Positions 1 through 64,000 of a DNA stretch of 64,000 nucleotides are shown here, one piece after another. The stretch is from a virus (taxonomy: Duplodnaviria > Caudoviricetes). The notes under the pieces were generated by a model. That model ran no database searches. It was not told the origin of the DNA and saw only the letters and a program-made list of their open reading frames with translations. The stretch is from IMG/VR virus record IMGVR_UViG_3300034061_003631, positions 11 through 64,010 of that record; one strand, 5' to 3'. The number at the start of each line of letters is the position of its first letter. Position 1 is the stretch's first letter. The translations under genes were made by a program, and so were the position numbers.

Positions 1-663
1 TCTTTTTGCTTTTAAGTTACCAAGTACAAGCTCATTGGCCAAACCAAGTTTGATTTTGGCTGCTTGTAAAGCAACTTTATTTGTTACGAAATTAATACCT
101 CTTCTCGGAGATTCATGGTTAAAAAGAATACCAGAGCAAACAAATAATCCATAAGATTGAGCGTAATTTCTGCATAGGGTATGGGCGTACAATTTAGCAC
201 AACCATATGGGCTTACTGGGATCATCGGTGTCGTTTCTCTTTGAAAGCCATCTGGATCTGAAGAATTTCCAAACATTTCTGAGGTTGCAGCATGATAGAC
301 TTTAGAATGTGGAGAAAATCTTCTTACTGCCTCTAAAACGGCAAGCGTACCACCACCATTTACATCTAAAGTATATTGTGGTAACTCAAAAGAAATTTGA
401 ACGTGAGACTGTGCAGCCAAATGGTAAATTTCATCTGGTTGCAATTTTTGTATTGCGCTTTCTATACTTATTGGATCTGTTAAATCCGCATAATGCAGTG
501 TTATTAAATTTTTATCGTGAAGATGTTGAATTCTTGTTGTTTGAGATTCGGGAACAGAATTTCTTCTAATTGTTCCGTGTACTTCATAGTTTTTTTCAAT
601 TAAAAACTCTGCTAAGTACGAAGCATCTTGTCCATTGGCGCCAATTATTAAAGCTTTTTTCAT
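1..663 (-). CDS. gmd: GDP-mannose 4,6-dehydratase (3' end runs off the window)
   Basis: Not in the ORF track. Translation from ATG at 663 gives MKKALIIGANGQDASYLAEFLIEKNYEVHGTIRR...YHLAAQSHV...PVSPYGCAKLY...FNHESPRRG, which are Gmd motifs. Confidence 0.95.
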   Translation of the reverse strand, partial: MKKALIIGANGQDASYLAEFLIEKNYEVHGTIRRNSVPESQTTRIQHLHDKNLITLHYADLTDPISIESAIQKLQPDEIYHLAAQSHVQISFELPQYTLDVNGGGTLAVLEAVRRFSPHSKVYHAATSEMFGNSSDPDGFQRETTPMIPVSPYGCAKLYAHTLCRNYAQSYGLFVCSGILFNHESPRRGINFVTNKVALQAAKIKLGLANELVLGNLKAKR

Positions 664-676
664 ATTATACTTTGTA

Positions 677-1621
677 TTAGTTTCTATCATAATTTTCTCT
701 ATTTGCCATATACCAGTTTATTGTTTTGGAGATACCTTCATTTAAATTAATTTTAGATTCCCAACCAAGTTTATTGAGTCTTTCATTACTTAACTTTCTA
801 AGTGGTGTTCCGTTTGGTTTACTAGTATCCCAAACAATTTTTCCAGTGTAACCCACTTTTTCTTTTATTGTTTCTGCCAATTCCTTTATTGTAACATCCA
901 TTCCCGTTCCAACGTTAATAATGTCTGACTCATTATAGGTATTCATTAAAAATACACAAGCATCTGCCATATCATCTGAGCAAATAAATTCTCTTGTTGG
1001 TGTGCCATCGCCAAAACATGTTACCGTAGGTAAATTGTTTTCTTTAGCATCAATAAATTTTCTAATAAGAGCTGGAATTACGTGACACTTTTGAATATTA
1101 AAATTATCATTTATTCCATATGCATTTGCTGGCATCAATGAAATGCAATTGAAACCATATTGTTGTTTATAATATTGACACATTTTTAAACCAACAATTT
1201 TAGCCAAAGCATAACCAGCATTGGTTTCTTCCAACTCACCCGTCATCAAATATTCTTCTTTAATTGGTTGTGGTGTGATTTTTGGATAAATGCATGCTGA
1301 TCCTAAAAATAATAGTTTTTTTGTTCCAGTAAGATGGGCGCTGTGTATTACATTATTTTGTATTTGTAAATTGTCGTATGTAAACTCTGCTGGGCATTCT
1401 TTATTCCAGCCGATACCACCCACTTTAGCAGCACACAAAAATACATATTCGGGCTTTTCTTTATTAAAGAAATGCCAGACAGCCAACTGATCTCTCAAGT
1501 CCATCTCTTGGCGTGTTCGTTTAATAATGTTTGTATAGCCTTTTTCTTCTAGTTTTCTTACTATTGCTGAACCTATTAAACCTCTATGTCCAGCCACAAA
1601 TATTTTTGAATTTTTATTCAT
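677..1621 (-). CDS. fcl: GDP-L-fucose synthase family epimerase/reductase (Fcl, possibly ColC-like)
   Basis: AGHRGLIGSA, AAKVGGI, LGSACIYP, YALAK, GDGTPTREF motifs. Confidence 0.93.
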   Translation of the reverse strand: MNKNSKIFVAGHRGLIGSAIVRKLEEKGYTNIIKRTRQEMDLRDQLAVWHFFNKEKPEYVFLCAAKVGGIGWNKECPAEFTYDNLQIQNNVIHSAHLTGTKKLLFLGSACIYPKITPQPIKEEYLMTGELEETNAGYALAKIVGLKMCQYYKQQYGFNCISLMPANAYGINDNFNIQKCHVIPALIRKFIDAKENNLPTVTCFGDGTPTREFICSDDMADACVFLMNTYNESDIINVGTGMDVTIKELAETIKEKVGYTGKIVWDTSKPNGTPLRKLSNERLNKLGWESKINLNEGISKTINWYMANRENYDRN

Positions 1622-1622
1622 C

Positions 1623-2783
1623 TTATTCCTTTATAATTGTTTCATTTACAATGTTTGCAATGTATTTGATATCTTCTTCTGTCATATCCGGATTATTTGG
1701 CAAATATAATCCATGATTATGGATTATGTCTGAGAACGGAAATACTTGCAAACCAAATTGTTTATAATAAAATGGTTGCCGAGACATACTGCCGCAAATC
1801 AACGGACGACATTCAACATTTCCATTTTGTAAATTGTTTGCTATTTTGCTTTTATTTGGGTGAATTATGGGATATGCAAAATTACTAACAAAATCAGAGT
1901 ATTTTATTTTCCAATAATCATTTTTAATTAAAGAATCATACAATAAAAAGTTTTGATATCTTTTTATATTTTTTTCTTTTAATGTTTTGAGTTGATTGAT
2001 TCCCAAAAATGCTTGAACATCTGTTGCTCTTAAATTAAATCCCGGATAATAAAAAGTATAAAAATTTCTAAAATCATCTATATTATTTTCGGCTTGCAAT
2101 TTTTCTTTTGTTTCTTTAGAAAGATCACGGCTCCATCCATGAGATCTAATTGATTTTAATATTTCATATAATTCAAAATCGTTAGTGCAAACAAAACCAC
2201 CTTCTATTGTAGAAAAGTGGTGGCCGAAGTACGTTGAAAACGATGACATTAAACCAAAGGTTCCGGTTTGTTTTCCTTTGTATTCTGTTCCAACGCTTTC
2301 GCAAGAATCTTCAAGAAGAATTACATCATATTTTTTACAAATATTTTGTATTTCTTCCATTTTATTTGGAAAGCCCAACACATGTACTAAAATAACGCAT
2401 GCTGGATTGTGTTCTTTGCAAAGTTTTTCAAAATACTCTATATCTAATCCCAAAGTGTCTTTATCAGTTTCGCAAAGAATGGGCTCCAATCCAAGCTGAA
2501 TGGCTGGACTAATTGTAGTAACCCACGATACGCAGGGTACAATAATTTTATTATTTTTTAGTTTGTTGCTAACCTTTAAAGCATATACCATAGCTAAATT
2601 AGCGGAGGATCCGGAATTAAGGAATACTGCATGCTTGACCCCAAGCCAATTAGCCCACTCACTTTCAAATTGTTCGGTTAATTTGCCTTTAGTTAATTGC
2701 GGGTAGGTTTTTAACCAATCACACAATTGATCTATTTCATTATTTGAAATGGTGTCTTTTACAAGTTTTATTGTTTGTCGCAT
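1623..2783 (-). CDS. colD: ColD-type PLP-dependent GDP-4-keto-6-deoxymannose 3-dehydratase (DegT/DnrJ fold)
   Basis: NSGSSANL, EDSCES; SFSTYFGHHFSTIEGG has His where aminotransferases have the Schiff-base Lys; RSHGWSR. Start taken at MRQTIK (2783). Confidence 0.75.
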   Translation of the reverse strand: MRQTIKLVKDTISNNEIDQLCDWLKTYPQLTKGKLTEQFESEWANWLGVKHAVFLNSGSSANLAMVYALKVSNKLKNNKIIVPCVSWVTTISPAIQLGLEPILCETDKDTLGLDIEYFEKLCKEHNPACVILVHVLGFPNKMEEIQNICKKYDVILLEDSCESVGTEYKGKQTGTFGLMSSFSTYFGHHFSTIEGGFVCTNDFELYEILKSIRSHGWSRDLSKETKEKLQAENNIDDFRNFYTFYYPGFNLRATDVQAFLGINQLKTLKEKNIKRYQNFLLYDSLIKNDYWKIKYSDFVSNFAYPIIHPNKSKIANNLQNGNVECRPLICGSMSRQPFYYKQFGLQVFPFSDIIHNHGLYLPNNPDMTEEDIKYIANIVNETIIKE

Positions 2784-3784
2784 ATGTATTTTTGCCAAGA
2801 AATTGTTTTTTCGATTCCTTCTTCAATTTTAATAAATTGTGGTTTACCAAATTCGTTTGTATATCTTTTTAAACTTAGATTTACAGCTTTTGGATTCCCA
2901 GACAATGCATTTTTATCATCTTTAGGAATAGAAAGACTACAATTTAATTTATTACTTATCTTGGAAGCCAACTCACTTATTAAAATTTTAGAATCTCCGC
3001 ATACATTATACACTGTATTTTTTCCATGTAAAGTAATATTAAATATCATTTCTACCAAATCCATAACATAACCATATGTTCTCATGGACATTCCGCTGTC
3101 TAAGAGTGTTATCTCGCCTTGCTCTAGACCTTTTTGTATAATGCTATGCATGACTCTAGAATCATTTATTCTGGTTCCAGGACCGTAAGCCAAACTAATC
3201 CTAGCAATTTTTACATCAAATCCTTTGTCTTTATAAGCGTGACATATGGTTTCACCGCATCTTTTACTTTCAATATAACATGAGCGAGGATGATCTGGTG
3301 TGGTGGTTCCGATCTCTTCTTCTGTTATGTTTTCCTTGACCAAACCGCTATAAATTTCACTGGTACTACAAAAAACAAATGTGCCGTTTGGTTTTAGTAA
3401 ATTAAAAAGATTATTAGTTGTTTCTGTATTTAATTTTATGGTATTTAACTTATCGCCAGTAAATTTTTGTGGCTGGGCATATCCTGCAGCATGAATGATC
3501 ACATCAAATTTTTCATTTACTTCTGCAATTGTTTTTGCATCTGTAAGGTTTCCAAAAATAACATTGCATGTTTCAAACAAATTTGATATTTTTTTATCTA
3601 GTTTAGAATTGACCCAGCAAAATATTTCTAGATCTTTTTTCTTTTTTAGCTGTACCAGAGTTGCAACAATGTGAAGCCCGATTAGACCAGATGCGCCGGT
3701 AATCAGTATTTTTTTATTTGCTAGTTTAGAAAAATCAATAGAATTGATTGTTTTGTCTGCGTCTTTATAAATTATTTCAAGCAT
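2768..3784 (-). CDS. NAD-dependent epimerase/dehydratase (extended SDR)
   Basis: ITGASGLIG, STSEIY, YIESKRCGE (YxxxK). Confidence 0.9.
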   Translation of the reverse strand: MLEIIYKDADKTINSIDFSKLANKKILITGASGLIGLHIVATLVQLKKKKDLEIFCWVNSKLDKKISNLFETCNVIFGNLTDAKTIAEVNEKFDVIIHAAGYAQPQKFTGDKLNTIKLNTETTNNLFNLLKPNGTFVFCSTSEIYSGLVKENITEEEIGTTTPDHPRSCYIESKRCGETICHAYKDKGFDVKIARISLAYGPGTRINDSRVMHSIIQKGLEQGEITLLDSGMSMRTYGYVMDLVEMIFNITLHGKNTVYNVCGDSKILISELASKISNKLNCSLSIPKDDKNALSGNPKAVNLSLKRYTNEFGKPQFIKIEEGIEKTISWQKYICDKQ

Positions 3785-4647
3785 TCCAATACCCTTTTAT
3801 TTATGCCAACCTCATCCATTTCGATATTAGCATCGTGCTGTTTTTTTGTGCCGTAGTTTGTTAAAAATTTACGAGGAATTCCTATATTGTATAATTTATA
3901 TTTTTGTCCTTCTAATGCCTTTGTTATTAAATAATTTGTAGTTCCTTCATAAAAAGGTTCACAAATTATAATAATCTCGTTGCTATTTTGCATCAAAGTA
4001 TCGGCATCAAAAGGTCTTACTGTTGTATAATACAGAATCGTAACATCTAAGTCTTTTGTGGCATTCAATACCGATTGTAAAATATTTCCATAACATACAA
4101 TTGTTGCTTTGGATCCCTTTTTTACAACAATTGCTTTTCCAAAAGAAACTTCAAATTCTTCAGTATTTTCAAATTCACTTAATCTAAAGTAAGTAGGGTT
4201 TCCATTATTGTAACTAACTTTTAATAATTTATCAAAATCTGCTGATGTTCCGGGACACACTATTTCCATATTAGGTATAGACAGCAAGCAGGAAATATCT
4301 GCTGGGCAGTGGTGGGTGCATCCGAGAGATGCATAATCATATGACGCACCAACACTGATAAAATTACCATTTAAACATTGATAACCAAAATCGACCTTTA
4401 GCTGCTCCAGAGCTCGTTCTACGATGAACGGTGCGATGGTGTGTACAAATGGAATTAAACCCGTCTTGGCCAGTCCTGCTGCCACACCTATCGTGGCCTG
4501 CTCAAGGATTCCTATATTGTAGGCTCTGGATGGAATGTTTTTTAGTTCATTTCTGAAACCAAATACTCCTATATCCCCAAGAAGCAGACAAGTTTTTTCA
4601 TTTGAATATAAAATTTCTTGTATAGATTTTGTAAATTGTTTTCTCAT
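3772..4647 (-). CDS. Transketolase-like protein, C-terminal (pyrimidine-binding) subunit
   Basis: NIGILEQ, RALEQLKVD, LGCTHH motifs. Confidence 0.88.
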   Translation of the reverse strand: MRKQFTKSIQEILYSNEKTCLLLGDIGVFGFRNELKNIPSRAYNIGILEQATIGVAAGLAKTGLIPFVHTIAPFIVERALEQLKVDFGYQCLNGNFISVGASYDYASLGCTHHCPADISCLLSIPNMEIVCPGTSADFDKLLKVSYNNGNPTYFRLSEFENTEEFEVSFGKAIVVKKGSKATIVCYGNILQSVLNATKDLDVTILYYTTVRPFDADTLMQNSNEIIIICEPFYEGTTNYLITKALEGQKYKLYNIGIPRKFLTNYGTKKQHDANIEMDEVGINKRVLECLK

Positions 4648-5381
4648 TAATTTAGCTCACCGATAAAAATATTCAACTCATCAATATTTGGAGACTTGTG
4701 ATGCCACTCTGGATTATTCTCCATCACTTTAATGCCTTTACCTTTTATGGTATTTGCAAGAATAAAAATTGGCTTGTCTTCTGATGTATGAGAAAAAGCA
4801 TCAATCAATTGTCGTTGATCGTGTCCGTCTACTTCAAGACAGTCCCAATTAAATGATTTAAATTTTTCTTTTACATCATCAATTTTTACTGCTCTATCTC
4901 CTGATCTGTTGTGGTCCAATACGCAATAAAGATTGTTTAGTTTGTGGTGTGATGCTAGCATAGCAGATTCCCATATAGAACCTTCGTTCGCTTCTCCATC
5001 ACCTATTAAGACAAAAACTTTATTATCTTTATTTTGTATCTTATATCCCATTGCCATTCCAACAGCTATTGGTAATCCGTGGCCCAACGAACCAGTTGAT
5101 GTCTCTACCGATTCTGTTTTATTGCACGGATGGCCACCAAGTTCTGAATTAAAATCACAAAAACTGTTTATATCGCATTTCAGTAAATTAAAATTATTTA
5201 ATACAACATAAAGCCCTAAAGATGCATGCCCCTTGGACAATATAAATTTATTGTTTGTGTTTGTAATAAATTTACCGTAAAGAACATATAAAATATCAAG
5301 AATAGAAAGAGAGCTTCCTATATGCCCCTCTTTCTTTTTATGAGCTAGCTCTAATATCTTTTGTATCAGGTGTTTAGTCAT
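4647..5381 (-). CDS. Transketolase-like protein, N-terminal TPP-binding subunit
   Basis: GHIGSSLS, LSKGHA, TGSLGHG, GDGEANEG, TIKGKG. Confidence 0.92.
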   Translation of the reverse strand: MTKHLIQKILELAHKKKEGHIGSSLSILDILYVLYGKFITNTNNKFILSKGHASLGLYVVLNNFNLLKCDINSFCDFNSELGGHPCNKTESVETSTGSLGHGLPIAVGMAMGYKIQNKDNKVFVLIGDGEANEGSIWESAMLASHHKLNNLYCVLDHNRSGDRAVKIDDVKEKFKSFNWDCLEVDGHDQRQLIDAFSHTSEDKPIFILANTIKGKGIKVMENNPEWHHKSPNIDELNIFIGELN

Positions 5382-5737
5382 TTTGTATCAAAATTTTTAT
5401 AAACTTTTACACTGTCTTCACGCAATGTTTTTCCATCTTTGATCGCCGCATCAACCATTTTATTAATTGCCTGAACATACATTGGCCTCTTTTGCTTGAA
5501 GCAAATATCAACCTTTCTTTTTATATCAGCCAATTCAGAATCTGTTTTAGCGATACCGGCCATATCTTCTAAGAACCATGTTCTGATGTGAAGAATCACT
5601 AGTTTTTCAATTACTTCTCCTAAATTATCAGAAACGGCTAATTCCAAAGGCAATTCTGGTATCCCGTCTTTTTTATCTAATACTTCTTTTACCCTGTGAG
5701 TGATTAATTCCTCTATTTTATTTGCTATATCAATCAT
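5378..5737 (-). CDS. Hypothetical helical protein (DUF4254-like)
   Basis: GEVIEKLVILHIRTWFLED pattern; overlaps its operon neighbours. Confidence 0.55.
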   Translation of the reverse strand: MIDIANKIEELITHRVKEVLDKKDGIPELPLELAVSDNLGEVIEKLVILHIRTWFLEDMAGIAKTDSELADIKRKVDICFKQKRPMYVQAINKMVDAAIKDGKTLREDSVKVYKNFDTK

Positions 5738-6630
5738 AATATCTCCATAATTTCATTTTGAATTATATTACATATGTGTCCATAATCAAAATTATTTGAC
5801 CAAATTTGTTTTGCTTGTTCTTTTGGCAAATGTTCTGGTAATGCCCATTTACCATCAACCATATAATTTGTAAAAGAAATAAAAGTTTTATTTGGATTAT
5901 ATAAGGTTTCTTTGTTATGACAAAAACAAAATGGCCCGCTTCCTTTACCAATTATAATATTGGATTTGGACCCAAGATAAGCAATTTCATTTAAATCACC
6001 ACCATTGGTTTTTATAAAATCCGAAGTATAAAACACATTTGGAAGTTGTATTTTTGATCTATTATCCGTCAATATAAATGCGATATTTTTATTTTTGGGT
6101 GCTAGCGAAAGTATAATATTATCTAAATTTATATCTGCTGATTGTCCAGATAATACTGGCCCATTTGATATTAAAACATACTTATCGAATATATTATTTT
6201 TTAAAAATTCATCAACATGTGTAACATCAAAAAAAGACCAATCTATTTCTGGAATATAAAAATTTATATCCTCTATGGAAATATTTAAACATCTATAAAT
6301 ATTTTGAAATTTTTTATAATTTGTATTTAATGAACAACCCATCATCATTTCTAAATGTTTACCATTTGAAGATCCGACCCAGGTGTTTACAAATAATATT
6401 TTATTTTCATTATCTACAAAAAATTCATTAGAATTAAAATTAAATAAATTATTATTTTTAAAAATAATGTTTTTTATATCTTTTACTATTTTTAGTGAGC
6501 TTCCCAGTGGCAAATAATATTCAGAATGAATATTTATTTTTTTTTGTAAATCTTTTACAAATTCTCTAGAGTAATGAACATCGCCATTGTGCCCACCATT
6601 ATAAAATATCAATGTATTAATTTCACTCAT
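5734..6630 (-). CDS. Putative GT-B glycosyltransferase-like protein
   Basis: HNGDVHY near N-terminus and IIGKGSGP near C-terminus resemble GT9-like proteins; operon context. Confidence 0.5.
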   Translation of the reverse strand: MSEINTLIFYNGGHNGDVHYSREFVKDLQKKINIHSEYYLPLGSSLKIVKDIKNIIFKNNNLFNFNSNEFFVDNENKILFVNTWVGSSNGKHLEMMMGCSLNTNYKKFQNIYRCLNISIEDINFYIPEIDWSFFDVTHVDEFLKNNIFDKYVLISNGPVLSGQSADINLDNIILSLAPKNKNIAFILTDNRSKIQLPNVFYTSDFIKTNGGDLNEIAYLGSKSNIIIGKGSGPFCFCHNKETLYNPNKTFISFTNYMVDGKWALPEHLPKEQAKQIWSNNFDYGHICNIIQNEIMEIL

Positions 6631-6632
6631 AA

Positions 6633-7262
6633 TTATTTTTCAAAAATAAATATCCCACATCCATTCCACCAACCGTTTGAATCTTCATATCCTTGAAATG
6701 AAATATGAGAATGAATTTTTAATTTTAAATCATTAATTGCTCTTATAGTCCCATATTGTACATCTGTCCAAGTCCAGTCATCAACCATATAAATAAAAGA
6801 ATTTGCCATAGAAGGGTAATAATACTTTAATGCCAAATAATGATCTTCTTCTTTATGATCACCATCATAAAAGTACACGTCAATATCTTTCATGTTTTGT
6901 TTTTCAAAATCTATTTTAAAACAATCTGAATCGATCAAATTAACAGGACATTTTAAATTTAAATTCCAATTATTTAAAAAATCATCTTTTGGTGATCCAA
7001 ATTGAGAAAAATTATCTATAACCCAATGGTTTAATTTATTTTCATTTCCATTTAAAGCTGCTATTACAGTAGATCCATGCCACACACCAATTTCTACATA
7101 ATTTTTTACAATATCTCTTGATAACAATCTGTTAACAAATTTTTTATATTCTTTTCCAGAAAACCCTTTAATATTAAAAATTTGATCAGAAATATTATAT
7201 TGATTTTCATTATTTAATGCATAAAAAACTGAATTTTTTAAGTCGTTTATTCTATTATTCAT
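6633..7262 (-). CDS. Class I SAM-dependent methyltransferase (Methyltransf_24-like)
   Basis: YVEIGVWHGST, FYDGDH, VDDW. Confidence 0.85.
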   Translation of the reverse strand: MNNRINDLKNSVFYALNNENQYNISDQIFNIKGFSGKEYKKFVNRLLSRDIVKNYVEIGVWHGSTVIAALNGNENKLNHWVIDNFSQFGSPKDDFLNNWNLNLKCPVNLIDSDCFKIDFEKQNMKDIDVYFYDGDHKEEDHYLALKYYYPSMANSFIYMVDDWTWTDVQYGTIRAINDLKLKIHSHISFQGYEDSNGWWNGCGIFIFEK

Positions 7263-7287
7263 TATTATTTTCCTTTATATTAAAAAA

Positions 7288-8055
7288 TCATCTAAACTGT
7301 ATATGAGTATCTATTTGCTCGCAATCTATCTCAGGCTTAATTATTCTTACATAGGTTGAAACATTGCTGCTGGTAAATATCATTTTGTCACATTTAGATA
7401 ATGCTATTCCTTCTTTAAAAATATCAATAGCTAATTTATCTTTGTCTTCAAAATTGCAAAATGGTATTGTAACATCAGTGCTACTTCGTGTAATATTTTC
7501 ATTTATAAAAAGTTTATCTCCATATTTTTTTCTAAATGAATCTACGATTTTATATTCATCCGTAGCCAAAAAAACATTATTATATTTTCCAGTTTCTAAA
7601 TTTTTATCTATTTTTTCAAAATAATATTCATCTGGTAAAATATCACCATGTATTGCGTGGTCTGTTCTTCTTACATGCACACCCAAGGTGTTTGACTTGA
7701 ATGGAACTATTTCTGATAAATGATTAAAAATTGGATTTGCGAAGTAGTTACACCGTTTTAATGCATCATTTACTTTTATAATTTTTTCTATTGGAGTTAT
7801 TGGAGTATAGTATTGGTGACTAAGATCAAAAACACTTAGTGTCTTTGACCACTGTTCTTCTGTCGGTGGAACAGTTTGTTTAAATATAAATTTATCAAAA
7901 AGATTTTCATTTACATTATTTTGGTAGGTCTGTGCTTTCCATATAAAATAAAAACTGTTTATATTATTTTCATACAGATGCAATAAGCTGGCTGCTATGA
8001 GATTAAAACACGATAATAATCCACCAGTCCTTCTTTCTATTAAAAGATAAGCCAT
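7288..8055 (-). CDS. NodZ/O-fucosyltransferase-like glycosyltransferase
   Basis: LGVHVRRTD, FLATD, LSKCD...SSNVS motifs. Confidence 0.75.
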   Translation of the reverse strand: MAYLLIERRTGGLLSCFNLIAASLLHLYENNINSFYFIWKAQTYQNNVNENLFDKFIFKQTVPPTEEQWSKTLSVFDLSHQYYTPITPIEKIIKVNDALKRCNYFANPIFNHLSEIVPFKSNTLGVHVRRTDHAIHGDILPDEYYFEKIDKNLETGKYNNVFLATDEYKIVDSFRKKYGDKLFINENITRSSTDVTIPFCNFEDKDKLAIDIFKEGIALSKCDKMIFTSSNVSTYVRIIKPEIDCEQIDTHIQFR

Positions 8056-8056
8056 A

Positions 8057-8815
8057 TTACTCCTTTACCTGCAATACCATTTTATTAAATGATTTAAAAG
8101 TTTTAAAAGATCCACTGTGTGTATATGATGTAAAATACGTTTCTTCTTCTAAACCAAAACATCTATCCAATTTAATTGGAGCGTGTATCGGCATTATTTT
8201 ATTTTGACACAGTTTTGTAATCATACAATCATTTGGACCAACATAACCATTCTCTTCTATATAGTCACACATTAACTGGGCTCCAGCCCTAGTCAACAAA
8301 TATGCAGCCAATCCCTCACACAATAAAGGCAACTGTGCTTTGTACTCAATCAGATTATCATTTTTTTGTTCAACAAATGGTTGTCTATATAAAAATTGTT
8401 TAGATTGGTTGTGTGCGGTAACATTTTGAAGATTTATAAAATACAAATCATCACAAATTAATGATTCAAAAAATTCTATATTTGCATTTGGTTTTGCATC
8501 ATCTTCGCAAATTAAAATACTTAAATCGTTTGTATTTAAAAAAGCTTTCCAAAGTTTATAGTGGGCTATATAAGCAGCAATCTCTCCAAATCTGATCCAA
8601 TTTCTATTCGTATTTTCTAATAGTTTATCCTCATTAATTTTTATTTTATTATTTTCAAATAAAATATAATGAGTACCATTTTCTTCAATAAATGAACATT
8701 CATTTAAAGCTACACCGCTTTTAAATTCAAAATTAATATTATATTCATTGAAAGATTTGGTTATTTTTTCTTGTCTTTCTTTAGCTTCTGGTAATGTAAT
8801 TATTTGAACTTTCAT
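8057..8815 (-). CDS. Glycosyltransferase family 25
   Basis: GEIAAYIAHYKLW, LICEDDA, AYLLTRAGA. Confidence 0.82.
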   Translation of the reverse strand: MKVQIITLPEAKERQEKITKSFNEYNINFEFKSGVALNECSFIEENGTHYILFENNKIKINEDKLLENTNRNWIRFGEIAAYIAHYKLWKAFLNTNDLSILICEDDAKPNANIEFFESLICDDLYFINLQNVTAHNQSKQFLYRQPFVEQKNDNLIEYKAQLPLLCEGLAAYLLTRAGAQLMCDYIEENGYVGPNDCMITKLCQNKIMPIHAPIKLDRCFGLEEETYFTSYTHSGSFKTFKSFNKMVLQVKE

Positions 8816-9678
8816 AATGAAATTGTTTGTTTAATTTGATTTTTTATTTGCTCATATTTTTCATTTATATTATAATGAAAAATTGGACTATTATGAATAG
8901 TTTGATATAAACTTTCATCATTGTCTACCATTTTTACGTATTCCAAAACATCATGTATCGAATTAAAATTATTTACATAAATAAAACTGTTTGGATTAAA
9001 ATCTTTTAATACATATTCCGATCCCCAATAAATTGGTATGCAGCCTGATGTTTTTGCTTGTAAAATTTTTTCAGTAACATAACCCAATTTATTAGTATTT
9101 TCATATGCCATGCAAAATTTATAAGGTGAAATTACGTAATATTTTTTTAATTGATTTCTTTCGTGATCCCCATTTCCAAAAGGTAATCCAAAACCATCTG
9201 TTTTTTTATATGTGTTTAAGGTTTGCCAAAATTCAATTCTATTTTTATGCACTGCAGAAAATGGTGTTATACAAAAACTTGTTTTTGGTGTATTATACCA
9301 TTCATTATTTTGCAAATTGTTTACATTAACTGGAAGTATAGGATTTTGATTAGATACTAGATTATATCGATTTATATAGATCATCCACAAAGGAAGTCTT
9401 ATATTACCTCTATTTAAATCTGTTGGATCAAAAGTAAAATGATATTCAGCAGTATCATAAAATGGATCTTTTGGTTCTGCTATGTGTGATATTAATTTTG
9501 TTTTTGATCTATCTAAATTTGGTGGTACTAAATTTTCTCCAATCAAACACAAATTAGATTCGTAAGGATTTGTTGTATAACTAAAATCTTTACCATAAAT
9601 ATCTTGAAATAAAGATTTAAAAAAGTTATCTTCGTAATTAAAATCTGGCCAAAATCCGTATATTGATAATTTAATCAT
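8812..9678 (-). CDS. Glycosyltransferase family 10 (alpha-1,3/4-fucosyltransferase-like)
   Basis: YKFCMAYEN...GYVTEKI...GCIPIYWG. Confidence 0.9.
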   Translation of the reverse strand: MIKLSIYGFWPDFNYEDNFFKSLFQDIYGKDFSYTTNPYESNLCLIGENLVPPNLDRSKTKLISHIAEPKDPFYDTAEYHFTFDPTDLNRGNIRLPLWMIYINRYNLVSNQNPILPVNVNNLQNNEWYNTPKTSFCITPFSAVHKNRIEFWQTLNTYKKTDGFGLPFGNGDHERNQLKKYYVISPYKFCMAYENTNKLGYVTEKILQAKTSGCIPIYWGSEYVLKDFNPNSFIYVNNFNSIHDVLEYVKMVDNDESLYQTIHNSPIFHYNINEKYEQIKNQIKQTISL

Positions 9679-10492
9679 TTGCTATGCTATTAAAAATATA
9701 ATCATCAGCTGTAGTAAGATTGATAACTTTTTCAAAATTATTTTTTACGTATGGTAAACATTCTTGATATAATTCTGGTGTAAGGTTATCAAATGTTTCT
9801 AGATCGTCAATAAAAATAATACCTCTTGAATCAAAATCCTCTTCTATTGATCTGTCACCATAATAAATGGGAACCGTTCCTGTGGCAAAACAATCTGTTA
9901 TTTTTTCAGTATAATATTTTGGATAAATGCTATTTTCGATTACTATGGAAAACATATAATCTTTTAGACCATCAATTTTATCTGGAAGATATCTATAATC
10001 TCTGCCAAAAATATGATCTTGATATTTTGGATTGTTTTTTAGTTTTTCAAATAGCTCCATTCGTTTAATATGGCCAGAAGTAAATTGTTTAAAACTTGTA
10101 ATATAAGAACATAACTTATTTTTTTCGTATACTTTTGGCTCTTTTATCCACGGCATGTTTGATGCTGGTGGATTGTATTGAAAAAAATTAGGATCAATGT
10201 TTATTACTCGTCTATCGTTGGTAAATATTTTTTTATAACGTAGTTTTAAAACATCTTTATTTGATGTTATACCCATTAAAATAGATGATATAATTTCCGA
10301 CGATTCCCCCAGCCAACCATATTTTGGCCCAGTGTATCCATCATTTAAATATCTAAAAATAGCATCGTCAAAATATACAACAGGTGCATTTTGTTCTGGA
10401 TATTTGTTGAATACCCATTGAAATGTTTTTGGTGGATAATTTAAACAAGAATGTGTAGTAAAAGCGTTAGTAAAAATATTCAACGTATTCAT
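9671..10492 (-). CDS. Glycosyltransferase family 10-like
   Basis: YMFSIVIEN...YYTEKITDCFATGTVPIYYG. Confidence 0.85.
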   Translation of the reverse strand: MNTLNIFTNAFTTHSCLNYPPKTFQWVFNKYPEQNAPVVYFDDAIFRYLNDGYTGPKYGWLGESSEIISSILMGITSNKDVLKLRYKKIFTNDRRVINIDPNFFQYNPPASNMPWIKEPKVYEKNKLCSYITSFKQFTSGHIKRMELFEKLKNNPKYQDHIFGRDYRYLPDKIDGLKDYMFSIVIENSIYPKYYTEKITDCFATGTVPIYYGDRSIEEDFDSRGIIFIDDLETFDNLTPELYQECLPYVKNNFEKVINLTTADDYIFNSIAND

Positions 10493-11274
10493 ATAATCAC
10501 CCAGTCTTTACAATATATATCAGACCATTTTTGAATGTTGGTTTTTTCTCCAAACCAAGATGCGGGTGATATTACTTTATTGGTATTTGATAGCCATGCA
10601 CCCCACCAACTAAAAGTACTATTTCCTATAATGTGATAGTCACAAAGACTCATTAAACACATATCTGTTTTTTCATCAAGATTTTGACCTAAGTTTTTAT
10701 TTCTTCCATTATTTTTTAAAACATCGTAAACTTCTAATGGTGTATCACTAAAAATTACATATGGTATATCTTTAGGTAAAAAGTTTAAAGCATTTAAATA
10801 ATAGTCTTCTTTGCATATTGGATGATGTCCTGCCAATAATTTAAAATCTCCAATTCTTACATGAATTGCTATCAAAGGGTCTTTAATTTTTTTTCTTTTT
10901 TCTAAAGCTTCGTCATATACATTATCTTTAAATGTAAATTCTTTTTTAATATCTTCTCTGTAATCTGAAAAATATTTTTCACTTTGAAAATAACCTCTTA
11001 TTTCCGTATTATCTTTTACATTAAAAACTTCTTCATTGTAATCCCAGCTAGGGGCTTCATATAAATATGAAGGTAAAAAATTAGAACAATCTTTTGCACT
11101 TAAATTTTTAAAATATTCTGGTAATGTAAAATTATAATATGGATTTGTGTGTTTATTTTTGTAAGGTACCCCAAATTCATAATTATTTTTTTTAGCTACT
11201 GAATATAAACAGGCATATTGAAACATTTGATTTCCAGTTCTGCCGTGTACACCTAAAGTTTTAAATGATATCAT
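10489..11274 (-). CDS. Glycosyltransferase family 11 (alpha-1,2-fucosyl/colitosyltransferase-like)
   Basis: GRTGNQMFQYA, GYFQSEKYF, HVRIGD, NSTFSWWGAWL. Confidence 0.92.
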   Translation of the reverse strand: MISFKTLGVHGRTGNQMFQYACLYSVAKKNNYEFGVPYKNKHTNPYYNFTLPEYFKNLSAKDCSNFLPSYLYEAPSWDYNEEVFNVKDNTEIRGYFQSEKYFSDYREDIKKEFTFKDNVYDEALEKRKKIKDPLIAIHVRIGDFKLLAGHHPICKEDYYLNALNFLPKDIPYVIFSDTPLEVYDVLKNNGRNKNLGQNLDEKTDMCLMSLCDYHIIGNSTFSWWGAWLSNTNKVISPASWFGEKTNIQKWSDIYCKDWVII

Positions 11275-11906
11275 TGAAATGTTGTATTTCTGTTTTCTAG
11301 AGGGCGATCAGTAAGCATTTGCCATTTATTGGAACTTTCCCTGTCGTCACATTGATAAATTAAAGGACTATTTGGTGTATAAACTTTAAACTGGGTTTGT
11401 ATTCCGGCTGTTCCAACATCCCAAGGTTTATTCAAAGTATAAAGACAAAACTTCCCAACTTCTGACATAGCTTGCCTATAATTTTGTGTTACATATAAAA
11501 TAGCATGTGCTGCTAATATGCCGCCAATTCTTAAATAATTTTCATCATGTTTACATGATCCATAGTAAATATTGCCATGTGAAATCCCAAGATAAACACC
11601 ATCAGCATCATCTGGAATTTCTATAACAGGATTAAAATTGTCTGCAAACTCTACGTCATCTTCCAAAATGAGAAGTGGAGTAGAATACTTTGCGTCATCT
11701 AAAATTTCAATATGAGACATTCCACACCCTCTAAAATGGGCAATACTTTTATCTGTATTGGGGGGAGGTGGAATTACAATTCCTGGTTTTCTGTGTGTAT
11801 TTTTAAAACCAAATTTTTGAAATCGTTGTTCCATAGTTTCAGCATTTTTCTTTGCTGAATCTAAATTTATCCAGACTACTGGAATTTCACGCAAATCAAT
11901 AATCAT
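11271..11906 (-). CDS. GT25-like glycosyltransferase
   Basis: WINLD, GCGMSH, LILEDD; GAAAGGA upstream of ATG. Confidence 0.75.
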   Translation of the reverse strand: MIIDLREIPVVWINLDSAKKNAETMEQRFQKFGFKNTHRKPGIVIPPPPNTDKSIAHFRGCGMSHIEILDDAKYSTPLLILEDDVEFADNFNPVIEIPDDADGVYLGISHGNIYYGSCKHDENYLRIGGILAAHAILYVTQNYRQAMSEVGKFCLYTLNKPWDVGTAGIQTQFKVYTPNSPLIYQCDDRESSNKWQMLTDRPLENRNTTFQ

Positions 11907-11922
11907 TTTAGTCCTTTCAACA

Positions 11923-11950
11923 ATTATAGATCACTCTAAAGAAATGTCAA
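11923..11950 (-). promoter_or_regulatory. Sigma70-like promoter of the glycan operon
   Basis: TTGACA-N16-TATAAT on the minus strand, upstream of the first operon gene. Confidence 0.7.
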
Positions 11951-11960
11951 GATTATTTAT

Positions 11961-11988
11961 TTGACTTTACTCTAGAGTACTTTAATAT
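11961..11988 (+). promoter_or_regulatory. Sigma70-like promoter of uvsY
   Basis: TTGACT-N16-TAATAT, divergent from the glycan operon promoter. Confidence 0.5.
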
Positions 11989-12000
11989 ACATCTTAAAAG

Positions 12001-12438
12001 ATGAATCTAGAGAACCTTAAAGAACTTATTAATAAAGACTCTCAAATAGACTCTACAGAGTTAGGAATAGAGTCTCTTAAGATACCTCAAATACACTCAA
12101 AGTATCTTACAATTTTAGCAGATGTCAAATTACTTTTGACCAAATATCAAAATGATTTGGCTGTTTTAAAATTGCGTAAATGGAAAATTTATACCGGGAA
12201 AGTTTCAAGAGAAGAACTTGAAGAATGGAAGGAAGAACCTTCAGATTTAACATTACTAAAAAGTGATGTTGAACAATTTGTGGAAGCAGATCCAAAAGTT
12301 ATAGATTTAAAATCTAAAATAGCAGTTACAGAAGTAAAATTAAAAATGGTTGAAGAATACATACGTTCACTCAATAATAGAAATTTTATGATAAAATCTG
12401 CCATCGAATGGCATAAAATGATGAATGGTATAGCATAA
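12001..12438 (+). CDS. uvsY: Recombination mediator UvsY
   Basis: KIPQIHSKY, LLKSDVEQFVEAD, RNFMIKSAIEW; directly upstream of uvsW. Confidence 0.9.
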   Translation: MNLENLKELINKDSQIDSTELGIESLKIPQIHSKYLTILADVKLLLTKYQNDLAVLKLRKWKIYTGKVSREELEEWKEEPSDLTLLKSDVEQFVEADPKVIDLKSKIAVTEVKLKMVEEYIRSLNNRNFMIKSAIEWHKMMNGIA

Positions 12439-12445
12439 ATATTAT

Positions 12446-13945
12446 GTGGACATTGAAGTTGAATCTATTGATGAAGTTCGTTACTACATCAAAACAGAGC
12501 AAGCATTAAAGAAAGAGTTACGGGACTATTTTTCATTTATGGTTCCAGGTGCTCAATATATGCCTATGTTCAAACGCAGACTGTGGGATGGCAAGATCCG
12601 TCTGTATGATATTCTTACATCCACTCTTCCCCGGGGTTTAAAGACTTACTTAAAAAAGTTTTCAGACGAGCGCAAGTATTCCATTTCTTTCAAAGAAAGC
12701 AAAAAAGATCTATGCATAACAACGGAGGAACTTGCTACGCTTTATACTGGACTAAATGTAACGGTGAAAAAGTCTTCTATACAAATGCATCCACATCAGT
12801 CACAAGCAATCGTCCACGCTATAAACAATCACCGGTGTGTAATTATATCCCCGACAGGCTCTGGGAAAAGTTTAATAATATACGTCTTGCTCCGATGGCT
12901 ACTATCCGTAATAAAGCCAGACAGAAAAATATTGATTCTGGTACCTACGGTGGGACTTGTAAACCAGATGGAGTCTGACTTTTTTGACTATTCAAAGAAT
13001 GATCCCAAGTGGAATTGCAGAAAATCAGTACACAAGATTAGTTCAGGGGCAGAGAAAGAAACAAATAAGTCAATCATAGTTTCTACTTGGCAATCTGTTT
13101 ATAAACTTCCCAGAGAGTGGTTTGATAAGTTTGATGCAGTGATCTTTGATGAATGCCATCAAGCCAAGGCCGAGTCGATAAACATGATTGGCCAAAAGAT
13201 GTCAAAGGCTTGGTTTCGAATCGGAACAACCGGAACCCTTGATCAAGCGCAAGCACATCGTCTAAGCATCGAAGGCATCTTGGGACCAGCCATACAGTTC
13301 ATACAGACCAAGAACCTCATGAATAAGGGATTACTTGCCACCCTCGGAATCGATGCCATACTGTTGAAGTACACTGAAGCTGAAAAAGAGTTGCTTAAGA
13401 AGCAAAGATACCCAGACGAAATAAAGTGGCTTATAAGTAATGATAGGCGTAATGAGTTCATCAGAGACCTCGCACTTAACACCAAAGGAAACACCCTCGT
13501 CCTCTTCAACTACGTTGAAGGACAAGGAAAGCCCTTGCACTCTCTCATTAAGGCAGCGGCTGGCGATAGAAAAGTATATCTTATCTACGGAAAAACGGAT
13601 GCAGACGCAAGAGAATACATCCGTCGTGTCATCGACACGGAAAAAAACGCAATCCTTGTGGCCAGTTATGGCACTACTAGTGCTGGCATCAACATTGTTA
13701 ATCTTGACAATATCATTTTTGCGTCACCTACTAAGTCTGTAATTCGTTTGCTGCAAAGCATCGGAAGAGGCTTACGTGTATCAGCACACAAGAAGACACT
13801 CAAAGTTTTTGACATTGTAGATGATCTTTGCACCAAGTCGTATAAAAATCATGTATTCAAACATTTTGAAGAACGTATAAAGATATACAAGAAAGAAAAG
13901 TTTGATTACAAGATAGTGTCGATGGAACTACCAAAAGATAAATAA
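12446..13945 (+). CDS. uvsW: UvsW SF2 DNA helicase
   Basis: WDGKIRL, SPTGSGKS, DECH, LQSIGRGLR. Confidence 0.96.
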   Translation: MDIEVESIDEVRYYIKTEQALKKELRDYFSFMVPGAQYMPMFKRRLWDGKIRLYDILTSTLPRGLKTYLKKFSDERKYSISFKESKKDLCITTEELATLYTGLNVTVKKSSIQMHPHQSQAIVHAINNHRCVIISPTGSGKSLIIYVLLRWLLSVIKPDRKILILVPTVGLVNQMESDFFDYSKNDPKWNCRKSVHKISSGAEKETNKSIIVSTWQSVYKLPREWFDKFDAVIFDECHQAKAESINMIGQKMSKAWFRIGTTGTLDQAQAHRLSIEGILGPAIQFIQTKNLMNKGLLATLGIDAILLKYTEAEKELLKKQRYPDEIKWLISNDRRNEFIRDLALNTKGNTLVLFNYVEGQGKPLHSLIKAAAGDRKVYLIYGKTDADAREYIRRVIDTEKNAILVASYGTTSAGINIVNLDNIIFASPTKSVIRLLQSIGRGLRVSAHKKTLKVFDIVDDLCTKSYKNHVFKHFEERIKIYKKEKFDYKIVSMELPKDK

Positions 13946-13966
13946 TAGGGAAGGGAGGACATTCCT

Positions 13967-14650
13967 ATGTCCGATTCGCTTCCTGAGAATTCATTCTCGG
14001 GCATATTAAGAGTTGTTAAGCTCCTAACAGGAGAAGAAATCGCAGGTCTAGTTAGCGATTCAATGCCCGACAAAATAGCAATTAAGTTTCCAGCTAAATT
14101 AGAAAATTATATGGGAAAAGATTCAAAAGGAAATCCCATTGAATTTGTTAAACTGACTAATTATGCTGCTTCCACTAAATCATTTGAAATATCACTAAAC
14201 AAATCTGCAATTGTATTCGTAGCGCAGCCTTCTGCAGAATTAGAAAAAATGTATGAAATTTATTTTATGACTGTTCAAACCGATCCAAAATCTATTCAAA
14301 ATAGTATGCCAGAAGGCATGGTCGATGTTGATACGGGTTTACAACTTTTAAATGACTTATTTACAAATGAAGATTTTGTAAATTTTGTAAATGACCTTAT
14401 GGACACCTATGAGGGTGTAGAAATTTTAGCTGATCTGGGTGAAGATGTAGGCGACGAAGATGTAGGCGACGAAGACGAAGAAGAGCCAGAATCCTCTAGG
14501 ACGGGCACCATAGAAGAAGAGCCTGAGCCCCCATCTAAGAAGAAGAAACGCTCTATAATGAAACCTGAGTCCACTAAAATGCCATATAAACCAGAGAACC
14601 CACCAGAAGATCCTAAAAGCTGGTCAGACAACCCTATGGATTATATGTAA
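13967..14650 (+). CDS. Sm-like domain protein with acidic tail (typical T4-like gene after uvsW)
   Basis: VVKLLTGEEIAG N-terminal motif; D/E-rich C-terminus with an EDVGD tandem duplication. Confidence 0.6.
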   Translation: MSDSLPENSFSGILRVVKLLTGEEIAGLVSDSMPDKIAIKFPAKLENYMGKDSKGNPIEFVKLTNYAASTKSFEISLNKSAIVFVAQPSAELEKMYEIYFMTVQTDPKSIQNSMPEGMVDVDTGLQLLNDLFTNEDFVNFVNDLMDTYEGVEILADLGEDVGDEDVGDEDEEEPESSRTGTIEEEPEPPSKKKKRSIMKPESTKMPYKPENPPEDPKSWSDNPMDYM

Positions 14651-15199
14651 TTAAGTTCCGTAGCTTCCACCAAGTTCTGTAGGAGCATCCGGAGTAAGCT
14701 CATAATAAGAATATTTAAATGTTGCAGATGCTTTTATAATAGGAGCATCTGCAGTATCAGATTGAAAAATTAATCCCGACAATCTTACAGGAATTAAATT
14801 TGCAAATTTTACTGTTAATACTGGATTGGGAGTATCACAACCAATAGTTGGATGCAATATTAAAGCACCACTGTAATGCCAGCGTTGATATGTTAAATCG
14901 TAACTGGTTGCATCTTGAATATTTGTAATATCTCTCATCCAAGAATAAATAATTTTCCAGTTGGCAAGATCGCTGTCTACCATAAACTCAACAACTAGAG
15001 GTTCATATTGGACCGTCATTGTTGGAACTGGAACTGTTGTACCAAATATTGTTGGTTGTGCTTGATCTGGTACGGTAATACCAGGAAGATTTGCCTTTTG
15101 AACCATTAACTCAAGAGGATCGCTACCACGCTCAATTTTAAAACTAAAATAGTTTGCGTAAAGATTATTAGTATTACTTTGGCAAGGATTAGTTGTCAT
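14651..15199 (-). CDS. gp3: Tail completion / sheath stabilizer gp3
   Basis: QKANLPGI, YEPLVVEFMVDSDLANWKIIYSWM, ATFKYSYY. Confidence 0.85.
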   Translation of the reverse strand: MTTNPCQSNTNNLYANYFSFKIERGSDPLELMVQKANLPGITVPDQAQPTIFGTTVPVPTMTVQYEPLVVEFMVDSDLANWKIIYSWMRDITNIQDATSYDLTYQRWHYSGALILHPTIGCDTPNPVLTVKFANLIPVRLSGLIFQSDTADAPIIKASATFKYSYYELTPDAPTELGGSYGT

Positions 15200-15201
15200 T
15201 T

Positions 15202-15744
15202 TTATTGAGAGGGTGTTCCGCTACCATAGTAACAAGGACTATTTCCGGAAGTATTTGGAAATTGGTAAATACAACTTCCAGTCATATCTTTATTATAACG
15301 AGTTGCTAAAAATTCTGGCCAACGATAATTTATAATTTCTTGCCAGCCTCTATGATATCCTACAGGACCATAAGGTGGAGTAGTGTTTCCTTCAGTATAT
15401 CTTCTATACAAATCAGCATATGTTATCATTCTAGTGGTCTCTGGAATATAATTCCAATTTCGCGCAAGAAAAACCCATTGATTTAACCATTGTATCCATT
15501 GTTGATAATGTGGATGATTTTGCGGAAGAGTATCTGACAAATTAAAATTAAAAAACCAAAGCATGCTGCGATTTACATCTAAGGGACTTTGTGCTTCACC
15601 AGTTGTCAAAGGATTTAATGAAGATCCCAATTGAATGTTTCTATAATTTGGATCCCAATCATAATTTGTTCCCGCCACCGATTGACCGGGAGCCAAACTG
15701 AATTCCATTTCAGATTCGATTAAATATTTTTTAAAACCATTCAT
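15202..15744 (-). CDS. Hypothetical Trp/Pro-rich protein with capsid-targeting-like N-terminus
   Basis: Starts MNGFKKYLIE; preceded by ATAAATA late-promoter motif. Confidence 0.65.
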   Translation of the reverse strand: MNGFKKYLIESEMEFSLAPGQSVAGTNYDWDPNYRNIQLGSSLNPLTTGEAQSPLDVNRSMLWFFNFNLSDTLPQNHPHYQQWIQWLNQWVFLARNWNYIPETTRMITYADLYRRYTEGNTTPPYGPVGYHRGWQEIINYRWPEFLATRYNKDMTGSCIYQFPNTSGNSPCYYGSGTPSQ

Positions 15745-15760
15745 ATAAAATATTTATGCA

Positions 15761-15795
15761 AAGAAAAACCCCTCCCGATTTCTCGGGAGGGGTTT
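15761..15795 (-). terminator. Intrinsic terminator after gp23
   Basis: 13-bp stem AAACCCCTCCCGA/TCGGGAGGGGTTT with T-tract on the minus strand. Confidence 0.85.
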
Positions 15796-15816
15796 ATTCG
15801 TCTCTTTACTTACCTA

Positions 15817-17250
15817 TTAACCTTGGGTCATACCGTGGAGGTTATTGACTTGAGTTAGGCGGTAGTATTGGTTGATACCTTGAGTGAGAGCTTCACCGTC
15901 TGGTGTGGTTCCGTTTAGGACGTATGGGTTAGCAACTACGCCGTAACGGGTCTTGAATCCAATTCTTGGTTGGAAAGTATTTGGATCTACTGCACGGACC
16001 ATTTGGAGAGGAACGTATGGGCAGTAGAAGAGACCAGCGTCATATGGAGACTCGCCCTTATAACCAGCGCAGAAGAAGTTTACGCCGAGTGGGGTGTAAG
16101 GATCGATATATACGCGGACTTTTCCATTTAGCAATCCAGCAAAGGTGCTTTGGGTATCATCAACATTGAGTTGTGGTGCGATGCCGGGGCTGAGGCTCAT
16201 GAAGCCAGACATGGCTAGAGCAGCAGCAGTATCGCTGTCAACGATGACGAAGTTACCTTTACCACGACGGGTTTCCTTGGCAATTGCGTTGCATTCACGT
16301 TCAATTTGGAAAGTGAGGCCACGGAATCTTTCGGCAGACCAACGACCGTCAGAGTCTTGGTTAAGATCGTATATACCAGCAGAGGTGATATCGTTTTGGA
16401 CAGTTCCTCTACGAGCAACATAATAGATGGTTCTGACGATTTCGCGGTTGATTTCAGCAAGAATTTCTGTGCTGAGGAGGTTTGCGAGTTCGGCTTCTGC
16501 ATCTAGACCGTGAACAGCCTTGAGGTCTTGTGCCAATTCAATTGTGTAGTTGCTGCTTAGAGCGCGAGTACGAGCTTGGACGGCAACGCGGTCAATTGAG
16601 AAGGCCATTTGGTTAAATTGGCTGTAAGGATTAGAAGTTCCGCTACCCAAACCTTCACCGTTAGCAGTCAACATACCACGGAATGAGCTGAATTGAGCTG
16701 CAGTGGCGTTGTTTCTGAGGTAAACTGGGTTGTTAAATGCGCTGTTTCCGCATGAACCGCAGAGACCAAAGAATCCGCAGATACCCTTCTCGGTTGAACC
16801 GAGTGTATAACCAGAACCACCGAATCCAGGAATTGCTTCTTGGAACATGGCTTCGGTATATGAAGTGGTATTGCCGTATTGGAATCCACCATAGTTAGCG
16901 CGCATTGCAAAGATGAGTCCGGTTGGGGCGGTCATTGGTTGGACGCCGCAAACATCATAGGCCATCAAGTTTGGCATTGCACGACGAACTAAGCTGATGA
17001 GAACTGGGTCATAACCTGCAACTCCACCGTTATTGGTGAAGCTGGTTGGCATGCCCAAGTTTGCAGAGTTCATCAAACCATCGGTTTCGGTGAGGTACTG
17101 AGAACGAAGAGATTGTTCTTGGTTCTCAAGAAGGACAGCTGTGACCTTCTTACGGTAGTCATCAGAGATGTTTGGAAGAGCGCCGTGATCAAGCACGGGA
17201 TTCCACTTCTCTGTTAAAATATCATATGGGGTATTGTCTTGAAAGTTCAT
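15817..17250 (-). CDS. gp23: Major capsid protein gp23
   Basis: DPVLISLVRRAMPNLMAYDVCGVQPMTAPTGLIFAMR, ELAQDLKAVHGLDAE, FQPRIGFKTRYG. Confidence 0.99.
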   Translation of the reverse strand: MNFQDNTPYDILTEKWNPVLDHGALPNISDDYRKKVTAVLLENQEQSLRSQYLTETDGLMNSANLGMPTSFTNNGGVAGYDPVLISLVRRAMPNLMAYDVCGVQPMTAPTGLIFAMRANYGGFQYGNTTSYTEAMFQEAIPGFGGSGYTLGSTEKGICGFFGLCGSCGNSAFNNPVYLRNNATAAQFSSFRGMLTANGEGLGSGTSNPYSQFNQMAFSIDRVAVQARTRALSSNYTIELAQDLKAVHGLDAEAELANLLSTEILAEINREIVRTIYYVARRGTVQNDITSAGIYDLNQDSDGRWSAERFRGLTFQIERECNAIAKETRRGKGNFVIVDSDTAAALAMSGFMSLSPGIAPQLNVDDTQSTFAGLLNGKVRVYIDPYTPLGVNFFCAGYKGESPYDAGLFYCPYVPLQMVRAVDPNTFQPRIGFKTRYGVVANPYVLNGTTPDGEALTQGINQYYRLTQVNNLHGMTQG

Positions 17251-17294
17251 TTGTTAAATATCTCCTAAGTAAAATTATTTATAATTTGTTATTT

Positions 17295-18356
17295 TTATAC
17301 TTTTTTGTTAAGTTTTCCGATTACATTAGCGTAATTTTCTACGGTGGAAGATTCCATTGGTCTTACTGCAGAAAATGTCATTTCTTCATTAATTGGTTTT
17401 GCTCTTTGAAGTGGAGCTGGTCTTACAAAATTTGCTTGAGAAGTAAGGTAATTATTCTTAATTCCAAGTAATTTTGCTTGATATTCGCCAACATTTTCAA
17501 AAGAGACGTTTTCCATCAATGATTGAAGTTTTGCAACTTGAGTGTCAGCCAAATCTCTAGTTTCAGCAACAAAGATGGTTGCACACTCGTTCAACATAAG
17601 TTGTTTCTTGATGTTGAGATTTTCGTTAATTGTGGCGTTTAAAGAATTTTCCAAATTTCTATTTTGTGCATAAAGCTCATCTAAAGCGTTATACTTTTCA
17701 TTTGGAACATCAATGTAGTGATTTTCAAAAAGATTCTTCAAACCAGTGATAAAGTTTTCAGCGATTTGAGTTTTGATTCCTTGTTCAACGGCAATATTGT
17801 TGTCTTGCATCCATTCTTCGACAACGTAATCAAGGTAATCGTCAACTTTTTCAACTAGAGTTGTTGTCACATTCTCAAGATAAGAAGCAACGTTTTCGTC
17901 TAATTGATTGACAATTTTGTTTACTTTATTGTTTGTTTTTTCTGTTACCGCTGCTTCAAAAATTGCATGAAGTTGTGAAATAGTTTCACCAGAAACACTT
18001 TCACCTAGTAATGAAATTAAAGCATTTCTAAATTGCTCAGAATTGCTTTCTTCTACTTCAGTTACATCGGGTGTTTCGTTTTCGGTTTCTTCCTCATCTT
18101 CTTCTTCTTCAGCTTCATAACCAACAACGTTTTCTCTTTGTGAGGTTCCGTAATCGGCAGTATTCATCGAAGAAGGAAAAGCACCTGCAGCGGCTGCTGC
18201 TGGAGTTGGTACTTGTGCCTTAGCTAAATTATTAGCCTTAACAACAGGTCTTGGGATGTAAGTACCTTTTCCATCTGGGGTACGAGCATCACCATTTACT
18301 GGGAATTGTCCTTGCATAAATTGTGGGTTTAGATTATTCATTATTTTATCCTTCAA
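17295..18356 (-). CDS. gp22: Prohead core scaffold gp22
   Basis: IFEAAV, LVEKVDDYLDYVVEEWM, ENFITGLKNLFENHYIDVP. Confidence 0.93.
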   Translation of the reverse strand: MKDKIMNNLNPQFMQGQFPVNGDARTPDGKGTYIPRPVVKANNLAKAQVPTPAAAAAGAFPSSMNTADYGTSQRENVVGYEAEEEEDEEETENETPDVTEVEESNSEQFRNALISLLGESVSGETISQLHAIFEAAVTEKTNNKVNKIVNQLDENVASYLENVTTTLVEKVDDYLDYVVEEWMQDNNIAVEQGIKTQIAENFITGLKNLFENHYIDVPNEKYNALDELYAQNRNLENSLNATINENLNIKKQLMLNECATIFVAETRDLADTQVAKLQSLMENVSFENVGEYQAKLLGIKNNYLTSQANFVRPAPLQRAKPINEEMTFSAVRPMESSTVENYANVIGKLNKKV

Positions 18357-18376
18357 ACTTTAATTATTTATATTTT

Positions 18377-19120
18377 TTAATATATTCCTTTTCTTTTGCC
18401 TCTCTCAAGATAGCCACCTGCTCCAACAGCAGCGGCAGCTGTCTGAGAACCAATATTTGCCATATGTGATAGTGCAGATTGAGCACCAAATGCTTTTGTA
18501 GCCCAATCTAGTGGATCTATTCCCATCATGGCCAATTGTGGTAACTTAGCAGAAACTTCTATACCAAGTCTACCAAATCTTCCTGTTGGAACGCCAGCCA
18601 TACCAGCTACAGTTGGGCTTAATCCCAACATACTTGCAATTGCTGTGGTTCCTCTTATGGCTGCAGAAGCAGCTGGTCCCGCAGCACCCAAAGAAGCAAC
18701 TAATCCTGTCGTGGGAGCCATACCACCCAAATATCTTGCAGCCAATTCAGTTTTAATTAATTGTTTTGCACCAGACTTAATTAATGGATCTGGAACCCAA
18801 CCAAGATAATGATTTAAAACAGAGTCAGCATTGGCTGCAACATTTCCCCAATATCCCTGTGATACAATATCAGAGCCAGATGGCATTGCTGTTCCGGGAG
18901 CAGCGGGTGTTCCTGCCCAAGGAGTTGACATGGATGCTCTTGAAGAACCACCTGTGATACCTACACCAGAGCCACCACCACCAGCAGTAATTCTAGAAGG
19001 TCCGGAAGAACTTAAAGTTCTTGCTGGTTTGCCAACTAAACCATATCTTCTTTTTACTCTGGGTGGTTTACTAGCAGCTTCTAATAAAATTTTATTGGTG
19101 TGGGGATCAAATAATGGCAT
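18377..19120 (-). CDS. Hypothetical Gly/Ala-rich protein between gp21 and gp22
   Basis: 247-aa ORF abutting the gp21 stop; KILLE near the N-terminus. Confidence 0.65.
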   Translation of the reverse strand: MPLFDPHTNKILLEAASKPPRVKRRYGLVGKPARTLSSSGPSRITAGGGGSGVGITGGSSRASMSTPWAGTPAAPGTAMPSGSDIVSQGYWGNVAANADSVLNHYLGWVPDPLIKSGAKQLIKTELAARYLGGMAPTTGLVASLGAAGPAASAAIRGTTAIASMLGLSPTVAGMAGVPTGRFGRLGIEVSAKLPQLAMMGIDPLDWATKAFGAQSALSHMANIGSQTAAAAVGAGGYLERGKRKGIY

Positions 19121-19764
19121 TAGATATTCCTAAAATATTGTTCAAAAACTTTTACAATGTTTTTTTCTAGGTTTTTTGAACCAGATTTTTTAATAATTTT
19201 TCTTGCAGAATCTAATTGTCGTTCAGACCAAATACCATTTTCAAAAATCCATTCACGGCCTTCCATTATTCCGTTGACAAAAGCATTTGGTGCAGAAGGG
19301 TCAGCTACAATATCGATTGCAGCTAACATAAAATCTTCTTGAACTTCTTGATAACCATTTTTTGATTTTAGCGAACCCATACCTCTTGTAGATACACCAA
19401 GTTGGGCACCCTCATCAATAAGGTTTTTTACAATTTTGCCCATTGGCGTATCAAGAACTTTAGCCTTACCGTAGACATTTCTGCCATCTTCATATAGTTC
19501 TTTTACAATGTGCGAGACTCTATCAAGATTTACAGTAGGACCTGTTGGGTGGTTTAATTCACCCATTGCACGACCTTTAGCAACATATTCGTTAATATAC
19601 CTTTTGCATTCTTTTAATAAGGTATTTTTTGGATAGATTCTTCCATTGCGGTTTTTAACGTCAGATTGCATAAATACACCTTCGATAAAATAATGTTTAT
19701 CGCCATTTCCGACATTTTCTTTGACGTATTTAATATCTTCAGTTAATTCTGTAATTAGTTTCAT
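19120..19764 (-). CDS. gp21: Prohead protease gp21
   Basis: KNRNGRIYP, GELNHP, GVSTRGMGSL, DIVADPSAPNAFV. Confidence 0.97.
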   Translation of the reverse strand: MKLITELTEDIKYVKENVGNGDKHYFIEGVFMQSDVKNRNGRIYPKNTLLKECKRYINEYVAKGRAMGELNHPTGPTVNLDRVSHIVKELYEDGRNVYGKAKVLDTPMGKIVKNLIDEGAQLGVSTRGMGSLKSKNGYQEVQEDFMLAAIDIVADPSAPNAFVNGIMEGREWIFENGIWSERQLDSARKIIKKSGSKNLEKNIVKVFEQYFRNI

Positions 19765-19773
19765 TGTTTTCCT

Positions 19774-20286
19774 TTAGCGGCCTGGTCCGGTGTCATCTGA
19801 TCCTGGTTTTTTCTTTGGAAATTTTTTATTGTGTACATATTGAGCGTGTTTTTTAGAATAATAATCCCACCTTTGCTTGGCTCTATCCCAAGCTTCTCTA
19901 GCTCTTTTATATCCTTCTTTATCATCTGGATAGTCAGATGATTTTGGTGGATTAGTTGGGCTAAGTGGATGAGGGAAAAAATCTCTTATTCCTGGTGGGG
20001 CTGAATAGTTATCAGGATCTGGTCCGTAATAAGGTGGATCTGGCCAATCATAGGTTGGACTGCCCATAGCAGCACTAATTTCTCCTTCACCAGTATCTGT
20101 TAAAGCTGTAAAATTTGGATTAGCGACTTCATTTACACTTTTAAAAACATTTTTTGCAACATTTGCATATTCATTTTTTAAACGATCTGATAGCTTTTTG
20201 TATAATTCTTTAGAAGCATTTTCTTTAAATTGAACAATGTTTTCTTCCAATACATTTTTTACTAGGTTGTTTACTTTATTTTCCAT
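19774..20286 (-). CDS. Prohead core-like protein (gp67/gp68 position) with Pro-rich extension
   Basis: Lies between portal and protease; helical N-terminal ~55 aa, then a Pro/Tyr-rich tail. Confidence 0.6.
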   Translation of the reverse strand: MENKVNNLVKNVLEENIVQFKENASKELYKKLSDRLKNEYANVAKNVFKSVNEVANPNFTALTDTGEGEISAAMGSPTYDWPDPPYYGPDPDNYSAPPGIRDFFPHPLSPTNPPKSSDYPDDKEGYKRAREAWDRAKQRWDYYSKKHAQYVHNKKFPKKKPGSDDTGPGR

Positions 20287-20292
20287 TTTTTC

Positions 20293-20718
20293 TCACTTGT
20301 AGATAGTTTGTGCGTTTCTATAAAACTCTAAGTGGTTTTTTAATTTATGCGGAGTTTGTAATATTTCTTCCAACATAAATTTTCTATTTTTTGGTGATAA
20401 TGAATTAAAAAGCCCTGTTAAAGCTTTTAAATCAGATTCACTAATATTTATATAAGTTTCATTCTTCAATTTTAAACGATTATTAAATTTTAAATCATAT
20501 TTTTCAACAAATTCTATAAAATAATTTAAATCTTCATTTGATTCAGTAGTTTCTGTTTTATTGAAAAAATTATTGTGTAGCTGCTCATTTACTTCTGAAA
20601 GAGCATAATTTAATTTTAAAGATAAACAATCGGTAAGACTCTTTTTAAAAGCCAAATCTTCCTCTAATAAAAGATCTTTAATGCCTTGTTTTAATATTAG
20701 GGATGAAAGTTCATTCAT
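20293..20718 (-). CDS. Prohead core-like protein (gp67/gp68 position)
   Basis: Position after gp20; LKLKNETYINISE...LFNSLSPKNRKFM. Confidence 0.55.
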   Translation of the reverse strand: MNELSSLILKQGIKDLLLEEDLAFKKSLTDCLSLKLNYALSEVNEQLHNNFFNKTETTESNEDLNYFIEFVEKYDLKFNNRLKLKNETYINISESDLKALTGLFNSLSPKNRKFMLEEILQTPHKLKNHLEFYRNAQTIYK

Positions 20719-22274
20719 TGTTGTTGCCCTTCAGTTTGAGCTTGCATCTGCTGTGCCATTATTTGTTGCATTTGCTCTTGTCTCATTTTTTCAATATCAA
20801 CCTTCATTTGTTGATCTATTTCTTGAATATCTTCATCAGTTTGTTTTAGAATCTTTCTTCTAATAAACTCTGAAGAGAAATACTTACCAACATAAGGTTC
20901 TACAATAGATAGCATCTTAATTCTTTCAGCTAAAATTTCTGATTCTTTTAAATCCCAGAAATAATTATCGGTATTGTATACAAACTTAATATGTTCTTTG
21001 AGAACAGTCCAATCATCTTCTGTTATTACTCCACGTAGAAGCAATTGTACACGTAAAAAGTCATAGAATAACTTAGAAAAATGTGTTCTCAGTCTCTCAA
21101 TAAATTTATAAAATTTTACTTCTTCTCTGGTAATTTCCACAGATCTTCCCATATTAAATCCGGTTTGATCTGCTACTAAACGACTCAATGGAACGTTTAA
21201 AGAATTATAAAGTTTCTTTTTAAAGTAATCAACGTCCTCAATTTGGGACATAGCATTGCCACCCGGCAATGTAGTAATTTGTGTTCCTTGTGAACCTTCT
21301 CTTCTTGGAAGCCAATAATCTTCCAAAACAGAAAGATGATTTCTTTCATCACGAATTTCACCACTGTTTTGATTATAGATGATTCGATTTCTAAATCGAC
21401 TCATCATATCACGCATATACTGTTCAGCTTTTTGTTTTGGCAATTGTCCCACGTCAACATAAAATACTCTGCGTTCTGGTGCGCGAGCTACGCGGTAAAC
21501 TAGAAGAGCATCTTCTAGTTGTCTTAGCATGTTTAATGACCTTATGGCTTTGTGCAGATATCCCAAGACGCGCTTGGTGTTCATGTCAATTACACCAGAT
21601 GGAACGTAAACAACGCTGTCCAAAGAAAGGTGTAAACCACCAGGTCCAGTCAAAAGATAGGAATCTTTATCGGAATCAGTATAAAGATAATATTCTTCAA
21701 TTTCTTTGATCAAAGAAACTGGTTGATGAAAACCTTTTTGTGGTTCTTTTTTTACTTTACGAACCTTTTTAATTTTCATCGGATCAATTGGTAATATTTC
21801 TTTGATGCCTTCTTGAGGATTGTCTTTATCTATGACAATATTATAAAAAAGTTTTGAATCAATATACCATCTTCTAAAAATTTCATAACCACGATCTTGA
21901 AAATCTAATAGACTTACAATTTTATCAAATTCTTTATAAATTTTAGTTTTGATTGCTTCGGATATTGGAACTTCTCTCAAATCCATTTTAACTGGACGTT
22001 TTTCAGTTCCTTTGACAATCGCAGAATTAACAATTTCTTCAATTGCATTATCAATTTCTGGATATACAGCCATATTTCTATACTGTATTACGGAACTAGA
22101 TTCGTCTTTTAAAGTTCCAGTATAATCAATTGCGCTACTAAAAAAGCCACCAGCTTCAACAGTTACGGTACCATCGAAAGTTTCTGGTACTGAAAACTTT
22201 TGTAAAACCTCTTCTTGGTTTTGATCTGCGGTTTTTTTCTTTCCAAACTCAAATCCAAATAGTTCAATTTCCAT
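20715..22274 (-). CDS. gp20: Portal protein gp20
   Basis: YRVARAPERRVFYVDVG, EDYWLPRREG, ITREEVKFYKFI. Confidence 0.98.
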   Translation of the reverse strand: MEIELFGFEFGKKKTADQNQEEVLQKFSVPETFDGTVTVEAGGFFSSAIDYTGTLKDESSSVIQYRNMAVYPEIDNAIEEIVNSAIVKGTEKRPVKMDLREVPISEAIKTKIYKEFDKIVSLLDFQDRGYEIFRRWYIDSKLFYNIVIDKDNPQEGIKEILPIDPMKIKKVRKVKKEPQKGFHQPVSLIKEIEEYYLYTDSDKDSYLLTGPGGLHLSLDSVVYVPSGVIDMNTKRVLGYLHKAIRSLNMLRQLEDALLVYRVARAPERRVFYVDVGQLPKQKAEQYMRDMMSRFRNRIIYNQNSGEIRDERNHLSVLEDYWLPRREGSQGTQITTLPGGNAMSQIEDVDYFKKKLYNSLNVPLSRLVADQTGFNMGRSVEITREEVKFYKFIERLRTHFSKLFYDFLRVQLLLRGVITEDDWTVLKEHIKFVYNTDNYFWDLKESEILAERIKMLSIVEPYVGKYFSSEFIRRKILKQTDEDIQEIDQQMKVDIEKMRQEQMQQIMAQQMQAQTEGQQQ

Positions 22275-22296
22275 ATATGTATTTAGAACGACTTTA

Positions 22297-22875
22297 TTAT
22301 GGTTCGGCTGTTAACCTGTTTCCAGCGTTATAAGCGCCGGAATAAAGTTTAATGTAGTCAAAAACCAAAACAACAGTAAATTGATTTAACGTATTTGGGG
22401 TGGCCATATTTAAATTTACGTCCATTATAGCTCTGGGCCATACACCAAACATTTCAAATGTTTTTAATGAAGGGTCTATTTCGCCATTCAAATTTAATTG
22501 TTGAACTGTCCACGAATCAGCTTTATAATTTTTAAATGAATCTGAAATATTGTTGCTGTGTTGGTTTATTTGATTATGCCAATAGCTAAACTTTTTCCAC
22601 ATATCATAAAGTTCTGGAGTATCGTCTATGACAGCAACGCTCCACGCTGGATATTGTTTTTCTCCAGGATAATACCCTTTACGACCAAAATAATTATATT
22701 CCATTGTTAACGTTGACAAAGCTGGCATTTGCGTAGCTCTTATATGAAATTTACTCACAGAAGAAGGACCACCTCCCTGTACCTCTCCATAAGGAAAATT
22801 ACCAGTTACAACAAATCTATTTTGTCTTGTTCCACCACCGAATGCTGTTTTAAAATCATTGATATGTATTGTCAT
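22297..22875 (-). CDS. gp19: Tail tube protein gp19, copy 2
   Basis: FKTAFGGGTRQNRF, WTVQQL, FTVVLVFDY. Confidence 0.85.
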   Translation of the reverse strand: MTIHINDFKTAFGGGTRQNRFVVTGNFPYGEVQGGGPSSVSKFHIRATQMPALSTLTMEYNYFGRKGYYPGEKQYPAWSVAVIDDTPELYDMWKKFSYWHNQINQHSNNISDSFKNYKADSWTVQQLNLNGEIDPSLKTFEMFGVWPRAIMDVNLNMATPNTLNQFTVVLVFDYIKLYSGAYNAGNRLTAEP

Positions 22876-22877
22876 GG

Positions 22878-23447
22878 TTAAATACCCTTTACAATTTCAA
22901 ACCAATCAAAAGTTAAAACAACGCTAAAAACACATTGATCGGCTTTTGCCATATCTAAGTCCAACGCACTTATTTGACTTGGCCAACAATTAATTAGCTT
23001 AATAGTTCTAATGGGCGGTATGCTAGCCGAAGGGCTACCATTTAATCCAAGTTGATTTACAGTCCAGTCAACTTGCAAGTCGCCATAATCAAAATCGCTA
23101 CCAGCAACAGTGTGAGTTACGTGACCGTCTAAAAGTTCTTTCCACTTATTAAAAGCTTTCCATAAATTTTGTGTATTATTATCATCGTATACGGATACAG
23201 TCCAAAAACCATAAGCCCGATCACCAGCAAAATTTAATAGTCTGCCACGATATGGGACTTGAATCGTTCCTAACTCGGCTTTTGGTAAACTTGCAGCAAA
23301 TATTTTAAATTTAGTTTCATTTGCCGGAACACTTATCCCCGTAGCAGAACCACCAACGGTAGTTGGAAAGGCACCTACAACTTCAAATCTGTTGGCTCTT
23401 GTTCCACCACCAAAGGCAGTTTTAAATGCTGTAATTGAATTACTCAT
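22878..23447 (-). CDS. gp19: Tail tube protein gp19, copy 1
   Basis: GGTRANRF, VPYRGRLLNFAGDR, WTVSVYDD, NCWPSQIS. Confidence 0.92.
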   Translation of the reverse strand: MSNSITAFKTAFGGGTRANRFEVVGAFPTTVGGSATGISVPANETKFKIFAASLPKAELGTIQVPYRGRLLNFAGDRAYGFWTVSVYDDNNTQNLWKAFNKWKELLDGHVTHTVAGSDFDYGDLQVDWTVNQLGLNGSPSASIPPIRTIKLINCWPSQISALDLDMAKADQCVFSVVLTFDWFEIVKGI

Positions 23448-23452
23448 TTATT

Positions 23453-24754
23453 TTATGATCCAGAAACTGAAACTGTTACTGTATAAGATGTTGTTGATAA
23501 TATTGGTTTTACTGTTACGCTAGCATTTAAAGTAGAACTGTTATCTGTGTTATTGGTTGTGTCACAAATAATTTGTGTATAATTTGTATCAATATAATTT
23601 GATATTGTTGATATAAATGATTCTATTTGTGTCGATGCCGATGATCTTGTAGTGCTATTATTTAAGCTGAAAACATATTTTAAGAGAATTGCATTAACAT
23701 TTTTTTGAATGTAATTTTGTAAGTATGCTGGACCAACTCTTTCTCCAGATGTGTATGTAAATCCTGCTGCAGCAGTTGCTCCAACAAGATCAGATCCCAA
23801 GAAATAACTTGTAGATGTACCAGTATCTACTTTTGTATAAAAATTAACTCGATTTTTCTTGTACACATTTTTTGTACTATCATCAGTCCAACTGACAATA
23901 TTGTTAATTTTTGTGTTAAGTGGTGTCGAAAAATTTGAACCAGCAACAGTTAATGGCAAACTATTTGTATTTTTAGATCTAGTAAAAGCCCCAGCTACAT
24001 CGGAAACAGATGAGATTGTGTATTCTAAACTTGTTCCGCTCTGCAAGCTATCTGTAGCAAAACTTGCTTTGAAGCTTTGGGCACCAACATTAAAGATTCT
24101 ATCCGATGCTGTTGCACCTTCGCTATATGGAACAAAAGCTGGACCCATAAAAGAGTCATAATTTATAGCAGTAAATCCTACACCATTTAAAGTCGATGCA
24201 AATACACCAAAAATGTAATCATTATCTCTTACAAAAGATACGTTTGAAGCATTTCCGGTTTGGCCCAAGAACAAATCAAGACCGTTTGTATTTTCATTTA
24301 GATAGTCTTTCAGACCACTAGTAGAGCCTGCAATTATTAGATTACCGCCGTATGCCAAATAATTTAAAGCGTATATGAAATCATATCCATTATTTTTTGG
24401 TGTTACTACAGTTCCTGCATACGAGAAGAATCCATGAGTACCACCCTCGGTGGTTTTGGATATTAAGCAATAAGTCACACCCTGCAAAAGGTTTAAATCG
24501 TTTATAAATGAATTGTAATCTGTATACAAAAGATAAGTTTCGCCTGTATTTCCTCTGGTTGGGTTTGCAAGCTGAGTTCTACCATAGATCAACCACCCGA
24601 AAAGACCACCTGGGTCATTTGAAGTGGCAGAAGAGGCCCCGTTAAACGTTGGCTGAACATATGTTGACCCAGCCAACATACCCGCATAGAGAGGATTTGT
24701 TGTTAGTTCGTTGCTAAAAATTAATGGTGCAATAAATGAATTTAGCGTTGGCAT
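23453..24754 (-). CDS. gp18: Tail sheath protein gp18 (short, divergent)
   Basis: ALNYLAYGGNL; C-terminal YVFSLNNSTTR...IICDTTNNT...TVKPILS; lies between gp17 and gp19. Confidence 0.72.
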   Translation of the reverse strand: MPTLNSFIAPLIFSNELTTNPLYAGMLAGSTYVQPTFNGASSATSNDPGGLFGWLIYGRTQLANPTRGNTGETYLLYTDYNSFINDLNLLQGVTYCLISKTTEGGTHGFFSYAGTVVTPKNNGYDFIYALNYLAYGGNLIIAGSTSGLKDYLNENTNGLDLFLGQTGNASNVSFVRDNDYIFGVFASTLNGVGFTAINYDSFMGPAFVPYSEGATASDRIFNVGAQSFKASFATDSLQSGTSLEYTISSVSDVAGAFTRSKNTNSLPLTVAGSNFSTPLNTKINNIVSWTDDSTKNVYKKNRVNFYTKVDTGTSTSYFLGSDLVGATAAAGFTYTSGERVGPAYLQNYIQKNVNAILLKYVFSLNNSTTRSSASTQIESFISTISNYIDTNYTQIICDTTNNTDNSSTLNASVTVKPILSTTSYTVTVSVSGS

Positions 24755-24787
24755 CGTTTTACCTTAGTTATATTATTATTTAGAAAT

Positions 24788-26431
24788 TTATGCCGGATAC
24801 CAAATTACCTCCCCATCAGAAAATTTGTCTTCGTCGTCAAAAGGATTTAACATAAACAAGGTATTATCTTCTTCTGGATCTTTGGCATTTTCAAAATTTA
24901 ATTTAGCAGACTCAATTAAATCTGAATAATATTCTTGACGACACAACCAAGCAAAAAATACTAACGTCATGACCATGTCATCATTGTGACCTTCGTCCGC
25001 TTTAAAAGTATTTGATCTGGATACGAAAGTCATCAATTCATTTATGATTCTTTCGTCATTTAATAAAATTTTATCTTCTTCAATTAATCTTTTTAAAATA
25101 GAACATCCTAGTTTTTTTGTTTGAGCTGTTGTCCTGAGACCAAATTCACTTCTGTTACTTGCAAATCCTTGGGACAACATTTGCCCTTTTCGACCTTTTA
25201 TAATGGTCATCAATAAATTTTCATATTCTAAATCATTATATAATATAGAGGCCACTTGCCCACCAATATCATTTGTTTCTACTAATACATAAGCATTATT
25301 ATATTTTTCAGCAACATTTTTTATTACTGTTGGAAAATGAAAAGGGCTAACTGTGTTGTTTTTGTATGTTGCAACAACTTCATACGGTGTTTTACTTCCG
25401 TTGACAACTGTTATGGCGGAATAATCTGATCCCTGTCCCCTAGATACATCTGCCATGTTAAAATAGATATCATCTTTATTTGGCTCTTTAAAAATTCTCA
25501 GACCTTCTTTATCTTCCGACAAAAACTGTTCCGAAGCTAAAACATTTAACTTTGTAGAAGATATTAAAGTATTTGACGAACCTAAAAAGCTACAACCATA
25601 TTCTTGTTGAAACTGCTCTTCGCTAGTGTTTGCTATTTGTTCTGCTGCCCACTTATCATCTCTTCGTGGTCCGCCTGGGGTTATTGGAACGTCCCGCCAA
25701 GAAACTTCTATTGGTACGAATTTATTTTTAAGTTTATGCCCCTCAGGTCTATTTGCATCTATCCAAAGTTTGTGAAAGTGATTCATTCCATTTGGGGTTG
25801 ATACAATAATAAGTTTAGTGGTAGTTCCCGCTGAAATAGTCGGATAAGTAGACGAATAAAATTCTTCTGCTACGTGAGAAGGCAAGAATGCGTATTCGTC
25901 AAGAAGAAGTAAATTAAAAGAACCACCACGGATTGCACTTGAAGAAGTTGCATCACATATTACTCTAGAACCATTTTCTAGTTTAAATGATGTTTTGTTC
26001 CATTCCACAACACCTTGTTGTAAAAACTGTGGTAAATTTTCATAAGCCAATTGAAGTTTTGCAAACAACTCGTCTTTGGCTGTTTTAAGTTTGTTTGCAA
26101 GAATTGCCACGCTAACGCTTTGATTAAACGTAACATAATGACAAATATAACCAATTACAGAAGTAGACTTACCGGATTGGCGCGGCCACTTTGAAATTGT
26201 AAATCTGTTGGCGTGTATTGTATTGACGAATCTTTGTTGATAATCGTATAATTCGAAGGGCATTACACCTTTATCAAGAGTTTTAACTTTTACATATTTT
26301 TTGCAAAAATATACAGGGTCATTGGCACAGCGAACATATTCTTTTAACTGTTCTTCTGTATAATTTAATTGAATCCCCGGTGGTTTTAATTTTGGATTAT
26401 TTCGGTAACCCTGGTTATTGTTTTGGGACAT
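24788..26431 (-). CDS. gp17: Terminase large subunit gp17
   Basis: PRQSGKST, LLDEYAF, STPNGMNHF, DVSRGQGSDYSA, HNDDMVM. Start taken at MSQNN. Confidence 0.98.
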   Translation of the reverse strand: MSQNNNQGYRNNPKLKPPGIQLNYTEEQLKEYVRCANDPVYFCKKYVKVKTLDKGVMPFELYDYQQRFVNTIHANRFTISKWPRQSGKSTSVIGYICHYVTFNQSVSVAILANKLKTAKDELFAKLQLAYENLPQFLQQGVVEWNKTSFKLENGSRVICDATSSSAIRGGSFNLLLLDEYAFLPSHVAEEFYSSTYPTISAGTTTKLIIVSTPNGMNHFHKLWIDANRPEGHKLKNKFVPIEVSWRDVPITPGGPRRDDKWAAEQIANTSEEQFQQEYGCSFLGSSNTLISSTKLNVLASEQFLSEDKEGLRIFKEPNKDDIYFNMADVSRGQGSDYSAITVVNGSKTPYEVVATYKNNTVSPFHFPTVIKNVAEKYNNAYVLVETNDIGGQVASILYNDLEYENLLMTIIKGRKGQMLSQGFASNRSEFGLRTTAQTKKLGCSILKRLIEEDKILLNDERIINELMTFVSRSNTFKADEGHNDDMVMTLVFFAWLCRQEYYSDLIESAKLNFENAKDPEEDNTLFMLNPFDDEDKFSDGEVIWYPA

Positions 26432-26855
26432 CTTTAACAACCTCAGCTTCAATCACTTCTTTTTCAGTGCTTCTATCTTTATTTAACAAGTTTTGAAGAT
26501 CTTTGGTTGAACCAACAAATACAGCATTGTTTGTTTGTTTTACGGTTGTTTTATCTGTTCCAGTTGTTGCTTTTGCTTTTTTATGCACATCTAAAACGTT
26601 ATTATTCAAATCTGCCATAGTTTTTAATAAGATTGCAACAACTTCAAAGGCTCTTGGAGAATCTGATTCAGTTGCAACCTTTAAAGCGCTTTCCAGAGCA
26701 ACATTACCATTTTGAATAAGATCTTTTAAATTTGATTGAACTAGTTCATAATCTTTTTGAAAATTACCAAGATCAAATGTACCACCAGAAATTTCTTTTG
26801 ATGGTTTTTCATTTTCGTTTGGTAAATTAAAAAACTGTGTTAAATTTTTATTCAT
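26415..26855 (-). CDS. gp16: Terminase small subunit gp16
   Basis: ESDSPRAFEV, NNAVFVGSTKDLQ. Start taken at MNKNL. Confidence 0.92.
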   Translation of the reverse strand: MNKNLTQFFNLPNENEKPSKEISGGTFDLGNFQKDYELVQSNLKDLIQNGNVALESALKVATESDSPRAFEVVAILLKTMADLNNNVLDVHKKAKATTGTDKTTVKQTNNAVFVGSTKDLQNLLNKDRSTEKEVIEAEVVKDVPKQ

Positions 26856-27522
26856 CGTATTCCACACCAAAAGAAAATCCAGCAGTTGTAATGGCACTTA
26901 TGCCTGTATTGACTTTTCCGTAAATATAGCTCTTCGCAACAAACGATAAAGATGATATGTTTATTCTTCTATTACCAAAGTCACCATCAAATCTTTCACT
27001 TATATTGCTTGAAGTCATTATAATTGGAATTTTTACATTGTCTTGAACATCATTTAAATCTAATTCAATAACGTGATCAGGGTTAAAATAAGGTATTATT
27101 TGTTCAACAATTTGCAAAGTATCATCTATGTGTCTCGTATACACGTATAAACTAAAACCTATATTTACTGGAACTTGTTCGTTTATTGAATCGCCCGTTG
27201 ACAAACATTGACCGCCCGATTGTGAAGAAGAAAAAATGGGCATGGTTTTAACTCTTCTTCTTGAGGCATCAGGAGTTATAGTTGTCATGATATAACTCAT
27301 CTTAGGAAGTTGTGTTTCTATCCTAGTGTTATCATTAATTGAAGATGGTTCTAACAATCTTCTAATAAATTTTTCTTGTGGGGCATAAGTAATCGGAACA
27401 CGAATATTTAATGGATTGTTTATATTATCTGGATTTTCATGACTAACATAAACATTATTAAATAATGCGCCAAATCCCACAACCATTTTTCTTAAACTTT
27501 TATTGTAAAATTGCGTAAACAT
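26848..27522 (-). CDS. gp15: Tail sheath stabilizer gp15
   Basis: FGALFNN, VPITYAPQEKF, LQIVEQIIPYFNP. Confidence 0.93.
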   Translation of the reverse strand: MFTQFYNKSLRKMVVGFGALFNNVYVSHENPDNINNPLNIRVPITYAPQEKFIRRLLEPSSINDNTRIETQLPKMSYIMTTITPDASRRRVKTMPIFSSSQSGGQCLSTGDSINEQVPVNIGFSLYVYTRHIDDTLQIVEQIIPYFNPDHVIELDLNDVQDNVKIPIIMTSSNISERFDGDFGNRRINISSLSFVAKSYIYGKVNTGISAITTAGFSFGVEYDE

Positions 27523-27528
27523 AATTTT

Positions 27529-28179
27529 TTAATCGCATTCAGCAAAAGGGTTATTGGGATCGAAAGTATATCCTGCGGCTTCTGTTTGAAGTATATCGTT
27601 AGACCCAGCTGTTGTGCCTAGGCCATTGTTTAGTGGGATGATGTTGGAACCAGAAAGCCCTCTTGTATTTGATACAAGAGCATCAACCGCATCAATAGAT
27701 GTAGACATTTTTTCGTAACTGTAAGTAAAGAGTTCTGCTGTTATAAAGTAAGAATACAATCTTCCAAGTGGATAAAAAGGATTTTCGTGTTCTACAAAGT
27801 TTATTTCAAATAATGATTTTGAAGGTGGAAAATAAATTAAATCGCCTTCGCGGGGTCTTGTGATTGAACTGTTTTTATCTGTTACTTCTTGCTTAAATCT
27901 TTTTCTAGCAAAAACTAAATTTACTTTGTCTTTTATTTCCAAACCAAACTGAGTAATTACATCATTTCCTTCAAAGCCTTTAAATGATTGAAGATACATT
28001 TCTAAAACATATGCATTGTCAAAATAAGAACCAGGGTCTTCACCAAAAATTTTATCAATCGAAAGATAGTCTCTTGGAATGTAGTAACAATCCACACCAG
28101 TAGCTTGAATAATTTCAATAGTTATTCCTTCTACTAAATCTTGTTCACCTTGATAATTTTGAAAGTATGGGTTTTTCAA
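27529..28179 (-). CDS. gp14: Neck protein gp14
   Basis: EQDLVE, YIPR, RPREGDLIYFP, FVEHENPFYPLG. Confidence 0.93.
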   Translation of the reverse strand: MKNPYFQNYQGEQDLVEGITIEIIQATGVDCYYIPRDYLSIDKIFGEDPGSYFDNAYVLEMYLQSFKGFEGNDVITQFGLEIKDKVNLVFARKRFKQEVTDKNSSITRPREGDLIYFPPSKSLFEINFVEHENPFYPLGRLYSYFITAELFTYSYEKMSTSIDAVDALVSNTRGLSGSNIIPLNNGLGTTAGSNDILQTEAAGYTFDPNNPFAECD

Positions 28180-28182
28180 AGT

Positions 28183-29013
28183 TTATCCTATAAGTGGATC
28201 AGGTGGCAATTCTTGAGTCTTAGTCAGCATTACTTCAATCGTATTGAGTTCATTTACCGCTTCAGCCATGATTGCCGCAGCATTAAGCTGCGCCCCACCG
28301 GGTAGTGGAACTCCAGCAAATTTCATTAAATTTTGAGCCCATTGCTTCTTTAAAAGAGCTGTATAGTATTTTTTAAATACTCTGTCTTGCCAAACTTTTT
28401 GATATTGGTTTGGATCTATTTGCACATAAGCTTCGACCAATAAATATGAACCAGGAATTAAAGTAGAGTTGTCCATATCCAAAGTTAATCTATCTGTTGT
28501 TCTTGTATAAGTGTATGAAACTGGATAATTAAAAACATCATTTACAAGTTTCAAATAACTCATTGATTCCATATAATTGGCCATTGGACCAATGTTTAAT
28601 CCACCTTGATTAAAATAAAGACCAAAGAAATCAAAAAGGGTCAATTGGTAACGCAGATCAAACATATAATCACCAGAAACATCAGATGGTCTATAGACTT
28701 TAGTGATTGTTCTTATGTCGGTTGCAAGGGGCCAATCACCAGTAACACCTGTTGTTGGATCATATTTTGGCTGGGCGCCCACAGCACTTCCAAATGTTGT
28801 AGTATCAAAATATTTGTTAGCAACATCGCTTTGAGATATTTGATACAAAAATAAAGCTCTTTGATTAAAATCAAAATGCCTTTCATACATATACTCCAGC
28901 GCTTCATCTAAACGGTCTTGAGCCTGTTGGGGATCTATATTTACTTGAATAACCGGAGCACCAAGTGATCTAAAACAGTAATCGATGAATTCTTGACGGG
29001 TTGTTGCTGCCAT
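28183..29013 (-). CDS. gp13: Neck protein gp13
   Basis: LGAPVIQVN, KKQWAQNLMKFAGVPLPGG. Confidence 0.94.
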   Translation of the reverse strand: MAATTRQEFIDYCFRSLGAPVIQVNIDPQQAQDRLDEALEYMYERHFDFNQRALFLYQISQSDVANKYFDTTTFGSAVGAQPKYDPTTGVTGDWPLATDIRTITKVYRPSDVSGDYMFDLRYQLTLFDFFGLYFNQGGLNIGPMANYMESMSYLKLVNDVFNYPVSYTYTRTTDRLTLDMDNSTLIPGSYLLVEAYVQIDPNQYQKVWQDRVFKKYYTALLKKQWAQNLMKFAGVPLPGGAQLNAAAIMAEAVNELNTIEVMLTKTQELPPDPLIG

Positions 29014-29021
29014 AAAATTAT

Positions 29022-29465
29022 TTATGAATTTTCAATTATTTTATTAATTTTATCAAACATCTCTTCTTTTTGTTTGTTAACAGAAACTGTAAGTTGTACT
29101 TTTTGAATATTTTGAGGATCCATGTTTTCTACTTTTCGTTTTCTGCTAATGCTTTCTTCGGGGGAGTGGGGATCATAATTTGTAAACCCGGGCATTTTGA
29201 GGGGACAAGTTAAATATGGATAATCAAGTTTTGAATATACGCCTGGTTCTCTCAAAAGCCATGTGTGTTTATGGTCACCGCAACCACAACCACCACAATA
29301 ATAAAAATTTGATTTACTGCTTTGTTTCAGCATATGGCATGGTGAAAGATTGTCTAAACCAAAGCAGGAAACATATCTTAATTTTTTAACATCATCACCA
29401 ATTTTATTATTGTCTTTGCCCCGAGAGGCTATAGACATAGCAAACATCATAATTTTTGTTATCAT
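29022..29465 (-). CDS. Cys-rich hypothetical protein
   Basis: C...PC...YCGGCGCG...KLDYPYLTCP; similar Cys pattern to 52300..53028. Confidence 0.65.
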   Translation of the reverse strand: MITKIMMFAMSIASRGKDNNKIGDDVKKLRYVSCFGLDNLSPCHMLKQSSKSNFYYCGGCGCGDHKHTWLLREPGVYSKLDYPYLTCPLKMPGFTNYDPHSPEESISRKRKVENMDPQNIQKVQLTVSVNKQKEEMFDKINKIIENS

Positions 29466-30085
29466 GGAGTTTCGTATATAATATAAGTTCCAGCTGGATA
29501 AACTGATCTATTTAAAAATGGTTTATATTTTTCTGGAACATTTGCCCTAACAATCATAAAACCAGGACTTCCTGTTTGAACTTTGCATTGTGAAATTGGA
29601 AGATTTAAAAGTGTAGTTAAAACATATTTTACAGAATCACAACTACCTTTTATATTAAAATAATTTTCATCAACATTTAATGCAAATTTTTTAATATTTG
29701 GAAGCAAATCATTTAAGTCTGAGGTTGAAGAAAAATCTTCATAAGGAAAATATTTATCAGCTAAAGCTTCTAAAAATTTATTTTTAATAGAAAAAGGGCA
29801 TTGTATATTTTCCCAATCAACTTTACCACCATATCCATAATCTTCACTAAAAAGCCATCTTAGATAAGATTTTACTATTTGGACAATCAATACGTTTGAA
29901 GAATCTTGTTCTGCTTTTTTATAAATCCAATTTGGAAATAAAGATTTAACTGTTAGTTTATCGCCAAACCAAGGATTTCCTGAAAGATTATAAAAATTAG
30001 AACCAAGAATAGCCTGAACAGATTCGACCATCTGTTTTATTTTTATCTCTAAAGAAACTTGAATTTTGTTAAATAATAAAATCAT
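29462..30085 (-). CDS. Short baseplate wedge gp7-like protein
   Basis: LFPNWI, IVKSYLRWL, YFNIKGSCDSVKYVLTTLL, VYPAGT resemble the gp7 core; follows gp6. Confidence 0.55.
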   Translation of the reverse strand: MILLFNKIQVSLEIKIKQMVESVQAILGSNFYNLSGNPWFGDKLTVKSLFPNWIYKKAEQDSSNVLIVQIVKSYLRWLFSEDYGYGGKVDWENIQCPFSIKNKFLEALADKYFPYEDFSSTSDLNDLLPNIKKFALNVDENYFNIKGSCDSVKYVLTTLLNLPISQCKVQTGSPGFMIVRANVPEKYKPFLNRSVYPAGTYIIYETP

Positions 30086-30088
30086 TTT

Positions 30089-31165
30089 TTATTGAGAATA
30101 AATTACGTTAATTCCCGCAACGGCTCTTTCTGCAATATAAGTCATAAGTTGGGATATTATTGTTGTGTCAGTAACACCATCAACATATACTTTTATTGTT
30201 GATGGTTCATCTGCGTTTGCTACAGTAACATTAGACTCACTTGCTATAACTATTCCAGAAGCAAGAATTGCAGTTTTAAAGTCATTTAATGTGACACACC
30301 TGTGTTGTGCAGTAGCAGCAAAATTAACTTTTGATCTAGCCAATCCAACAGAAAGGTTATCGTAACCTCCAGTCGGAGTGTTTATTGTTAAAAACCCTAG
30401 ATAAGAATTGCTAGTTTGTATTGTACTTTCATTGCCAGCTGATCCATCTGATATTACTGCCGTACAAGAAACTGTATAATCTGTAGTTAGATTAAAAGAT
30501 TCTGGCAAATTTGATGTAACCAAATATCCGTTAACTGTGTTTAATACTGTAAAATAATAACCTGTGGTGGTTAATGCTATATTAGATTTATCAACCTTTT
30601 CCCACTGTATCAAATTTCCAGAAGAGTCTACGGTTTTCATTGTAATTGTAGAAGGATCTACAGTTAGCGGCAGTGCCATTGATTGCGTTGTAAAATCCCA
30701 GTTTGTATATTCAACTGCCTCCGTACCACAGTAAAAAGTTATTGTGTCAATTGCATTTGCAGGAAGTTCTTCGGTGTTAAAAAACAATAAAGACGATCCG
30801 CTTGTGCTAGTTGCTTGAAATGGAGTATATGCTGATAAAGTTGCGCCATATACAATTACATTTCTTGTAGTTGATGCTGATTTTTTAACTTCTAGTAAAA
30901 CAGACGAGTTCGAAGCTAAACCAACAATAGAGGGCAAAAGTGTAGCGGTACTTAAAAAAGATTCTTTATAACCCATTTGGGCATAAATTCCATTGTATGC
31001 AGTAGCTGTAGCCAAAATATTTACAAGCATATTTACCGCACTGGCTTTATTTTCATAATCTAAATCTGCTAAAGTCGGTTCTGATTTTAAAAATGTAGTT
31101 AAAGATTGAACAATATCATTGTAATCTAAAGAAGCTACATCTAAATTTTTAAAATTTAAAGTCAT
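30089..31165 (-). CDS. gp6: Baseplate wedge gp6-like protein (short)
   Basis: LDYNDIVQSLTTFLK, DYENKASAVNMLVNILA, ESFLSTA, AQHRCVTLNDF. Confidence 0.8.
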   Translation of the reverse strand: MTLNFKNLDVASLDYNDIVQSLTTFLKSEPTLADLDYENKASAVNMLVNILATATAYNGIYAQMGYKESFLSTATLLPSIVGLASNSSVLLEVKKSASTTRNVIVYGATLSAYTPFQATSTSGSSLLFFNTEELPANAIDTITFYCGTEAVEYTNWDFTTQSMALPLTVDPSTITMKTVDSSGNLIQWEKVDKSNIALTTTGYYFTVLNTVNGYLVTSNLPESFNLTTDYTVSCTAVISDGSAGNESTIQTSNSYLGFLTINTPTGGYDNLSVGLARSKVNFAATAQHRCVTLNDFKTAILASGIVIASESNVTVANADEPSTIKVYVDGVTDTTIISQLMTYIAERAVAGINVIYSQ

Positions 31166-31545
31166 TGTAATGGGACCTCAATTGTGCATTTCATTTTTTG
31201 TTGTTTTAAATACTCTGATTTTTCAAATGCAATGTCTACTATTATTTTTGTATCATCAATATACGAAATAAAAGTTTTAACATTGTTTATTTCTTTTATA
31301 GCGTCTTCTATATAATTTTCTAAATCTGTTTCAGTAAAACTTTTATTGCTAACTGGATCAAAAATAAGATTATAATAGTTAGACCCCAAATAAGGACTTG
31401 ACGGCAATTCTCCCTTTTGTGTTTTACAAACATTTTCAATTTTTTGAACAATAGAGTTATACCCACTAACAACTCCTATATCTTTTTTAGAAGCTACAGT
31501 GCTAACTTTATATCCCAAAATATTAAAATCTCTGTACGTTGCCAT
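31162..31545 (-). CDS. gp25: Baseplate wedge gp25
   Basis: MATYRDF, SIVQKIENVCKTQKGELP...LGS. Start taken at 31545 after CTAAATA. Confidence 0.78.
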   Translation of the reverse strand: MATYRDFNILGYKVSTVASKKDIGVVSGYNSIVQKIENVCKTQKGELPSSPYLGSNYYNLIFDPVSNKSFTETDLENYIEDAIKEINNVKTFISYIDDTKIIVDIAFEKSEYLKQQKMKCTIEVPLQ

Positions 31546-31553
31546 CCTAATAT

Positions 31554-32276
31554 TTAGTAAAGCAATTCGACGGCAGTAACGGAAGTTTCTCCAACTCCAC
31601 TGTTTGTACATGTATGTTTTGTAGATAAAACATAATACTTTTTGCTTAAACTAGATGTTGATGTAGATGTGCTATATCCGCTTATTGCATTTACAGCAAT
31701 ATCAATAACATTTCCCGGTCTAAGTTTTAAATCTGCAGCTACAACTAAAGTTACTTTTGGACCATATGTAATTGCATCCAAAAACCTTTTTCTTTTTATT
31801 GGAGTTTCTTTTGGTGTATTCCAAAACGTAGCAACATTTAATCTTAATTTTAAATAATCAAGATATTTACTTCCAATTTCAGGACATTCGCAGCTTATTA
31901 TTGAGTCAGGAGCAGCCCAAAAACAACCTTTCCAACTTGCTCCAAGATCGCTTTCTATTTTTTCACATTCTGGAGACTTTTCACCAATTAAAGGACTGTC
32001 AATTTGGTTTGGCTGTGGGTCTATTAAAGATGGCGGACCAGACCAATTTGGATTAAATCCTGTAATGTTATCCACAATGTCTTGGACTTTAGAACCATAT
32101 AACTCATTTGCTAAACAATCTTCGTAACTTAAAGCACCGGTTGTCAAACCTCTAGTAATAAAAGGATTAGCACATTCATAAGTTGAACGCGATCCGGGTG
32201 GGTATATTAAAGTTTGCACCTCGGTGGCATTTACTGTTTTTATTTGTTGTGCAAAGCCGTCAAATCTTTCTGCCAT
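31554..32276 (-). CDS. Baseplate hub gp27-like protein, C-terminal part
   Basis: VAADLKLRPGNVIDI...KKYYVLSTKHT resembles the gp27/hub C-terminal pattern. Confidence 0.5.
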   Translation of the reverse strand: MAERFDGFAQQIKTVNATEVQTLIYPPGSRSTYECANPFITRGLTTGALSYEDCLANELYGSKVQDIVDNITGFNPNWSGPPSLIDPQPNQIDSPLIGEKSPECEKIESDLGASWKGCFWAAPDSIISCECPEIGSKYLDYLKLRLNVATFWNTPKETPIKRKRFLDAITYGPKVTLVVAADLKLRPGNVIDIAVNAISGYSTSTSTSSLSKKYYVLSTKHTCTNSGVGETSVTAVELLY

Positions 32277-32288
32277 AAATCTCCTTAA

Positions 32289-34244
32289 TTATGTAACCTC
32301 ATTGCATTTACCGTCTGTAATATTAGATAGTTCAAAGCAATACAAATATTTTCCCTCAGAAGCTTTTATATATTCCAATAAACGGTCTCTGTCTGCACCA
32401 ATTGCACTTTCATAATTTTTAGAATTTAAAATAATTTGTATATATGGTATTTTTCTCATTAATACAATATGCAAACAGCTAGATTGATTTTGAAAAGTTT
32501 CAAGTTCGCCTGTATCGTTGCCAACAGGTCTATAAGTTATCGAACCATCAAAAACAGGCTCATTTAAATTTTCAGCATACCACCCCGGACCATAATATTC
32601 TAAACTATTTTTTCTTTCATTTAAATTAATTGCCAAAGTGTTAAGATAATTATTAGAACCCTCATCCATCTGACTCCAGGGACTATATTCTGGATAATTA
32701 AAATTATCAAAATTAGTTATTTCACTTGGAAGGTTTACACCTATCCGTTTCCACCTATATCTATAGACTAAAGGTTCATTATTGACACCAGTTACATCAT
32801 TATTTACATCTTGTTCCCATCCTGTAATACAAGCAAAAAAAGTTTCCTCTTCTTCAATTACAGGTTTACGCAAACAACAAAGAACATAATATACAAAGTT
32901 TTGAATTTCAATATCTCTTATTTGATCCAGTTTTGCTGTATCTGTTTTTGTATCATTTCTCAGTTTATAAATTTTTTGTAAATTTGTATTTGGACCATTT
33001 ATTGTTCCAGATGTAGACGACCCCTGGTTTGGGTGGACTGGAGTCATATCCCACATATTTTTCCACATTTCCGGATTGTCAATGAATGGATATGGATCAG
33101 CAACTCCCATTAAATTTTTATTTTCATATGCATTTTTGTTTCCATATTCCATTCCTAATAGTGTTGAATTGGAATAAGGGGTAAAAGAATCATTTTGTTG
33201 ATAGTAGCCGAAGTGTTTTCTTTCATACTCCAGATCACTTAAACCAATAGTACCAGAAAGATTGGACACCACACCAGATTCAGTAACAATTTCGATATCG
33301 TATTTTTTACCATCATCTAAAAATTGATGATTTATTAGTAAAACTTCTTGAGTTTCTGTTGATGCTGCTTCGGGTTTATTTAAAATTTTTGGTGTTTTTC
33401 TAATGTAGTAATATTGTCTATTTAAATATTGTGCTGCTGGTGCTGTTGTAAAAACATAAATCTTTTTTCTTCCAGCACTGTTTGTTGGGGTATCTTGTGG
33501 AAAAATTGCATAAGACCCATACGTAGATTCGCCAGATGCATTTTCAGTAAAATATTTAAAATTTATTTGATTATTGAATCCAGTCCAAAATAAAAATCTT
33601 GGTTTCTTGCTTGTATTTTCACAAGCCAAGCTAGTAATATAATTCATATATTGAATTGGGTTTTCGCTTAATTCTTCAATTTTTTCTTTAAGTGGATTTA
33701 TTGGTCTATATGTAATAACATTAGAACACTTTTTATTTCCCCAATTTATTAATTTCACAGCATCCACACCACTATTCAAACCCGTGCTAATTTTTATTTT
33801 ATCTGTTAGTGTTTCTAAAAATGTTTCTATATTTAATACTTGAGGAAAAGTATAAGATGACACTAAATTGGTTGTAGAAATATTTTGATTTACAAAAAAC
33901 AATTTATTTGTAAAATTAATTCCAACAAAATTTTCTTCTGTTTGAGAAGCTGCATTATTTAAATAAGAAACACCACTGATATAAAATGTTTCTGCTGGAT
34001 CTCCATTCAAATATTCAATGACAATTTTTTTGTCAATTGGATTTGTTGATAATCTATTGACAAATGTTACCACATCATCTAAATCCCTAACAGTTAGACA
34101 CCCACTAGGAAACAAATCAAAAACACTTTCACTAAATTCAATTTTTTCAAATTGACAAATCGTATTTGGGCGTGTTATAACCAAAGAACCGAGGCTGATA
34201 CTTTTAATTGGTGAAGATAAAGGATTTGTAGGAGAAAATGTCAT
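32289..34244 (-). CDS. Baseplate hub gp27-like protein, N-terminal part with extension
   Basis: IEFSESVFDLFPSGCLTVRD, PIQYMNYI, FLFW resemble the gp27/hub N-terminus; follows gp53. Confidence 0.55.
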   Translation of the reverse strand: MTFSPTNPLSSPIKSISLGSLVITRPNTICQFEKIEFSESVFDLFPSGCLTVRDLDDVVTFVNRLSTNPIDKKIVIEYLNGDPAETFYISGVSYLNNAASQTEENFVGINFTNKLFFVNQNISTTNLVSSYTFPQVLNIETFLETLTDKIKISTGLNSGVDAVKLINWGNKKCSNVITYRPINPLKEKIEELSENPIQYMNYITSLACENTSKKPRFLFWTGFNNQINFKYFTENASGESTYGSYAIFPQDTPTNSAGRKKIYVFTTAPAAQYLNRQYYYIRKTPKILNKPEAASTETQEVLLINHQFLDDGKKYDIEIVTESGVVSNLSGTIGLSDLEYERKHFGYYQQNDSFTPYSNSTLLGMEYGNKNAYENKNLMGVADPYPFIDNPEMWKNMWDMTPVHPNQGSSTSGTINGPNTNLQKIYKLRNDTKTDTAKLDQIRDIEIQNFVYYVLCCLRKPVIEEEETFFACITGWEQDVNNDVTGVNNEPLVYRYRWKRIGVNLPSEITNFDNFNYPEYSPWSQMDEGSNNYLNTLAINLNERKNSLEYYGPGWYAENLNEPVFDGSITYRPVGNDTGELETFQNQSSCLHIVLMRKIPYIQIILNSKNYESAIGADRDRLLEYIKASEGKYLYCFELSNITDGKCNEVT

Positions 34245-34246
34245 AA

Positions 34247-35068
34247 TTAAACGATATAGTTTTGTTCAACTTTTGTAAAATTTAAAGAATTAAATGTATA
34301 AGGTAAAAAGTATTTTATATTTGTATCTGTAGTTTGAGCCGCTTCTTTATAAGTTATTGCCTGACTTACACCAGGGAGGCCAAAGTTTTCTCCGGATGTA
34401 ATAGGCAAATCATCTTCCAATGCACCAAATACTTGTAAATTGCCAAATGTTTTGTATTTAACTTCTTTTGTTGCATCTGTCTGTGTTTGAATATAATTGA
34501 TTTTATTTGTAGCACCTCCATACGTACCTTTGTACGAATAGGTGCTACCATTTACTATAAAATTTACATCTTGATTGAGACCAAATGAAATGCCACCATA
34601 AGTTTCTACAATTGTATTTTTGGTAAATGGGTTATAACTTTTTACAAAACCAAATCCACCTGTTAAGCTAAAATTTCCGGTTGACCCATATTGCCAAGTT
34701 GGACCAGAGTTTGCAATATATGGTAATACCAAAGAACCTTCAGTTACGATTACATCTTGATTTGTTAAAGTATTTATTGTACTAATTTCTGAATTAATGC
34801 TGTATTCATCTAATAAATCAACTGTGTCTGGACTCAACAAAGTAAATGGATTAAAAGTATCATTGGCATATAAGAAAAGCCAATAACTTTCGATATCGGA
34901 ATAAACAGTATTAGCAAGTTCTAAAAGAGTTGTATTTGACGATACATCAATTAAAGCAGTTTCTCTATTTTTTGAATCTAAAACATAATAAGAAGATATG
35001 TCTGTAACCTTTATATCTCCCAGTTCGGTTGTATATTCTATTTTCGGTAAATTTTTTGAATAATTCAT
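34247..35068 (-). CDS. gp53: Baseplate wedge gp53
   Basis: MNYSKNLPKIEY, LANTVYSDIESYWLFLYANDTFNP. Confidence 0.78.
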   Translation of the reverse strand: MNYSKNLPKIEYTTELGDIKVTDISSYYVLDSKNRETALIDVSSNTTLLELANTVYSDIESYWLFLYANDTFNPFTLLSPDTVDLLDEYSINSEISTINTLTNQDVIVTEGSLVLPYIANSGPTWQYGSTGNFSLTGGFGFVKSYNPFTKNTIVETYGGISFGLNQDVNFIVNGSTYSYKGTYGGATNKINYIQTQTDATKEVKYKTFGNLQVFGALEDDLPITSGENFGLPGVSQAITYKEAAQTTDTNIKYFLPYTFNSLNFTKVEQNYIV

Positions 35069-35081
35069 CTAATACTCACTA

Positions 35082-35903
35082 TTACAATATTATTTCAGAC
35101 TTCGATTGCAATCCACCCTGACCACCATCACCAGAAATATTTGGATTATATGTACCAGTTTCAAATTCTCTAAATGTTAATCCTAGTAAAGTAAGATTTG
35201 ATCTACCATTTGGCAAAGTTCTTACAACAGAATCGGCAGCATCACTATATTTAACAGTCATTGAAGTTAATACTAGTGGCATTGGTTCTCCAAGCCAATC
35301 TGCAGTATAATTAAGATCATTTTCCAAACCACTTTGTCCTAAAGGTCTTCCTCTAGAAACTCTTAAAGTCCAAATTGGCTGTGGATAACTTCTTTCAGGT
35401 AAACCTGGAACAATTTGTGGATAGGATGCTTTTCTAAAACTGCCAACAATTCCCCTGACAGCTTCACTTTCTGCTTCAGATTTAGGAACAAAAATATATT
35501 CAAAATTATATTCTTTTCTTGCTTCGGAAACCATAGTCGCTTCTGTTACGTTAGAAAATCTCCTATAAGTTGTGGTAGCATACATATATTCATTTTGAAA
35601 TTTTGCTGGATCTATGATTCTATTCCACAAAAGTTCAAAATCACCACCAGAGTTATTAAGTGCAGCCATAGATAAAACTGGGCCCACTGGATTTGTACCT
35701 TCACCAAATTCGTGACGAACTGTATAACCAGGTTCTTTGGGCAAAGGCAAAACAATTTGCACTTGTGCTCTATTGTAAATGCCTGATCTGGTTCTGTCTG
35801 CAGCTTGCAAACTATAAGGAGCTGCAAAAAATCTTAACCAATGTGGTATTTCCTGTGCAGGATCACTACCAGAAATTGGATATTGGTATATTGTTGCTGC
35901 CAT
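35082..35903 (-). CDS. gp48: Baseplate tail tube cap gp48
   Basis: YQYP, IVLPLP, RKEYNFEYIFVPKSEAESEAVRGIV, LTFREFE. Confidence 0.78.
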   Translation of the reverse strand: MAATIYQYPISGSDPAQEIPHWLRFFAAPYSLQAADRTRSGIYNRAQVQIVLPLPKEPGYTVRHEFGEGTNPVGPVLSMAALNNSGGDFELLWNRIIDPAKFQNEYMYATTTYRRFSNVTEATMVSEARKEYNFEYIFVPKSEAESEAVRGIVGSFRKASYPQIVPGLPERSYPQPIWTLRVSRGRPLGQSGLENDLNYTADWLGEPMPLVLTSMTVKYSDAADSVVRTLPNGRSNLTLLGLTFREFETGTYNPNISGDGGQGGLQSKSEIIL

Positions 35904-35940
35904 TATATTACTATTTAGTGAAAATTACCTAAATAATTTT

Positions 35941-36369
35941 ATGGCATATAAAACATTATTTAAACCCAAAAATGTAAAAAAATATATTGGTGATTCCAAT
36001 AATATTGTATGCCGATCTTTGTGGGAACGACGTGTTTGCAAATTTTTAGATGAAAACAAAAACATATTAAAATGGTCTTCTGAAGAAATAGTTATTCCAT
36101 ATTTAAGCCCAATAGACCAAAAGATACACAATTATTATCCCGATTTTTTAGTTCAATTTAATGATGGAAGTAAAGTAAAAACTTGGTTACTTGAAGTAAA
36201 ACCATCAAAACAATTGGTATTAAAAGAAAATAGCAGCAAAAAAGAAAAAATTACATGGATTGTAAATACCGCAAAATGGGAAGCTGCAAAAAATTATTCT
36301 TTAAAAAACAATATGGAATTTAAAATTTTAACAGAAAAAGAAATATTTACTAATGCCAACGCCAACTAA
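35941..36369 (+). CDS. gp4: Head completion protein gp4 (TnsA-like endonuclease fold)
   Basis: KYIGD, RSLWER, WSSEEIVIPY, YYPDF, EVKP, AKWEAA. Confidence 0.93.
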   Translation: MAYKTLFKPKNVKKYIGDSNNIVCRSLWERRVCKFLDENKNILKWSSEEIVIPYLSPIDQKIHNYYPDFLVQFNDGSKVKTWLLEVKPSKQLVLKENSSKKEKITWIVNTAKWEAAKNYSLKNNMEFKILTEKEIFTNANAN

Positions 36370-36970
36370 TCCAATAACTTCAATTAAAACATATTTTGAA
36401 AACCATAATGGTTTACAATTGGCAAATAGATTTTCCGTCTCCTTTGCTGGATTACCCGGAGGTATTTCTATTGGTGATAATTCTGATGGGTTTGTACAGG
36501 CCGAATATATGGCTTTAGGACCAAGAGCACTAAACACTGTACAAGACAATTTAAATGGTTTTGGTTTTGGTAGGTTTGTGCCAAGAAGCCAAGATTTACT
36601 TAGCGGTGGATTTGGTGTTCAATTAATATTTCCCGTAACAAATGACCATCATCTTATTAAATTTTTTAATGATTGGTTTTCTTACTTTTATAAAAGCCCC
36701 CGCCAAGCTGGTGGTAATCCTTTAAATGTATATAAAATTCCATATTACAATGATGCAGTAAGGCCAGTCACAATGACTGTAAATATGTTAAATCCAAATG
36801 GTGGTGTTAATAATTCAATAACATTTTATGAAGTTTTTCCTGTAGAGACACAACCAATAGAAATGAGTATGGCCTTTACCGATAAATATTTAAAATATGC
36901 TGTTACATTTGCATACAGAGATTTTGTTCAAACTATAGGAATACAAACACCCAGTAGCCCTGAAGGTTAA
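36353..36970 (+). CDS. gp54: Baseplate tail tube initiator gp54-like
   Basis: GLQLANRFSV, FFNDW, YEVFPV, VTFAYR (tail-tube fold). Confidence 0.65.
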   Translation: MPTPTNPITSIKTYFENHNGLQLANRFSVSFAGLPGGISIGDNSDGFVQAEYMALGPRALNTVQDNLNGFGFGRFVPRSQDLLSGGFGVQLIFPVTNDHHLIKFFNDWFSYFYKSPRQAGGNPLNVYKIPYYNDAVRPVTMTVNMLNPNGGVNNSITFYEVFPVETQPIEMSMAFTDKYLKYAVTFAYRDFVQTIGIQTPSSPEG

Positions 36971-36978
36971 TAGTAATT

Positions 36979-37659
36979 ATGGATAAAGATGATATTAAAA
37001 CATTGATAGATTCATTAAGTCCCACTTATGAAACTATTTTGCCTGTTTCAGGAAAAACAGTTTTATTTATTCCATTTAAAGTTAAAGATGCAAAAAACAT
37101 CTCAATTATTTTAAATGAACAAAATAAAAAACTTTCATTAATTGCAATGGTAAATTTGCTAAAGGCAAATACAAAGGGAATTAATATTGAAGAACTTTGT
37201 CTTGCAGATGCAGAATACTTGTATTTAAAAATAAGATCTAAAAGTGTTGGCGAACTAATAAATATTAAAATTGGTGAAGAAAAATACAATATAAACATTG
37301 ATGATATCAAATGCCGCAATACCCCAACAGAACAAAATTTGTTAATAAAAGATGGTGTTTATGCTGTAATAAAAACACCACAAATAAAAACAATACTAAA
37401 TTCTGATTTTAATGACGAACACTCAGTACTTAAAAAATACATACACACAATAATAATAAAAAATGAAATATTTAATTTAAGTACTTTTGTTCCTGACACT
37501 CTAAAAGAACTTATAGAAAATTTACCATATTCCTTAATCAAGGATATTCAAGAAATATCAAAAAAACAACCTGAACTATATTTTTCTATTCCAGCAAAAG
37601 ATGGAGAAAGAGAGGTGTCAGGTACACTAAATTTTTTTACTTGGCTTCAAACTTCATAG
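36979..37659 (+). CDS. gp26: Baseplate hub subunit gp26
   Basis: PTYETILPVSGKTVLFIPFKVKD, DAEYLYLKIRSKSVGE, GTLNFF. Confidence 0.88.
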   Translation: MDKDDIKTLIDSLSPTYETILPVSGKTVLFIPFKVKDAKNISIILNEQNKKLSLIAMVNLLKANTKGINIEELCLADAEYLYLKIRSKSVGELINIKIGEEKYNINIDDIKCRNTPTEQNLLIKDGVYAVIKTPQIKTILNSDFNDEHSVLKKYIHTIIIKNEIFNLSTFVPDTLKELIENLPYSLIKDIQEISKKQPELYFSIPAKDGEREVSGTLNFFTWLQTS

Positions 37660-37829
37660 ACCTATTTGACTACTACAAAACTAATTTTTCATTGATAAAT
37701 TATTACAAATGGTCAATCGAAGATATTGAAAATATGATGTTTTGGGAAAGAGAAATTTATATAAATCTTTTGGCTGAAGAAAAACAAAAAGAAAGTCAAT
37801 TAAAAATGTCACAGCAATTTGGTAGGTAA
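37641..37829 (+). CDS. gp51: Baseplate hub assembly protein gp51-like
   Basis: YYKTNFSL...KWSIEDIENMMFWEREIY. Confidence 0.8.
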   Translation: MASNFIDLFDYYKTNFSLINYYKWSIEDIENMMFWEREIYINLLAEEKQKESQLKMSQQFGR

Positions 37830-37832
37830 AAT

Positions 37833-38336
37833 ATGGAAGCAAACAATACGGGATTACCGGAACCAACAAAAGAAACTATAAATGTTGAGCAAGTAGTTCA
37901 AAATTATTTAATTGAGCCAGATATGCTTTTTTCAAATACAGAAAAAGCAACAACAACATTAGGCGAAGTTAAATTTTCAGAAGAAGATTTAAAGCAGTCA
38001 AATGTAAACAATAACTTTCAAAACTTGTCTGCCAGTGGCCAATATATACCACCATTCAACAATTCTGCCAGTTTAAAATTAACAGCACCATCAGTTGTTT
38101 TAGAAAAGCCAATTGAACCTCAAAATGTTTCAAAAAAAGAATTTCAAAATGTTTTAAATCAGTTGACTGGAACTATAAATCCTGCACTTCAAAATCTCTA
38201 TAGTTCAGTATCTGCTGTAATGGAAAAGGGTAAAGATCCAAAAGGATTTACAGAAATTAGACCAACATATAATGGTGATGCATTTTTCTTTGCTGACGAA
38301 GTAAAAAGAACAAGTCAAAAATTTTTATGGTCATAA
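37833..38336 (+). CDS. Hypothetical protein
   Basis: 167-aa ORF in operon, ends at a terminator. Confidence 0.6.
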   Translation: MEANNTGLPEPTKETINVEQVVQNYLIEPDMLFSNTEKATTTLGEVKFSEEDLKQSNVNNNFQNLSASGQYIPPFNNSASLKLTAPSVVLEKPIEPQNVSKKEFQNVLNQLTGTINPALQNLYSSVSAVMEKGKDPKGFTEIRPTYNGDAFFFADEVKRTSQKFLWS

Positions 38337-38360
38337 AAAAAGCCCCTTTCGGGGCTTTTC
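38335..38360. terminator. Bidirectional intrinsic terminator
   Basis: AAAAAAAGCCCC-TTTC-GGGGCTTTT between convergent genes. Confidence 0.85.
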
Positions 38361-39215
38361 TCACTCATTCTCCATTTCGGAGAAGTATTGCAGTGGATCT
38401 TTTTCCTCTGCTTCTGTAATTGATGGTTCCTCTACATCATCCTCAACACTCTTAGATTCATTGTATTGAGAACGAATATCATCACCAACAGCTTTCTTGA
38501 ATCTCTCTTTAAGTTCATCAAAGCTCTTAAATTGAGACTTATCAATAAATGGCTTGAGAGGATATTGCTTTTTCCAAAGCTCCTCAAGTTTCTTATCGTC
38601 ACCACCAAAAAGAGGTGCAGGTGATGCAAATTCACTTCTATCGTAATTTACATATCCACCAACGTTTCGGATCTTTAGCTTAAAATCAGCTCCAGTCCAA
38701 AAGTTAAATGGGTCTACAGCAACTTCATCTTGAAATTCCGGGTGAGCTAGACTTTGGATTTTTTGAAAAATCTTCGTGCCATATTGGTATAGGAACACCT
38801 TACCCTTGTTTTCTGGATTTGCAGGATCTTCAATTACCAAAATATTAGAAATGTAAGTTAGCTTACGCTTACGGTTCCGAGCGATGTTTTTATCATCTTC
38901 GATACCGCTATTCCAAAGTTCGGTGTTTGCTGCACAAACTGGGCACTTTTCACCAATAGTCGTGGGGCAGTTTTCATAAAGCCATCCACCCTTGCCCTTG
39001 AATGTGTGACTATAAAGAGAAACAAAGGGGGTATCTTCGCCAGCAATTTCTGGAAGAAAACGGATAACCGCATAGCCGTTACCTGCTTTATCGATACCGG
39101 GCTTCCAAACCCTTTCGTCTTTATAGCTTTCCTTGGAGGTCATCTTTTCAAGACGCTCTGTTAAATTTGCGACTGAGTTCTTACTTTTCTTTTTAAAATC
39201 TGAAAAACTTGCCAT
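38361..39215 (-). CDS. gp32: Single-stranded DNA-binding protein gp32
   Basis: DKAGNGYAVIRFLP, ENCPTTIGEKCPVC, FNFWTGADFKLKIR, NYDRSEF. Confidence 0.97.
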   Translation of the reverse strand: MASFSDFKKKSKNSVANLTERLEKMTSKESYKDERVWKPGIDKAGNGYAVIRFLPEIAGEDTPFVSLYSHTFKGKGGWLYENCPTTIGEKCPVCAANTELWNSGIEDDKNIARNRKRKLTYISNILVIEDPANPENKGKVFLYQYGTKIFQKIQSLAHPEFQDEVAVDPFNFWTGADFKLKIRNVGGYVNYDRSEFASPAPLFGGDDKKLEELWKKQYPLKPFIDKSQFKSFDELKERFKKAVGDDIRSQYNESKSVEDDVEEPSITEAEEKDPLQYFSEMENE

Positions 39216-39254
39216 ATTAATATCCCGAGGATCTACCTCGGCCTTTCTACTTTA

Positions 39255-39282
39255 ATTATAAGCCAACTAATATGTTAGTCAA
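39255..39282 (-). promoter_or_regulatory. Sigma70-like promoter of gp32
   Basis: TTGACT-N16-TATAAT on the minus strand. Confidence 0.7.
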
Positions 39283-39508
39283 TTGGTAATTTTGGCTTTT
39301 TTTTATTTTTTAAAATATTGAGCATTTTACCTTCTTGCTCAATCTTTTCGATAATAGGTTTAGTTAAAAGTTTACCAGCAGCGGTAGGATCTATTCCCAT
39401 TTCCTCGCTTAGTTCTAAAATACAATCCATAAAGGATAATTTTGTTTTTAAAACTCTTTGTAATACTTTATTTGAAAATTTTTCTTTTGCCGAATCATCT
39501 ATATACAT
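39275..39508 (-). CDS. gp33: Late transcription coactivator gp33
   Basis: FSNKV...SFMDCIL...KLLTKPIIEKIEQEG...LNIL...KLPI; upstream of gp32. Confidence 0.85.
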   Translation of the reverse strand: MYIDDSAKEKFSNKVLQRVLKTKLSFMDCILELSEEMGIDPTAAGKLLTKPIIEKIEQEGKMLNILKNKKKPKLPID

Positions 39509-39598
39509 GTGTAATCCTTATATTAATATACGGGCTAAACTAAAAAGAGCAATCATTATTCACTGCTAAATATTCTAGAACTATTTATAGGATAACAA

Positions 39599-40546
39599 AT
39601 GGCTTCTGACAACAACGAAAACATTATTATTGAAACTTCTGGTCTTACTGCTGCAATTGCTACAGACGTAGCACAATTTGCTGGTGTAACAGCCCACTAT
39701 CAAATTTTTAAACTAGCATATGGAATAACTGGTGTAGCTACTTTAGCTTCATCAACCAACCCACTTCCAGTTAGTTTCGGAAGCGGACTTACAGCCACAA
39801 TTTCTGGATTTAGTGGTCTTGTAACAGTACAGGGAACCGGTGGTGGTTATCCTCTTCCTGTTAGCGGAACAATCATAGCAACAGGCTCTACTGCATCCCC
39901 TGTATTTGTTAAAACATATACAGGTAGCCAAATAGAAATTACTGGTGGTAAATTATACACAACTGCAGACTCTATTTCTTGCTACGGACCCTCTGGAGCC
40001 ACATCTATCTTTGTAAAGTTAGTTGGTTCTACCGGATGGTCAATAGGAACAAATGGTGATGCACTAAAAGTTTCAATCACAGGAGCCACATTTGAAGCTA
40101 CCATTCCAGCTACTGTAACTGTAGCGGGTATTTCTGGTGCTACTGCCGTTGCTGTTACCGTAGGAAATACAGTTGGTATTTCTAATACTCAAATTACAGA
40201 TGGCATAACTGCTATTTATGGCCAAGTGGTCGGCTTAAGAACAGATTTTAGTGCTCTTGGAGTTGGAAGAGCAACCACATTTAAAACAGGTAGAATTTCT
40301 CCAACATCAGCTGCAGTTCTTCAAATGGACAGTTCTGGGTTTACTTGCTTGGCTGGTATCAATGTAAAAGCTCTTTCAACAAATACAGATTTTATATATC
40401 TCGGAAATACATCTGGCTTGATTGGATCCTCTTATGGGTATGCTTTAGATCCTGGTGAGGATGTATTCTTAAATATTCAAAATACAAATAAAATATTTGC
40501 AGTATCAAACACAGGCACACAAGTAATCACATACATGGCCTCATAA
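39599..40546 (+). CDS. Thr/Gly/Ser-rich putative virion protein
   Basis: HYQIFKLAYG, NPLPV repeats, NTDFIYLG...YALDPGEDVFL; CTAAATA upstream. Confidence 0.6.
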   Translation: MASDNNENIIIETSGLTAAIATDVAQFAGVTAHYQIFKLAYGITGVATLASSTNPLPVSFGSGLTATISGFSGLVTVQGTGGGYPLPVSGTIIATGSTASPVFVKTYTGSQIEITGGKLYTTADSISCYGPSGATSIFVKLVGSTGWSIGTNGDALKVSITGATFEATIPATVTVAGISGATAVAVTVGNTVGISNTQITDGITAIYGQVVGLRTDFSALGVGRATTFKTGRISPTSAAVLQMDSSGFTCLAGINVKALSTNTDFIYLGNTSGLIGSSYGYALDPGEDVFLNIQNTNKIFAVSNTGTQVITYMAS

Positions 40547-40547
40547 T

Positions 40548-41852
40548 ATGTTGTCTTATGCATTAAATGCTTGTAAAACACTTATCAATTACGGAACCAA
40601 TATACGAGGTTCTACATTTGATCCAAGCTTTTCACAGGGATTTATTTCTTCAAAACCAAATGTATCCTTAATAGGGTCTAGTTGTTTTATAGACTATACT
40701 GGCTCTTTTAATATTTCTGATTTAACTTATCTTAAAAAATTATTTAAAAACACTCCGGTTGGAACGACTTTTGCATTTTCAGATGCTTCTTATTATGATC
40801 CCAATTATGAATATACTGTAGATCCAAGTGGTGTGTTTCGTTTTGAATCTTTGACAGGCAATGATAAATTAATAGTCGGGGGTGTACAATCTGGATTTAC
40901 AAGTTTAACAAACTATAAATTTTATAATGCAAATAACTTTGTAAACGCCCCTCAATATAGTTCTGGATATAGTGGTGGTGCAACAGCGCACAATTACATA
41001 GAAAATAATTTAACAATTAATGCTGGTAAATCTTTTATAAGTCTTGGTATAATTGGAAATCAATTTGGCAAAGAAGAATACGTAGAAGTTGGTGGCTCTT
41101 CCACCAATACAGGAAAGCTAAAAATTGATTCAGTAATAAAATTAAAAGATAACCGCGAACTTGTTTATCTGACTTCTACAGCTCAAAATGAAAATTTAGC
41201 AATATCGGGGATTACTTATAACCATTATTTGCGCGGAAACGCCAACCCAGAGATTTTATCAAAAAGCCGAAGACAAATAGGTTGCTACGTTGTTTATGAT
41301 TCATTGGGCAATCAAATTAGTTGTTTTGAAAATCAAAACCAACTTCAAGCATTTTTGAGATCTCAATATGAAACTTCAACTTATACGGCTGAATGGGTTC
41401 CATCCCTATCATGTTCAAGACTTTATGATATAGGATTTAGTGCCTCTACTGCCGATAAAGCATTGCCTTACGATGCTTCGGTATTCGTTTACATAGATCA
41501 ATTTACGGCTGGAAATTACGATCCAAGTGGAAATTATAATGAATCTTATGTTTATTTGTTAAAAACAAACAATGGCGAAAATGGAGCCTTGCAAGTTACT
41601 AGTGAATTAAACTTTACAATAGATACCGGATTTAAAATCGATCTTAGTCACCCTTCATTGAAAGGATTTGCTGTAAATTATTACATAGACCCAGCAAAAT
41701 CTGTTCCAATGACAGAAAACATTTACTTGCTCGGTGTACCCGGTTTTGATCAGTCGGGCATTTTGTATACTAAAACAGAAACAAGTTCACGTTCAATTTA
41801 TATTGAACTTGTTGGTCCAACTTTATTAGGACTGCAAGTTACAATACAATAA
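40548..41852 (+). CDS. Hypothetical protein (putative virion, beta-rich)
   Basis: 434-aa ORF coupled to the previous gene. Confidence 0.6.
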   Translation: MLSYALNACKTLINYGTNIRGSTFDPSFSQGFISSKPNVSLIGSSCFIDYTGSFNISDLTYLKKLFKNTPVGTTFAFSDASYYDPNYEYTVDPSGVFRFESLTGNDKLIVGGVQSGFTSLTNYKFYNANNFVNAPQYSSGYSGGATAHNYIENNLTINAGKSFISLGIIGNQFGKEEYVEVGGSSTNTGKLKIDSVIKLKDNRELVYLTSTAQNENLAISGITYNHYLRGNANPEILSKSRRQIGCYVVYDSLGNQISCFENQNQLQAFLRSQYETSTYTAEWVPSLSCSRLYDIGFSASTADKALPYDASVFVYIDQFTAGNYDPSGNYNESYVYLLKTNNGENGALQVTSELNFTIDTGFKIDLSHPSLKGFAVNYYIDPAKSVPMTENIYLLGVPGFDQSGILYTKTETSSRSIYIELVGPTLLGLQVTIQ

Positions 41853-41881
41853 AAAAAACCCCCGCCGAAGCGAGGGTCTTT
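41851..41881. terminator. Intrinsic terminator between convergent genes
   Basis: A8-CCCCCGC-CGAA-GCGAGGG-TCTTT (imperfect stem). Confidence 0.65.
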
Positions 41882-41898
41882 CACAAACCGTCTTTTTA

Positions 41899-42135
41899 TT
41901 ATCGTGAGCGATTTCGCGCTACACGATAATAAGTACGACCATTACGAAGCTCGCGAACTACAGTGTAGTTCATATCAAAACGATCAAATGCCTCACGAAG
42001 GTCATGCATCGTTGCACGCATATTTCCAACTCGGAAACGCTTGCGAGCTTCGCATGCACTCAGAGGCGTCCCTCTGCGCATATAATCAAAAACTCTTTGA
42101 ATCTTGGTCGGACGGTCAACATTAGTAATCTCCAT
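41899..42135 (-). CDS. Small basic winged-helix/HTH-like protein
   Basis: LSACEARKRFRVGNMRATMHDLRE...RNGRTYYR; GAAAGGA RBS and TTGACA-N16-CATAAT at 42163-42190. Confidence 0.6.
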   Translation of the reverse strand: MEITNVDRPTKIQRVFDYMRRGTPLSACEARKRFRVGNMRATMHDLREAFDRFDMNYTVVRELRNGRTYYRVARNRSR

Positions 42136-42186
42136 ATGGTTCCTTTCTAAAAGAGATAGACCATTATGGCTTAATATTTTTGTATG

Positions 42187-42873
42187 TCAAATATTATTTG
42201 GTATTTTTATCAAATTGTGTGTAAATAATGTATCTGCCAAAAATTTAGATATTTCGTTATCAGATGGATAATGCAGACCTGCAACGTATCTACTATAAGC
42301 CATATCGTTACAAAATTTGTTTATTTCTAAACTTTTTTCTGGTTTAAAATTTGTTAAAACCTTATTAACTATAAATGAATCAAGTGCGTGTCCAGAAGGA
42401 TATGCGGGGTGCATAGCTTCCGATGGCACATTGAATTTAAGTTGTATTCCATAATAGGGAGCAATTTGGTATGGTCTCGCTCTATTAAAATGGTTTTTCA
42501 GTAACATTAAAATTGGATCGCTTTGATTAAAAAGTTTATGAAAAAATTGTGTTTTTAAATTTAATCCTAAAAATGTTTTGCAAAAATTGACATAACATTT
42601 TTTTTCATCAATTTCTGCATTTATTGCAAATTCAATTTCTTCTTTTGTTGCATTTGCAGTAACTCTCTCTAAAAATAAAAGTTCATTTATAGTCTGTTCA
42701 CTGGAATTTTTTGGAGGCTTCATTGCAAAAAATTGATTAATTATTCCCGTAGCAAAAAAATAACCAATAATTGGATCTGCGCAAGTTATTTTAGATTTAT
42801 CATCGTACAATAAATCGCCATAAACTATTGTGTCAATGGCATTATTTGGTGTATTATATCTATTGTCCAACAT
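42187..42873 (-). CDS. PAP2-superfamily phosphatase
   Basis: KNHFNRARP, PAYPSGHA, SRYVAGLHYPSD. Confidence 0.9.
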   Translation of the reverse strand: MLDNRYNTPNNAIDTIVYGDLLYDDKSKITCADPIIGYFFATGIINQFFAMKPPKNSSEQTINELLFLERVTANATKEEIEFAINAEIDEKKCYVNFCKTFLGLNLKTQFFHKLFNQSDPILMLLKNHFNRARPYQIAPYYGIQLKFNVPSEAMHPAYPSGHALDSFIVNKVLTNFKPEKSLEINKFCNDMAYSRYVAGLHYPSDNEISKFLADTLFTHNLIKIPNNI

Positions 42874-42916
42874 ATTAATATCTATATACTAAATATTGTT
42901 GACTGAGGAGGTTTAC

Positions 42917-43516
42917 GTGGCAAAGACCCACCATCAGTTTGTAAGATTTGTGAAACAACATCTTGCAGAATACGGCATGAAACTAATCATTGGCCGTGGA
43001 AAGCTCGTCAATACCGGACACGGTCGATGTGAAGGCTATTTCAATGAAATTGAAAAAGTAATAAAAATTGCCGGTAACAACCAATATTTTTTGCAAACTT
43101 TAGTCCACGAATACGCCCACTTTTTGCAATACATAAACCAAGTTCAGGTTTATACAAAGTCTGACAAAGCGGGATTAATTGTAGAAAATTGGTTTAACGG
43201 CAGAGAATATAACAAAAAAACCTTAAAAAGAGCCTTTTTGCTTGTTAGAGCAATGGAAAGAGACTGCGAAAAGCGTGCTTTAAAGTTGATTGATGAGTTT
43301 AATCTTAAAATTGACAAAAAACTTTATGCAAAGCGCGCAAACTGTTATATCTACACCCATTTTTTGATGGAAAAAACCAGAAAATATGGAACTTATAAGA
43401 AAAGCCCATACTTTAGCAAGTATGTTCTCAAAATTATGCCATCAAATATGGCAGTTTTGAGTCACAGATCTATTCCACCCAAAATTTACTCAATATTAGA
43501 GTCGTTTACTCTTTGA
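42917..43516 (+). CDS. Zincin-like metallopeptidase domain protein
   Basis: TLVHEYAH...MERDCE; GAGGAGG RBS before GTG at 42917. Confidence 0.7.
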   Translation: MAKTHHQFVRFVKQHLAEYGMKLIIGRGKLVNTGHGRCEGYFNEIEKVIKIAGNNQYFLQTLVHEYAHFLQYINQVQVYTKSDKAGLIVENWFNGREYNKKTLKRAFLLVRAMERDCEKRALKLIDEFNLKIDKKLYAKRANCYIYTHFLMEKTRKYGTYKKSPYFSKYVLKIMPSNMAVLSHRSIPPKIYSILESFTL

Positions 43517-43851
43517 GATTTTAAGTATTGTGGTATAAATTTGGTAAATTTTTCATTACCATAAGGCCAACGGTCATCTTTTTCCATAAAATTGTAATGA
43601 ACTAATGAGTCTATGTGCTCTTCTAGCATTTTAAGAGTCACATCATCCACATTCCATTTTATTTCTGTGTCTGTCTCTATGGAAGGTTTTTCTGCTGACC
43701 TATGTTCAGCAACAGCGAGATCGGAAATTTTTGCAATATTTCCAAGAATTTCCATGGATTTGGCGCATTGATAAAAAAGATCCTTTTTGACTGGATCTTC
43801 TTCTTTGCGAGCCAAGTTGCGAATTTCATAAACTAGCTCTGGGATTTTCAT
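43486..43851 (-). CDS. Hypothetical protein
   Basis: 121-aa ORF with GGAG RBS. Confidence 0.6.
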   Translation of the reverse strand: MKIPELVYEIRNLARKEEDPVKKDLFYQCAKSMEILGNIAKISDLAVAEHRSAEKPSIETDTEIKWNVDDVTLKMLEEHIDSLVHYNFMEKDDRWPYGNEKFTKFIPQYLKSQRVNDSNIE

Positions 43852-43860
43852 AACAACTCC

Positions 43861-44070
43861 TTATTTTTTATGAGCTTGATTAAATACAATGAAGTCTATC
43901 GGAACATCCTCTTGATTTTTATTTGCTCTTTTTTTTGCTGAAACAAATTCTCTGTCGGTCAACAGTAGCGGGGTAACTTCCCCAGTGGAATCCACGTGCG
44001 CTGCAAAATAATAACTGTAGTTTTCTGTAGGTTTTCTTTTTTTGTTTATTATTTTCTTTTTGTTTTTCAT
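43861..44070 (-). CDS. Hypothetical protein
   Basis: 69-aa ORF overlapping the upstream stop (ATGA). Confidence 0.55.
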   Translation of the reverse strand: MKNKKKIINKKRKPTENYSYYFAAHVDSTGEVTPLLLTDREFVSAKKRANKNQEDVPIDFIVFNQAHKK

Positions 44071-44429
44071 TTCAAAGTCAATAGATACTTTGTTTTTTGG
44101 ACTGTTGCCAGTATCTCATCTCTTATATTCAAAAGAGCTGTTTGATGTTCATCAATTTCTTTTGGTAAACCATTTATCAAATAATCTTCAAAAGAATCTA
44201 AAATTGTTTTAGGATCAATGTCTTCCGGTCCATTAAATTCTAATTGTTTTATATTATAAATCTCACCTCTCCCATAAACACCAATATAGGTTTCAGTAAA
44301 GGTATCTAAAAGATCATCTATGGCTTCATATGCTTTACCCAATGCTTGGTGTGCTGGATAAGATTGTGTACCCCAGTGATGGAGTCTTAATTCATTTTGA
44401 AAGTTTAATATTATTTTTATGCATGACAT
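44067..44429 (-). CDS. Ferritin/Dps-like protein (DUF5856-like)
   Basis: LHHWGTQSYPAHQALG...DTFTE...LLNIRDEI...KYLLTLK. Confidence 0.75.
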   Translation of the reverse strand: MSCIKIILNFQNELRLHHWGTQSYPAHQALGKAYEAIDDLLDTFTETYIGVYGRGEIYNIKQLEFNGPEDIDPKTILDSFEDYLINGLPKEIDEHQTALLNIRDEILATVQKTKYLLTLK

Positions 44430-44457
44430 AACAATACTATTTATGATAAATAATTAC

Positions 44458-44832
44458 ATGCGATTAAACAATAAACAATTTAAGAACGTGTTGCAAACCA
44501 TAACTTTAGTTGAAGGCAATTTTGGTCACGGTTTTGCTGATTCAAAAATTACACCAATTAGTACCAAAGCTTCGATGGACAATATTATTGGTAGGGTTTT
44601 ATCAGATCAATCAATACCGATTAAATCAGAAATTGTAAAAGCATTAGAAAATTTAATTGATTCTGTCACATCAATTCAATATCCCCCAGACACAAAAGAA
44701 TACGCAATTGAATTGGGCAGATTAATAAAAACTAATGTACCATCTCATTTACAAGGTGATGTTGTAGGATTGCTTTCAAGAAAGCTCAATAGTGATATTA
44801 GAGATGCAATTTTTAAAGGATACAGTGCATAA
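44458..44832 (+). CDS. Hypothetical late protein
   Basis: GATAAATA just before ATG 44458; MRLNNKQFKNVLQTITLVE. Confidence 0.55.
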   Translation: MRLNNKQFKNVLQTITLVEGNFGHGFADSKITPISTKASMDNIIGRVLSDQSIPIKSEIVKALENLIDSVTSIQYPPDTKEYAIELGRLIKTNVPSHLQGDVVGLLSRKLNSDIRDAIFKGYSA

Positions 44833-45011
44833 TGAAAAAATTAGAAGATACAATTCGCGAATTGCAAAAAAAATATAAAAACAAACCATCACCTTTAAGT
44901 GAAAATTATCAAAAGTTTGCTCCAAATGTAGTTCCACAGCAAAATGCAAAACCTGAAGATGCAAGGTCTTTTTTGTTGGGCGACTTTAAACCAACTTCAA
45001 AATCATGGTGA
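44832..45011 (+). CDS. Small hypothetical protein (59 aa, not in ORF track)
   Basis: TAATG overlap with the previous gene; MKKLEDTIRELQKKYKNKPSPLSENYQ...KSW. Confidence 0.5.
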   Translation: MKKLEDTIRELQKKYKNKPSPLSENYQKFAPNVVPQQNAKPEDARSFLLGDFKPTSKSW

Positions 45012-45247
45012 TTAAAACAAATAATTTAAAAGAAACTGAAATACTTTTAAAGCCTGAAAATAAAAATTTAGAAAACGAAATAAAAACTTTATTTAAAGAA
45101 ATAGAAGAAATTAAAAAAACTCCATTTCATGATGTTTTTGTTTATATACCAAAAGAATTTCCAAAAAACTATTTTTATAAATTTTTAAAAGAAATAAAAA
45201 TAAAAGAAATAAAAACAAATAAAGATAATTTTTTGATTAAAATTTAA
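45005..45247 (+). CDS. Hypothetical protein
   Basis: 80-aa ORF coupled to both neighbours. Confidence 0.5.
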   Translation: MVIKTNNLKETEILLKPENKNLENEIKTLFKEIEEIKKTPFHDVFVYIPKEFPKNYFYKFLKEIKIKEIKTNKDNFLIKI

Positions 45248-45933
45248 TGAGTGTATTCCAAAAAAATCCAAATGATGACGATGGGTTTTTAGATCCAATC
45301 AACATGGAGGAAAAATATCCTCCACTAGATCCACTATTAAATAAACCATTAAATCAACAATTAGAAACAAATTTAGTAGAAGAACTAGAAACTTCTTTTT
45401 TACAAAGCAATTTATTTGATGTTAATAAAAAAGAAGGAAAAAAAGAAGAAGATTATTTAAGTTCAGAATATAGAAAAAACAAATATAAAAATATAACCCA
45501 AAAAGATGTTGAGTTTAACAAATATCTCAGAGGAATTTATGGATCTGCCGAAAATTATTTGGAAATGAATAATTTTTTAATTGAAAATAAAATTTACGAT
45601 CCTACTAGCGACTACTTAGCAGAAGTAGAAATTATAACAAAAGACTCATTTTACAAATCTTCATTTATTTCACAGACTGAAACTGTTTTAGAATTAATAG
45701 ATGGAGTTTGCACAATAGATTATTTCCAAAAAAATGGAAGTATTGATAGATTAGTTGTGTCACTTTCTGGTGCACATGTACCACAAAATGAATTAAGAAC
45801 TCGTTTATCTGCTTTTGCTGGATTACAGGGAGAAAGAGTTTTAGTTTGGAATATTGTAAAAAAAGGTTGGTCTTCATTTTATATGTCTAACATGACAAGA
45901 TTTATTAGAGATGATACTAGTGACGTTAGATAA
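45247..45933 (+). CDS. Protein with C-terminal SH3/WYL-like (DUF2693-type) domain
   Basis: GVCTIDYFQKNGSID...VWNIVKKGWSSFYMSNM. Confidence 0.55.
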   Translation: MSVFQKNPNDDDGFLDPINMEEKYPPLDPLLNKPLNQQLETNLVEELETSFLQSNLFDVNKKEGKKEEDYLSSEYRKNKYKNITQKDVEFNKYLRGIYGSAENYLEMNNFLIENKIYDPTSDYLAEVEIITKDSFYKSSFISQTETVLELIDGVCTIDYFQKNGSIDRLVVSLSGAHVPQNELRTRLSAFAGLQGERVLVWNIVKKGWSSFYMSNMTRFIRDDTSDVR

Positions 45934-45941
45934 ATATTAAT

Positions 45942-46124
45942 GTGGAAACTCCTTCATCAAAAAAAGACCATCTTTACGCAATACTTTTTCGTGAATCTAA
46001 ATTAATAATTTCTAATTATGAAAATTATTTAAGAGATAGACTATCTTCAAAAGAATTAGCAGAAAAAATGTTGTCTTTGAGAGATGCTATTAAAAAAATA
46101 GAAGAGTTCAATAAAAATAATTGA
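45942..46124 (+). CDS. Small hypothetical protein
   Basis: 60-aa ORF after GATAAATA. Confidence 0.5.
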   Translation: METPSSKKDHLYAILFRESKLIISNYENYLRDRLSSKELAEKMLSLRDAIKKIEEFNKNN

Positions 46125-46155
46125 CTAATTCTTTTTGTGTGACATAGTTTGTACG

Positions 46156-47190
46156 ATGATTGTAAACTACGAACCAAAACTAGATTATTCTGATGTTTTG
46201 ATTGTTCCAAAAACATCAAAAGTAAAATCCAGAAAAGAAGTTAGTTTAGAAGCGACTACCACTTTTAAATGTGGCTCTTCTTGGAGCGGTGTACCCATAA
46301 TGGCTGCTAACATGTCTACTGTTGGTACGCATAATATGGCATTGGCTTTATCTGAATACAAAATGATTACTTGCCTTAAAAAAGGTGGTGATTACTATTC
46401 TAGTTTTGCAACCAGCTATCCAGAAAAAGAAAAATATGTTTCACTTACGCTGGGTTTGGACGCTGATAGTAAATTGTTTGTAGATACCGCAAATATAAAA
46501 GATCCAACATTTGTTTGTCTAGATGTAGCCAATGGTTACATGGTTGAGTTTCACAATTTTACAAAGAAAGTAAGAGAAAAATGGCCAACTTCAATTTTGA
46601 TTGTAGGGAATGTAGTAACCCCAGAGGGGGTAGAGGCATTGTCACTAGCTGGAGCAGACCTCGTAAAAGTGGGAATTGGTTCGGGGTCGATGTGTCTGAC
46701 ACGCAGAGTCGCAGGGGTGGGGTATCCACAGCTCTCTGCGGTACTAGAGTGTGCACCAATAGCCGAAGCATTAGGTATTGGGATCGTTGCTGACGGTGGT
46801 ATTATATACCCTGGTGATTTTGCTAAATCTTACATCGCTGGATCTGCATTTGTAATGGCCGGAGGAGTTTTTGCAGGTCATGATGAATGTGGTGGAGAAA
46901 TCCGCCACGGAGATCACGGTGAACTAAAAATGATTCATTATGGAATGAGCAGCAAAACAGCAAATGAAAAATATAATGGAGGTCTATCAGATTATAGAGC
47001 TTCTGAGGGCAGAACTGTTGAAGTTCCTTATAGAGGTCCTGTAAAAAATACAATCCAAGATATTTTTGGTGGTATTAGATCTGCCTGTTCTTATGTTGGA
47101 TCATTTAATTTAACTGAACTATATTCTAATGGAACTTTGGTTAAAGTAAATCGAACAATTAATACGGTATTTGAACACAACGAAATATAA
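46156..47190 (+). CDS. guaC: GMP reductase
   Basis: KLDYSDVLIVPK, CLDVANGY, KVGIGSGSMCLTR...GVGYPQLSAV, YRASEGRTV; TTGACT-N16-CATAGT promoter at 46121-46148. Confidence 0.93.
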   Translation: MIVNYEPKLDYSDVLIVPKTSKVKSRKEVSLEATTTFKCGSSWSGVPIMAANMSTVGTHNMALALSEYKMITCLKKGGDYYSSFATSYPEKEKYVSLTLGLDADSKLFVDTANIKDPTFVCLDVANGYMVEFHNFTKKVREKWPTSILIVGNVVTPEGVEALSLAGADLVKVGIGSGSMCLTRRVAGVGYPQLSAVLECAPIAEALGIGIVADGGIIYPGDFAKSYIAGSAFVMAGGVFAGHDECGGEIRHGDHGELKMIHYGMSSKTANEKYNGGLSDYRASEGRTVEVPYRGPVKNTIQDIFGGIRSACSYVGSFNLTELYSNGTLVKVNRTINTVFEHNEI

Positions 47191-47226
47191 ATATATTAAC
47201 CCCACAGGAGATAGCATCTCTTGTCC

Positions 47227-47257
47227 GACAACTCCCGAAAGGGAGTTGTTTCTTTTT
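47227..47257 (+). terminator. Intrinsic terminator
   Basis: ACAACTCCC-GAAA-GGGAGTTGT followed by TTCTTTTT. Confidence 0.85.
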
Positions 47258-47291
47258 GACAAATGCAGAACTGGGTATATAGTAGAAATCT

Positions 47292-47852
47292 ATGAACATC
47301 TTTGTACTTGACAATGACGCCGCTACGTCCGCTCGCATGATGTGTGATAAGCATGTAGTTAAAATGATTCTTGAATCCTGTCAGTTGCTTTCAACCGCAC
47401 ATCATGTGCTTGACGGGGATTCCTTGTACGTAAATACAGGTAAGCGCAAGTACAAAACTTATATTTGTACTAAGAAAAATATTTGCAAAGCAACTATGGT
47501 AAATCATCCATGTACTATATGGACGCGTGAAACAAGATCAAATTATATTTGGCTTTGGAGACATGCATATGCTTTGTGCAAAGAATATACCCGCCGATAT
47601 AATAAAGTTCATGCAATGGAACAAATGCTTATGGATGAACTTTATGATCCGCCATTGAATATTGCTAAAGGTAAAATTACACCATTTGCACAGGCGATGC
47701 CAGATCAGTATAAAGATGAAAATGCTGTGGTTGCTTATCGCAAATACTATATCAACGAGAAGGTGCGTTTTGCGAAGTGGAACTACTCTGAGGAACCTGA
47801 GTGGTTTTCAAAAAAAGTTTTTTCTCTGTCCGAAGAGTACCTTCCCTTTTAA
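47292..47852 (+). CDS. denV: Pyrimidine dimer DNA glycosylase / endonuclease V family
   Basis: MNIFVLD, CDKHVVKMILESCQLLSTAH, NHPCTIW, AQAMPD, AYRKYY. Confidence 0.85.
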   Translation: MNIFVLDNDAATSARMMCDKHVVKMILESCQLLSTAHHVLDGDSLYVNTGKRKYKTYICTKKNICKATMVNHPCTIWTRETRSNYIWLWRHAYALCKEYTRRYNKVHAMEQMLMDELYDPPLNIAKGKITPFAQAMPDQYKDENAVVAYRKYYINEKVRFAKWNYSEEPEWFSKKVFSLSEEYLPF

Positions 47853-47947
47853 AAATTTTATAAATGTCATATAAATGACATTTTTTATGTGTTTATATTT
47901 GTTATTTTGATTTGTTGGAGTATATTGTATATAACAAAAGGATTACA

Positions 47948-48271
47948 ATGAACGTAAAAGTATTTAGACTCAATTCAAATGAAGAAATTTTAGCTCGCTT
48001 TGAAGAAACTGAAACCTCTTATATTCTCAAAGATCCTGCTATTCTTGTACCAATGCAACGTGGACAAATTGGACTTATGCCTTGGTTGATGTATACTAAA
48101 GCATCCAAGGGCGTGACAATTCCAAAAACTTATGTTGCATTTATTCTAGATCCTCTAGATGAACTAAAAGAACAATATGATGCAAGTTTGAATCAAGGTA
48201 TCGTGACCCCAAGTAATAAGCTTGATCCTTCTCCTACGAACAACCCGCCTAAACTGAAGCTGACGTATTAA
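47948..48271 (+). CDS. Sm-like domain protein
   Basis: VKVFRLNSNEEILA, GLMPW, GIVTP; AAAGGA before ATG 47948. Confidence 0.7.
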   Translation: MNVKVFRLNSNEEILARFEETETSYILKDPAILVPMQRGQIGLMPWLMYTKASKGVTIPKTYVAFILDPLDELKEQYDASLNQGIVTPSNKLDPSPTNNPPKLKLTY

Positions 48272-48645
48272 TGAACATTGAGACCGTAATGCAAAATTAC
48301 ATACCCATAGCCAAGCCTCTTTCTATGGCCATGGAAAGACAAAAGAAGCACATTTCTCTTGTCATCTACAAGCGTAAAATTATTGCAATCGGTCAAAATA
48401 TATTTAAAACTCATCCAGAGAGTGTTCGTCTGGGATATCGTTGTGCTGAAATGCATTCCGAACTTGATGCATTTCGCAAGATACCAAAAAGTCTTTTGGA
48501 TAAAAAACTTATTCTTTTGAATTTTAGATTTAATAGATTTGGCAATTTTAGAAATTCAAAACCTTGTCCGGTCTGTGAAAAGTGGTGCAGTGAAACTTTT
48601 CATAAAATTTATTATACTACCGACGAGGGTCTAATTCGTCTATAA
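48271..48645 (+). CDS. Cytidine/dCMP deaminase-like zinc protein
   Basis: HSE...SKPCPVC...IYYT. Confidence 0.8.
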   Translation: MNIETVMQNYIPIAKPLSMAMERQKKHISLVIYKRKIIAIGQNIFKTHPESVRLGYRCAEMHSELDAFRKIPKSLLDKKLILLNFRFNRFGNFRNSKPCPVCEKWCSETFHKIYYTTDEGLIRL

Positions 48646-48666
48646 ATAAAGAGTGCCGAGGTTTTA

Positions 48667-51600
48667 ATGACTAAAAAAGGTTGCTGCTGTAAAGAAGAAA
48701 ATTCAAATGTAAAACATTATATTGCTGTAAGATGTTTCGAATATGAAACAGAGTTTTACGAGCAACCAAAAATACATAATGTTTATGATTCTTTTCCAAG
48801 TAATTCTAGAATTTTTGGTCTTGGCGATGAACCTGATTTTCCTTATAGAGTAACCGGATTAGATTCTGGAAACAGTTTACTTGTAATAGAAAAAGATCCA
48901 TCAAGAAAAATTAAATTTATGTTAAAAGGTGGTGGCGGTGGCGCACCATTTGATTCATTTGGCGGCAATGCTGCTTATATTGATTTTAATGTAATTCCAT
49001 TTAGTGAAAGTAAATTAAATTCAATGTCACTATTTGTTGGTGCTGGTGGCACCGGTGGTCCGCATTTTGATTTTAGAAATACCACACCATTATATGGTGG
49101 TGGCCCTGGGTTTGGATTTGCTGGATGGGGAGGAGGTGCGGCTGCTTATGGTGATAGCGTTCAATCTTTACAAGCAGGTGGCCAATATGTTGTTGGTTCT
49201 GGTGGCGGTGCGGGAGCAGATATAGATACAAATACCAGATATGGTGGACATGGTGGCGTTTCGGATGGAGAGGCTGGTGATGGTCTGTTTGGCGGAGGTT
49301 CAGCATCAAGCACTGCGCCTGGATTGGGCGGCGGTGCTGGAGGATTTGGGGGCGGATTTAGAATTGGTGGCCTTGGATTTAGATTCAGTCCTCCACCATC
49401 GTTTCCAGTTAGTGTAGTTGGTGGAGGTGGAGGCTCAGGGGTTTTTGGTGGCGGTGGTGGAGGTTCAAATAGTTCTGGGGGCGGAGGAGCTTCTACCGTA
49501 GCTGATATATTTTCTAATAAACCAATTGACAACGGATTCGATGGGACATTCAGAGGTCCCGGTAGTCGCTGTAGTCCGTTTTTTAGTAAAACAATGGATG
49601 CTGGTTTGGGTGCTAATAGACCTGGAAGATTTATAGAAAATTTAGATACTGTATATACTTCATTGTATAACGGAGGAAACGCCCAAGCAGCAGAATATCA
49701 CAGAACAAGGTGGTGTCCTTGTTTTGAAAGCCAAGTATCAAATATTGATAATTCTACTGGTTATTTTTCAAATGGGTTAAACTATATTTGTTTAACAGAA
49801 GGACAATATAATCTTATAATTGCCCAGACACTTTCTTTACCAGACTATAATAATATCTTTGCTGCGGGAGCAGGTTATGTAAAAACTTCTTTTGTTTTAA
49901 ACGGAGCAAGGTATATTTTATTGCCATGGGAAGAGGATATTTATGGTGATCCAACTGCAAATCATTATTATTGCAGCGTAGGATGTGAAAATGATTATAT
50001 TGCTAATGGAATACCAACAGATGTAAAATGGTACGTTTCAACACAATATAATTTTGCAAATTATTCAGATTCAAGAAATTTTTTCAAAAATCTATACTTA
50101 TCATATGGTATGGATCTATCCTCAGTAACAAGTTGCTGTGATATTTTTATCGGTGAAAGAATTTGTTTTCCAGAAAATTCATCAAACTGTTCAAATTCTG
50201 TAGATCAAGATGGAAATGTATATGGATGTTATTGTCAAAATGTAGAAACACCACCAAAGTATAAATCTATATGCCGTTCACAAGTTTCTACAGATAGTCC
50301 ATTTATAGCGGTAGATCCCGATTCCCAATTTTATTATCTCTGCATTCCAGCATTTGGTTGGAGCAGATTTGGATCAGAAACCGTAAATGGGCTTTTCAAT
50401 TATTCTGATGGCATTAATGATGAAAATAAAATAAATTTGGGAAGCGATTTACAATATTTTAGTGATCCACCATCATTAGAAATTGAAGAGTTGAGACAAT
50501 TGCTTTGTGAGCAGACGCAAACTGGACCTGGTGGCGAATGCAATAAAAATCCAGATCAAGATTGTGTATGCAGAGTAATTGTAAGCCGACCATATGAAGA
50601 ACAGGATCCCGAAGGAATAAACGCTCCTATTACATTTACTCACACAGGTGGTATAGTTTGTTCAAGAGATCTATATGGATCAGGTCCAAATTCTTGTGAA
50701 ACATGTCCAGAAGAAACAGCCCAACCACTTCCTCTTGATGATAATACTTTTAGTTTTCAAAAATGCACACAACCTTCTATATGTGAAATAACTGGTTGCT
50801 ATACAATAGATCCAAGTATACCAAATTGTGGACCAACAAATCCACAACAATGTGGTGAGTGTACAGATCCTTGTTCTGGCGATCCCATTCTTTTGACAAA
50901 AAAAGCCTTCGCCACATTTAAAAAATTGTTTTCATTCTTTGAAACAAATTTATATAGAGCAGGCAATCTACTTTTAAATCCAAATACATCAACAGTAAGC
51001 AAAATACAAGTACCGCCATTAAATCCTTGCGATGTAATTCCCGGTGAATGTCAATTTGCAGGTACTTTTATTGGTTATAAATCAAAAATTGAAAGAAATA
51101 GTTGCCCACCTGATAATTGGATTCAGTCACAAACTTGTAAAGATTGTGGATGTATAAAAGAACAAACACAAACTGTATTGCGCTGCAGTGCAACCGATTT
51201 AATAAAAGAAGAAAAATCTTGGGAAACCTGGATGTGTGTTTTGATACAAGAATCTACAGCCAATAATGGTGAAGATTATTATGAAGGCACAGCAATGGAA
51301 ATTACTTTAAATCCTTGCTTGTTTGCCGGTTTGACACCTGTAGAAGCTTTAGCAAAAGCAACACAACTTATAAAATTAGAAGAAAAATCTATACAAACTT
51401 CTTTATGTGGTGAAGAACAAATAACAATAAATGGGTATCGTTTAACTGCATGTCTTCTCTGCTTGGACTTAGCTAGTTCTTCAGCCTCTGATGCAGCTGC
51501 ATATATAAATGCCTGTGTGGGTGGATTTGCTTATGCAACTGTTTTAGATGATTTGGCCTGGTTTGGTGAAAGAAGAATGAATTGTAATGTATGCGAAGAA

Positions 51601-52281
51601 TTTAAAAAGAGACCCGGTGATATTTTTGAAATAGAATATTCTCTTTACAATGGTGGTGTAAAAGCTACAATTAAATTTAAATCAAAAAAATACGAAGCAT
51701 GCGTTCTTGTAAAAAGCAACCCAGTCTGCGATACCCAATTGGGAGGCAGTGCTGATGACTGCTATAATTTTGTATTGTCTGAAACAAAAGGCAATATATT
51801 TGTTCAATATAAAAGTAACGAAGCTGTGAGTTATCCTGAGTGGGCAAATGGGACTCGTTGGGAATTTACAACAATTTCTGGTGATGGAGAAAACCCAAAT
51901 TTTCAAGCTTGCGCACCCTTTAATGAACAAATAGGTCCGCAAGACTGTATATTATACAAAAGATCTGATTGTGTTTATAGAAAACCAGATCTTGAAGGGT
52001 ATACAGGAAAATGTTGTACAATTAACACAAATTGTTCGGACAATGAAATAGAGTGCACAAGCATTAATAGCATTGGAGATTATTGTACTTTTTGTGAAAA
52101 TCAACAATGCACAAGTTCTGGTAGTTGTTCTACAAATGGAGACGATGCTTGCTGCAATTTAGATCAACCACCAGATTGCCAATATCCTCCATGCACTCCT
52201 TTTCAAGGTTGCACTATAATTTCTTCACCAATTCCAAGTGATGTTTGCACTACACAAATAGGATCATTGTTTATTTTTTAA
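48667..52281 (+). CDS. Large Gly-rich / Cys-rich putative virion fibre or appendage protein
   Basis: TATAAATA upstream; starts MTKKGCCC; poly-Gly domain at about aa 90-290; dozens of Cys in the remainder. Confidence 0.7.
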   Translation: MTKKGCCCKEENSNVKHYIAVRCFEYETEFYEQPKIHNVYDSFPSNSRIFGLGDEPDFPYRVTGLDSGNSLLVIEKDPSRKIKFMLKGGGGGAPFDSFGGNAAYIDFNVIPFSESKLNSMSLFVGAGGTGGPHFDFRNTTPLYGGGPGFGFAGWGGGAAAYGDSVQSLQAGGQYVVGSGGGAGADIDTNTRYGGHGGVSDGEAGDGLFGGGSASSTAPGLGGGAGGFGGGFRIGGLGFRFSPPPSFPVSVVGGGGGSGVFGGGGGGSNSSGGGGASTVADIFSNKPIDNGFDGTFRGPGSRCSPFFSKTMDAGLGANRPGRFIENLDTVYTSLYNGGNAQAAEYHRTRWCPCFESQVSNIDNSTGYFSNGLNYICLTEGQYNLIIAQTLSLPDYNNIFAAGAGYVKTSFVLNGARYILLPWEEDIYGDPTANHYYCSVGCENDYIANGIPTDVKWYVSTQYNFANYSDSRNFFKNLYLSYGMDLSSVTSCCDIFIGERICFPENSSNCSNSVDQDGNVYGCYCQNVETPPKYKSICRSQVSTDSPFIAVDPDSQFYYLCIPAFGWSRFGSETVNGLFNYSDGINDENKINLGSDLQYFSDPPSLEIEELRQLLCEQTQTGPGGECNKNPDQDCVCRVIVSRPYEEQDPEGINAPITFTHTGGIVCSRDLYGSGPNSCETCPEETAQPLPLDDNTFSFQKCTQPSICEITGCYTIDPSIPNCGPTNPQQCGECTDPCSGDPILLTKKAFATFKKLFSFFETNLYRAGNLLLNPNTSTVSKIQVPPLNPCDVIPGECQFAGTFIGYKSKIERNSCPPDNWIQSQTCKDCGCIKEQTQTVLRCSATDLIKEEKSWETWMCVLIQESTANNGEDYYEGTAMEITLNPCLFAGLTPVEALAKATQLIKLEEKSIQTSLCGEEQITINGYRLTACLLCLDLASSSASDAAAYINACVGGFAYATVLDDLAWFGERRMNCNVCEEFKKRPGDIFEIEYSLYNGGVKATIKFKSKKYEACVLVKSNPVCDTQLGGSADDCYNFVLSETKGNIFVQYKSNEAVSYPEWANGTRWEFTTISGDGENPNFQACAPFNEQIGPQDCILYKRSDCVYRKPDLEGYTGKCCTINTNCSDNEIECTSINSIGDYCTFCENQQCTSSGSCSTNGDDACCNLDQPPDCQYPPCTPFQGCTIISSPIPSDVCTTQIGSLFIF

Positions 52282-52299
52282 AAACTTTATTTAAATTTT

Positions 52300-53028
52300 A
52301 TGAGCTATCAAAATAATACAACTTTAGTTTTACCAAAAGTAGTTACTTGCAAAGAAAAGGGAATCAATCTTCCAGTTATAAATTGTGAACATTGGGAAGC
52401 AAAAGATAATTGCAATCCTGTTTGCAAATTAAATCTTGTAGACTCTCCAGATTATAAAAAATGCAAAGATTGCAAAGAAAGAAAACCAATTAAAAGTGAA
52501 ACTATGGAAAATTATAAAAGAAAAGAGTTTGTTAATATTAATGAAAATGTAAGACAAACTTTAGAAGCACAATCAAAAAAATTGCAAGAAATACAAGAGA
52601 AGTTTGCAAAGCAAAAAAAAGAACAAGAAGAAAAAATATTAAATGAAAAATCATTTTTAGATAAAGCAGTTTCATATCTAAAAGCAGAATCATCACAAGC
52701 CACACAGGGCAAAATATCAAATAGCAACTTTGAAAAGAGAAAAGAAATATGTATGAGTTGCCCCTTTAAAGTAAACGATGTTCTATTAAAAAATGGAACA
52801 ACGGCTCACGATTCTGTTGGATGGTGTAAGGGTGGATGCGGCTGTAGTGTTGGTTCCGAAAGAGCCGCCTTGTCAACCAAACTTTACATGCCAACGTTAT
52901 CTTGTCCAAAAGGAAAATTTGGTGTCGAAAAGGGAGCTGGTTTTGAAATTTCTGATGCCGTAGATTCCGCAAAAGGAATTTTAACTTCAGCAATTAGTAT
53001 TTTTAAGAAACCTCAGACAGATAAATAA
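52300..53028 (+). CDS. Cys-rich hypothetical protein
   Basis: CEHW...C...CKDC; RKEICMSCP...WCKGGCGC...LSCPKGKF. Confidence 0.7.
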   Translation: MSYQNNTTLVLPKVVTCKEKGINLPVINCEHWEAKDNCNPVCKLNLVDSPDYKKCKDCKERKPIKSETMENYKRKEFVNINENVRQTLEAQSKKLQEIQEKFAKQKKEQEEKILNEKSFLDKAVSYLKAESSQATQGKISNSNFEKRKEICMSCPFKVNDVLLKNGTTAHDSVGWCKGGCGCSVGSERAALSTKLYMPTLSCPKGKFGVEKGAGFEISDAVDSAKGILTSAISIFKKPQTDK

Positions 53029-53032
53029 TTAC

Positions 53033-53560
53033 ATGCTCAAATTTAAAGACTTTTTGTTAAATGAAGATCTTGGTATCGGCCCAGAAGGAACAGCAAACAA
53101 TCCTTCTATTAAAAATTATTTGGATTCGCTAAGAAAAGAAAAAAAAGATCTAGTTCAACAAAAAAAATTAACTGTAAATAACCCAGAAGAAAAAGAAAGA
53201 TTGTCTGATTTACTTAATCAAAAACAACAAGAAATTTATCAAACTCAAATTTTAAGTAATCCACAAACTTCTACTACTACTCCAAGTTTGCCAACACCAC
53301 AGCTCAGTACTTCTTTAGGGTCACCAGCTGGAAAGGAAAGTGCTTTTGATAAACTTATAAAAGGCAAAACAGTTTCAACTATTGGATCATCGTCACCAAC
53401 ACCATCTCTTGCTTCTCCAGCTTTGAGTACAGCCACACCATCTCCTGAAAGCTCAATTTATTCAGGATATAAAGTTTTTAACAATTTAATAAGCAGCATA
53501 ACAAACCCTCAATTAGATATTGAAGTTTTAGGCAAAACTTCTAAAAACATAAGATTATAA
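53033..53560 (+). CDS. Late protein with capsid-targeting-like N-terminus and Ser/Thr/Pro-rich tail
   Basis: MLKFKDFLLNE; GATAAATA just upstream. Confidence 0.65.
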   Translation: MLKFKDFLLNEDLGIGPEGTANNPSIKNYLDSLRKEKKDLVQQKKLTVNNPEEKERLSDLLNQKQQEIYQTQILSNPQTSTTTPSLPTPQLSTSLGSPAGKESAFDKLIKGKTVSTIGSSSPTPSLASPALSTATPSPESSIYSGYKVFNNLISSITNPQLDIEVLGKTSKNIRL

Positions 53561-53568
53561 ATATTTTT

Positions 53569-54030
53569 ATGAATTACCTTCTAAATTATTATAAAAATAT
53601 TTGTGAAAAATACCAACAAAAAATTATTATTTTACAAAATTATTTAAACGAGGTTGCTGAAAGTGGTATAAATGTTGCTGGCGGTGGTTTGGCCCAAGAA
53701 CCAATTCCTCAAGAAGGGGCACCAATCGGTATACCGGATATGCAAGGACCACGTGATCCATCCATTCCACCAAGTCCAATTGATTATTTTTATTGGTGTG
53801 AGGACGCTGGTTGTGATATCAATACTCCACCAGGTATAGGATTTTACGATAAAGATGGTGATGGTAAAATAAGTCCTGAAGAACGCCAAGAGTGGAATAT
53901 TGATACAGAGAGATGGCATCAACAAAAAAATTTATATACAAGACATTTTAAAGAGCATTCAAAATGGAAATCTAGCCAAAAAAGAAGAAGAGTTTCTTCT
54001 ATGGCAACAGATAGTCAATACTACTCATAA
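53569..54030 (+). CDS. Leader-cargo array member (YYKN leader)
   Basis: MNYLLNYYKNICEKYQQKIIILQNYLNE; TATAAATA upstream; DKDGDGKISPEE EF-hand-like loop. Confidence 0.75.
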   Translation: MNYLLNYYKNICEKYQQKIIILQNYLNEVAESGINVAGGGLAQEPIPQEGAPIGIPDMQGPRDPSIPPSPIDYFYWCEDAGCDINTPPGIGFYDKDGDGKISPEERQEWNIDTERWHQQKNLYTRHFKEHSKWKSSQKRRRVSSMATDSQYYS

Positions 54031-54048
54031 CAAATAAAATAAAATCAA

Positions 54049-54858
54049 ATGATAAATCCATTCAACGATCAATCAAATATTTTTATAAACCCATATGACA
54101 ATGCAATAAAAAAATTGCAAGAACAAAATCTTTTTAAATTCGAAGAAATATATAAAAAAAGATGTGATTTTTTAAATAAAAAAAATATAAAACTTAAAAA
54201 ATATTTAGAAGAAGCAACTTCGTCATTAAACGATAGAGAATTTGGGATTAATTATGATTCCGCAGTTAACAATACTAGCTCTTCTGCTAATTTAATGATG
54301 CCTAGCCCACCACCACCAAGTTGGTGGGGTGGAAAAAATAGAATTTCATGGAATTTCGAAAATATGCCAGATTGGTATAGAAAAATGTTTGGTAATACTA
54401 ATGATTTCTCCCCAGCACCTGCAGATCGCCCCAAAGTAGGCCCAAATGAACGTGGAGTAGATGTAGAAAAAGCACCCCGTGGCCCGGGATCAAATTTTAA
54501 TCATTATCCTGGAGCAGGACAGAAAAGCAGTGGATTTTATAACGGCTGGTACAAGCCACCAAAAGAATTTCCTGTATATAGCCATCAATCATCAGTGCAC
54601 ACTATATTTAACTTAGACCGTTCAAGATATGTAACTACTTTGGATGGACAAGACTTACCACAGGGTGTATTTGCAGATACTCAACCACCATATTGGCTTT
54701 GGACTTTAGGCGCACCAACACCACAATATCCACAAGGTGTACCATATTGGTTGGATATGAATGGAGGCGCTGAGAATATGGGAGTTTGGCAGATGGCAAG
54801 TCAAGGTAGTCCGGGATATTTGAATCCTTGGGGAATATTTTTACAAAATCCGAACTAA
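54049..54858 (+). CDS. Leader-cargo array member; cargo paralogous to 54868
   Basis: EEIYKKRCDFLNKKNIKLKKYLEE then ATSSLNDREFGINYDSAVN...PPPPSWWGGKNR. Confidence 0.75.
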   Translation: MINPFNDQSNIFINPYDNAIKKLQEQNLFKFEEIYKKRCDFLNKKNIKLKKYLEEATSSLNDREFGINYDSAVNNTSSSANLMMPSPPPPSWWGGKNRISWNFENMPDWYRKMFGNTNDFSPAPADRPKVGPNERGVDVEKAPRGPGSNFNHYPGAGQKSSGFYNGWYKPPKEFPVYSHQSSVHTIFNLDRSRYVTTLDGQDLPQGVFADTQPPYWLWTLGAPTPQYPQGVPYWLDMNGGAENMGVWQMASQGSPGYLNPWGIFLQNPN

Positions 54859-54861
54859 AAT

Positions 54862-55637
54862 ACTAAAATGCTTTTTTATCAATCCGACATTAATAATACT
54901 ATTTCAAAAATTTTTATTAAAAAATATTTAAAAGAAGCATATTCGTCAATAAATGATAGAGAATTTGGAATTAATTATGATTCCGCAGTCAACAGTACTA
55001 GCTCTTCTGCTAATTTAATGATGCCTAACCCACCACCACCAAGTTGGTGGGGTGGAAAAAATAGACTTTCACAGTGGTTCGCTGGTGAACGAATGCCAGA
55101 TTGGTATAGAAGAATGTTTGGTTATGGTGATCCCCCAGCAGATCGCCCTAGATTAGGCTCAAGTGAACGTGGAGTAGAGAGAGCACCCCGTGGCCCGGGA
55201 TCAAATTTTAGTCATAACCCTCTTATATTTCGTAAACCGGGTGGACAATATAATGGCTACTGGTTGCCACCAAAAGAATTTCCTGTGTATAGCCACCAAG
55301 CAGAAGCACACACTTTATTGGGCTTAGACCGATCAAGATTTTTAACTACTTGGGAAGGACAAGCATTACCACAAGGTGTATTTGTAGATAGTCATGGACC
55401 ACCACATTTATTCTGGACTTTAGGGGCACCAACACCAGATTACCCAGAAGGTGTACCATATTGGATAGATTATGCTGGAGAATTTACTCCTGATAATCCA
55501 GGAGTATGGCGCATGATAAATCCGGAGCTACCGGGAAATCCTTGGGGAATTCAACCACCAGATTATAACCCCAACTAAATATACTAACTAAAATGCTTTT
55601 TTATCAATCCGACATTAATAATACTATTTCAAAAATT
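54862..55637 (+). repeat. 51-nt identical direct repeat at 54862-54912 and 55587-55637
   Basis: ACTAAAATGCTTTTTTATCAATCCGACATTAATAATACTATTTCAAAAATT in both. Confidence 0.9.
54868..55578 (+). CDS. Leader-cargo array member (MLFYQSD leader)
   Basis: MLFYQSDINNTISKIFIKKYLKE then AYSSINDREFGINYDSAVN. Confidence 0.75.
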   Translation: MLFYQSDINNTISKIFIKKYLKEAYSSINDREFGINYDSAVNSTSSSANLMMPNPPPPSWWGGKNRLSQWFAGERMPDWYRRMFGYGDPPADRPRLGSSERGVERAPRGPGSNFSHNPLIFRKPGGQYNGYWLPPKEFPVYSHQAEAHTLLGLDRSRFLTTWEGQALPQGVFVDSHGPPHLFWTLGAPTPDYPEGVPYWIDYAGEFTPDNPGVWRMINPELPGNPWGIQPPDYNPN

Positions 55638-56252
55638 CTTCTTGAAAAATTATTAGATGATACACCAGATCCAAGACCTCTAAAACCAAAAACCCCTTGG
55701 ATGGTGGAAGGGGATTTTGTGTTTTATGGTGATCCGCCACCACCTCCTCCTTCTGGTGTCGGACAAGCACTTGAACTTATAAATGATTATGGTATAGGTT
55801 TTCATCCATACGACTGGTTTAATAATACAAATAATCAAAATACGACACAGGGCGAAATGCATCCAGCCATACAGTGGTTACTTGGTACAGTGGGTACTGC
55901 TGAAGGACCACTTTTATTGAGAGTATTGCAAGGATTGGCACCAATTCCTCTTGAATGGATTCCATATTTAGCGGCTTTGGGAGTATTGGTTGTTGGTGTC
56001 GGAGGTGCTATGTATATAACTGCTGAATCTGGACAAATAATTTTAAATAATTTACCAGGTTTGCAAGAAGTAGGCTCAGGTAATGCAACTGCTTTTCAAA
56101 GAATTGATGCACCTGTATACAATGATTCCATCTACCAAAACAGCGGTATCGATCCTTTGACGGGATTGCCTTGGAATGTGATTCCACCACCTCCCCCATC
56201 TTCTTCCGGTAATGATTCTTCTTCAGGAGATGGTATAGCAGTAATACCTTAA
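55593..56252 (+). CDS. Leader-cargo array member (MLFYQSD leader) with hydrophobic segment
   Basis: MLFYQSDINNTISKILLE; WIPYLAALGVLVVGVGGAMYI. Confidence 0.75.
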   Translation: MLFYQSDINNTISKILLEKLLDDTPDPRPLKPKTPWMVEGDFVFYGDPPPPPPSGVGQALELINDYGIGFHPYDWFNNTNNQNTTQGEMHPAIQWLLGTVGTAEGPLLLRVLQGLAPIPLEWIPYLAALGVLVVGVGGAMYITAESGQIILNNLPGLQEVGSGNATAFQRIDAPVYNDSIYQNSGIDPLTGLPWNVIPPPPPSSSGNDSSSGDGIAVIP

Positions 56253-56285
56253 AGTTTTTATATATTTTGTTTTATAAATACTTTC

Positions 56286-56990
56286 ATGGATTATTTGACA
56301 AAATATTATAAAAATTTAGCTGAAGAGCTTCAACAAAAATGTAACAAACTTTATTTAACTTTAAATGAAGTTGCTTCACCAGTTCAATTAATGCCAGGGC
56401 AGGGTCCTGGTACTCTTGAAGGCGATCCAAATTATAGATTTGTTGGTGGTGTGGAATCCGCAGGTGATAGCGTAAGACCACAATTAATGCAATGGAACAA
56501 CAATGCACAAGTTTGGAAAACTAATTTTTATAATAGTGGTTACGCAAATGCTCCTTGGAATAATTGGGCAAGTTGGATAAATGCACTATACCAATATTGG
56601 AATAATAATGCATTTTGGAATGCAGGAATGCAAGATTTTATGGTTGGGTTGTTTGGTGATGGCTACAATTATCAATTTTTGCCAAATGGCGATATTCTTT
56701 TTACAGAAGAAATGAAACAAATTGCATATAATTGCATACAATCAATGGTTCAAGCAGGCAGTCAATCGCCAAACCAAAATGCTTCTAACGCTGCAGCACA
56801 ATCTGTATTTAATTATTTCCAAGAACAATATGGAATAAAAACATACCCGTGGTACAACGGAGAGTTTGCTCCATTCTTTACAAACTATTATCTACCAGGA
56901 GCAACTTCATTCCCACCCACACCACCGTGGCAATGGAATCCCGGTATGGGACTTCCTTTTGCAAATGCACCAACCGTTCCTGCGCCATAA
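56286..56990 (+). CDS. Leader-cargo array member (MDYLT leader)
   Basis: MDYLTKYYKNLAEELQQKCNKLYLTLNE; TATAAATA upstream. Confidence 0.78.
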   Translation: MDYLTKYYKNLAEELQQKCNKLYLTLNEVASPVQLMPGQGPGTLEGDPNYRFVGGVESAGDSVRPQLMQWNNNAQVWKTNFYNSGYANAPWNNWASWINALYQYWNNNAFWNAGMQDFMVGLFGDGYNYQFLPNGDILFTEEMKQIAYNCIQSMVQAGSQSPNQNASNAAAQSVFNYFQEQYGIKTYPWYNGEFAPFFTNYYLPGATSFPPTPPWQWNPGMGLPFANAPTVPAP

Positions 56991-57001
56991 TATATAACAA
57001 C

Positions 57002-57460
57002 ATGAAATACGAAGAATATTATTACAAAAATCTTTGTGAAAAGTATCAAAAAAGAATTGATATTCTTGAAAGATATCTTTCTGAGGCTGGACTAAAGAAA
57101 GCTTTAAAGACCGGAAAGCCAGAACTTCTTGCAAAAGAAGGTATAAAGCAAGGCGAAAGAAGAGAACGGCTTCTTTCAACTGCCACGGAAATGGGTCAAA
57201 GAGCTTCAGATAGTGCTCGCAAATATGGTCCAATGAGCAAACAAGTAGGTGCTGCTGGTCTACAGCAACAAGCTGCTCTTTCAAGCGCACAACAAATTGG
57301 ACAAAATATCGAAGATATTGATATACAACTGGCTTCAGAAGATCCAGAGCTAAGAAAGCGTTCAAGCGGAATGTATATGAGACAATCAATGCTGGGACCA
57401 GATGTATTCCCAGAAAGACCAATGCAAGATTATCCTCATGTTGGTTCGGCACAATATTAA
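57002..57460 (+). CDS. Leader-cargo array member
   Basis: Start taken at ATG 57002: MKYEEYYYKNLCEKYQKRIDILERYLSE. Confidence 0.75.
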   Translation: MKYEEYYYKNLCEKYQKRIDILERYLSEAGLKKALKTGKPELLAKEGIKQGERRERLLSTATEMGQRASDSARKYGPMSKQVGAAGLQQQAALSSAQQIGQNIEDIDIQLASEDPELRKRSSGMYMRQSMLGPDVFPERPMQDYPHVGSAQY

Positions 57461-57468
57461 ATAAATTT

Positions 57469-58014
57469 ATGGACTACCTAACAAATCATTACAAAAATTT
57501 ATCGGAACAACTGCAAAACAAAATAAACATTTTGCAAAAAGTTTTATTAGAATCTGATATGCCACCAGTTGGTCCAGACATAGAGGGTATTGGTGATACT
57601 GCACCAATAACATCCAGAAAAGAATTTCAAGATAATGGTTTGTGGATCACACCAACTAACTGGCAAGGTCTTTATAATCAATGGCAAAAATTAAGAAACG
57701 GACCAGTTCCAAACTGGTTCCTTGCCGAATATTGGGGAGGGCTTCAATCAAATGGTGGGACTTGGGGATCAGTAGCAGATGCTTGGGACAATTTCTGCGC
57801 ACAATTGTTGGGAGCAATAAGCAGAGCTGGTCAATACAATAATCCAGAAATATACTGGGACATTCAAAGCCAGTGGCAGTATTATACAGCCCAAGCAAAT
57901 AATGGTCAACCACTACCATTCCCCGTACGACACGGTGGACGCTACACTCCACAAATTGGCATGCACCAAGTAGGCGGAAGAATAAATTATATTGAACCAC
58001 ATCCAAATATGTGA
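57469..58014 (+). CDS. Leader-cargo array member (MDYLT leader)
   Basis: MDYLTNHYKNLSEQLQNKINILQKVLLE. Confidence 0.78.
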   Translation: MDYLTNHYKNLSEQLQNKINILQKVLLESDMPPVGPDIEGIGDTAPITSRKEFQDNGLWITPTNWQGLYNQWQKLRNGPVPNWFLAEYWGGLQSNGGTWGSVADAWDNFCAQLLGAISRAGQYNNPEIYWDIQSQWQYYTAQANNGQPLPFPVRHGGRYTPQIGMHQVGGRINYIEPHPNM

Positions 58015-58046
58015 TTATTATTCAATAATTCAAAAACAAAAAATAA

Positions 58047-58074
58047 GGGTCCCCAAAAGGGACCCAAATTTTTT
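58047..58074 (+). terminator. Intrinsic terminator
   Basis: GGGTCCC-CAAAA-GGGACCC followed by AAATTTTTT. Confidence 0.7.
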
Positions 58075-58096
58075 GTTAAAATTTTTATAACAATAT

Positions 58097-58633
58097 ATCT
58101 ATCTAAATATTCTTATGGATTATTTGACAAACTATTACAAAAATCTCTGCGAGCAACTTCAAAATAAACTAAATTATCTGGAACAAATGATCGCAGAGGC
58201 CAGACGGGGAACCGTCATGGTAGATGTAGATGACATCGAACGCGACGAGGGAGGTGACAGTATCATCGTCGGCAGACTCGCATCAGGCAAGGGTGCCAAA
58301 ACCGAAAGAACGATCACCTTCTACCCACAAAAAGAGCATGACATGGATGACTACCGCAATGCAGCCAAAATCGGCGCAGAGCCAATGGAAATTCGTTCAA
58401 ACGAGATCATGCACGAACCAAGGGAAAGAGGACACAATGTACGTGGCGCAGGCGCAAAGAGAGTAAAGAAAGAAATCGCACAGCACGGCGCAGAACTCAA
58501 GAAGCCAATGAGCGAACGCGGCGAAATCAGCTTCGACGCAAGAAACGCCCGTCGCCAAGCAAACAGATAATTTTTATACGAATAAATCTATCTAAATATT
58601 CTCATGGATTATTTGACAAACTATTACAAAAAT
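58097..58633 (+). repeat. 48-nt direct repeat (late promoter plus leader start) at 58097-58144 and 58586-58633
   Basis: ATCTATCTAAATATTCTYATGGATTATTTGACAAACTATTACAAAAAT, one mismatch between copies. Confidence 0.9.
58115..58570 (+). CDS. Leader-cargo array member (MDYLT leader)
   Basis: MDYLTNYYKNLCEQLQNKLNYLEQMIAE; cargo DNA more GC-rich than the leader. Confidence 0.78.
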   Translation: MDYLTNYYKNLCEQLQNKLNYLEQMIAEARRGTVMVDVDDIERDEGGDSIIVGRLASGKGAKTERTITFYPQKEHDMDDYRNAAKIGAEPMEIRSNEIMHEPRERGHNVRGAGAKRVKKEIAQHGAELKKPMSERGEISFDARNARRQANR

Positions 58634-59005
58634 TTATGTGAACAATTACAACATAAAGTGAATAAGCTTTCTTTTACAAGAAAATTGTTAAATGAAAGTG
58701 ATACCCCCACCCAATTTCCAGTTCAAGATAAACCAGGCGGTCCTTTGTATGTGCCCGGGAATCCTTATTGGGAACCAGCTCGGCCACCAATTCGGCCATC
58801 AGTTTGGCCACAAGATTGGCGACATCCTGGCGGAATAATTGATCATGAATACCCGACTCTGCCTACTCTGCCTCCTTACCCTGTCTGGGAACATGATAGT
58901 GACCCCCCTCCAGGTTGGGATGGATGGTGGCCCGATGCCCCACCCGGTGATCCAAGAAGTATTCCACCTGATACTTGGCCTCGTAAACCCCCCGCTGTAG
59001 GATAA
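58604..59005 (+). CDS. Leader-cargo array member (MDYLT leader), Pro/Trp-rich cargo
   Basis: MDYLTNYYKNLCEQLQHKVNKLSFTRKLLNE. Confidence 0.78.
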   Translation: MDYLTNYYKNLCEQLQHKVNKLSFTRKLLNESDTPTQFPVQDKPGGPLYVPGNPYWEPARPPIRPSVWPQDWRHPGGIIDHEYPTLPTLPPYPVWEHDSDPPPGWDGWWPDAPPGDPRSIPPDTWPRKPPAVG

Positions 59006-59034
59006 CATAATACTTTAAAATTTTTCGAATAAAC

Positions 59035-59068
59035 TTTTGGGCTCCTTCCGGGGGCCCAAAATTTTTTT
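59035..59068 (+). terminator. Intrinsic terminator closing the array
   Basis: TTTTGGGCTCC-TTCC-GGGGGCCCAAAA followed by T7. Confidence 0.75.
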
Positions 59069-59269
59069 AGGGCATACCATGTATTTTAAGGTTTGGGGTG
59101 GAGGGGGGTGGCCAAAAAATTTTTAGACCATCAAGGATATTTGAAAAAATTTGAGAAAATTTGAGAGGGACGGGGAGCTAGCCGTTTTTATCGGACGCCG
59201 CCAGATGGGACCCAAATTACTACTCGGACACCGCTAAAATAACTAAAATAATTTTTTCAAATAACTTTG

Positions 59270-59304
59270 AAAACAAAGATGCCCCCGCCTTCGGCGGGGG
59301 CATC
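59270..59304 (-). terminator. Intrinsic terminator of the minus-strand early gene
   Basis: GATGCCCCCGC-CTTCG-GCGGGGGCATC, followed by TTTGTTTT on the minus strand. Confidence 0.75.
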
Positions 59305-59317
59305 TGGTGGGCTGGGG

Positions 59318-59461
59318 TTACTGGCCCCAGTACCAGTCCCAGTAGGTGTCCTCCTCTGGGGCCTCGGCGTATTCCCTTTCTTCGTCCGGATTCGCGTTGC
59401 GCTTGGCGAGACGAATCTCAACGGGGCGGGTGGTTTCTTCGATGTGGGTGGTGCTGTCCAT
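59318..59461 (-). CDS. Small leaderless early protein (47 aa)
   Basis: TTGACA-N17-TATCAT-N6-ATG; MDSTTHIEETTRPVEIRL...WDWYWGQ. Confidence 0.65.
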   Translation of the reverse strand: MDSTTHIEETTRPVEIRLAKRNANPDEEREYAEAPEEDTYWDWYWGQ

Positions 59462-59467
59462 ACGCGT

Positions 59468-59496
59468 ATGATACCAGATACCTGCGTGTATGTCAA
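59468..59496 (-). promoter_or_regulatory. Early sigma70-type promoter
   Basis: TTGACA-N17-TATCAT. Confidence 0.8.
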
Positions 59497-59558
59497 CCCT
59501 CAAAGTAAAACACCACCCAAATTTTTGGGTGGTGTGGCTAAGGGGTAGGCGGTGGGCT

Positions 59559-59885
59559 TTACATCTCGCCCCATCCCGCGCTCGCTAGCCAGTCGTTGTC
59601 TGCGTCCCAGTCCTCGCGGCTCATCCGGCTAGCCGCATCGCTGAACGCTTGGTTGTCGGCATCGCGCTCCGCGTCATCCTGCGCCTTGCGCTCCTCGCCG
59701 TACCCGGCGATCTCCCATCGGTTCTCACGGGAACCCGTGGGCTTGGCCTCGCGCTTCGCCTCGCGCTCCCGCTCCTCCTGCTCCTCGCAGGAGGGGCACG
59801 GGCGATCATCGTAGGCGTACTCCGGGCGGTGGCACTGGCAGGGGAAGTGTTCGTGTTCGTGGTTGTGGGTGGTGCTGTTGTGCAT
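59559..59885 (-). CDS. Leaderless early protein with His/Cys metal-binding N-terminus
   Basis: MHNSTTHNHEHEHFPCQCH...RPCPSC; ATG 6 nt after the -10 box. Confidence 0.7.
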   Translation of the reverse strand: MHNSTTHNHEHEHFPCQCHRPEYAYDDRPCPSCEEQEEREREAKREAKPTGSRENRWEIAGYGEERKAQDDAERDADNQAFSDAASRMSREDWDADNDWLASAGWGEM

Positions 59886-59891
59886 GGCGGT

Positions 59892-59920
59892 ATGATACCA
59901 TGCCTCGCCTTCCTTGTCAA
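59892..59920 (-). promoter_or_regulatory. Early sigma70-type promoter
   Basis: TTGACA-N17-TATCAT. Confidence 0.8.
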
Positions 59921-59957
59921 GCCCTTCGTAGAATATTTTTTTCTTTGTTCCTACCCC

Positions 59958-59986
59958 TTGACAGCGTAGGCGGAGTCTGGTACAAT
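59958..59986 (+). promoter_or_regulatory. Early sigma70-type promoter
   Basis: TTGACA-N17-TACAAT. Confidence 0.85.
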
Positions 59987-59992
59987 CCACCC

Positions 59993-60187
59993 ATGAGCAC
60001 CACTCTCCGCATCGCTTCCATCGTCTCCGTTCTCTGCGTCATCCTCTCCGCGTTCCTTGCCTTCGGGCTTGCCTACAACGGCGACTACATCCGCGCCACG
60101 GTCTGCCTTGCCTTCTGCGGCTTTGGTGTTCTGTTGTGGCGGCTCACCGACATGGCGGACGAAGAGTACTACCGGGGTATGAAATAA
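59993..60187 (+). CDS. Leaderless small membrane protein (two predicted TM segments)
   Basis: MSTTLRIASIVSVLCVILSAFLAFGLAY...TVCLAFCGFGVLLW. Confidence 0.7.
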   Translation: MSTTLRIASIVSVLCVILSAFLAFGLAYNGDYIRATVCLAFCGFGVLLWRLTDMADEEYYRGMK

Positions 60188-60339
60188 CTGGGTGGTGCCA
60201 GTAACAGCCGAAGAGGATTCGTTCCCTGCCCCGATTCGTTCGGGGCTAGGTTGTTTTAAGCTACTATCAGCGTGGGAGGGCCACGCTGATAGTTGTTACC
60301 GGACGCGAAGAAATATTAGAATATTCTCGCCGCTGGGGG

Positions 60340-60368
60340 TTGACTGGACGGGCGGCGTCTGGTACAAT
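60340..60368 (+). promoter_or_regulatory. Early sigma70-type promoter
   Basis: TTGACT-N17-TACAAT. Confidence 0.85.
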
Positions 60369-60374
60369 TCGGGC

Positions 60375-60938
60375 ATGAACAGCACCACCACCCACCGTTA
60401 CCTCACCGTCCGCAACCGCGCCACCGAATCTTTCATCGGGCTTCTCGCCCAGGCTACGCTCTTCGACCTCCACGCTGCCGAGCGTTGGTACTCCGAGGCG
60501 CAGGGCTTCGCTAACTCGCTGCGCCCGATGACCGGATGGAACATGGAAGTCGCCGCGTCCGTTGTCTCCGCGTTCTCGCCCCGCGTTACTTGGGCGCACA
60601 ACAAGGCAAAGGCGACGCAGTACGCGCAGGGGATCGCCCCGAAGGGTCTTCGCTCCCATGTCGCTGCGGCGGATCGCTGCATCGTGGAAGGCTTCAACGG
60701 TCTGCGCGGTCTGAAGACGAATGCGTTCGCCCGTGCTATCGCGGGTGATCCTAACGCGGTCGTGGTGGATGTGTGGATGTGCCGCGCTGCGGGTCTGTGC
60801 AAGGACGCGCCGAACGCGACCGAGTACCGTGCCATCGCGGACGCGATCACCGCCATCGCGGGTACGCCGACCGTGAACATGGCACCTGCCACGCTTCAGG
60901 CTCTGCTGTGGATCATCGTCCGGGGCAAGGCGGACTAA
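60375..60938 (+). CDS. Leaderless early protein, DUF7178-like (HhH/glycosylase-like fold suspected)
   Basis: RWY...SAFSPRVTWAHN...GLKTNAF...VVVDVWMCRA...LQALLWI. Confidence 0.6.
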   Translation: MNSTTTHRYLTVRNRATESFIGLLAQATLFDLHAAERWYSEAQGFANSLRPMTGWNMEVAASVVSAFSPRVTWAHNKAKATQYAQGIAPKGLRSHVAAADRCIVEGFNGLRGLKTNAFARAIAGDPNAVVVDVWMCRAAGLCKDAPNATEYRAIADAITAIAGTPTVNMAPATLQALLWIIVRGKAD

Positions 60939-61095
60939 GGGCGGAGGCTGGGAAATAACCGAAAAGGATTCGTCCCTGCCCCGATTCGTTCGGGGCTAGG
61001 TTATTATTGGACAACTATCAAATTTGGCTTTAAGCGGCCAAATTTGATAGTAGACGGGACGGACGGATTATTTTTTATTTTTTCCACCCTACCCC

Positions 61096-61124
61096 TTGAC
61101 AGGACGCCACCTGCGCGGTACAAT
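61096..61124 (+). promoter_or_regulatory. Early sigma70-type promoter
   Basis: TTGACA-N17-TACAAT. Confidence 0.85.
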
Positions 61125-61130
61125 ACGCGC

Positions 61131-61406
61131 ATGAGCACCTCCTCCACCATCGTCCTTGACACCCCCGCACAGATCAACGCCTTCCGCGCCCACACCCTCC
61201 GCATCGGTCTGGAGTCCGAGATCAAGCACAACATGCGCCTGACCGGAAAGGCTCCTTCCTGCTACAGCATCATCAAGCGGGAACTGGGCTTCAAGGGCAA
61301 CAAGGTTCGCGTCTACGCCCAGTACGTCCTCTGGATGGGCGAGAAGGGTCTGCTCGACATCACCCCCACGGATCGGGCGACCCTGACGGCGTGGGCAGTC
61401 AAGTGA
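61131..61406 (+). CDS. Leaderless early hypothetical protein
   Basis: MSTSSTIVLDTPAQINAFR...SCYSIIKRELGFKGNK. Confidence 0.72.
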   Translation: MSTSSTIVLDTPAQINAFRAHTLRIGLESEIKHNMRLTGKAPSCYSIIKRELGFKGNKVRVYAQYVLWMGEKGLLDITPTDRATLTAWAVK

Positions 61407-61451
61407 CCAGGAGGGGGAGGAGAGAATAAAAAAAATATTCTCTCCTCCCCC

Positions 61452-61480
61452 TTGACTTTCGCACCCCAAACTGATACAAT
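61452..61480 (+). promoter_or_regulatory. Early sigma70-type promoter
   Basis: TTGACT-N17-TACAAT. Confidence 0.85.
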
Positions 61481-61486
61481 ACCGAC

Positions 61487-61711
61487 ATGAGCACCACCAA
61501 GACCGTCAAGATGATCCCCAGCGGAGTTTCCGACCGCTACGCCTACGCCTACGGCTACCTCTCCGGCTGCATGAGGAATGTGGAGTACGCCGTGCAGCAG
61601 ATGCGCCGCCGCGATGACCCCGAGTGGGTGGCATTGTGGATGCACGAAATTCAGCGCGAGATCGCCTCCTTCAAGGCAATGGACGACGCCCTCCACAACG
61701 AACACGACTAA
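61487..61711 (+). CDS. Leaderless early hypothetical protein
   Basis: MSTTKTV...YAYAYGYLSG. Confidence 0.72.
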   Translation: MSTTKTVKMIPSGVSDRYAYAYGYLSGCMRNVEYAVQQMRRRDDPEWVALWMHEIQREIASFKAMDDALHNEHD

Positions 61712-61783
61712 AGGGTGGTGCTAGGGGGGCGGATGACTTGTTGTCTCCGCCCTCCACCCGACCCCCAACAAGAAAGAAAAAAA

Positions 61784-62077
61784 ATGAACGCAACCGAATC
61801 ACTCGCGAAACTCATTCGTACGGCCCTCTCCAACGGGGAGACTGTGCGAGTCTCGTTCCTAAAGGTGGACGGCACCCTCGCCGTTGACCGTCAGATCACC
61901 CGGAACATGATCGTCATTCCAAAGGACAAGCACCCGAAGTTTGTCCGTGGTGAGAACCCCGACTACATCACCGGGTTCGACATCAAGAAGGGTGACTGGA
62001 TTCGCTTTCACAAGGACAATGTCCGCAGCTGCATGGAATTCAGCCGTGCCGCAGAAAACATGGCTTTTGCCTCTTGA
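61784..62077 (+). CDS. SH3/WYL-like (DUF2693-type) beta-barrel protein
   Basis: VRVSFLKVDGT...ITRNMIVIP...FDIKKGDWIRF; start at MNATES after an A-rich leader. Confidence 0.65.
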   Translation: MNATESLAKLIRTALSNGETVRVSFLKVDGTLAVDRQITRNMIVIPKDKHPKFVRGENPDYITGFDIKKGDWIRFHKDNVRSCMEFSRAAENMAFAS

Positions 62078-62102
62078 CACTCGCACCACAGTTCGGTACA
62101 AT
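62074..62102 (+). promoter_or_regulatory. Early sigma70-type promoter
   Basis: TTGACA-N17-TACAAT. Confidence 0.85.
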
Positions 62103-62108
62103 ACCGCC

Positions 62109-62462
62109 ATGAACAGCACTACCCCCAAGCGTCTGCCCATCGTTGATGACCTCGTTCGCTCCCTGATGGTCTGCGCGTCCACGATCAAGGAGATCAAGGA
62201 TCAGCCGGATGAGGTCAACTGCTCTCTCGCCTTCTGTGAGGTTGCCGTGAGCCTTCCTCCTGCTTGGTTCAGCCTCCCGGAGCGTCTGCTCATCGTGAGC
62301 GTGATTCAGGAACTCACGGGCAAGAACGCGATTGAGTTCATCGACAACCTAGACGATGACTCCATCTCGTACTACAACAAGTGCCGCAGTCCAAACGGAA
62401 AGGACATCAACGAGGTGGTGGAGCAGATTTTCATGGCTCACGCCGCTGCGTTCCCCAATTAA
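62109..62462 (+). CDS. Leaderless early hypothetical protein
   Basis: MNSTTPKRLPIVDDL; ATG 6 nt after the -10 box. Confidence 0.72.
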   Translation: MNSTTPKRLPIVDDLVRSLMVCASTIKEIKDQPDEVNCSLAFCEVAVSLPPAWFSLPERLLIVSVIQELTGKNAIEFIDNLDDDSISYYNKCRSPNGKDINEVVEQIFMAHAAAFPN

Positions 62463-62669
62463 ATACAGTCCCCGACCTTGACCGGATACTGGGTCGCAAA
62501 CTAGGGCGCGTTGCAAGGCGTTCTAGCACGAAAGGATGACTGTGCCTTTCAAAACCTCTGACCCGTCCCTCTTTAGGGCGGGTCATGTTTATTTGACAAC
62601 TATCAAATCGCGTTTTTTCCGCGATTTGATAGTAGCCCGGACAATCTGAAAAAATATTTGCTTTACCAC

Positions 62670-62698
62670 TTGACACCCACCGGACGGCATGATACAAT
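62670..62698 (+). promoter_or_regulatory. Early sigma70-type promoter
   Basis: TTGACA-N17-TACAAT. Confidence 0.85.
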
Positions 62699-62704
62699 CC
62701 GCGC

Positions 62705-62959
62705 ATGACCTACCTTCCTTACAACAGCGACCCCGGTGAATACGACAACGAAACTCTCCCCTACGCCGATGGCTACAGCGAGGAGGACTTCGTGGCAGAA
62801 CTGATGTCCGAGGGCTACTCCGAGGACGAGGCTCGTCGCATGGCGGGTGACTACGATGCCGATGACTACAGCGGCAGCGAGGTTGACCTTGATCGGGATG
62901 TCCCCGAGATGGATGACTTCGATTCCGAGGACTTCGTTGACGAGGAGGACTTCGGATGA
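62705..62959 (+). CDS. Leaderless highly acidic small protein
   Basis: About 31 of 84 residues are D/E, no Lys. Confidence 0.72.
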   Translation: MTYLPYNSDPGEYDNETLPYADGYSEEDFVAELMSEGYSEDEARRMAGDYDADDYSGSEVDLDRDVPEMDDFDSEDFVDEEDFG

Positions 62960-63264
62960 TCGTCAAGGTAGAAGCAGCGTTCCCTGGAACCGTGAACCGT
63001 GGATGGACTACCCGCAGGTACAAGAAGTGTACTGGGAGCCTCCTCCATGCTCTGTCTCTCGCCTTCCCTAACGATGCAAGCATGATCGTCACCCTTGAGG
63101 TGAACCACACCTCCGGAATCGACAACTTCATCTACATGGTGGAGTTTCCGGAGGGAGCCAGAAGGCAGCAGGTTGACTTCTTCATCCGCCTCGCAAAACA
63201 AGTTAAACATTTCTACGCCGTGGACTTGATTTCCGCCCCCGAACCTGCTACAATACCCGCATGA
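62956..63264 (+). CDS. Hypothetical protein
   Basis: ATGA overlap with the upstream gene. Confidence 0.55.
   Translation: MIVKVEAAFPGTVNRGWTTRRYKKCTGSLLHALSLAFPNDASMIVTLEVNHTSGIDNFIYMVEFPEGARRQQVDFFIRLAKQVKHFYAVDLISAPEPATIPA
63226..63254 (+). promoter_or_regulatory. Early sigma70-type promoter
   Basis: TTGATT-N17-TACAAT. Confidence 0.75.
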
Positions 63265-63506
63265 GCAAGCACCGCCCCAACAAGCCAACCACTTGTGACA
63301 TCTCCGATCTCCTGAACGAGATCTACGCATTCGTGACGGAGAATCCCCTGTGGTACGAGGACGAGGATAGCCTTCTCAAGATGGGAATGGCACTCGCAGC
63401 ACTCAAGGCAATCAGCCAACCGGAAGATGTCACGCAGGAGGAGTACGACTTCTGCATCACCCTGTTCAACACCTTCAACGAAAGCGTTCGGAGCAACAAT
63501 GAGTAA
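63261..63506 (+). CDS. Leaderless early hypothetical protein
   Basis: MSKHRPNKP...ENPLWYEDED; ATG 6 nt after the -10 box. Confidence 0.7.
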   Translation: MSKHRPNKPTTCDISDLLNEIYAFVTENPLWYEDEDSLLKMGMALAALKAISQPEDVTQEEYDFCITLFNTFNESVRSNNE

Positions 63507-63855
63507 CCCCACCAACAAGTTCGGCAACTTCTTCAACGATCCCAAGCCCGTGATGGGGACGATCAAGCCCAAGCCTGGGCAGATCCTTGAAGCCCTCTAC
63601 ACCGTGATGCTGATGGAGCCGCATTGGTACAAGCGGACTGACCTGCGGATGGTCGTTCTCTCCTCTCTCAAGGGTCTGGCGTTGCTCGTTCAGGAGGAGA
63701 AGGACAAGGGCATCGAACACCCGATCAACTCTGCCGAGGCTGCGTTCCTCTGCATTCTTGGCGACCTCGCACTCGCAACCCGAGAGCAGTACGCCACGGA
63801 CGAGGAGCGGGAGATGTTCCCGATAGACGAGGAAAACGAGGAAGAAGGAGATTGA
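63499..63855 (+). CDS. Hypothetical protein
   Basis: Start taken at MSNPTNKF (63499), overlapping the upstream stop; acidic C-terminus. Confidence 0.65.
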   Translation: MSNPTNKFGNFFNDPKPVMGTIKPKPGQILEALYTVMLMEPHWYKRTDLRMVVLSSLKGLALLVQEEKDKGIEHPINSAEAAFLCILGDLALATREQYATDEEREMFPIDEENEEEGD

Positions 63856-63880
63856 CAAACCCGCGCCCATCGGTTACAAT
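63852..63880 (+). promoter_or_regulatory. Early sigma70-type promoter
   Basis: TTGACA-N17-TACAAT, not followed by an ATG at +7. Confidence 0.8.
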
Positions 63881-63886
63881 GGGCAA

Positions 63887-64000
63887 AGCCAATGAGCCTG
63901 ACCGTAATCCCAGTTGGCGCCCCATAGGGGCAACGCTTCCCGCAAGGGAGAAACTGGTAGGCGCGGCGAATAGCAGTCAAGTCCCGACTGCCGTATGCAA
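63887..64000 (+). ncRNA. Putative structured non-coding RNA (may continue beyond the window)
   Basis: Own promoter; CCAGTT/AACTGG closes GCCCC-ATA-GGGGC and CTTCCC-GCAA-GGGAG hairpins; then GCAGTC/GACTGC hairpin; only an 11-codon ORF. Confidence 0.45.

Follow-up and report, generated by a model that had tools for sequence, protein, structure and literature searches.

Tandem late genes of a lake-water T4-like phage join a long candidate capsid-targeting leader to variable cargoes

Background

The DNA analysed here (the window, 64,000 nucleotides) comes from a lake-water T4 relative, a distant T4-like phage, and contains ten neighbouring genes of which several products begin alike and continue differently. 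Why should otherwise dissimilar proteins share an N-terminal leader, and why should that leader end in [LI]-x-E? The sequence and role of the capsid-targeting sequence (CTS) of T4 have been described (PMC8442874; for the role also PMC9026906), and cutting by gp21 after L/I-X-E was first observed at a Glu-Ala bond (PMC9026906). A preliminary description of the array proposed that a longer leader of this kind loads exchangeable proteins into the head and is removed by gp21. Here we follow up this proposal by computational analysis.

Results

Head genes of the phage

Besides a portal, the phage encodes the following head proteins:

15817-17250, minus strand: gp23, the major head protein (residues 53-55 a conserved L-x-E)
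17295-18356, minus strand: gp22-type scaffold core protein (phrog_237, E 1.5e-54), presumed docking target
19120-19764, minus strand: gp21-type prohead protease (phrog_207, E 5.1e-81), presumed processing enzyme

Of the Y-L-T-E that had been read in gp23, the L-T-E lies at residues 53-55, where all three relatives compared also have L-x-E. We take the specificity of gp21 in this phage to be T4-like, an assumption supported by the conserved L-x-E in gp23. The protease carries an L-T-E at residue 9 of its own N-terminus, and homologues 84-89% identical to it were found in three of the five large leader-bearing contigs, all of which are incomplete.

Layout of the array and its late promoters

The ten consecutive plus-strand genes previously placed between 53033 and 59005 were all recovered as open reading frames, and the region is organised as follows:

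53022-53027, 53558-53563, 56275-56280, 57458-57463, 58104-58109 and 58593-58598, plus strand: six TAAATA cores (T4-type late promoter), each 5 nt before an ATG
53033-53560, plus strand: gene 1, 175 aa; 11-residue short leader of the T4-CTS type (53033-53065), ending L-N-E
53569-54030, plus strand: gene 2, 153 aa; orphan cargo behind a long leader (53569-53652) with terminal Y-L-N-E (residue 28)
54049-54858, plus strand: gene 3, 269 aa; third-type leader followed by a degenerate stretch resembling the long leader
54868-55578, plus strand: gene 4, 236 aa; leader of the third type, shortened, with terminal Y-L-K-E (residue 23)
55593-56252, plus strand: gene 5, 219 aa; leader ending L-L-E at residue 18
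56286-56990, plus strand: gene 6, 234 aa; orphan cargo rich in Trp and Asn behind a long leader with terminal L-N-E (residue 28)
57002-57460, plus strand: gene 7, 152 aa; basic cargo behind a long leader with terminal L-S-E (residue 28)
57469-58014, plus strand: gene 8, 181 aa; orphan cargo behind a long leader with terminal L-L-E (residue 28)
58047-58065, plus strand: terminator-like hairpin 3' of gene 8
58115-58570, plus strand: gene 9, 151 aa; long leader with terminal I-A-E (residue 28)
58604-59005, plus strand: gene 10, 133 aa; long leader extended by an insertion of 3 residues, with terminal L-N-E (residue 31)
59035-59061, plus strand: terminator-like hairpin closing the array

The start of gene 7 was taken as the ATG at 57002, a longer GTG frame from 56849 being also possible. 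The products range from 133 to 269 aa and from pI 4.1 to 9.0, five of them being acidic (pI 4.1-5.5). All ten have an [LI]xE somewhere in their first 55 residues; in gene 1 the motif at residue 11 is the sole one, gene 3 has it only at residues 25 and 55, and genes 5 and 8 each contain one internal copy (residues 159 and 87, respectively).

Among the cargoes, that of gene 2 contains an EF-hand-like loop (residues 93-105) scoring below the Pfam cut-off, and that of gene 5 a hydrophobic stretch which by eye resembles a membrane helix. The cargoes of genes 3 and 4 are paralogues with 67% identity. The gene 9 cargo is a small domain rich in beta structure, and its family is recurrent; the AlphaFold2 model of the gene 9 protein (mean pLDDT 73.4) places a helix at residues 2-31 and strands at 33-94. 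The cargo of gene 10 consists of 22% Pro and has an orthologue elsewhere (L051), where gene 1 also has an orthologue carrying the same leader.

TAAATA late promoters had been noted directly before several start codons, and at six of the ten genes the spacing to the ATG is exactly 5 nt. The arrangement TAAATA-N5-ATG occurs 13 times in the window, compared with 2.24 +/- 1.36 times in shuffles (maximum 6), and the same spacing precedes 82 of 140 distinct leader genes elsewhere. A Shine-Dalgarno sequence is absent. Promoter and leader DNA together are 73-94% identical across about 50-170 nt, both between genes and between loci. PeSL-like cassettes of sigma-70 type are confined to the neighbouring GC-rich block at 59.4-62.2 kb.

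A conserved N-terminal leader in front of variable cargoes

Genes 2 and 6 to 10, which had been grouped by a shared leader, align across their first 28-31 residues, with M1, Y3, Y8, K9, N10, E13, Q16, L22 and E28 invariant. Identity amounts to 47-67% in the leader as against 21-32% over the whole proteins. At the level of sequence the architecture is modular. Also in line with the earlier reading, the N-termini of genes 4 and 5 are identical for 15 residues, and gene 1 opens with the short form. For gene 3 the reading has to be revised: the leader variant described within it gives a weak profile match only (i-E 19), and its true N-terminus is a third leader type that is present in related loci as well.

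The profile search that had been suggested returned 161 copies from 78 sources, and 157 of these open with a Met aligned to the first profile position. Against 1.84e9 cluster representatives the profile gave 818 sequence-distinct matches (E<=1e-3), and in 145 of the best 150 of these 818 the leader begins at residue 1. The leader pattern is far beyond chance. None of the cultured phages searched carries it. Residues 1-23 are strongly conserved with Leu in heptad spacing, and conservation is lost past about residue 28. Codon usage at the conserved residues is varied, with many synonymous codons and all six for Leu, and therefore selection acts on the peptide. Neither the T4 CTS nor gp22 showed sequence similarity to the long leader (best BLASTP E 0.19).

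The leader was said to end in [LI]-x-E, and this was found in 137 of 138 distinct leader proteins at the place where conservation ends, with the motif ending at residue 20-40; one protein has no junction motif. Among proteins of at least 90 aa the motif is present in 135 of 136, compared with 51.4 +/- 5.4 after shuffling within proteins and 83.5 +/- 4.0 after shuffling columns (maximum 95 in 1000). P3 is L or I, and P1' is Ala in 52 of the 137 junctions. In two cargo families a 5-residue indel moves the end of the leader, and [LI]xE still directly adjoins the conserved start of the cargo. A second conserved site, L-[CS]-E, lies within the leader at residues 11-13.

Cargoes avoid the protease motif

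From residue 41 to the end, the leader proteins contain 68 [LI]xE where 158.5 +/- 11.8 are expected (z -7.7). The deficit persists with one protein per cargo cluster (36 against 74.4 +/- 8.0) and in the library set (58 against 157.5 +/- 11.6), the motif occurring at 0.37-0.48 of expectation; 95 of 138 cargoes are free of it and 43 keep at least one copy. The control motifs [LI].D, [LI].Q, [LI].K, E.[LI], [LI]E and [LI]..E all reach or exceed expectation, and in the other ORFs of the same loci [LI]xE is enriched (1237 vs 1015.5). The scaffold protein gp22 behaves oppositely to the cargoes, with 11 copies where 5.2 are expected. Cargoes behind the short leader are depleted as well (45 against 92.1 +/- 8.9). 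The cargo specifically avoids the gp21 motif.

Diverse cargoes are exchanged between leader classes

Many copies per genome on unrelated C-termini had been predicted. The leader is present several times per genome, and the 138 proteins fall into 59 cargo clusters, the 146 of the library set into 72. Singletons make up 37 of the 59 clusters, two cargo families recur in many loci, and four of the six long-leader cargoes of the window have at most one relative in the sets compared. No Pfam family was detected in 147 of 150 long-leader proteins, and the remaining three hits are isolated. Many cargoes are of low complexity, rich in Pro, Gly, Trp or Asn, or highly charged.

The short T4-like leader was found on 57 distinct proteins in related loci, its pattern giving 67 matches in forward and none in reversed sequences. 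Likeness to the T4 CTS (10 residues, aromatic residues at 4 and 7, L/I at 8, Glu at 10) is seen in gene 1 and in these 57 proteins, and is absent from the logo of the long leader of the six window genes. One short-leader cargo in a related locus is an Alt-like ADP-ribosyltransferase (ADPrib_exo_Tox, 53.2 bits); others are a methyltransferase and a lysozyme.

Leaders are swapped between cargoes. In nine proteins with a short or third-type leader the cargo matches a long-leader cargo, several being joined exactly at the Glu; one such match has 80% identity over 129 residues. The family of the gene 7 cargo, with 20 relatives in the sets compared, is also seen with a 23-residue leader and with a short CTS, and that of the gene 4 cargo stands behind a short CTS-like leader elsewhere (P0167).

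Discussion

Every sequence-level prediction of the original model that was tested held. The long leader is probably a new, long class of capsid-targeting propeptide that is cut by gp21 and leaves its cargo in the head. Motif avoidance, a T4-like CTS with shared cargo in the same arrays and the Alt-like cargo in a related locus lend this reading further support. The array products would be head-internal proteins, made late with an N-terminal capsid-targeting propeptide. The main leader, an amphipathic helix of 23-31 residues with heptad spacing, would dock the protein onto the core (gp22 and companions) during prohead formation. gp21 would then cut after the Glu of the junction [LI]-x-E and probably also at L-[CS]-E, and the mature cargo would survive intact in the head because it has been purged of [LI]xE. 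Two further leader classes, of which one closely resembles the T4 CTS, would do the same job in these arrays, and leaders and cargoes would be swapped as modules, probably via recombination in the shared promoter-plus-leader DNA. By analogy with T4 (PMC9026906), core binding, cleavage and retention may be followed by ejection of the cargo with the DNA, and an anti-defence role of the cargoes is conceivable on the same grounds.

The cargoes might be targeted and trimmed as proposed and yet be structural or physical components of the head, such as core accessories, DNA-condensing or pressure-modulating filler or parts of an ejection channel, instead of exchangeable anti-defence effectors. The low complexity or high charge of many cargoes, the lack of a Pfam family in nearly all long-leader proteins, the two families that recur across loci like conserved components and the membrane-helix-like stretch of gene 5 would all suit such parts, and T4 IPIII affects head assembly (PMC9026906). 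We nevertheless regard this as unlikely, as the extreme turnover of cargoes, with most clusters being singletons, is unusual for structural parts, and Alt-type enzymes stand among the short-leader cargoes of the same arrays.

Two other explanations do without a propeptide. The leader could be a permanent, uncleaved coiled coil by which accessory proteins are attached to the head surface, neck or fibres of the virion or form oligomers there, in keeping with its heptad pattern and single long helix; phage tailspikes and fibres, with conserved N-terminal anchors and variable C-termini, offer a precedent. This would leave unexplained why cargoes avoid [LI]xE in a Glu-specific manner, why the junction motif is nearly universal despite indels and why the same cargo is exchanged with a T4-CTS-like 10-mer, and we consider it quite improbable. 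Still more remote appears the notion that the 5' ends are shared for nucleic-acid reasons only, either as cassettes for recombination, like PeSLs but with a late promoter, or for translation of leaderless mRNA, the peptide being functionless. The promoter core at fixed distance from the ATG, the missing Shine-Dalgarno sequence, the high identity of promoter and leader DNA and the PeSL-type shuffling documented in T4-like phages (PMC2839356) speak for it. Against it stand the synonymous codons at conserved residues, a conservation that follows the heptad and stops at the protease motif, and motif avoidance, which is a protein-level signal; recombination more likely accounts for the spread of the modules than for retention of the peptide.

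If the long leader is a capsid-targeting propeptide, the T4 principle would reach well past the T-even coliphages and take three or more leader forms that can replace one another. Packaged proteins could then be recognised in metagenomes by a simple rule, namely a leader starting at residue 1, [LI]-x-E at the junction and a body free of the motif, giving a testable list of the proteins that phages in the environment package and deliver with their DNA. Because almost all lack known families, the cargoes would form a concentrated set of candidates for host takeover or counter-defence, and the leader may serve as a second, longer tag for putting foreign proteins into T4-type heads. As a tentative extension, the long leader could be a separate docking code, a coiled coil zipping onto the scaffold core, that acts beside the short CTS and the third type and loads distinct cargo sets, amounts or positions; the hundreds of sequence-distinct, family-less cargoes might then be a large pool of injected host-takeover or anti-defence proteins that recombination moves from leader to leader among T4-like phages of fresh water, as yet uncultured.

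Comparison with known systems

Polymorphic toxin and effector systems are alike in logic, with a constant delivery module, swappable C-terminal payloads and tandem arrays. They are, however, substrates of bacterial secretion systems, have much larger N-terminal domains and come with immunity genes, and no capsid protease is known to cut off their trafficking module; no sequence relation to them is known or to be expected.

The PeSL cassettes of T4-like phages likewise place a repeated promoter cassette before orphan genes in variable regions, with modular shuffling being likely (PMC2839356). PeSLs consist of early sigma-70 promoters and stem-loops outside coding DNA, whereas the array has a late core and a translated leader. 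We rejected PeSL identity for the array repeat, which is a TAAATA late core plus a coding leader.

The inner-body and ejection proteins of phiKZ, 201phi2-1 and SPN3US have longer propeptides with several protease sites, and form paralogue families with conserved N-termini and diverged bodies that a gp21-related protease cuts after Glu (PMC5694885, PMC9026906). Their propeptides often exceed 100 residues and use S/A/G-x-E, while the motif here is that of T4; moreover, those paralogues are homologous throughout, whereas the cargoes here are mostly unrelated. With L or I at junction P3 instead of S/A/G and mostly unrelated cargoes, membership of this class was rejected.

Closest is the T4 CTS of IPI, IPII, IPIII and Alt (PMC9026906, PMC3012670): a propeptide starting at residue 1 and ending in L/I-x-E, gp21 and gp22 in the phage, one conserved leader on diverse cargo, late expression and, in these arrays, a 10-residue near-CTS leader that is found on an ADP-ribosyltransferase as with Alt. 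The long leader differs in its 23-31 residues, as compared with 10-19 in T4, its heptad helix, its second conserved internal site and the coexistence of three leader classes. T4 internal proteins are basic, whereas many cargoes here are acidic or of low complexity, and the cargoes are far more numerous (818 sequence-distinct library matches). For T-even phages, the pairing of one conserved CTS with diverse internal proteins is well established (PMC3012670); the novelty therefore lies in the leader class and its scale.

The ten-gene array and its leaders

The preliminary description had placed ten + strand genes at 53033-59005, and all of them were confirmed at their coordinates, as were the 28-31 residue leader shared by six, a second leader in two and a short form in one.

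Genes of the array (all + strand, named by start coordinate)
53033: 11-residue short leader
53569: long leader
54049: third leader type
54868: second leader; third type in shortened form
55593: second leader
56286: long leader
57002: long leader
57469: long leader
58115: long leader
58604: long leader

Among the six long leaders M1, Y3, Y8, K9, N10, E13, Q16, L22 and the final Glu were invariant, and likeness between the proteins collapsed directly after this Glu, as had been noted before. The first 15 residues of 54868 and 55593 were identical and unlike the long leader; 54049 and 54868 have paralogous cargoes (67% identity). The claim that several genes have a late promoter of their own also held, TAAATA standing exactly five bases before the ATG in 6 of the 10, and a terminator-like hairpin at 59035-59061 forms the end of the array. 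When the ten proteins were searched against Pfam and PHROGs, only sub-threshold matches were obtained and no family was reached. D-x-D-G-D-G stretches resembling calcium loops (EF-hand or dockerin-like; below or near the Pfam cut-offs) recur in unrelated cargoes, including residues 93-105 of the gene at 53569-54030, the related locus L018 (6001-7194) and several cargoes in other loci.

At 54302-55616, the contigs of all four lake runs examined were interrupted within the paralogues 54049 and 54868 or in the space separating them, and two of the runs had variant letters at 55467-55490; strains therefore vary in the array, or its assembly is ambiguous. A joint from 56290 to 57475 in three of the four runs was not taken for a deletion variant, because one of its sides consisted of only 20 letters, which are shared leader.

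The phage carrying the array

The IMG/VR viral contig has 64,010 bases, with a completeness of 31% by CheckV. Its head module was assigned by PHROG families.

Head module genes (- strand)
gp23, major head protein: phrog_138, E 1.3e-146
gp22, scaffold: phrog_237, E 1.5e-54
19120-19764, gp21, prohead protease: phrog_207, E 5.1e-81
portal: phrog_213, E 7.2e-186

The nearest cultured relatives of gp23 were cyanomyoviruses with an identity of only ~54%, and the window thus derives from a distant, uncultured T4-like phage. Array DNA was nearly identical in 24 lake-water metagenome runs, and no RNA run was among the listed holders. Megablast of the array against cultured phages (a collection of 50,697 records) gave no match, and tblastn against cultured phages gave one chance-level match for the 58115 protein (E 0.7) and none for the 57002 protein.

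Three small proteins without PHROG family are encoded between portal and scaffold, at 18377-19120(-), 19774-20286(-) and 20293-20718(-). Those of 247 and 170 residues have a single [LI]-x-E each, at residue 14 (kept in the sole relative found) and at residue 15, respectively, and resemble proteins with short propeptides; the third, of 141 residues, has five such sites, like a degradable core protein. Directly upstream of the array, 48667-52281(+) encodes a Gly- and Cys-rich protein of 1204 residues without PHROG family, whose 11 internal [LI]-x-E sites place it outside the leader system.

Spread of the long leader

Relatives were collected with back-translated leader patterns in IMG/VR (104 confirmed, 77 distinct loci kept), and a leader profile was scanned over all stop-to-stop frames of these loci and the window. 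This revealed 161 leader copies in 78 sources, and in 157 of them profile position 1 was the starting Met. Five or six copies each were present in the window and in three loci. A profile built from 136 leaders was also searched against a library of 1.84 billion representatives of clusters at 50% identity and matched 818 library proteins at E<=1e-3, of which 246 passed E<=1e-10; within the best 150 of the 818, the leader started at residue 1 in 145. All ten library clusters that were looked up were named just 'hypothetical protein'. Large leader-bearing contigs carried 2-5 copies each at several separate places, and in three of five such contigs, all incomplete, gp21 was 84-89% identical to that of the window. 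Of three library proteins (P0001, P0003, P0002), two carry tandem leaders and one has a second, partial leader in mid-protein with its own [LI]-x-E, as if one chain released two cargo units.

The protease motif at the leader-cargo junction

T4 gp21 cleaves after L/I-X-E, a Glu-Ala bond being the first observed case (PMC9026906). An [LI]-x-E motif ending within residues 20-40 was present in 137 of 138 distinct leader proteins, the last one of the leader falling mostly at residue 28 (59 proteins), 23 (32), 31 (19) or 27 (16), and the following residue was Ala in 52 of the 137. Counting only proteins with 90 residues or more, 135 of 136 had the motif there, against 51.4 +/- 5.4 expected from within-protein shuffles and 83.5 +/- 4.0 from column shuffles (maximum 95 in 1000); for the next two stretches of equal length the figures were 3 and 7. 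In two recurrent cargo families a five-residue indel shifts the leader end, and [LI]-x-E stands directly before the conserved cargo start in both forms. Residues 11-13 form another site, L-[CS]-E, in 133 of 136 leaders.

Avoidance of the motif in cargoes

Beyond residue 40, the 138 proteins contained 68 [LI]-x-E compared with 158.5 +/- 11.8 after per-protein shuffling (z -7.7), and with one protein per cargo cluster 36 compared with 74.4 +/- 8.0. The depletion was replicated in 148 library proteins (58 vs 157.5 +/- 11.6). In the remaining ORFs of the same loci (at least 150 residues), the motif was instead enriched (1237 vs 1015.5 expected). The control motifs [LI].D, [LI].Q, [LI].K, E.[LI], [LI]E and [LI]..E occurred in cargo at or above expectation, and [VMF].E was mildly depleted. 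In the ten array proteins [LI]-x-E was confined to the first 55 residues, the exceptions being a single internal site in 55593 and another in 57469. The gp22 scaffold has 11 sites with 5.2 expected, befitting a protein destined for degradation. Such avoidance is the pattern that selection would be expected to produce in proteins that share their compartment with a Glu-specific protease of [LI]-x-E sites and have to withstand it, and we regard it as the strongest new evidence.

Anatomy of the long leader

The leader shows strong conservation over residues 1-23, where Leu, Ile or Val recur in a heptad-like pattern; L/I/V occupied position 26 in 123 of 137 proteins, and beyond about residue 28 the information fell to background level. 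In an AlphaFold2 model of the 58115 product (17-row family alignment; mean pLDDT 73.4), residues 2-31 form one helix that is followed by a small beta-rich domain. None of the 706 Foldseek matches listed for this model against PDB reached E<=0.001, and the weak OB-fold/SSB-like rows among them are a lead at most. Conserved leader residues are encoded by many synonymous codons, in Leu columns by all six, and the constraint therefore lies on the peptide, not on DNA. The idea of a signal peptide was dropped as the leader lacks a hydrophobic core, and that of a RiPP-type leader/core precursor as the cargoes, with 60-700 residues, greatly exceed the length of such cores. BLASTP of the leader against gp22 revealed no relation (best E 0.19); a leader plus gp22 complex prediction scored 0.00 in two runs (mark 0.32; alignments of 4 rows for gp22 and 136 for the leader) and was counted neither way.

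Short and third leaders, and exchange of cargoes

The T4 CTS is the 10-residue MKTYQEFIAE (PMC8442874), in which targeting depends on residues 4 and 7 and processing on residues 8 and 10 (PMC9026906). In the same loci, 57 distinct proteins, 53033 among them, start with a 10-11 residue M-K-x-F-x-Q/E-F/Y-L/I-x-E; the pattern gave 67 matches in forward and 0 in reversed sequences. Short-leader cargoes are depleted of [LI]-x-E too (45 vs 92.1 +/- 8.9). Five distinct proteins, 54049 among them, begin with the third leader type.

For nine short- or third-type proteins, a long-leader protein with matching cargo was found (E<1e-6); in one example the same cargo stands behind a short or a long leader with 80% identity over 129 residues, and one cargo family was found with all three leader types. 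In the library protein P0167, a short leader precedes the cargo known from 54049 and 54868. In close leader-swap pairs the join point is [LI]-x-E.

A Pfam search of 150 long-leader library proteins left 147 without family, the three isolated one-member matches being taken as chance; of ten large long-leader cargoes one matched DUF7178 and the others had nothing above cut-off. When ten short-leader cargoes were scanned, three were assigned and seven had no family.

Enzymes with short leader in related loci (L061:1169-1771, L061:627-1169 and L013:2361-2945)
ADP-ribosyltransferase (Alt-like): 53.2 bits vs 23.4 cut-off
methyltransferase: by family scan
phage lysozyme: just above cut-off; recurs in many loci

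T4 Alt, likewise an ADP-ribosyltransferase, is packaged through a propeptide and then ejected (PMC9026906). A lysozyme packaged in the head would be unusual.

Promoters and the GC-rich neighbouring block

TAAATA-N5-ATG occurred 13 times in the window (2.24 expected), also at the portal gene and at other gene starts, e.g. 22272-22285(-), 29011-29024(-) and 35930-35943(+), and the same spacing was found in 82 of 140 leader genes outside the window. The five intervening bases contain almost no G and no Shine-Dalgarno sequence, a hint that late mRNAs may be leaderless.

From 59270 to 64000, a block of 55-59% GC follows phage DNA of ~33% GC, and the summed contig depth increases from 7-41 before 59,223 to 28-239 after it. 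An assembly chimera at ~59.05 kb was rejected: over 20 related loci have this block downstream of their arrays (e.g. L012, 95.7% identity over 373 nt), and an identical contig of 3,736 nt bridges 55608-59343 in three of four lake runs, which may include the source sample. The block is genuine phage DNA common to many relatives. Its ORF 60192-60938 matched phrog_3842, and a stem-loop is present twice with 97% identity (60223-60255 and 60973-61005). Five cassettes at 59958-62119 consist of TTGACA, a 17-nt spacer, TACAAT, 6 nt and ATG, with further sigma-70-type sites on the minus strand (59496-59468, 59920-59892). They resemble the early promoters of PeSLs, promoter/stem-loop cassettes (PMC2839356), but their -10 box abuts the start codon, and early mRNAs from them may be leaderless. 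Together with TAAATA-N5-ATG, these start-abutting promoters suggest that leaderless mRNAs are widely used, given the usual distance from promoter to transcript start.

Interpretation and comparison with known systems

These data are best read as a T4-like system of capsid-targeting propeptides, in which the helical leader belongs to a new, longer class. The leader would dock to the core, the protease would cut, and the cargo would be retained and then ejected. As far as sequences can indicate, there is support for a modular design, for the junction site, for cargoes that survive where the protease is present, for expression at late times and for leader types that are equivalent to one another. 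A leader acting as a permanent coiled-coil anchor explains neither why cargoes avoid the motif nor how a 10-mer can take the place of the leader. The view that the shared 5' ends are purely a nucleic-acid signal, for recombination or leaderless translation, also fails, being contradicted by the synonymous variation and by the protein-level signals. Promoter-plus-leader DNA is 73-94% identical across about 50-170 nt and is a likely substrate of shuffling, by analogy with PeSLs (PMC2839356).

Concerning what the propeptide system would deliver, a structural or physical role is a live alternative for many low-complexity cargoes, and an anti-defence role is a conjecture drawn from the T4 precedent (PMC3012670). 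In the literature searched, the review PMC9026906 was the only paper found to link CTS and cyanophages, and 'capsid targeting' was absent from the 15 papers listed there for T4-like phages and metagenomes.

The extra L-[CS]-E of the long leader recalls the propeptides of giant phages, whose multiple sites are believed to allow their breakdown into small fragments (PMC5694885, PMC9026906). A conserved CTS and diverse internal proteins are already in print for T-even phages; new are the long leader class, the coexistence of three exchanging leader classes, the scale, and motif avoidance as a computational test.

Follow-up and report, generated by a model that had tools for sequence, protein, structure and literature searches.

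A hybrid gene in a leader-bearing gene array of an uncultured freshwater T4-like phage, and a candidate capsid-targeting role for the leaders

Gene 54868 (genes are named here by their first position) starts like the gene downstream of it and continues like the gene upstream of it, which raises the question of how such a gene arose and what the conserved starts of the genes around it do for the proteins that carry them. The window, by which we mean the whole stretch of 64,000 nucleotides that was analysed, represents part of the genome of an uncultured T4-like phage of freshwater, found in lake water. It carries the T4-like markers terminase, gp20 portal, gp23 capsid and UvsW, together with a Peptidase_S77 protease and a T4_CASP scaffold. 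The array that contains 54868 spans 53569-59005, and each of its genes appears to encode an N-terminal leader, short and conserved, joined to an ORFan cargo that is unrelated from gene to gene. The features discussed below are collected in Table 1.

Table 1. Positions of the array genes, the repeated units and related features in the window.
Feature	Position	Strand	Remarks
Capsid protein, major	15817..17250	-	L-T-E at residues 53-55
Head-module gene between protease and scaffold	18377..19120	-	N-terminus MPLFDPHTNKILLE, then A
gp21-type prohead serine protease (Peptidase_S77)	19120..19764	-	E 1.2e-39; proposed processing enzyme
denV-like pyrimidine-dimer glycosylase	47292..47852	+	in T4, denV adjoins ipII and ipIII
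Gene directly 5′ of array	53033..53560	+	N-terminus MLKFKDFLLNE, like T4 IPIII/IPII MKTYQEFIAE
Type-1 leader gene	53569..54030	+	TATAAATA at 53556-53563, ending 5 nt 5′ of ATG
54049-type paralogue	54049..54858	+	55-aa N-terminal region ending KKYLEE, then A; no match to type-1 leader profile
Tandem unit 1, 726 nt	54191..54916	+	54049 cargo from KKYL, stop, spacer, 54868 leader
51-nt block, first copy	54862..54912	+	6 nt upstream plus 15 codons of second leader type (MLFYQSDINNTISKI)
Hybrid gene, 236 aa	54868..55578	+	codons 1-15 are those of 55593; KKYLKE onward, paralogue of 54049
Putative crossover zone	54913..54918	+	identity changes from 55593-like to 54049-like; just 5′ of KKYLKE codons
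Tandem unit 2, 727 nt	54914..55640	+	54868 cargo, stop, spacer, 55593 leader
51-nt block, second copy	55587..55637	+	at start of gene 55593
Second-leader gene	55593..56252	+	leader MLFYQSDINNTISKILLE, then K; unrelated ORFan cargo with hydrophobic stretch
Type-1 leader gene	56286..56990	+	TATAAATA at 56273-56280, ending 5 nt 5′ of ATG
Type-1 leader gene, variant MKYEEYYYKNLCEKYQ	57002..57460	+	cargo kin to metagenome proteins with canonical leader
Type-1 leader gene	57469..58014	+	followed by terminator-like hairpin 58047-58065
Type-1 leader gene	58115..58570	+	profile match
Type-1 leader gene, last of array	58604..59005	+	followed by terminator-like hairpin 59035-59061

We found that 54868 is a hybrid of its two neighbours, 54049 and 55593. 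The sequence-only reading had described it as a mosaic of one neighbour's leader and the other's cargo, and this description holds, with the junction at the L-x-E site. The two copies of the 51-nt block are identical without a single mismatch, as had been claimed, and the 45-nt coding part of the block, searched with up to 3 mismatches, occurs at 2 sites in the window compared with none in 100 shuffles. From the KKYL-x-E codons (54194 in 54049 and 54917 in 54868) through the stop codon, the hybrid follows 54049 instead: the two proteins are 67% identical, and the cargo motifs quoted in the earlier reading occur in both. The cargo of 55593 shows no kinship to either of them, again in agreement with that reading. 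The L-x-E tripeptide, taken as a sequence motif only, lies at residues 53-55 of 54049 (LEE), 21-23 of 54868 (LKE) and 16-18 of 55593 (LLE). We also considered whether the 5′ region of 54049 hides a start like that of the second leader, and rejected this as 152 of 500 shuffles reached at least the observed local DNA alignment score.

A mis-join of the assembly across the repeat would give the same picture, and Logan contigs do break at the 51-nt repeat; because this repeat exceeds their word length, these contigs alone cannot pair the entrances of the repeat with its exits. However, the leader-cargo junction of 54868 itself is bridged by Logan contigs covering 54883-55025 in three of four lake-water runs (X17, X19 and X24, with no bridging piece among the pieces listed for X21), and no run among these four was marked as one from which the window may have come. 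Moreover, the exact 236-aa protein was found on 40 contigs, the longest of 78,425 nt, and its neighbours on 37-42; depths are similar for 54049, 54868 and 55593, and four sequence variants of the full-length hybrid are known. The hybrid thus came through the check for an assembly artefact that had been proposed along with the original observation, and we regard a mis-join as extremely improbable. Run X17 additionally has loose ends at 54931 and 54940, which could be other genes with the same AT-rich junction.

The simplest origin for the hybrid is a single tandem duplication (an unequal crossover) that spanned about 725 bp and involved 54049 and 55593. Units 1 and 2 can be aligned over their full length, across the intergenic spacer as well, with 581 of 758 columns identical (83.6% of the ungapped columns), and the spacing of the leader repeat equals that of the cargo repeat (711-729 nt). 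Because the homology is continuous through the spacer and the spacing is the same, a single duplication explains the hybrid, and since it suffices, no dedicated leader-swap event is needed. The claim of a leader/cargo mosaic is therefore kept in part: the hybrid and its L-x-E junction stand, while a separate leader swap is unnecessary as the leader and cargo repeats form one unit. One end of the crossover would have lain in the codons just 5′ of the L-x-E site of 54049 and the other in 55593, past codon 15-16. What was duplicated would then comprise the 54049 cargo, the spacer and the 55593 leader, and the novel junction would create an in-frame gene that joins the 55593 leader to the 54049 cleavage site and cargo. 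Given that the join lies upstream of the proposed cleavage site, both leaders would leave an identical mature protein. We found no significant patch of homology between the parents that could have guided the crossover: aligned without gaps, the 55593 patch reached 16/24 at the junction, its best match, barely above the 15/24 reached at several other places. A homology-guided crossover is accordingly unsupported, and we call the event a microhomology or illegitimate crossover.

If leader and cargo had been duplicated together, they should look equally old, and they do not. Over its 51 nt the leader block shows 0 differences, against a dS of 0.32 in the cargo, and an identical run of at least 51 appeared in only 2 of 20,000 column permutations. 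The divergence of the units is uneven, with the 51-nt block identical, the rest averaging 83.6% and identity falling from 5′ to 3′. An identical block next to a diverged cargo means that extra or uneven constraint, or later conversion, must be added to the single-event model. The same contrast favours a history in two steps, in which an old duplication of the cargo gene, with its own N-terminus, was followed by a short recombination or conversion tract, through which either the downstream copy received its 5′ end from 55593 or 55593 received its own from 54868; this would be a true leader replacement. Such a history also fits the strain variant P0050 of 54049, which has residues of the 54868 state (E54K, L60I, N75S, K141R and others) and suggests ongoing exchange between the two paralogues. 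However, it invokes two events where one is enough, and the homology runs past the stop codon and the spacer into the leader in the same register of about 725 nt, exactly as one tandem duplication predicts. Strong constraint on the leader peptide, demonstrated for the type-1 leader described below, could account for part of the identity, and with 8.3 synonymous sites in the block the lack of synonymous changes is just mildly unlikely. We consider the two-step history somewhat unlikely, and retain the single tandem duplication as the simplest account. Every variant that we found carries the hybrid and none has the single-unit form; all of these variants come from this phage population, outside which the searches found no relative.

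The sequence-only reading had further concluded that the two leader types are functionally interchangeable, which is plausible and was derived from one hybrid. Favouring it, all four full-length strain variants have an undamaged hybrid ORF, and 54868 has kept both an L-x-E site and conserved cargo blocks (pN 0.06 in the first 35 codons). On the other hand, the overall dN/dS of 0.71 is no proof that both copies function, and counts against interchangeability. Neither the N-terminus of 54049 nor the second leader fits the profile of the type-1 leader that is common in the array. When alternative leader-cargo pairings were sought, as had been proposed, the strain variants showed fixed pairs only, and there was no relative with another pairing because neither the 54868-type cargo nor the 55593 cargo nor the second leader turned up anywhere else. 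No relatives of 54868 or of 55593 were found among viral contigs; a HMMER search with 54868 against 1.84 billion representatives returned its own cluster only, as did a word-based search with 55593. Similarly, the degenerate pattern MLFYQSDINNTI of the second leader had no occurrence in viral contigs or in metagenome contigs, from which records near the window were possibly left out.

The type-1 leader (MDYLTNYYKNLCEQLQ...) stands on six array genes, and its 16-aa start was also identified on 44 metagenome proteins whose cargos are varied and mostly unrelated. A profile built from 64 leaders from outside the window matched exactly six window ORFs, with E values from 1.6e-18 to 1.4e-8. The leader occurs at 11 IMG/VR loci, often in tandem. 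We tested five leader-bearing IMG/VR records, including the four longest of the 11, and three of them also hold protease and capsid genes, the other two being incomplete records. A search with the 58115 cargo found two relatives, both with type-1 leaders. Conservation of the leader ends at an [LI]xE site: with the Glu at residues 18-32, this motif is present in 58 of 62 non-redundant leader proteins, 30 of which have Ala as the next residue, compared with a background of 35 sites in 8052 positions beyond residue 40. As the leader sequences are homologous, 58/62 measures conservation and not 58 independent events. Searches for known relatives gave little: comparison of the array proteins and their neighbours with Pfam and PHROGs yielded nothing useful and placed the array proteins in no family, the T4 IP families included; cultured phages had no DNA match, with a single chance-level match in tblastn of the leader (E = 4); a full-text literature search with part of the leader sequence found no occurrence; and the ESM Atlas returned no usable matches.

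To what extent the peptide itself is conserved can be read from the codons. Among 13 genes with an identical 16-aa leader there are 10 DNA sequences, with 3, 0 and 13 variable sites at codon positions 1, 2 and 3, respectively, indicating that the amino acids are what is kept and that selection acts on the leader peptide. This pattern runs against the alternative that conservation of the 5′ ends chiefly reflects nucleic-acid signals, with the peptide as a by-product, either as a promoter and translation-start cassette for leaderless late mRNAs or as PeSL-like recombination cassettes. Such signals do seem to be present: TAAATA ends exactly 5 nt 5′ of the ATG in 19 of 26 leader genes (among other ORFs, in 16 of 191), a position from which transcripts would begin at the ATG or beside it, and several cassettes are preceded by terminator-like hairpins. 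T4-type phages, according to passages of PMC2839356, shuffle ORFans via promoter-stem-loop cassettes. However, the remaining 7 of the 26 leader genes keep the peptide without the promoter-like motif, and we give the purely nucleic-acid alternative little chance. The motif TATAAATA is also found upstream of the capsid and scaffold genes. The array genes are probably late genes.

We propose that the leaders serve internal head proteins as propeptides for capsid targeting, a reading that we put at about even odds (a probability of roughly 0.5) from the sequence comparisons. The leader would bring its cargo into the prohead core, where the gp21-type protease would cut after L/I-x-E, and the mature cargo would remain in the head and be ejected with the DNA, like the T4 internal proteins. 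T4 gp21 is described, in parts of PMC9026906, as cutting after L/I-X-E and the T4 CTS as a cleaved N-terminal propeptide; the L-x-E that the sequence-only reading took for a cleavage site fits this specificity as a motif. In the head module, the N-termini of 18377 and its orthologues end in L-x-E and are similar to the second leader type. The L-T-E of the capsid protein, in the window and in a relative, aligns with L63-T64-E65 of T4 gp23, whose cut site we take to be after Glu65; the database record of T4 gp23 notes cleavage by gp21 without more detail. Moreover, array-flanking genes (53033 and L009:10219) start like T4 IPIII, IPII and IPI, a likeness at the level of motifs only. A complex prediction of the scaffold gp22 (100-348) with the type-1 leader (1-40) scored 0.00, which speaks neither for nor against binding.

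The leaders might also be real conserved peptides with a role other than capsid targeting, for instance as a short coiled coil through which variable proteins attach to another part of the virion such as fibres, whiskers or baseplate, in oligomerisation, or in the host after infection. Heptad-like hydrophobic residues at L4, L11, L15, I/L19 and L22 would suit such a role, and so would the lack of homology between the array proteins and the T4 IPs. Pro, Trp and Gly abound in several cargos, and the 54868-type cargo, as modelled in the ESM Atlas, has a mean pLDDT of 0.34, unlike T4 IPI, which is compact. However, the conserved region ends in L/I-x-E followed by Ala or a small residue in most of the proteins, which is the specificity of the phage's own type of protease; the arrays are flanked by genes with T4 CTS-like starts, and a similar N-terminus is found on a head-module protein. 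A non-capsid role is in our view unlikely, and we prefer capsid targeting.

If the leaders do target the capsid, the T4 design of a CTS and a variable internal protein is not confined to coliphages but reaches well past them, to abundant phages of lakes and other waters, where the leader takes a new form that is much more conserved. It would then be a simple sequence handle with which to list proteins that are injected with the DNA and are candidates for anti-defence functions. The hybrid gene illustrates how the repertoire could grow, as a crossover 5′ of the cleavage site would yield an in-frame copy, properly tagged and able to diverge freely. Foreign proteins could likewise be packaged by way of these leaders, a use to which the T4 CTS has already been put. 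In a wider and more tentative picture, to which we would give somewhat less than an even chance, aquatic T4-like phages may share an undescribed, near-invariant capsid-targeting propeptide of 23-28 aa (MDYLTNYYKNLCEQLQ..L-x-E) that loads dozens of unrelated ORFans for injection. These genes would be built as cassettes of terminator, late promoter and ATG with leaderless mRNAs, the cleavage boundary would be the splice point for new pairs, with 54868 as an example caught in the act, and the cargos would form a large and so far unexploited pool of injected host-takeover or anti-defence proteins.

Several known systems resemble this array in part. RiPPs and polymorphic toxins likewise combine one conserved N-terminal module with many C-terminal modules in tandem arrays. 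However, unlike in RiPPs, the cargos here are 100-250 aa long rather than short cores, and lie in a phage structural/late region. The proteins scanned included none recognisable as a modification, export or immunity protein; cargo length and the lack of recognised modification enzymes in that set speak against a RiPP precursor array. The giant phages phiKZ and SPN3US, as portrayed in sections of PMC9026906, have many head-internal proteins, paralogues included, with N-terminal propeptides that are cut after Glu in a short motif by gp21-like proteases. They differ in that they are not of the T4-core type, and have longer propeptides, no single shared leader and another motif; no homology to their ejection or inner-body proteins was found. 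In the PeSLs of T4-type hyperplastic regions, excerpts of PMC2839356 report that a stem-loop and a promoter flank ORFans and that recombination between the flanks gives insertions, deletions and replacements (see also PMC4122927). The cassettes of hairpin, TATAAATA and ATG described here are similar, whereas the exchange point falls within the gene itself, where leader and cargo meet in the coding sequence, the motif is late-type and the crossover shows no significant homology patch.

The closest comparison is with IPI, IPII and IPIII of T4. The array proteins differ from these in having no sequence homology to the IP families or the T4 CTS, and the type-1 leader resembles the T4 CTS at a few positions only. 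It is 23-28 aa long with 2-3 L-x-E sites, compared with a T4 CTS of 10 aa in IPII and IPIII and 19 aa in IPI. The late-type TATAAATA stands 5 nt from the ATG here, whereas the T-even IP elements are early-promoter based in the account given in parts of PMC2839356, which also mentions more than 30 IP variants at two plastic loci. The T-even IPs are highly diverse and, as stated in a portion of PMC3012670, have the conserved CTS alone in common. The same arrangement is seen here: a T4-like phage with a gp21-type protease and a denV gene nearby carries clustered genes in which a short conserved N-terminal propeptide-like leader, ending in L/I-x-E, is joined to unrelated and fast-evolving proteins.

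The hybrid gene 54868 (236 aa; genes of the array are named by their start coordinate) joins parts of its two neighbours. Positions 54862-54912 were identical to 55587-55637 over 51 nt (15 codons and 6 nt upstream), exactly to the base as the sequence-only reading had stated, and the coding part of this block was found at only two places in the window and in none of 100 shuffles. From 54917 (KKYLKE) through its stop codon, 54868 is paralogous to the part of 54049 that starts at 54194 (KKYLEE), and the switch from 55593-like to 54049-like similarity lies within 54913-54918. The proteins of 54868 and 54049 were 67% identical and shared every motif quoted in that reading, which had also correctly placed the start of this similarity at KKYL-x-E and described the cargo of 55593 (the part of the protein after the leader) as unrelated to the other two. 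The 55593 cargo (gene 55593-56252) carries a hydrophobic stretch (IPYLAALGVLVVGVGGAMYI), a possible transmembrane helix, with Pro-rich sequence on both sides. An assembly artefact, raised earlier as a way in which the duplication might be false, is contradicted by the contigs. The exact 54868 protein was present on 40 contigs, and the proteins of its two neighbours on 37 and 41; the contigs reach 78,425 nt. Four sequence variants of the full-length hybrid were identified. Logan contigs, built on 31-letter words, broke inside the 51-nt repeat, as expected, and therefore do not give the gene order alone; a Logan contig across the junction (54883-55025) was found in three of four lake runs not marked as potential sources of the window, with none among the pieces listed for the fourth. 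Together, the bridged junction and the many longer assemblies establish the gene order.

The leader repeat is spaced by 725 nt and the cargo repeat by 711-729 nt, in one common register. Alignment of 54191-54916 with 54914-55640 showed that homology is unbroken through cargo, stop codon, spacer and leader, with 581 of 758 columns identical (83.6% of ungapped columns). Such unit-long homology in one register is the prediction of a single unequal crossover, and the hybrid would have arisen most simply if the leader/cargo boundary was the site of one tandem duplication of 725 bp. It is to this simplest origin that the earlier interpretation, sound in its observation of a hybrid and upheld in part, has been sharpened. 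The crossover would have connected 55593, past its codon 15-16, with 54049 immediately ahead of its L-x-E codons, giving the order 54049, new junction gene (55593 leader with 54049 cargo), 55593. At this point the parents showed no significant homology (16 of 24 bases match, against several 15/24 matches elsewhere in the region), so that the crossover would be illegitimate or microhomology-mediated. The hybrid is an ordinary recombination product of a plastic phage region.

The two units had diverged unevenly. Over 212 codons the cargo copies showed a dS of 0.32, a dN of 0.23 and a dN/dS of 0.71, with an identity of 92% over the first 35 codons that declines to 65% towards the end, while the leader block carried no changes between copies. 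The longest identical runs in the unit alignment were 51, 37, 32 and 29 columns, and a run of 51 was reached in only 2 of 20000 column permutations; the leader block has only 8.3 synonymous sites, so peptide-level constraint accounts for part of its identity. This unevenness, a difficulty for the simple single-duplication model, could also stem from gene conversion at a later time. In two strain variants of 54049 (P0049 and P0050), patches match the paralogue 54868 instead, P0050 having several such residues (e.g. E54K, L60I, N75S and K141R); the tandem paralogues thus seem still to exchange patches by gene conversion. A two-step history, in which an old duplication was followed by replacement of the leader, therefore stays a real rival, favoured by the unchanged leader beside a diverged cargo and by this apparently ongoing exchange. 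However, one unequal crossover already predicts the continuous same-register homology, and we consider the two-step history rather unlikely and retain the single duplication.

The sequence-only reading had also proposed that the two leader types are functionally interchangeable, which is plausible. Because cleavage is predicted downstream of the join, the mature cargo would be the same under either leader; the hybrid also retains strongly conserved blocks and is intact in all four full-length variants. However, the overall dN/dS of 0.71 may count against interchangeability, and pairings were fixed within the population, with the long N-terminus in 4/4 full-length 54049 variants and the second leader type (that of 55593 and 54868) in 5/5 variants of 55593. 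Searches identified no other genome with the 54049 cargo, the 55593 cargo or the second leader, and where cargos are related within the broader family, they occurred under type-1 leader variants only. The proposal thus has one natural example behind it.

The wider leader family is more interesting than the hybrid itself. Six window genes (53569, 56286, 57002, 57469, 58115 and 58604) start with variants of the type-1 leader, MDYLTNYYKNLCEQLQ. A profile of 64 non-window leaders matched exactly those six ORFs (E 1.6e-18 to 1.4e-8), with no match to 54049, 54868 or 55593. The same 16 residues start 44 metagenome proteins of 87-252 aa, the rest of which is varied and mostly unrelated, and were also located in 11 IMG/VR loci, where two to four leader genes frequently follow one another. 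Five of these 11 records, including the four longest, have 1-4 copies each, with 0 for a reversed control pattern; S77 protease and gp23 are also encoded in three of the five, the other two being incomplete records. Across 13 genes whose 16-aa leader is identical, 10 versions of the coding sequence exist; they vary at 13 third, 3 first and no second codon positions, a pattern that places the conservation on the peptide. A full-text literature search for part of this leader found no paper. The otherwise different cargos of 57002-57460 and of six metagenome proteins (P0019, P0022, P0023, P0026, P0038 and P0040) finish in short C-terminal tails that resemble one another (...VGSAQY, ...HVTPSQY, ...PHSSNATY), which hints at a second conserved signal.

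The motif TATAAATA, which we take to be the T4 late-promoter consensus, lies about 23-25 nt before the capsid and scaffold genes and exactly 5 nt before 53569 and 56286. Of 26 leader genes, 19 have TAAATA ending exactly 5 nt ahead of the ATG, or 15 of 22 when only distinct upstream regions are counted; by comparison, the figure for other ORFs of at least 100 aa in the same loci is 16 of 191. Given T4-like spacing, transcripts would start at or beside the ATG, and these upstream sequences suggest that leader genes are expressed as leaderless late mRNAs, common in this phage group. In two leader-bearing loci (L006, 934-1626; L008, 3712-4701) and for the metagenome protein P0036, the reading frame stays open ahead of the leader ATG and across the promoter-like motif; the N-terminal extensions that gene callers give these proteins are therefore spurious. 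Terminator-like hairpins precede several cassettes and also follow 57469 and 58604. Genes 54049, 54868 and 55593 have no promoter-like motif and are probably carried on a transcript starting before 53569.

The source IMG/VR record is linear, 64,010 bases long and of 31% estimated completeness, and a T4-type head and packaging module is encoded in the window. Its capsid protein shared no more than about 55% identity with any from cultured phages, cyanomyophages being the best, and the array DNA had no match in cultured phages; 53500-56400 was present nearly whole in 24 lake-water runs. GC content is about 32% until roughly 59.2 kb and 55-59% beyond, a jump that comes directly downstream of the final gene of the array and a pair of strong hairpins. 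Foreign DNA or a chimeric join may explain the high GC at this end of the window (59000-64000).

Features of the window and of related loci
Feature	Coordinates	Strand	Remark
DegT/DnrJ/EryC1-type aminotransferase	1623-2798	-	within minus-strand gene block at window start
UvsW	12446-13945
gp23 capsid protein	15817-17250
T4_CASP scaffold	17295-18356
Gly/Ser/Pro-rich gene	18377-19120	-	conserved in this phage group between prohead protease and scaffold (L014:337-1140, L015:2552-3331, L016:2549-3337); no family match
Peptidase_S77 prohead protease	19120-19764
gp20 portal	20715-22274
Large terminase	24788-26452
1204-aa ORF	48667-52281		N-terminal third very Gly-rich, Cys-rich after; TATAAATA 18 nt upstream; no match in Pfam or PHROG
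242-aa Cys-motif ORF	52300-53028		follows the 1204-aa ORF
TATAAATA or TAAATA 5 nt before ATG	53556-53568, 56273-56285, 57460-57468, 58106-58114, 58595-58603		also in related loci L002-L012
Strong hairpins	59035-59061, 59277-59305		at GC jump
DUF7178 / phrog_3842 protein	60192-60938		among ORFs past GC jump

From these sequences, we propose at about even odds (probability near 0.5) that the leaders are cleavable capsid-targeting propeptides, and the array (53569-59005) is probably an internal-protein locus of a T4-like lake phage. According to the cited passages, T4 internal proteins carry an N-terminal propeptide, the capsid targeting sequence (CTS), that targets the prohead core and is later removed, and the CTS is regarded as the means by which T4-like phages load varied proteins into heads (PMC9026906, PMC3012670); T4 gp21 cleaves after L/I-X-E (PMC9026906). 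Among 62 non-redundant leader proteins, [LI]xE ended at E13 in 62 (a site that is part of their selection pattern), E17 in 36, E23 in 30 and E28 in 28. Of the 62, 58 have one or more [LI]xE sites with Glu at residues 18-32; as the leaders are homologous, this counts as one conserved feature and not as 58 independent events. Ala follows in 30 of the 58. Leader sequence conservation ends at this site, and past residue 40 the density was 35 sites in 8052 positions. The L-x-E sites KKYLEE/A in 54049, KKYLKE/A in 54868 and SKILLE/K in 55593 fit the pattern. In the window capsid protein, L-T-E at residues 53-55 aligns with L63-T64-E65 of T4 gp23, which is cut after Glu65. The first 14-18 residues of the Gly/Ser/Pro-rich protein encoded between protease and scaffold, and of its orthologues, end in L-x-E; six positions of the 18-residue N-termini in this group are common with the second leader type when read by eye, where MAFFT put a gap.

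The array proteins showed no homology to T4 internal proteins. Gene 53033, directly upstream of the array, begins MLKFKDFLLNE, and the array-adjacent gene of a related locus (L009) begins MKRFKEFLEE; both starts are close to MKTYQEFIAE of IPIII and IPII and to MKTFKEF of IPI in the T4 record. In T4, denV adjoins ipII and ipIII, and the window has a denV-like gene at 47292-47852.

Follow-up and report, generated by a model that had tools for sequence, protein, structure and literature searches.

T4-like phages adapt by way of variable regions, whose wiring and shuffling are known from few cultured phages. The closest described counterparts of the hairpins reported here are the PeSL elements of T4-like hyperplastic regions, which, in the parts of the two source papers drawn on here, are made up of a sigma-70-like promoter, AT-rich DNA upstream of it and a stem-loop that terminates, with each lineage having its own stem consensus (Arbiol et al., 2010, PMC2839356; Comeau et al., 2014, PMC4122927). 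The same parts describe the stem as often lying inside the promoter and mini-circles as arising from recombination between copies (PMC2839356; PMC4122927), and the legend to Figure 2 of the former presents the PeSL of phi1 as ending in a Shine-Dalgarno sequence and start codon (PMC2839356). Judged by their sequence, the three hairpins that we analyzed are compact copies of a terminator-and-promoter spacer module found between some of the small early genes of lake-water T4-type phages.

The window, by which we mean the whole 64,000-nt stretch of DNA analyzed, comes from a T4-type myovirus whose GC content is about 32%. Pfam matches in this phage include Gp23, Portal_T4, Terminase_6N/6C, UvsW_N and a Gp6-like baseplate protein, and PHROGs matches include the major head, portal and terminase proteins. 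The last 5 kb or so form a 4.9-kb island of small genes, where GC climbs from that level to 55-59%. A chimeric contig was ruled out as the source of this shift, because the GC-rich islands of relatives have AT-rich DNA on both flanks and because DNA contigs from other sequencing runs bridge the island boundary. Neither the DNA at 59200-64000 nor the 1204-aa protein had a match among 50,697 GenBank phages. Promoter-like sites are dense in the island (15 per 5 kb, against 1.7 expected), and 8 of the 15 have the layout TTGAC-N-TAnnnT-N-ATG. The island genes each lie behind a predicted near-consensus sigma-70 promoter of their own and are leaderless, as an ATG 6 nt past the -10 hexamer leaves no room for a leader. 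Eight of the ten island proteins belong to no Pfam family; the others are a DUF7178 protein and a weak match to WYL_2, an Sm-like fold, encoded at 61784-62077 (E = 1.9e-5, below the Pfam cut-off). Gene content between the elements differs among 20 related loci. No tRNAs were found in the window; tRNAs for A/U-ending codons are present in the islands of relatives. A leaderless island of 57% GC in a 32% GC genome is an unusual setting and, taken with the relatives' tRNAs, suggests an AT-rich phage living on a GC-richer host.

The earlier note on this DNA had picked out three hairpins ending in ACTATCA and TGATAGT, at 60261-60295 (copy 1), 61012-61053 (copy 2) and 62597-62635 (copy 3), all on the plus strand, and their sequences and coordinates proved correct. 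The pattern ACTATCA-N(8-38)-TGATAGT matched three times in the 64-kb window and not once in any of 100 shuffles, and the same pattern found those three hairpins and no further ones in the whole 64,010-bp record. Folded as single strands, the hairpins reach -14.7 to -15.2 kcal/mol, compared with -2 to -3 in shuffles (z-scores -8.4 to -9.4, with 0 of 200 shuffles as good on either strand), and have stems of 13-16 bp and loops of 5-8 nt. Copy 1, a short form like the other two, runs from a left box CTACTATC (60261-60268, plus strand) through a stem GCGTGG/CCACGC with the loop GAGGG to a variant right box GATAGTTG (60288-60295, plus strand), and copies 2 and 3 each have a variant left box CAACTATC and the right box GATAGTAG. 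The single mismatch that had been reported near the stem base lies two positions from it; it is T.T in copy 1, against A.A in the other two copies, so that the outer letters are inverted in copy 1 (CTA..TTG, against CAA..TAG). The inverted orientation that the earlier note gave for copy 1 is not a simple one: at one site in relatives (G004:8218, the same site as L137:8170) the copy 1 interior and loop direction are kept and the outer letters only are swapped. The element at L123:5886 is identical to copy 1, and in a contig of run X1, from a strain differing at 10 positions in 714 nt, the copy 1 loop is inverted. The 8-letter boxes occur six times in the 4.9-kb island and twice in the remaining 59 kb.

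Directly before copy 1 lies a structured 3' element (60190-60256) that closes with a T-rich tail behind a terminator-like hairpin (60228-60246). A second copy of this element (60945-61006), whose hairpin (60978-60996) has the same stem sequence, directly precedes copy 2, and copy 3 adjoins a terminator-like hairpin of 10 pairs with the tail TGTTTATTTG (62559-62595; called by the terminator scan at 62559-62585), all on the plus strand. The claim that each copy follows a structured 3' element was thus borne out, as a hairpin with a T-rich tail adjoins every copy upstream. An alignment of 13 copies of the 3' element contains one covarying closing pair, and the element at copy 1 is 94-98% identical to those of relatives, with genes at about 75-80%. 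The spacer after copy 1 (60296-60339) holds a GTTACCGGAC motif (GGAC at 60301-60304) and is A/T-rich up to the -35 box; the spacers after copy 2 (61054-61095, GGAC at 61057-61060 and 61061-61064) and copy 3 (62636-62669, GGAC at 62639-62642) likewise become A/T-rich beyond the motif, all on the plus strand. Next come, on the same strand, the predicted promoters TTGACT-17-TACAAT (60340-60377), which stands 6 nt ahead of the ATG at 60375 of the leaderless DUF7178 gene (60375-60938, plus strand), and TTGACA-17-TACAAT at both 61096-61133 and 62670-62707, with the ATG at 61131 of a 91-aa gene and the ATG at 62705 of an 84-aa gene each 6 nt farther on. The distances from hairpin to next -35 box are 44, 42 and 34 nt for copies 1, 2 and 3, in keeping with the 35-45 nt first estimated, and CGGAC does occur within 15 nt after each of the three. 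The T-run of an intrinsic terminator is absent from all three copies, whose tails are TGTTACCG, AGACGGGA and AGCCCGGA, and the terminator scan called none of them; with a terminator-like hairpin already upstream, these copies may do little as terminators.

Many further copies, whose absence would have counted against the reading in the earlier note, were found in related IMG/VR phages, where 17 of 20 loci hold 59 box pairs, 53 of them distinct. In the closest relative, L122, which is collinear, the elements occupy orthologous positions, including long forms at those of copy 2 (6623-6689, with a T-run) and copy 3 (8131-8200). Each genome has 3 to 7 copies dispersed over the island, so only a subset of island promoters bears one. 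The usual form is longer than in the window: CTACTATC leads into a hairpin of about 12 bp, often with a T-run behind it, and a spacer separates this from GATAGTAG; GGAC/TTAYNGGAC repeats, all on the same strand, and an A/T stretch then lead up to the promoter. There are 45 long and 8 short forms among the distinct elements, and the compact look of fixed ends on a hairpin is special to the window genome and a few others. A hairpin abuts the left box in all 53, always starting inside it (at position 6 or 7 in 35), and its stem has exactly 12 pairs in 28. With a T-run defined as at least four T within 8 nt past the stem, 23 of the 45 long forms and none of the 8 short forms have one, and in the other 22 long forms it is unclear or absent. 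The 8-letter boxes are invariant in long forms; one variant box (CAAC/GTTG) is present in 7 of the 8 short forms, compared with 0 of 45 long ones, and the constant mismatch near the base is likewise found in 7 of the 8 distinct short forms, the long forms having none. Boxes are spaced 18-62 nt apart, and the right box lies 51-97 nt from the -10 box, leaving aside a spurious call at 24. Box and promoter show no constant phasing of the kind seen at a classical activator site.

Stem covariation supported the earlier claim that the ends are kept by sequence and the interior by pairing. In two gap-free alignments, A2 and A3, both partners have changed in 8 of the 12 stem pairs and in 9 of the 12; together these alignments hold 16 of the 53 distinct elements, picked for a 12-bp stem, which is why they are 100% paired. 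A MAFFT alignment of mixed loop lengths (A1) was discarded because a gap fell inside the stem. The boxes are kept by sequence and the stems by pairing only. The box arrangement had no match in 185,579 prokaryote genomes, and among the matches listed in a literature search with the 10-letter box strings there were only unrelated, primer-like ones. A loose scan of viral contigs with AACTATCA-N-TGATAGTA gave at least 116 single matches in unrelated contigs, which were taken as chance.

We hold with moderate confidence that each hairpin supplies the stem-loop of a composite spacer module that divides some of the transcription units in the GC-rich early island of a T4-type phage, and that this module is a clade-specific variant of the PeSL cassettes. 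In full, the module begins with the terminator of the upstream gene, the box CTACTATC and a hairpin of about 12 bp based on the ATC of that box, continues, often through a T-run, with a spacer and the inverted box GATAGTAG, and ends with the same-strand GGAC/TTAYNGGAC repeats, the A/T-rich stretch, the near-consensus sigma-70 promoter and a leaderless gene. The forms with a T-run suggest that the hairpin stops or insulates upstream transcription. In the window copies the T-run and spacer are missing and one box is the CAAC/GTTG variant; the two boxes abut the hairpin, lengthening its stem and forming its foot. The module shares with intrinsic terminators a GC-containing hairpin behind a gene, followed by a T-run in 23 of 45 long forms, and differs from them in its conserved flanking boxes, its uniform stem length and the frequent absence of a T-run. 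A near-uniform 12-bp stem, rare G.U pairs and the variant-box rule of the short forms are features that a plain terminator does not explain.

The boxes are probably both protein-recognition and exchange points. They are conserved in sequence even where no hairpin lies between them, so they would most likely be DNA recognition sites of a sequence-specific phage or host factor acting at these promoters. A different possibility, which we consider unlikely, is that the array is purely an operator or upstream site, in which the boxes and the GGAC/TTAYNGGAC repeats bind a regulator turning some of the early promoters on or off and the hairpin is an unlinked neighboring terminator. Several observations are consistent with this: box sequence is invariant while the CAAC/GTTG variant breaks box pairing; one relative (G001) has boxes as same-direction repeats, or without a hairpin, behind an ordinary terminator; the right box comes after the T-run and thus falls in a non-transcribed spacer; and the letters beside the box (CT-GATAGTAG or CG-GATAGTAG) are largely genome-specific. 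The repeats, too, are strictly same-strand and confined to box junctions, with GGAC at 1.88 per 60 nt after the right box, compared with 0.05 for GTCC and 0.21 at promoter-only junctions, and TTAYNGGAC at 29 of 56 box junctions, compared with 0 of 90 promoter-only junctions. An unrelated hairpin, however, would not be expected always to begin within the left box, the spacings between boxes and from box to -10 are variable, and no DNA-binding protein was identified among the scanned island proteins. The half-sites CTATCA/TGATAG, which we take to be tetO-like, also led us to consider a tetO-like operator, which was ruled out by the 18-62 nt spacing and by the conserved core CTACTATC, which is not a tetO half-site.

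As exchange points in the favored module, the short conserved sequences may let hairpin units and neighboring genes pass between copies and genomes. Mosaics of three types were found, those with the same flanks around an unrelated interior bounded at the boxes, those with the same interior and right flank and an unrelated left flank from the box onward, and those with one hairpin at two junctions whose flanks both differ, and their boundaries coincide exactly with the boxes. These boundaries and the loop inversion are signs of the DNA-level function proposed in the earlier note; the likeness to attC or REP that was drawn there is unsupported. The idea that a short form is a long form minus the DNA between two CTGAT motifs was unsupported; hairpins at orthologous sites are unrelated, which fits replacement better than deletion. 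No joint between the three window hairpins was present in contigs of other runs. Gene-content breakpoints, which the earlier note proposed to look for at these sites, are no more frequent there than at promoter-only junctions: flanks are kept adjacent in 172 of 573 comparisons for box junctions (30%) and 218 of 752 for promoter-only junctions (29%; p = 0.72), so that as sites of gene-order breakage the boxes do not stand out. A more ambitious reading, which we regard as improbable, makes box, 12-bp hairpin and box a self-propagating DNA unit, in which a phage factor would read the split palindrome CTACTATC|GATAGTAG and copy, flip and overwrite hairpin units between intergenic sites via an extruded hairpin or template switching, driving early-gene exchange. 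If true, this would be a conversion system guided by structure plus sequence in a lytic T4-type phage, somewhat attC-like in its working and built of unrelated parts. A search for endonuclease VII (PF02945) gave no match, with its controls likewise silent.

That the elements act in RNA, as an RNase III-like processing site, a stabilizing 3' end or a nut-like signal for a phage or host RNA-binding factor on read-through transcripts, is quite doubtful. The strong compensatory change in the stems would suit such a role, as would the encoding nearby of the WYL_2/Sm-like protein (a weak match) and the position of left box and hairpin at the 3' end of the upstream unit, within its transcribed part. 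One contig of RNA run X24, whose contigs come from relatives 5-10% different and are unable to show RNA ends, leads from the conserved 3' element, across the left box, into a hairpin. Lambdoid nut sites have a conserved boxA of 8-9 nt directly before a boxB hairpin of free stem sequence, and the conserved 8-nt box directly 5' of the hairpin is similar. Whereas nut sites follow a promoter, these elements are found at 3' ends, ahead of promoters; they also have a second inverted box, many copies and no known N-like factor. The right box, which 23 of 45 long forms have beyond the T-run, is conserved as well as the left; boxes also occur without a hairpin; and Rfam over 58500-64000 returned only sub-threshold chance matches, with no family up to an E-value of 1. 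G.U pairs make up only 17 of 666, and neither strand folds better than the other, so a DNA palindrome fits better than a one-strand RNA signal.

The earlier note had likened the hairpins to attC or REP, as sites at which a recombinase or HUH nuclease acting on a folded strand moves cassettes, a reading that our results leave very improbable. The attC cores are RYYYAAC and GTTRRRY. Like attC, the elements have conserved inverted ends and a variable, paired interior of variable length between small genes and, in short forms, a constant unpaired position; the replacement of interiors between intact boxes, the recurrence of one hairpin at two junctions and the loop inversion in a close strain are also in favor. 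However, the ends CTACTATC/GATAGTAG lack both cores, as had been stated for GTTRRRY; each gene has its own promoter, whereas attC cassettes are promoterless and share one; and the more numerous long forms are without unpaired bases and enclose a T-run and spacer. Across five records 31-76% complete, the search for the tyrosine recombinase or HUH nuclease envisaged gave 0 matches to Phage_integrase (PF00589; controls matched in 14 of 14 genomes) or Y1_Tnp (PF01797; controls matched in 6 genomes), and no Resolvase was found either, its positive controls also having matched. With REP/BIME the elements share the form of short, imperfect intergenic palindromes in both orientations, and the REP foot is a GTAG/CTAC tetranucleotide that resembles theirs. 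In contrast to REP/RAYT, they are few, confined to one phage island with none in the bacterial genomes searched, unrelated in their interiors and accompanied by no Y1 transposase in the records above; the breakpoint counts show no excess either. A cruciform or single-strand signal that serves DNA entry or a hairpin-dependent, N4-type polymerase, to which palindromes with z of about -9 on both strands in a probably early region might point, is scarcely credible, as T4-type phages transcribe with the host polymerase, a consensus sigma-70 promoter follows each element, stems of 12-16 bp far exceed the 5-7 bp (with a 3-nt loop) of promoters for the N4 virion RNA polymerase, and 3 to 7 copies lie across the island and not at a single entry end (a PF00940 search for single-subunit RNA polymerase gave no match, its controls being silent too).

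The composite module that we favor is therefore best set beside the PeSLs, as these are described in the parts of the papers cited above. Shared with them are a T4-type host genome, clustering in a variable region of small genes of mostly unknown function, a strong sigma-70-like promoter with an AT-rich stretch upstream and a stem-loop able (here, predicted) to terminate, a lineage-specific conserved stem sequence, and a probable location at points of exchange between related genomes. In contrast to those descriptions, the stem-loop here lies 34-44 nt upstream of the -35 box, not in or beside the promoter boxes, the genes are leaderless and without a Shine-Dalgarno sequence, and the island is about 25% off the rest of the genome in GC. 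If the boxes bind a factor, they would offer a way into early-gene control and modular exchange in phages that are not yet cultivable. Sequence-level signs point to the replacement of entire hairpin units with the boxes left intact. In this uncultured lake-water clade the junction module is more elaborate than the PeSLs described in those parts, adding two invariant 8-bp inverted boxes that bracket the stem-loop, a stem of near-constant 12 bp and, behind it, oriented same-strand GGAC/TTAYNGGAC repeats, all at only a subset of the early promoters of the island (3-7 per genome).

The three hairpins with the ends ACTATCA and TGATAGT that the earlier note had described are real and non-random, and their sequences and coordinates (copy 1, 60261-60295; copy 2, 61012-61053; copy 3, 62597-62635) were verified in the window. 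The pattern ACTATCA-N(8-38)-TGATAGT matched three times there and never in 100 dinucleotide-preserving shuffles, and the entire 64,010-base record held the same three matches and no others. Folded as single strands, the copies reach about -15 kcal/mol each, against -2 to -3 for shuffles, with z-scores of -8.4 to -9.4 and equal stability on both strands. The finer details claimed for them were found as well: a mismatch at the second stem position (T.T in copy 1, A.A in copies 2 and 3), CGGAC within 15 nt after every copy, and distances to the next -35 of 44, 42 and 34 nt for copies 1, 2 and 3, where about 35-45 had been given. In a contig from X1, another lake-water sequencing run, the five loop letters of copy 1 (60276-60280) are reverse-complemented; this contig comes from a near-identical strain, with 10 differences in 714 nt. 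Contigs of several runs end at hairpin 1.

The phage is a T4-type myovirus, with a Gp23 capsid protein, T4 portal, T4-type large terminase, UvsW and a gp6-like baseplate protein, and no close relative was present among 50,697 GenBank phages. GC content is 25-42% until about 58 kb, then 49%, 59% and 55% in the final three 2-kb bins, and positions 59100-64000 form an island of small genes at 55-59% GC, compared with about 32% in 1-58000. An assembly chimera at the GC jump is ruled out by relatives whose 10-12 kb GC-rich island lies between AT-rich sequences (loci L143 and L145), and by boundary-spanning contigs from two other lake-water runs (58907-59590 in X3, 58695-59343 in X1). Such a sharp, conserved contrast inside one phage genome is unusual. 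Ten island proteins were scanned, of which eight had no Pfam family, one was DUF7178 and one had a weak WYL_2 match. In the region 63852-64000, the window's last promoter (63852-63880) comes before conserved non-coding sequence with 94% identity to that of the related locus L122. Just downstream of where the window stops, the islands of relatives encode tRNAs for Lys-UUU, Leu-CAA, Arg-UCU and Ile-UAU (L141:5796-6619, L122:10185-10912, L143, L144, L145); tRNAs for A/U-ending codons would suit an AT-rich phage whose host is richer in GC. At the other end, positions 1-12000 are a very AT-rich block (25-33% GC) that includes a DegT/DnrJ/EryC1-type aminotransferase (1623-2798, minus strand) and may be a sugar-modification gene cluster.

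A DUF7178 protein search found 19 related IMG/VR loci, and longer stretches of five records were added. Further copies, whose absence would have counted against the earlier note, were there: a census with the pattern C[TA]ACTATC ... GATAGT[AT]G gave 59 box pairs in 17 of 20 loci, or 56 pairs, 53 of them distinct, without L139, a duplicate of record G005. L140, and in part G001, are without the paired form. In the longer stretches of the five records, the 9-letter box string TGATAGTAG is almost confined to the island. A stricter pattern returned further family members of the same kind from viral contigs, along with hairpin-less chance matches, and had no match in prokaryotes (one genome per species for 185,579 species). 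The usual element is a long form that reads CTACTATC, a hairpin starting from the box letters ATC or TC, GAT, often TTTTAT, and then a spacer of 10-35 nt before (C)(T/G)GATAGTAG. Short forms, in which the boxes abut the hairpin, make up only nine pairs (eight distinct): the window's three, L123:5886, two in L132 and three in G004. The fixed ends seen on the window's hairpins are thus the compact variant of a more widespread module. L122, the closest relative, runs collinear with the window across 60171-62319, and each of its three orthologous sites holds a long form whose hairpin is unrelated to the window's. The best explanation of the window's hairpins, at about even odds, is that they are stem-loop units in a terminator/promoter junction module specific to this clade. 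Lone left boxes without a right box also occur at the island's far end (G003, 10598; G002, 16583; a tandem pair in G004, 15476-15494); a conserved stretch containing GGACAGGAT repeats comes next.

Fixed ends with a variable but paired interior, as had been claimed, are general to the family. The 8-letter boxes are invariant in 45 of 45 distinct long forms, and all 53 distinct elements have a hairpin whose sequence differs while pairing is constant, with exactly 12 stem pairs in 28. Two gap-free alignments, covering 16 of the 53 elements picked for a 12-bp stem, had two-sided changes in 8 of 12 and 9 of 12 stem pairs, far over shuffled and slid controls, and G.U pairs were rare (17 of 666). Several facts indicate that the boxes would be read as sequence on DNA and not only as stem: they are constant in sequence and do not covary, their sole common variant (CAAC/GTTG) disrupts pairing, the right box of long forms sits past the T-run, and in record G001 boxes also occur as same-direction repeats or, downstream of an ordinary terminator, as CTACT-GAT-AGTAG without a hairpin. 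One variant box is found in seven of eight distinct short forms and in none of the 45 long forms (p = 5e-8); this might mean that long perfect palindromes are avoided, or that two binding sites crowd each other. Past the right box, GGAC occurs on the same strand at 1.88 per 60 nt, compared with 0.05 for GTCC and with 0.21 for GGAC upstream of boxless promoters, and TTAYNGGAC stands at 29 of the 56 box junctions but at none of the 90 with a promoter only.

A promoter scan of the island found 15 sigma-70-like sites where 1.7 were expected. Eight genes have a TTGACA-17-TACAAT layout (TATCAT in some) with the ATG 6 nt past the -10, at 59496 and 59920 on the minus strand and at 59958, 60340, 61096, 61452, 62074 and 62670 on the plus strand, and relatives have 12-20 such near-consensus sites per island. 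With this spacing, messages would be leaderless. The right box lies 51-97 nt from the -10, one spurious call of 24 aside, with no fixed phasing. Only 3-7 junctions per island have the module; other promoters directly follow the previous gene or another hairpin, for example the perfect boxless hairpin GGGGGAGGAGAGAATA / TATTCTCTCCTCCCCC with an A-run loop at 61411-61454, which ends at the -35 of promoter 61452 and is like the stem of the promoter-early stem-loop (PeSL) cassette of T4-like phages. Box-associated promoters of G005 (L144), L129, L138 and L139 read AATTCTACACACACTCC at the -35 instead of TTGACA, including all five in G005, which may mark a further promoter class. Outside the island, three adjacent genes with the common N-terminus MDYLTNYYKNL (57469-58014, 58115-58570, 58604-59005) belong to a family with multiple copies in 17 loci; two of them are preceded by ATCTATCTAAATATTCT(T/C)ATG, which resembles a late promoter of T4 type and would again leave the message without a leader.

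Of the 45 long forms, 23 have at least four T in the 8 nt past the stem; none of the eight short forms does. The window's compact units are probably weak as terminators, because each comes after another terminator-like hairpin. At 60190-60256 and 60945-61006, a stop codon is followed by a structured element, conserved and about 60 nt long, with a terminator-like hairpin at its end. It recurs at L122:5767-5853 and in 10 other loci, two copies in the window and one per relative, at 94-98% identity between genomes whose genes share about 75-80%. One pair of the closing helix covaries, A-U being replaced by G-C in 4 of 13, and the element had no match in Rfam.

Gene-content breakpoints, which the earlier note had proposed to compare with these sites, showed no preference for them. 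When 300-nt flanks of every junction were compared with each other genome by blastn, which misses diverged flanks, every junction type of the island was often broken, and flanks were still adjacent in 172 of 573 box-junction comparisons vs 218 of 752 promoter-only ones (p = 0.72), so box junctions are not special. The recombinase or nuclease that cassette recombination had called for was likewise not seen: five records, 31-76% complete, had no Phage_integrase, Resolvase or Y1_Tnp domains, and controls were positive. At the nucleotide level, mosaics with a boundary at the boxes are clear. L126:5842 shares flanks on both sides with L129:5853 and G005:7014 around unrelated interiors; L126:6706, L127:6933 and G004:6702 also have common flanks, and the last is a short form near-identical to G004's own copy at 5887. 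L128:5844 has its interior and right flank in common with L126/L127:5842 and is unrelated outward from the left box. The hairpin of window copy 1 recurs at G004:8218, where neither flank is the same. The boxes probably serve as points of protein recognition and of exchange.

Where they could be tested, the defining features of attC sites and REP/RAYT elements were absent, and the analogy with attC or REP hairpins is not upheld; with stems of 13-16 bp and loops of 5-8 nt, the window's hairpins are also unlikely to be N4-type hairpin promoters. PeSLs are closer. Two papers (PMC2839356, PMC4122927) describe them as repeated motifs in hyperplastic regions of T4-like phages, each combining a sigma-70-like early promoter, AT-rich DNA upstream of it and a terminating stem-loop with a lineage-specific stem consensus, and link them to indels, replacements and mini-circles. 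The module resembles PeSLs in phage type, region type, promoter and AT-rich stretch, in having a stem-loop and, at the nucleotide level, in its exchange boundaries. It differs in its invariant inverted boxes, its fixed stem length, a stem that lies far ahead of the -35 and GGAC repeats in one orientation; moreover, only some of the promoters have it, and there is no Shine-Dalgarno sequence. We therefore class the module as a PeSL variant rather than a plain member.
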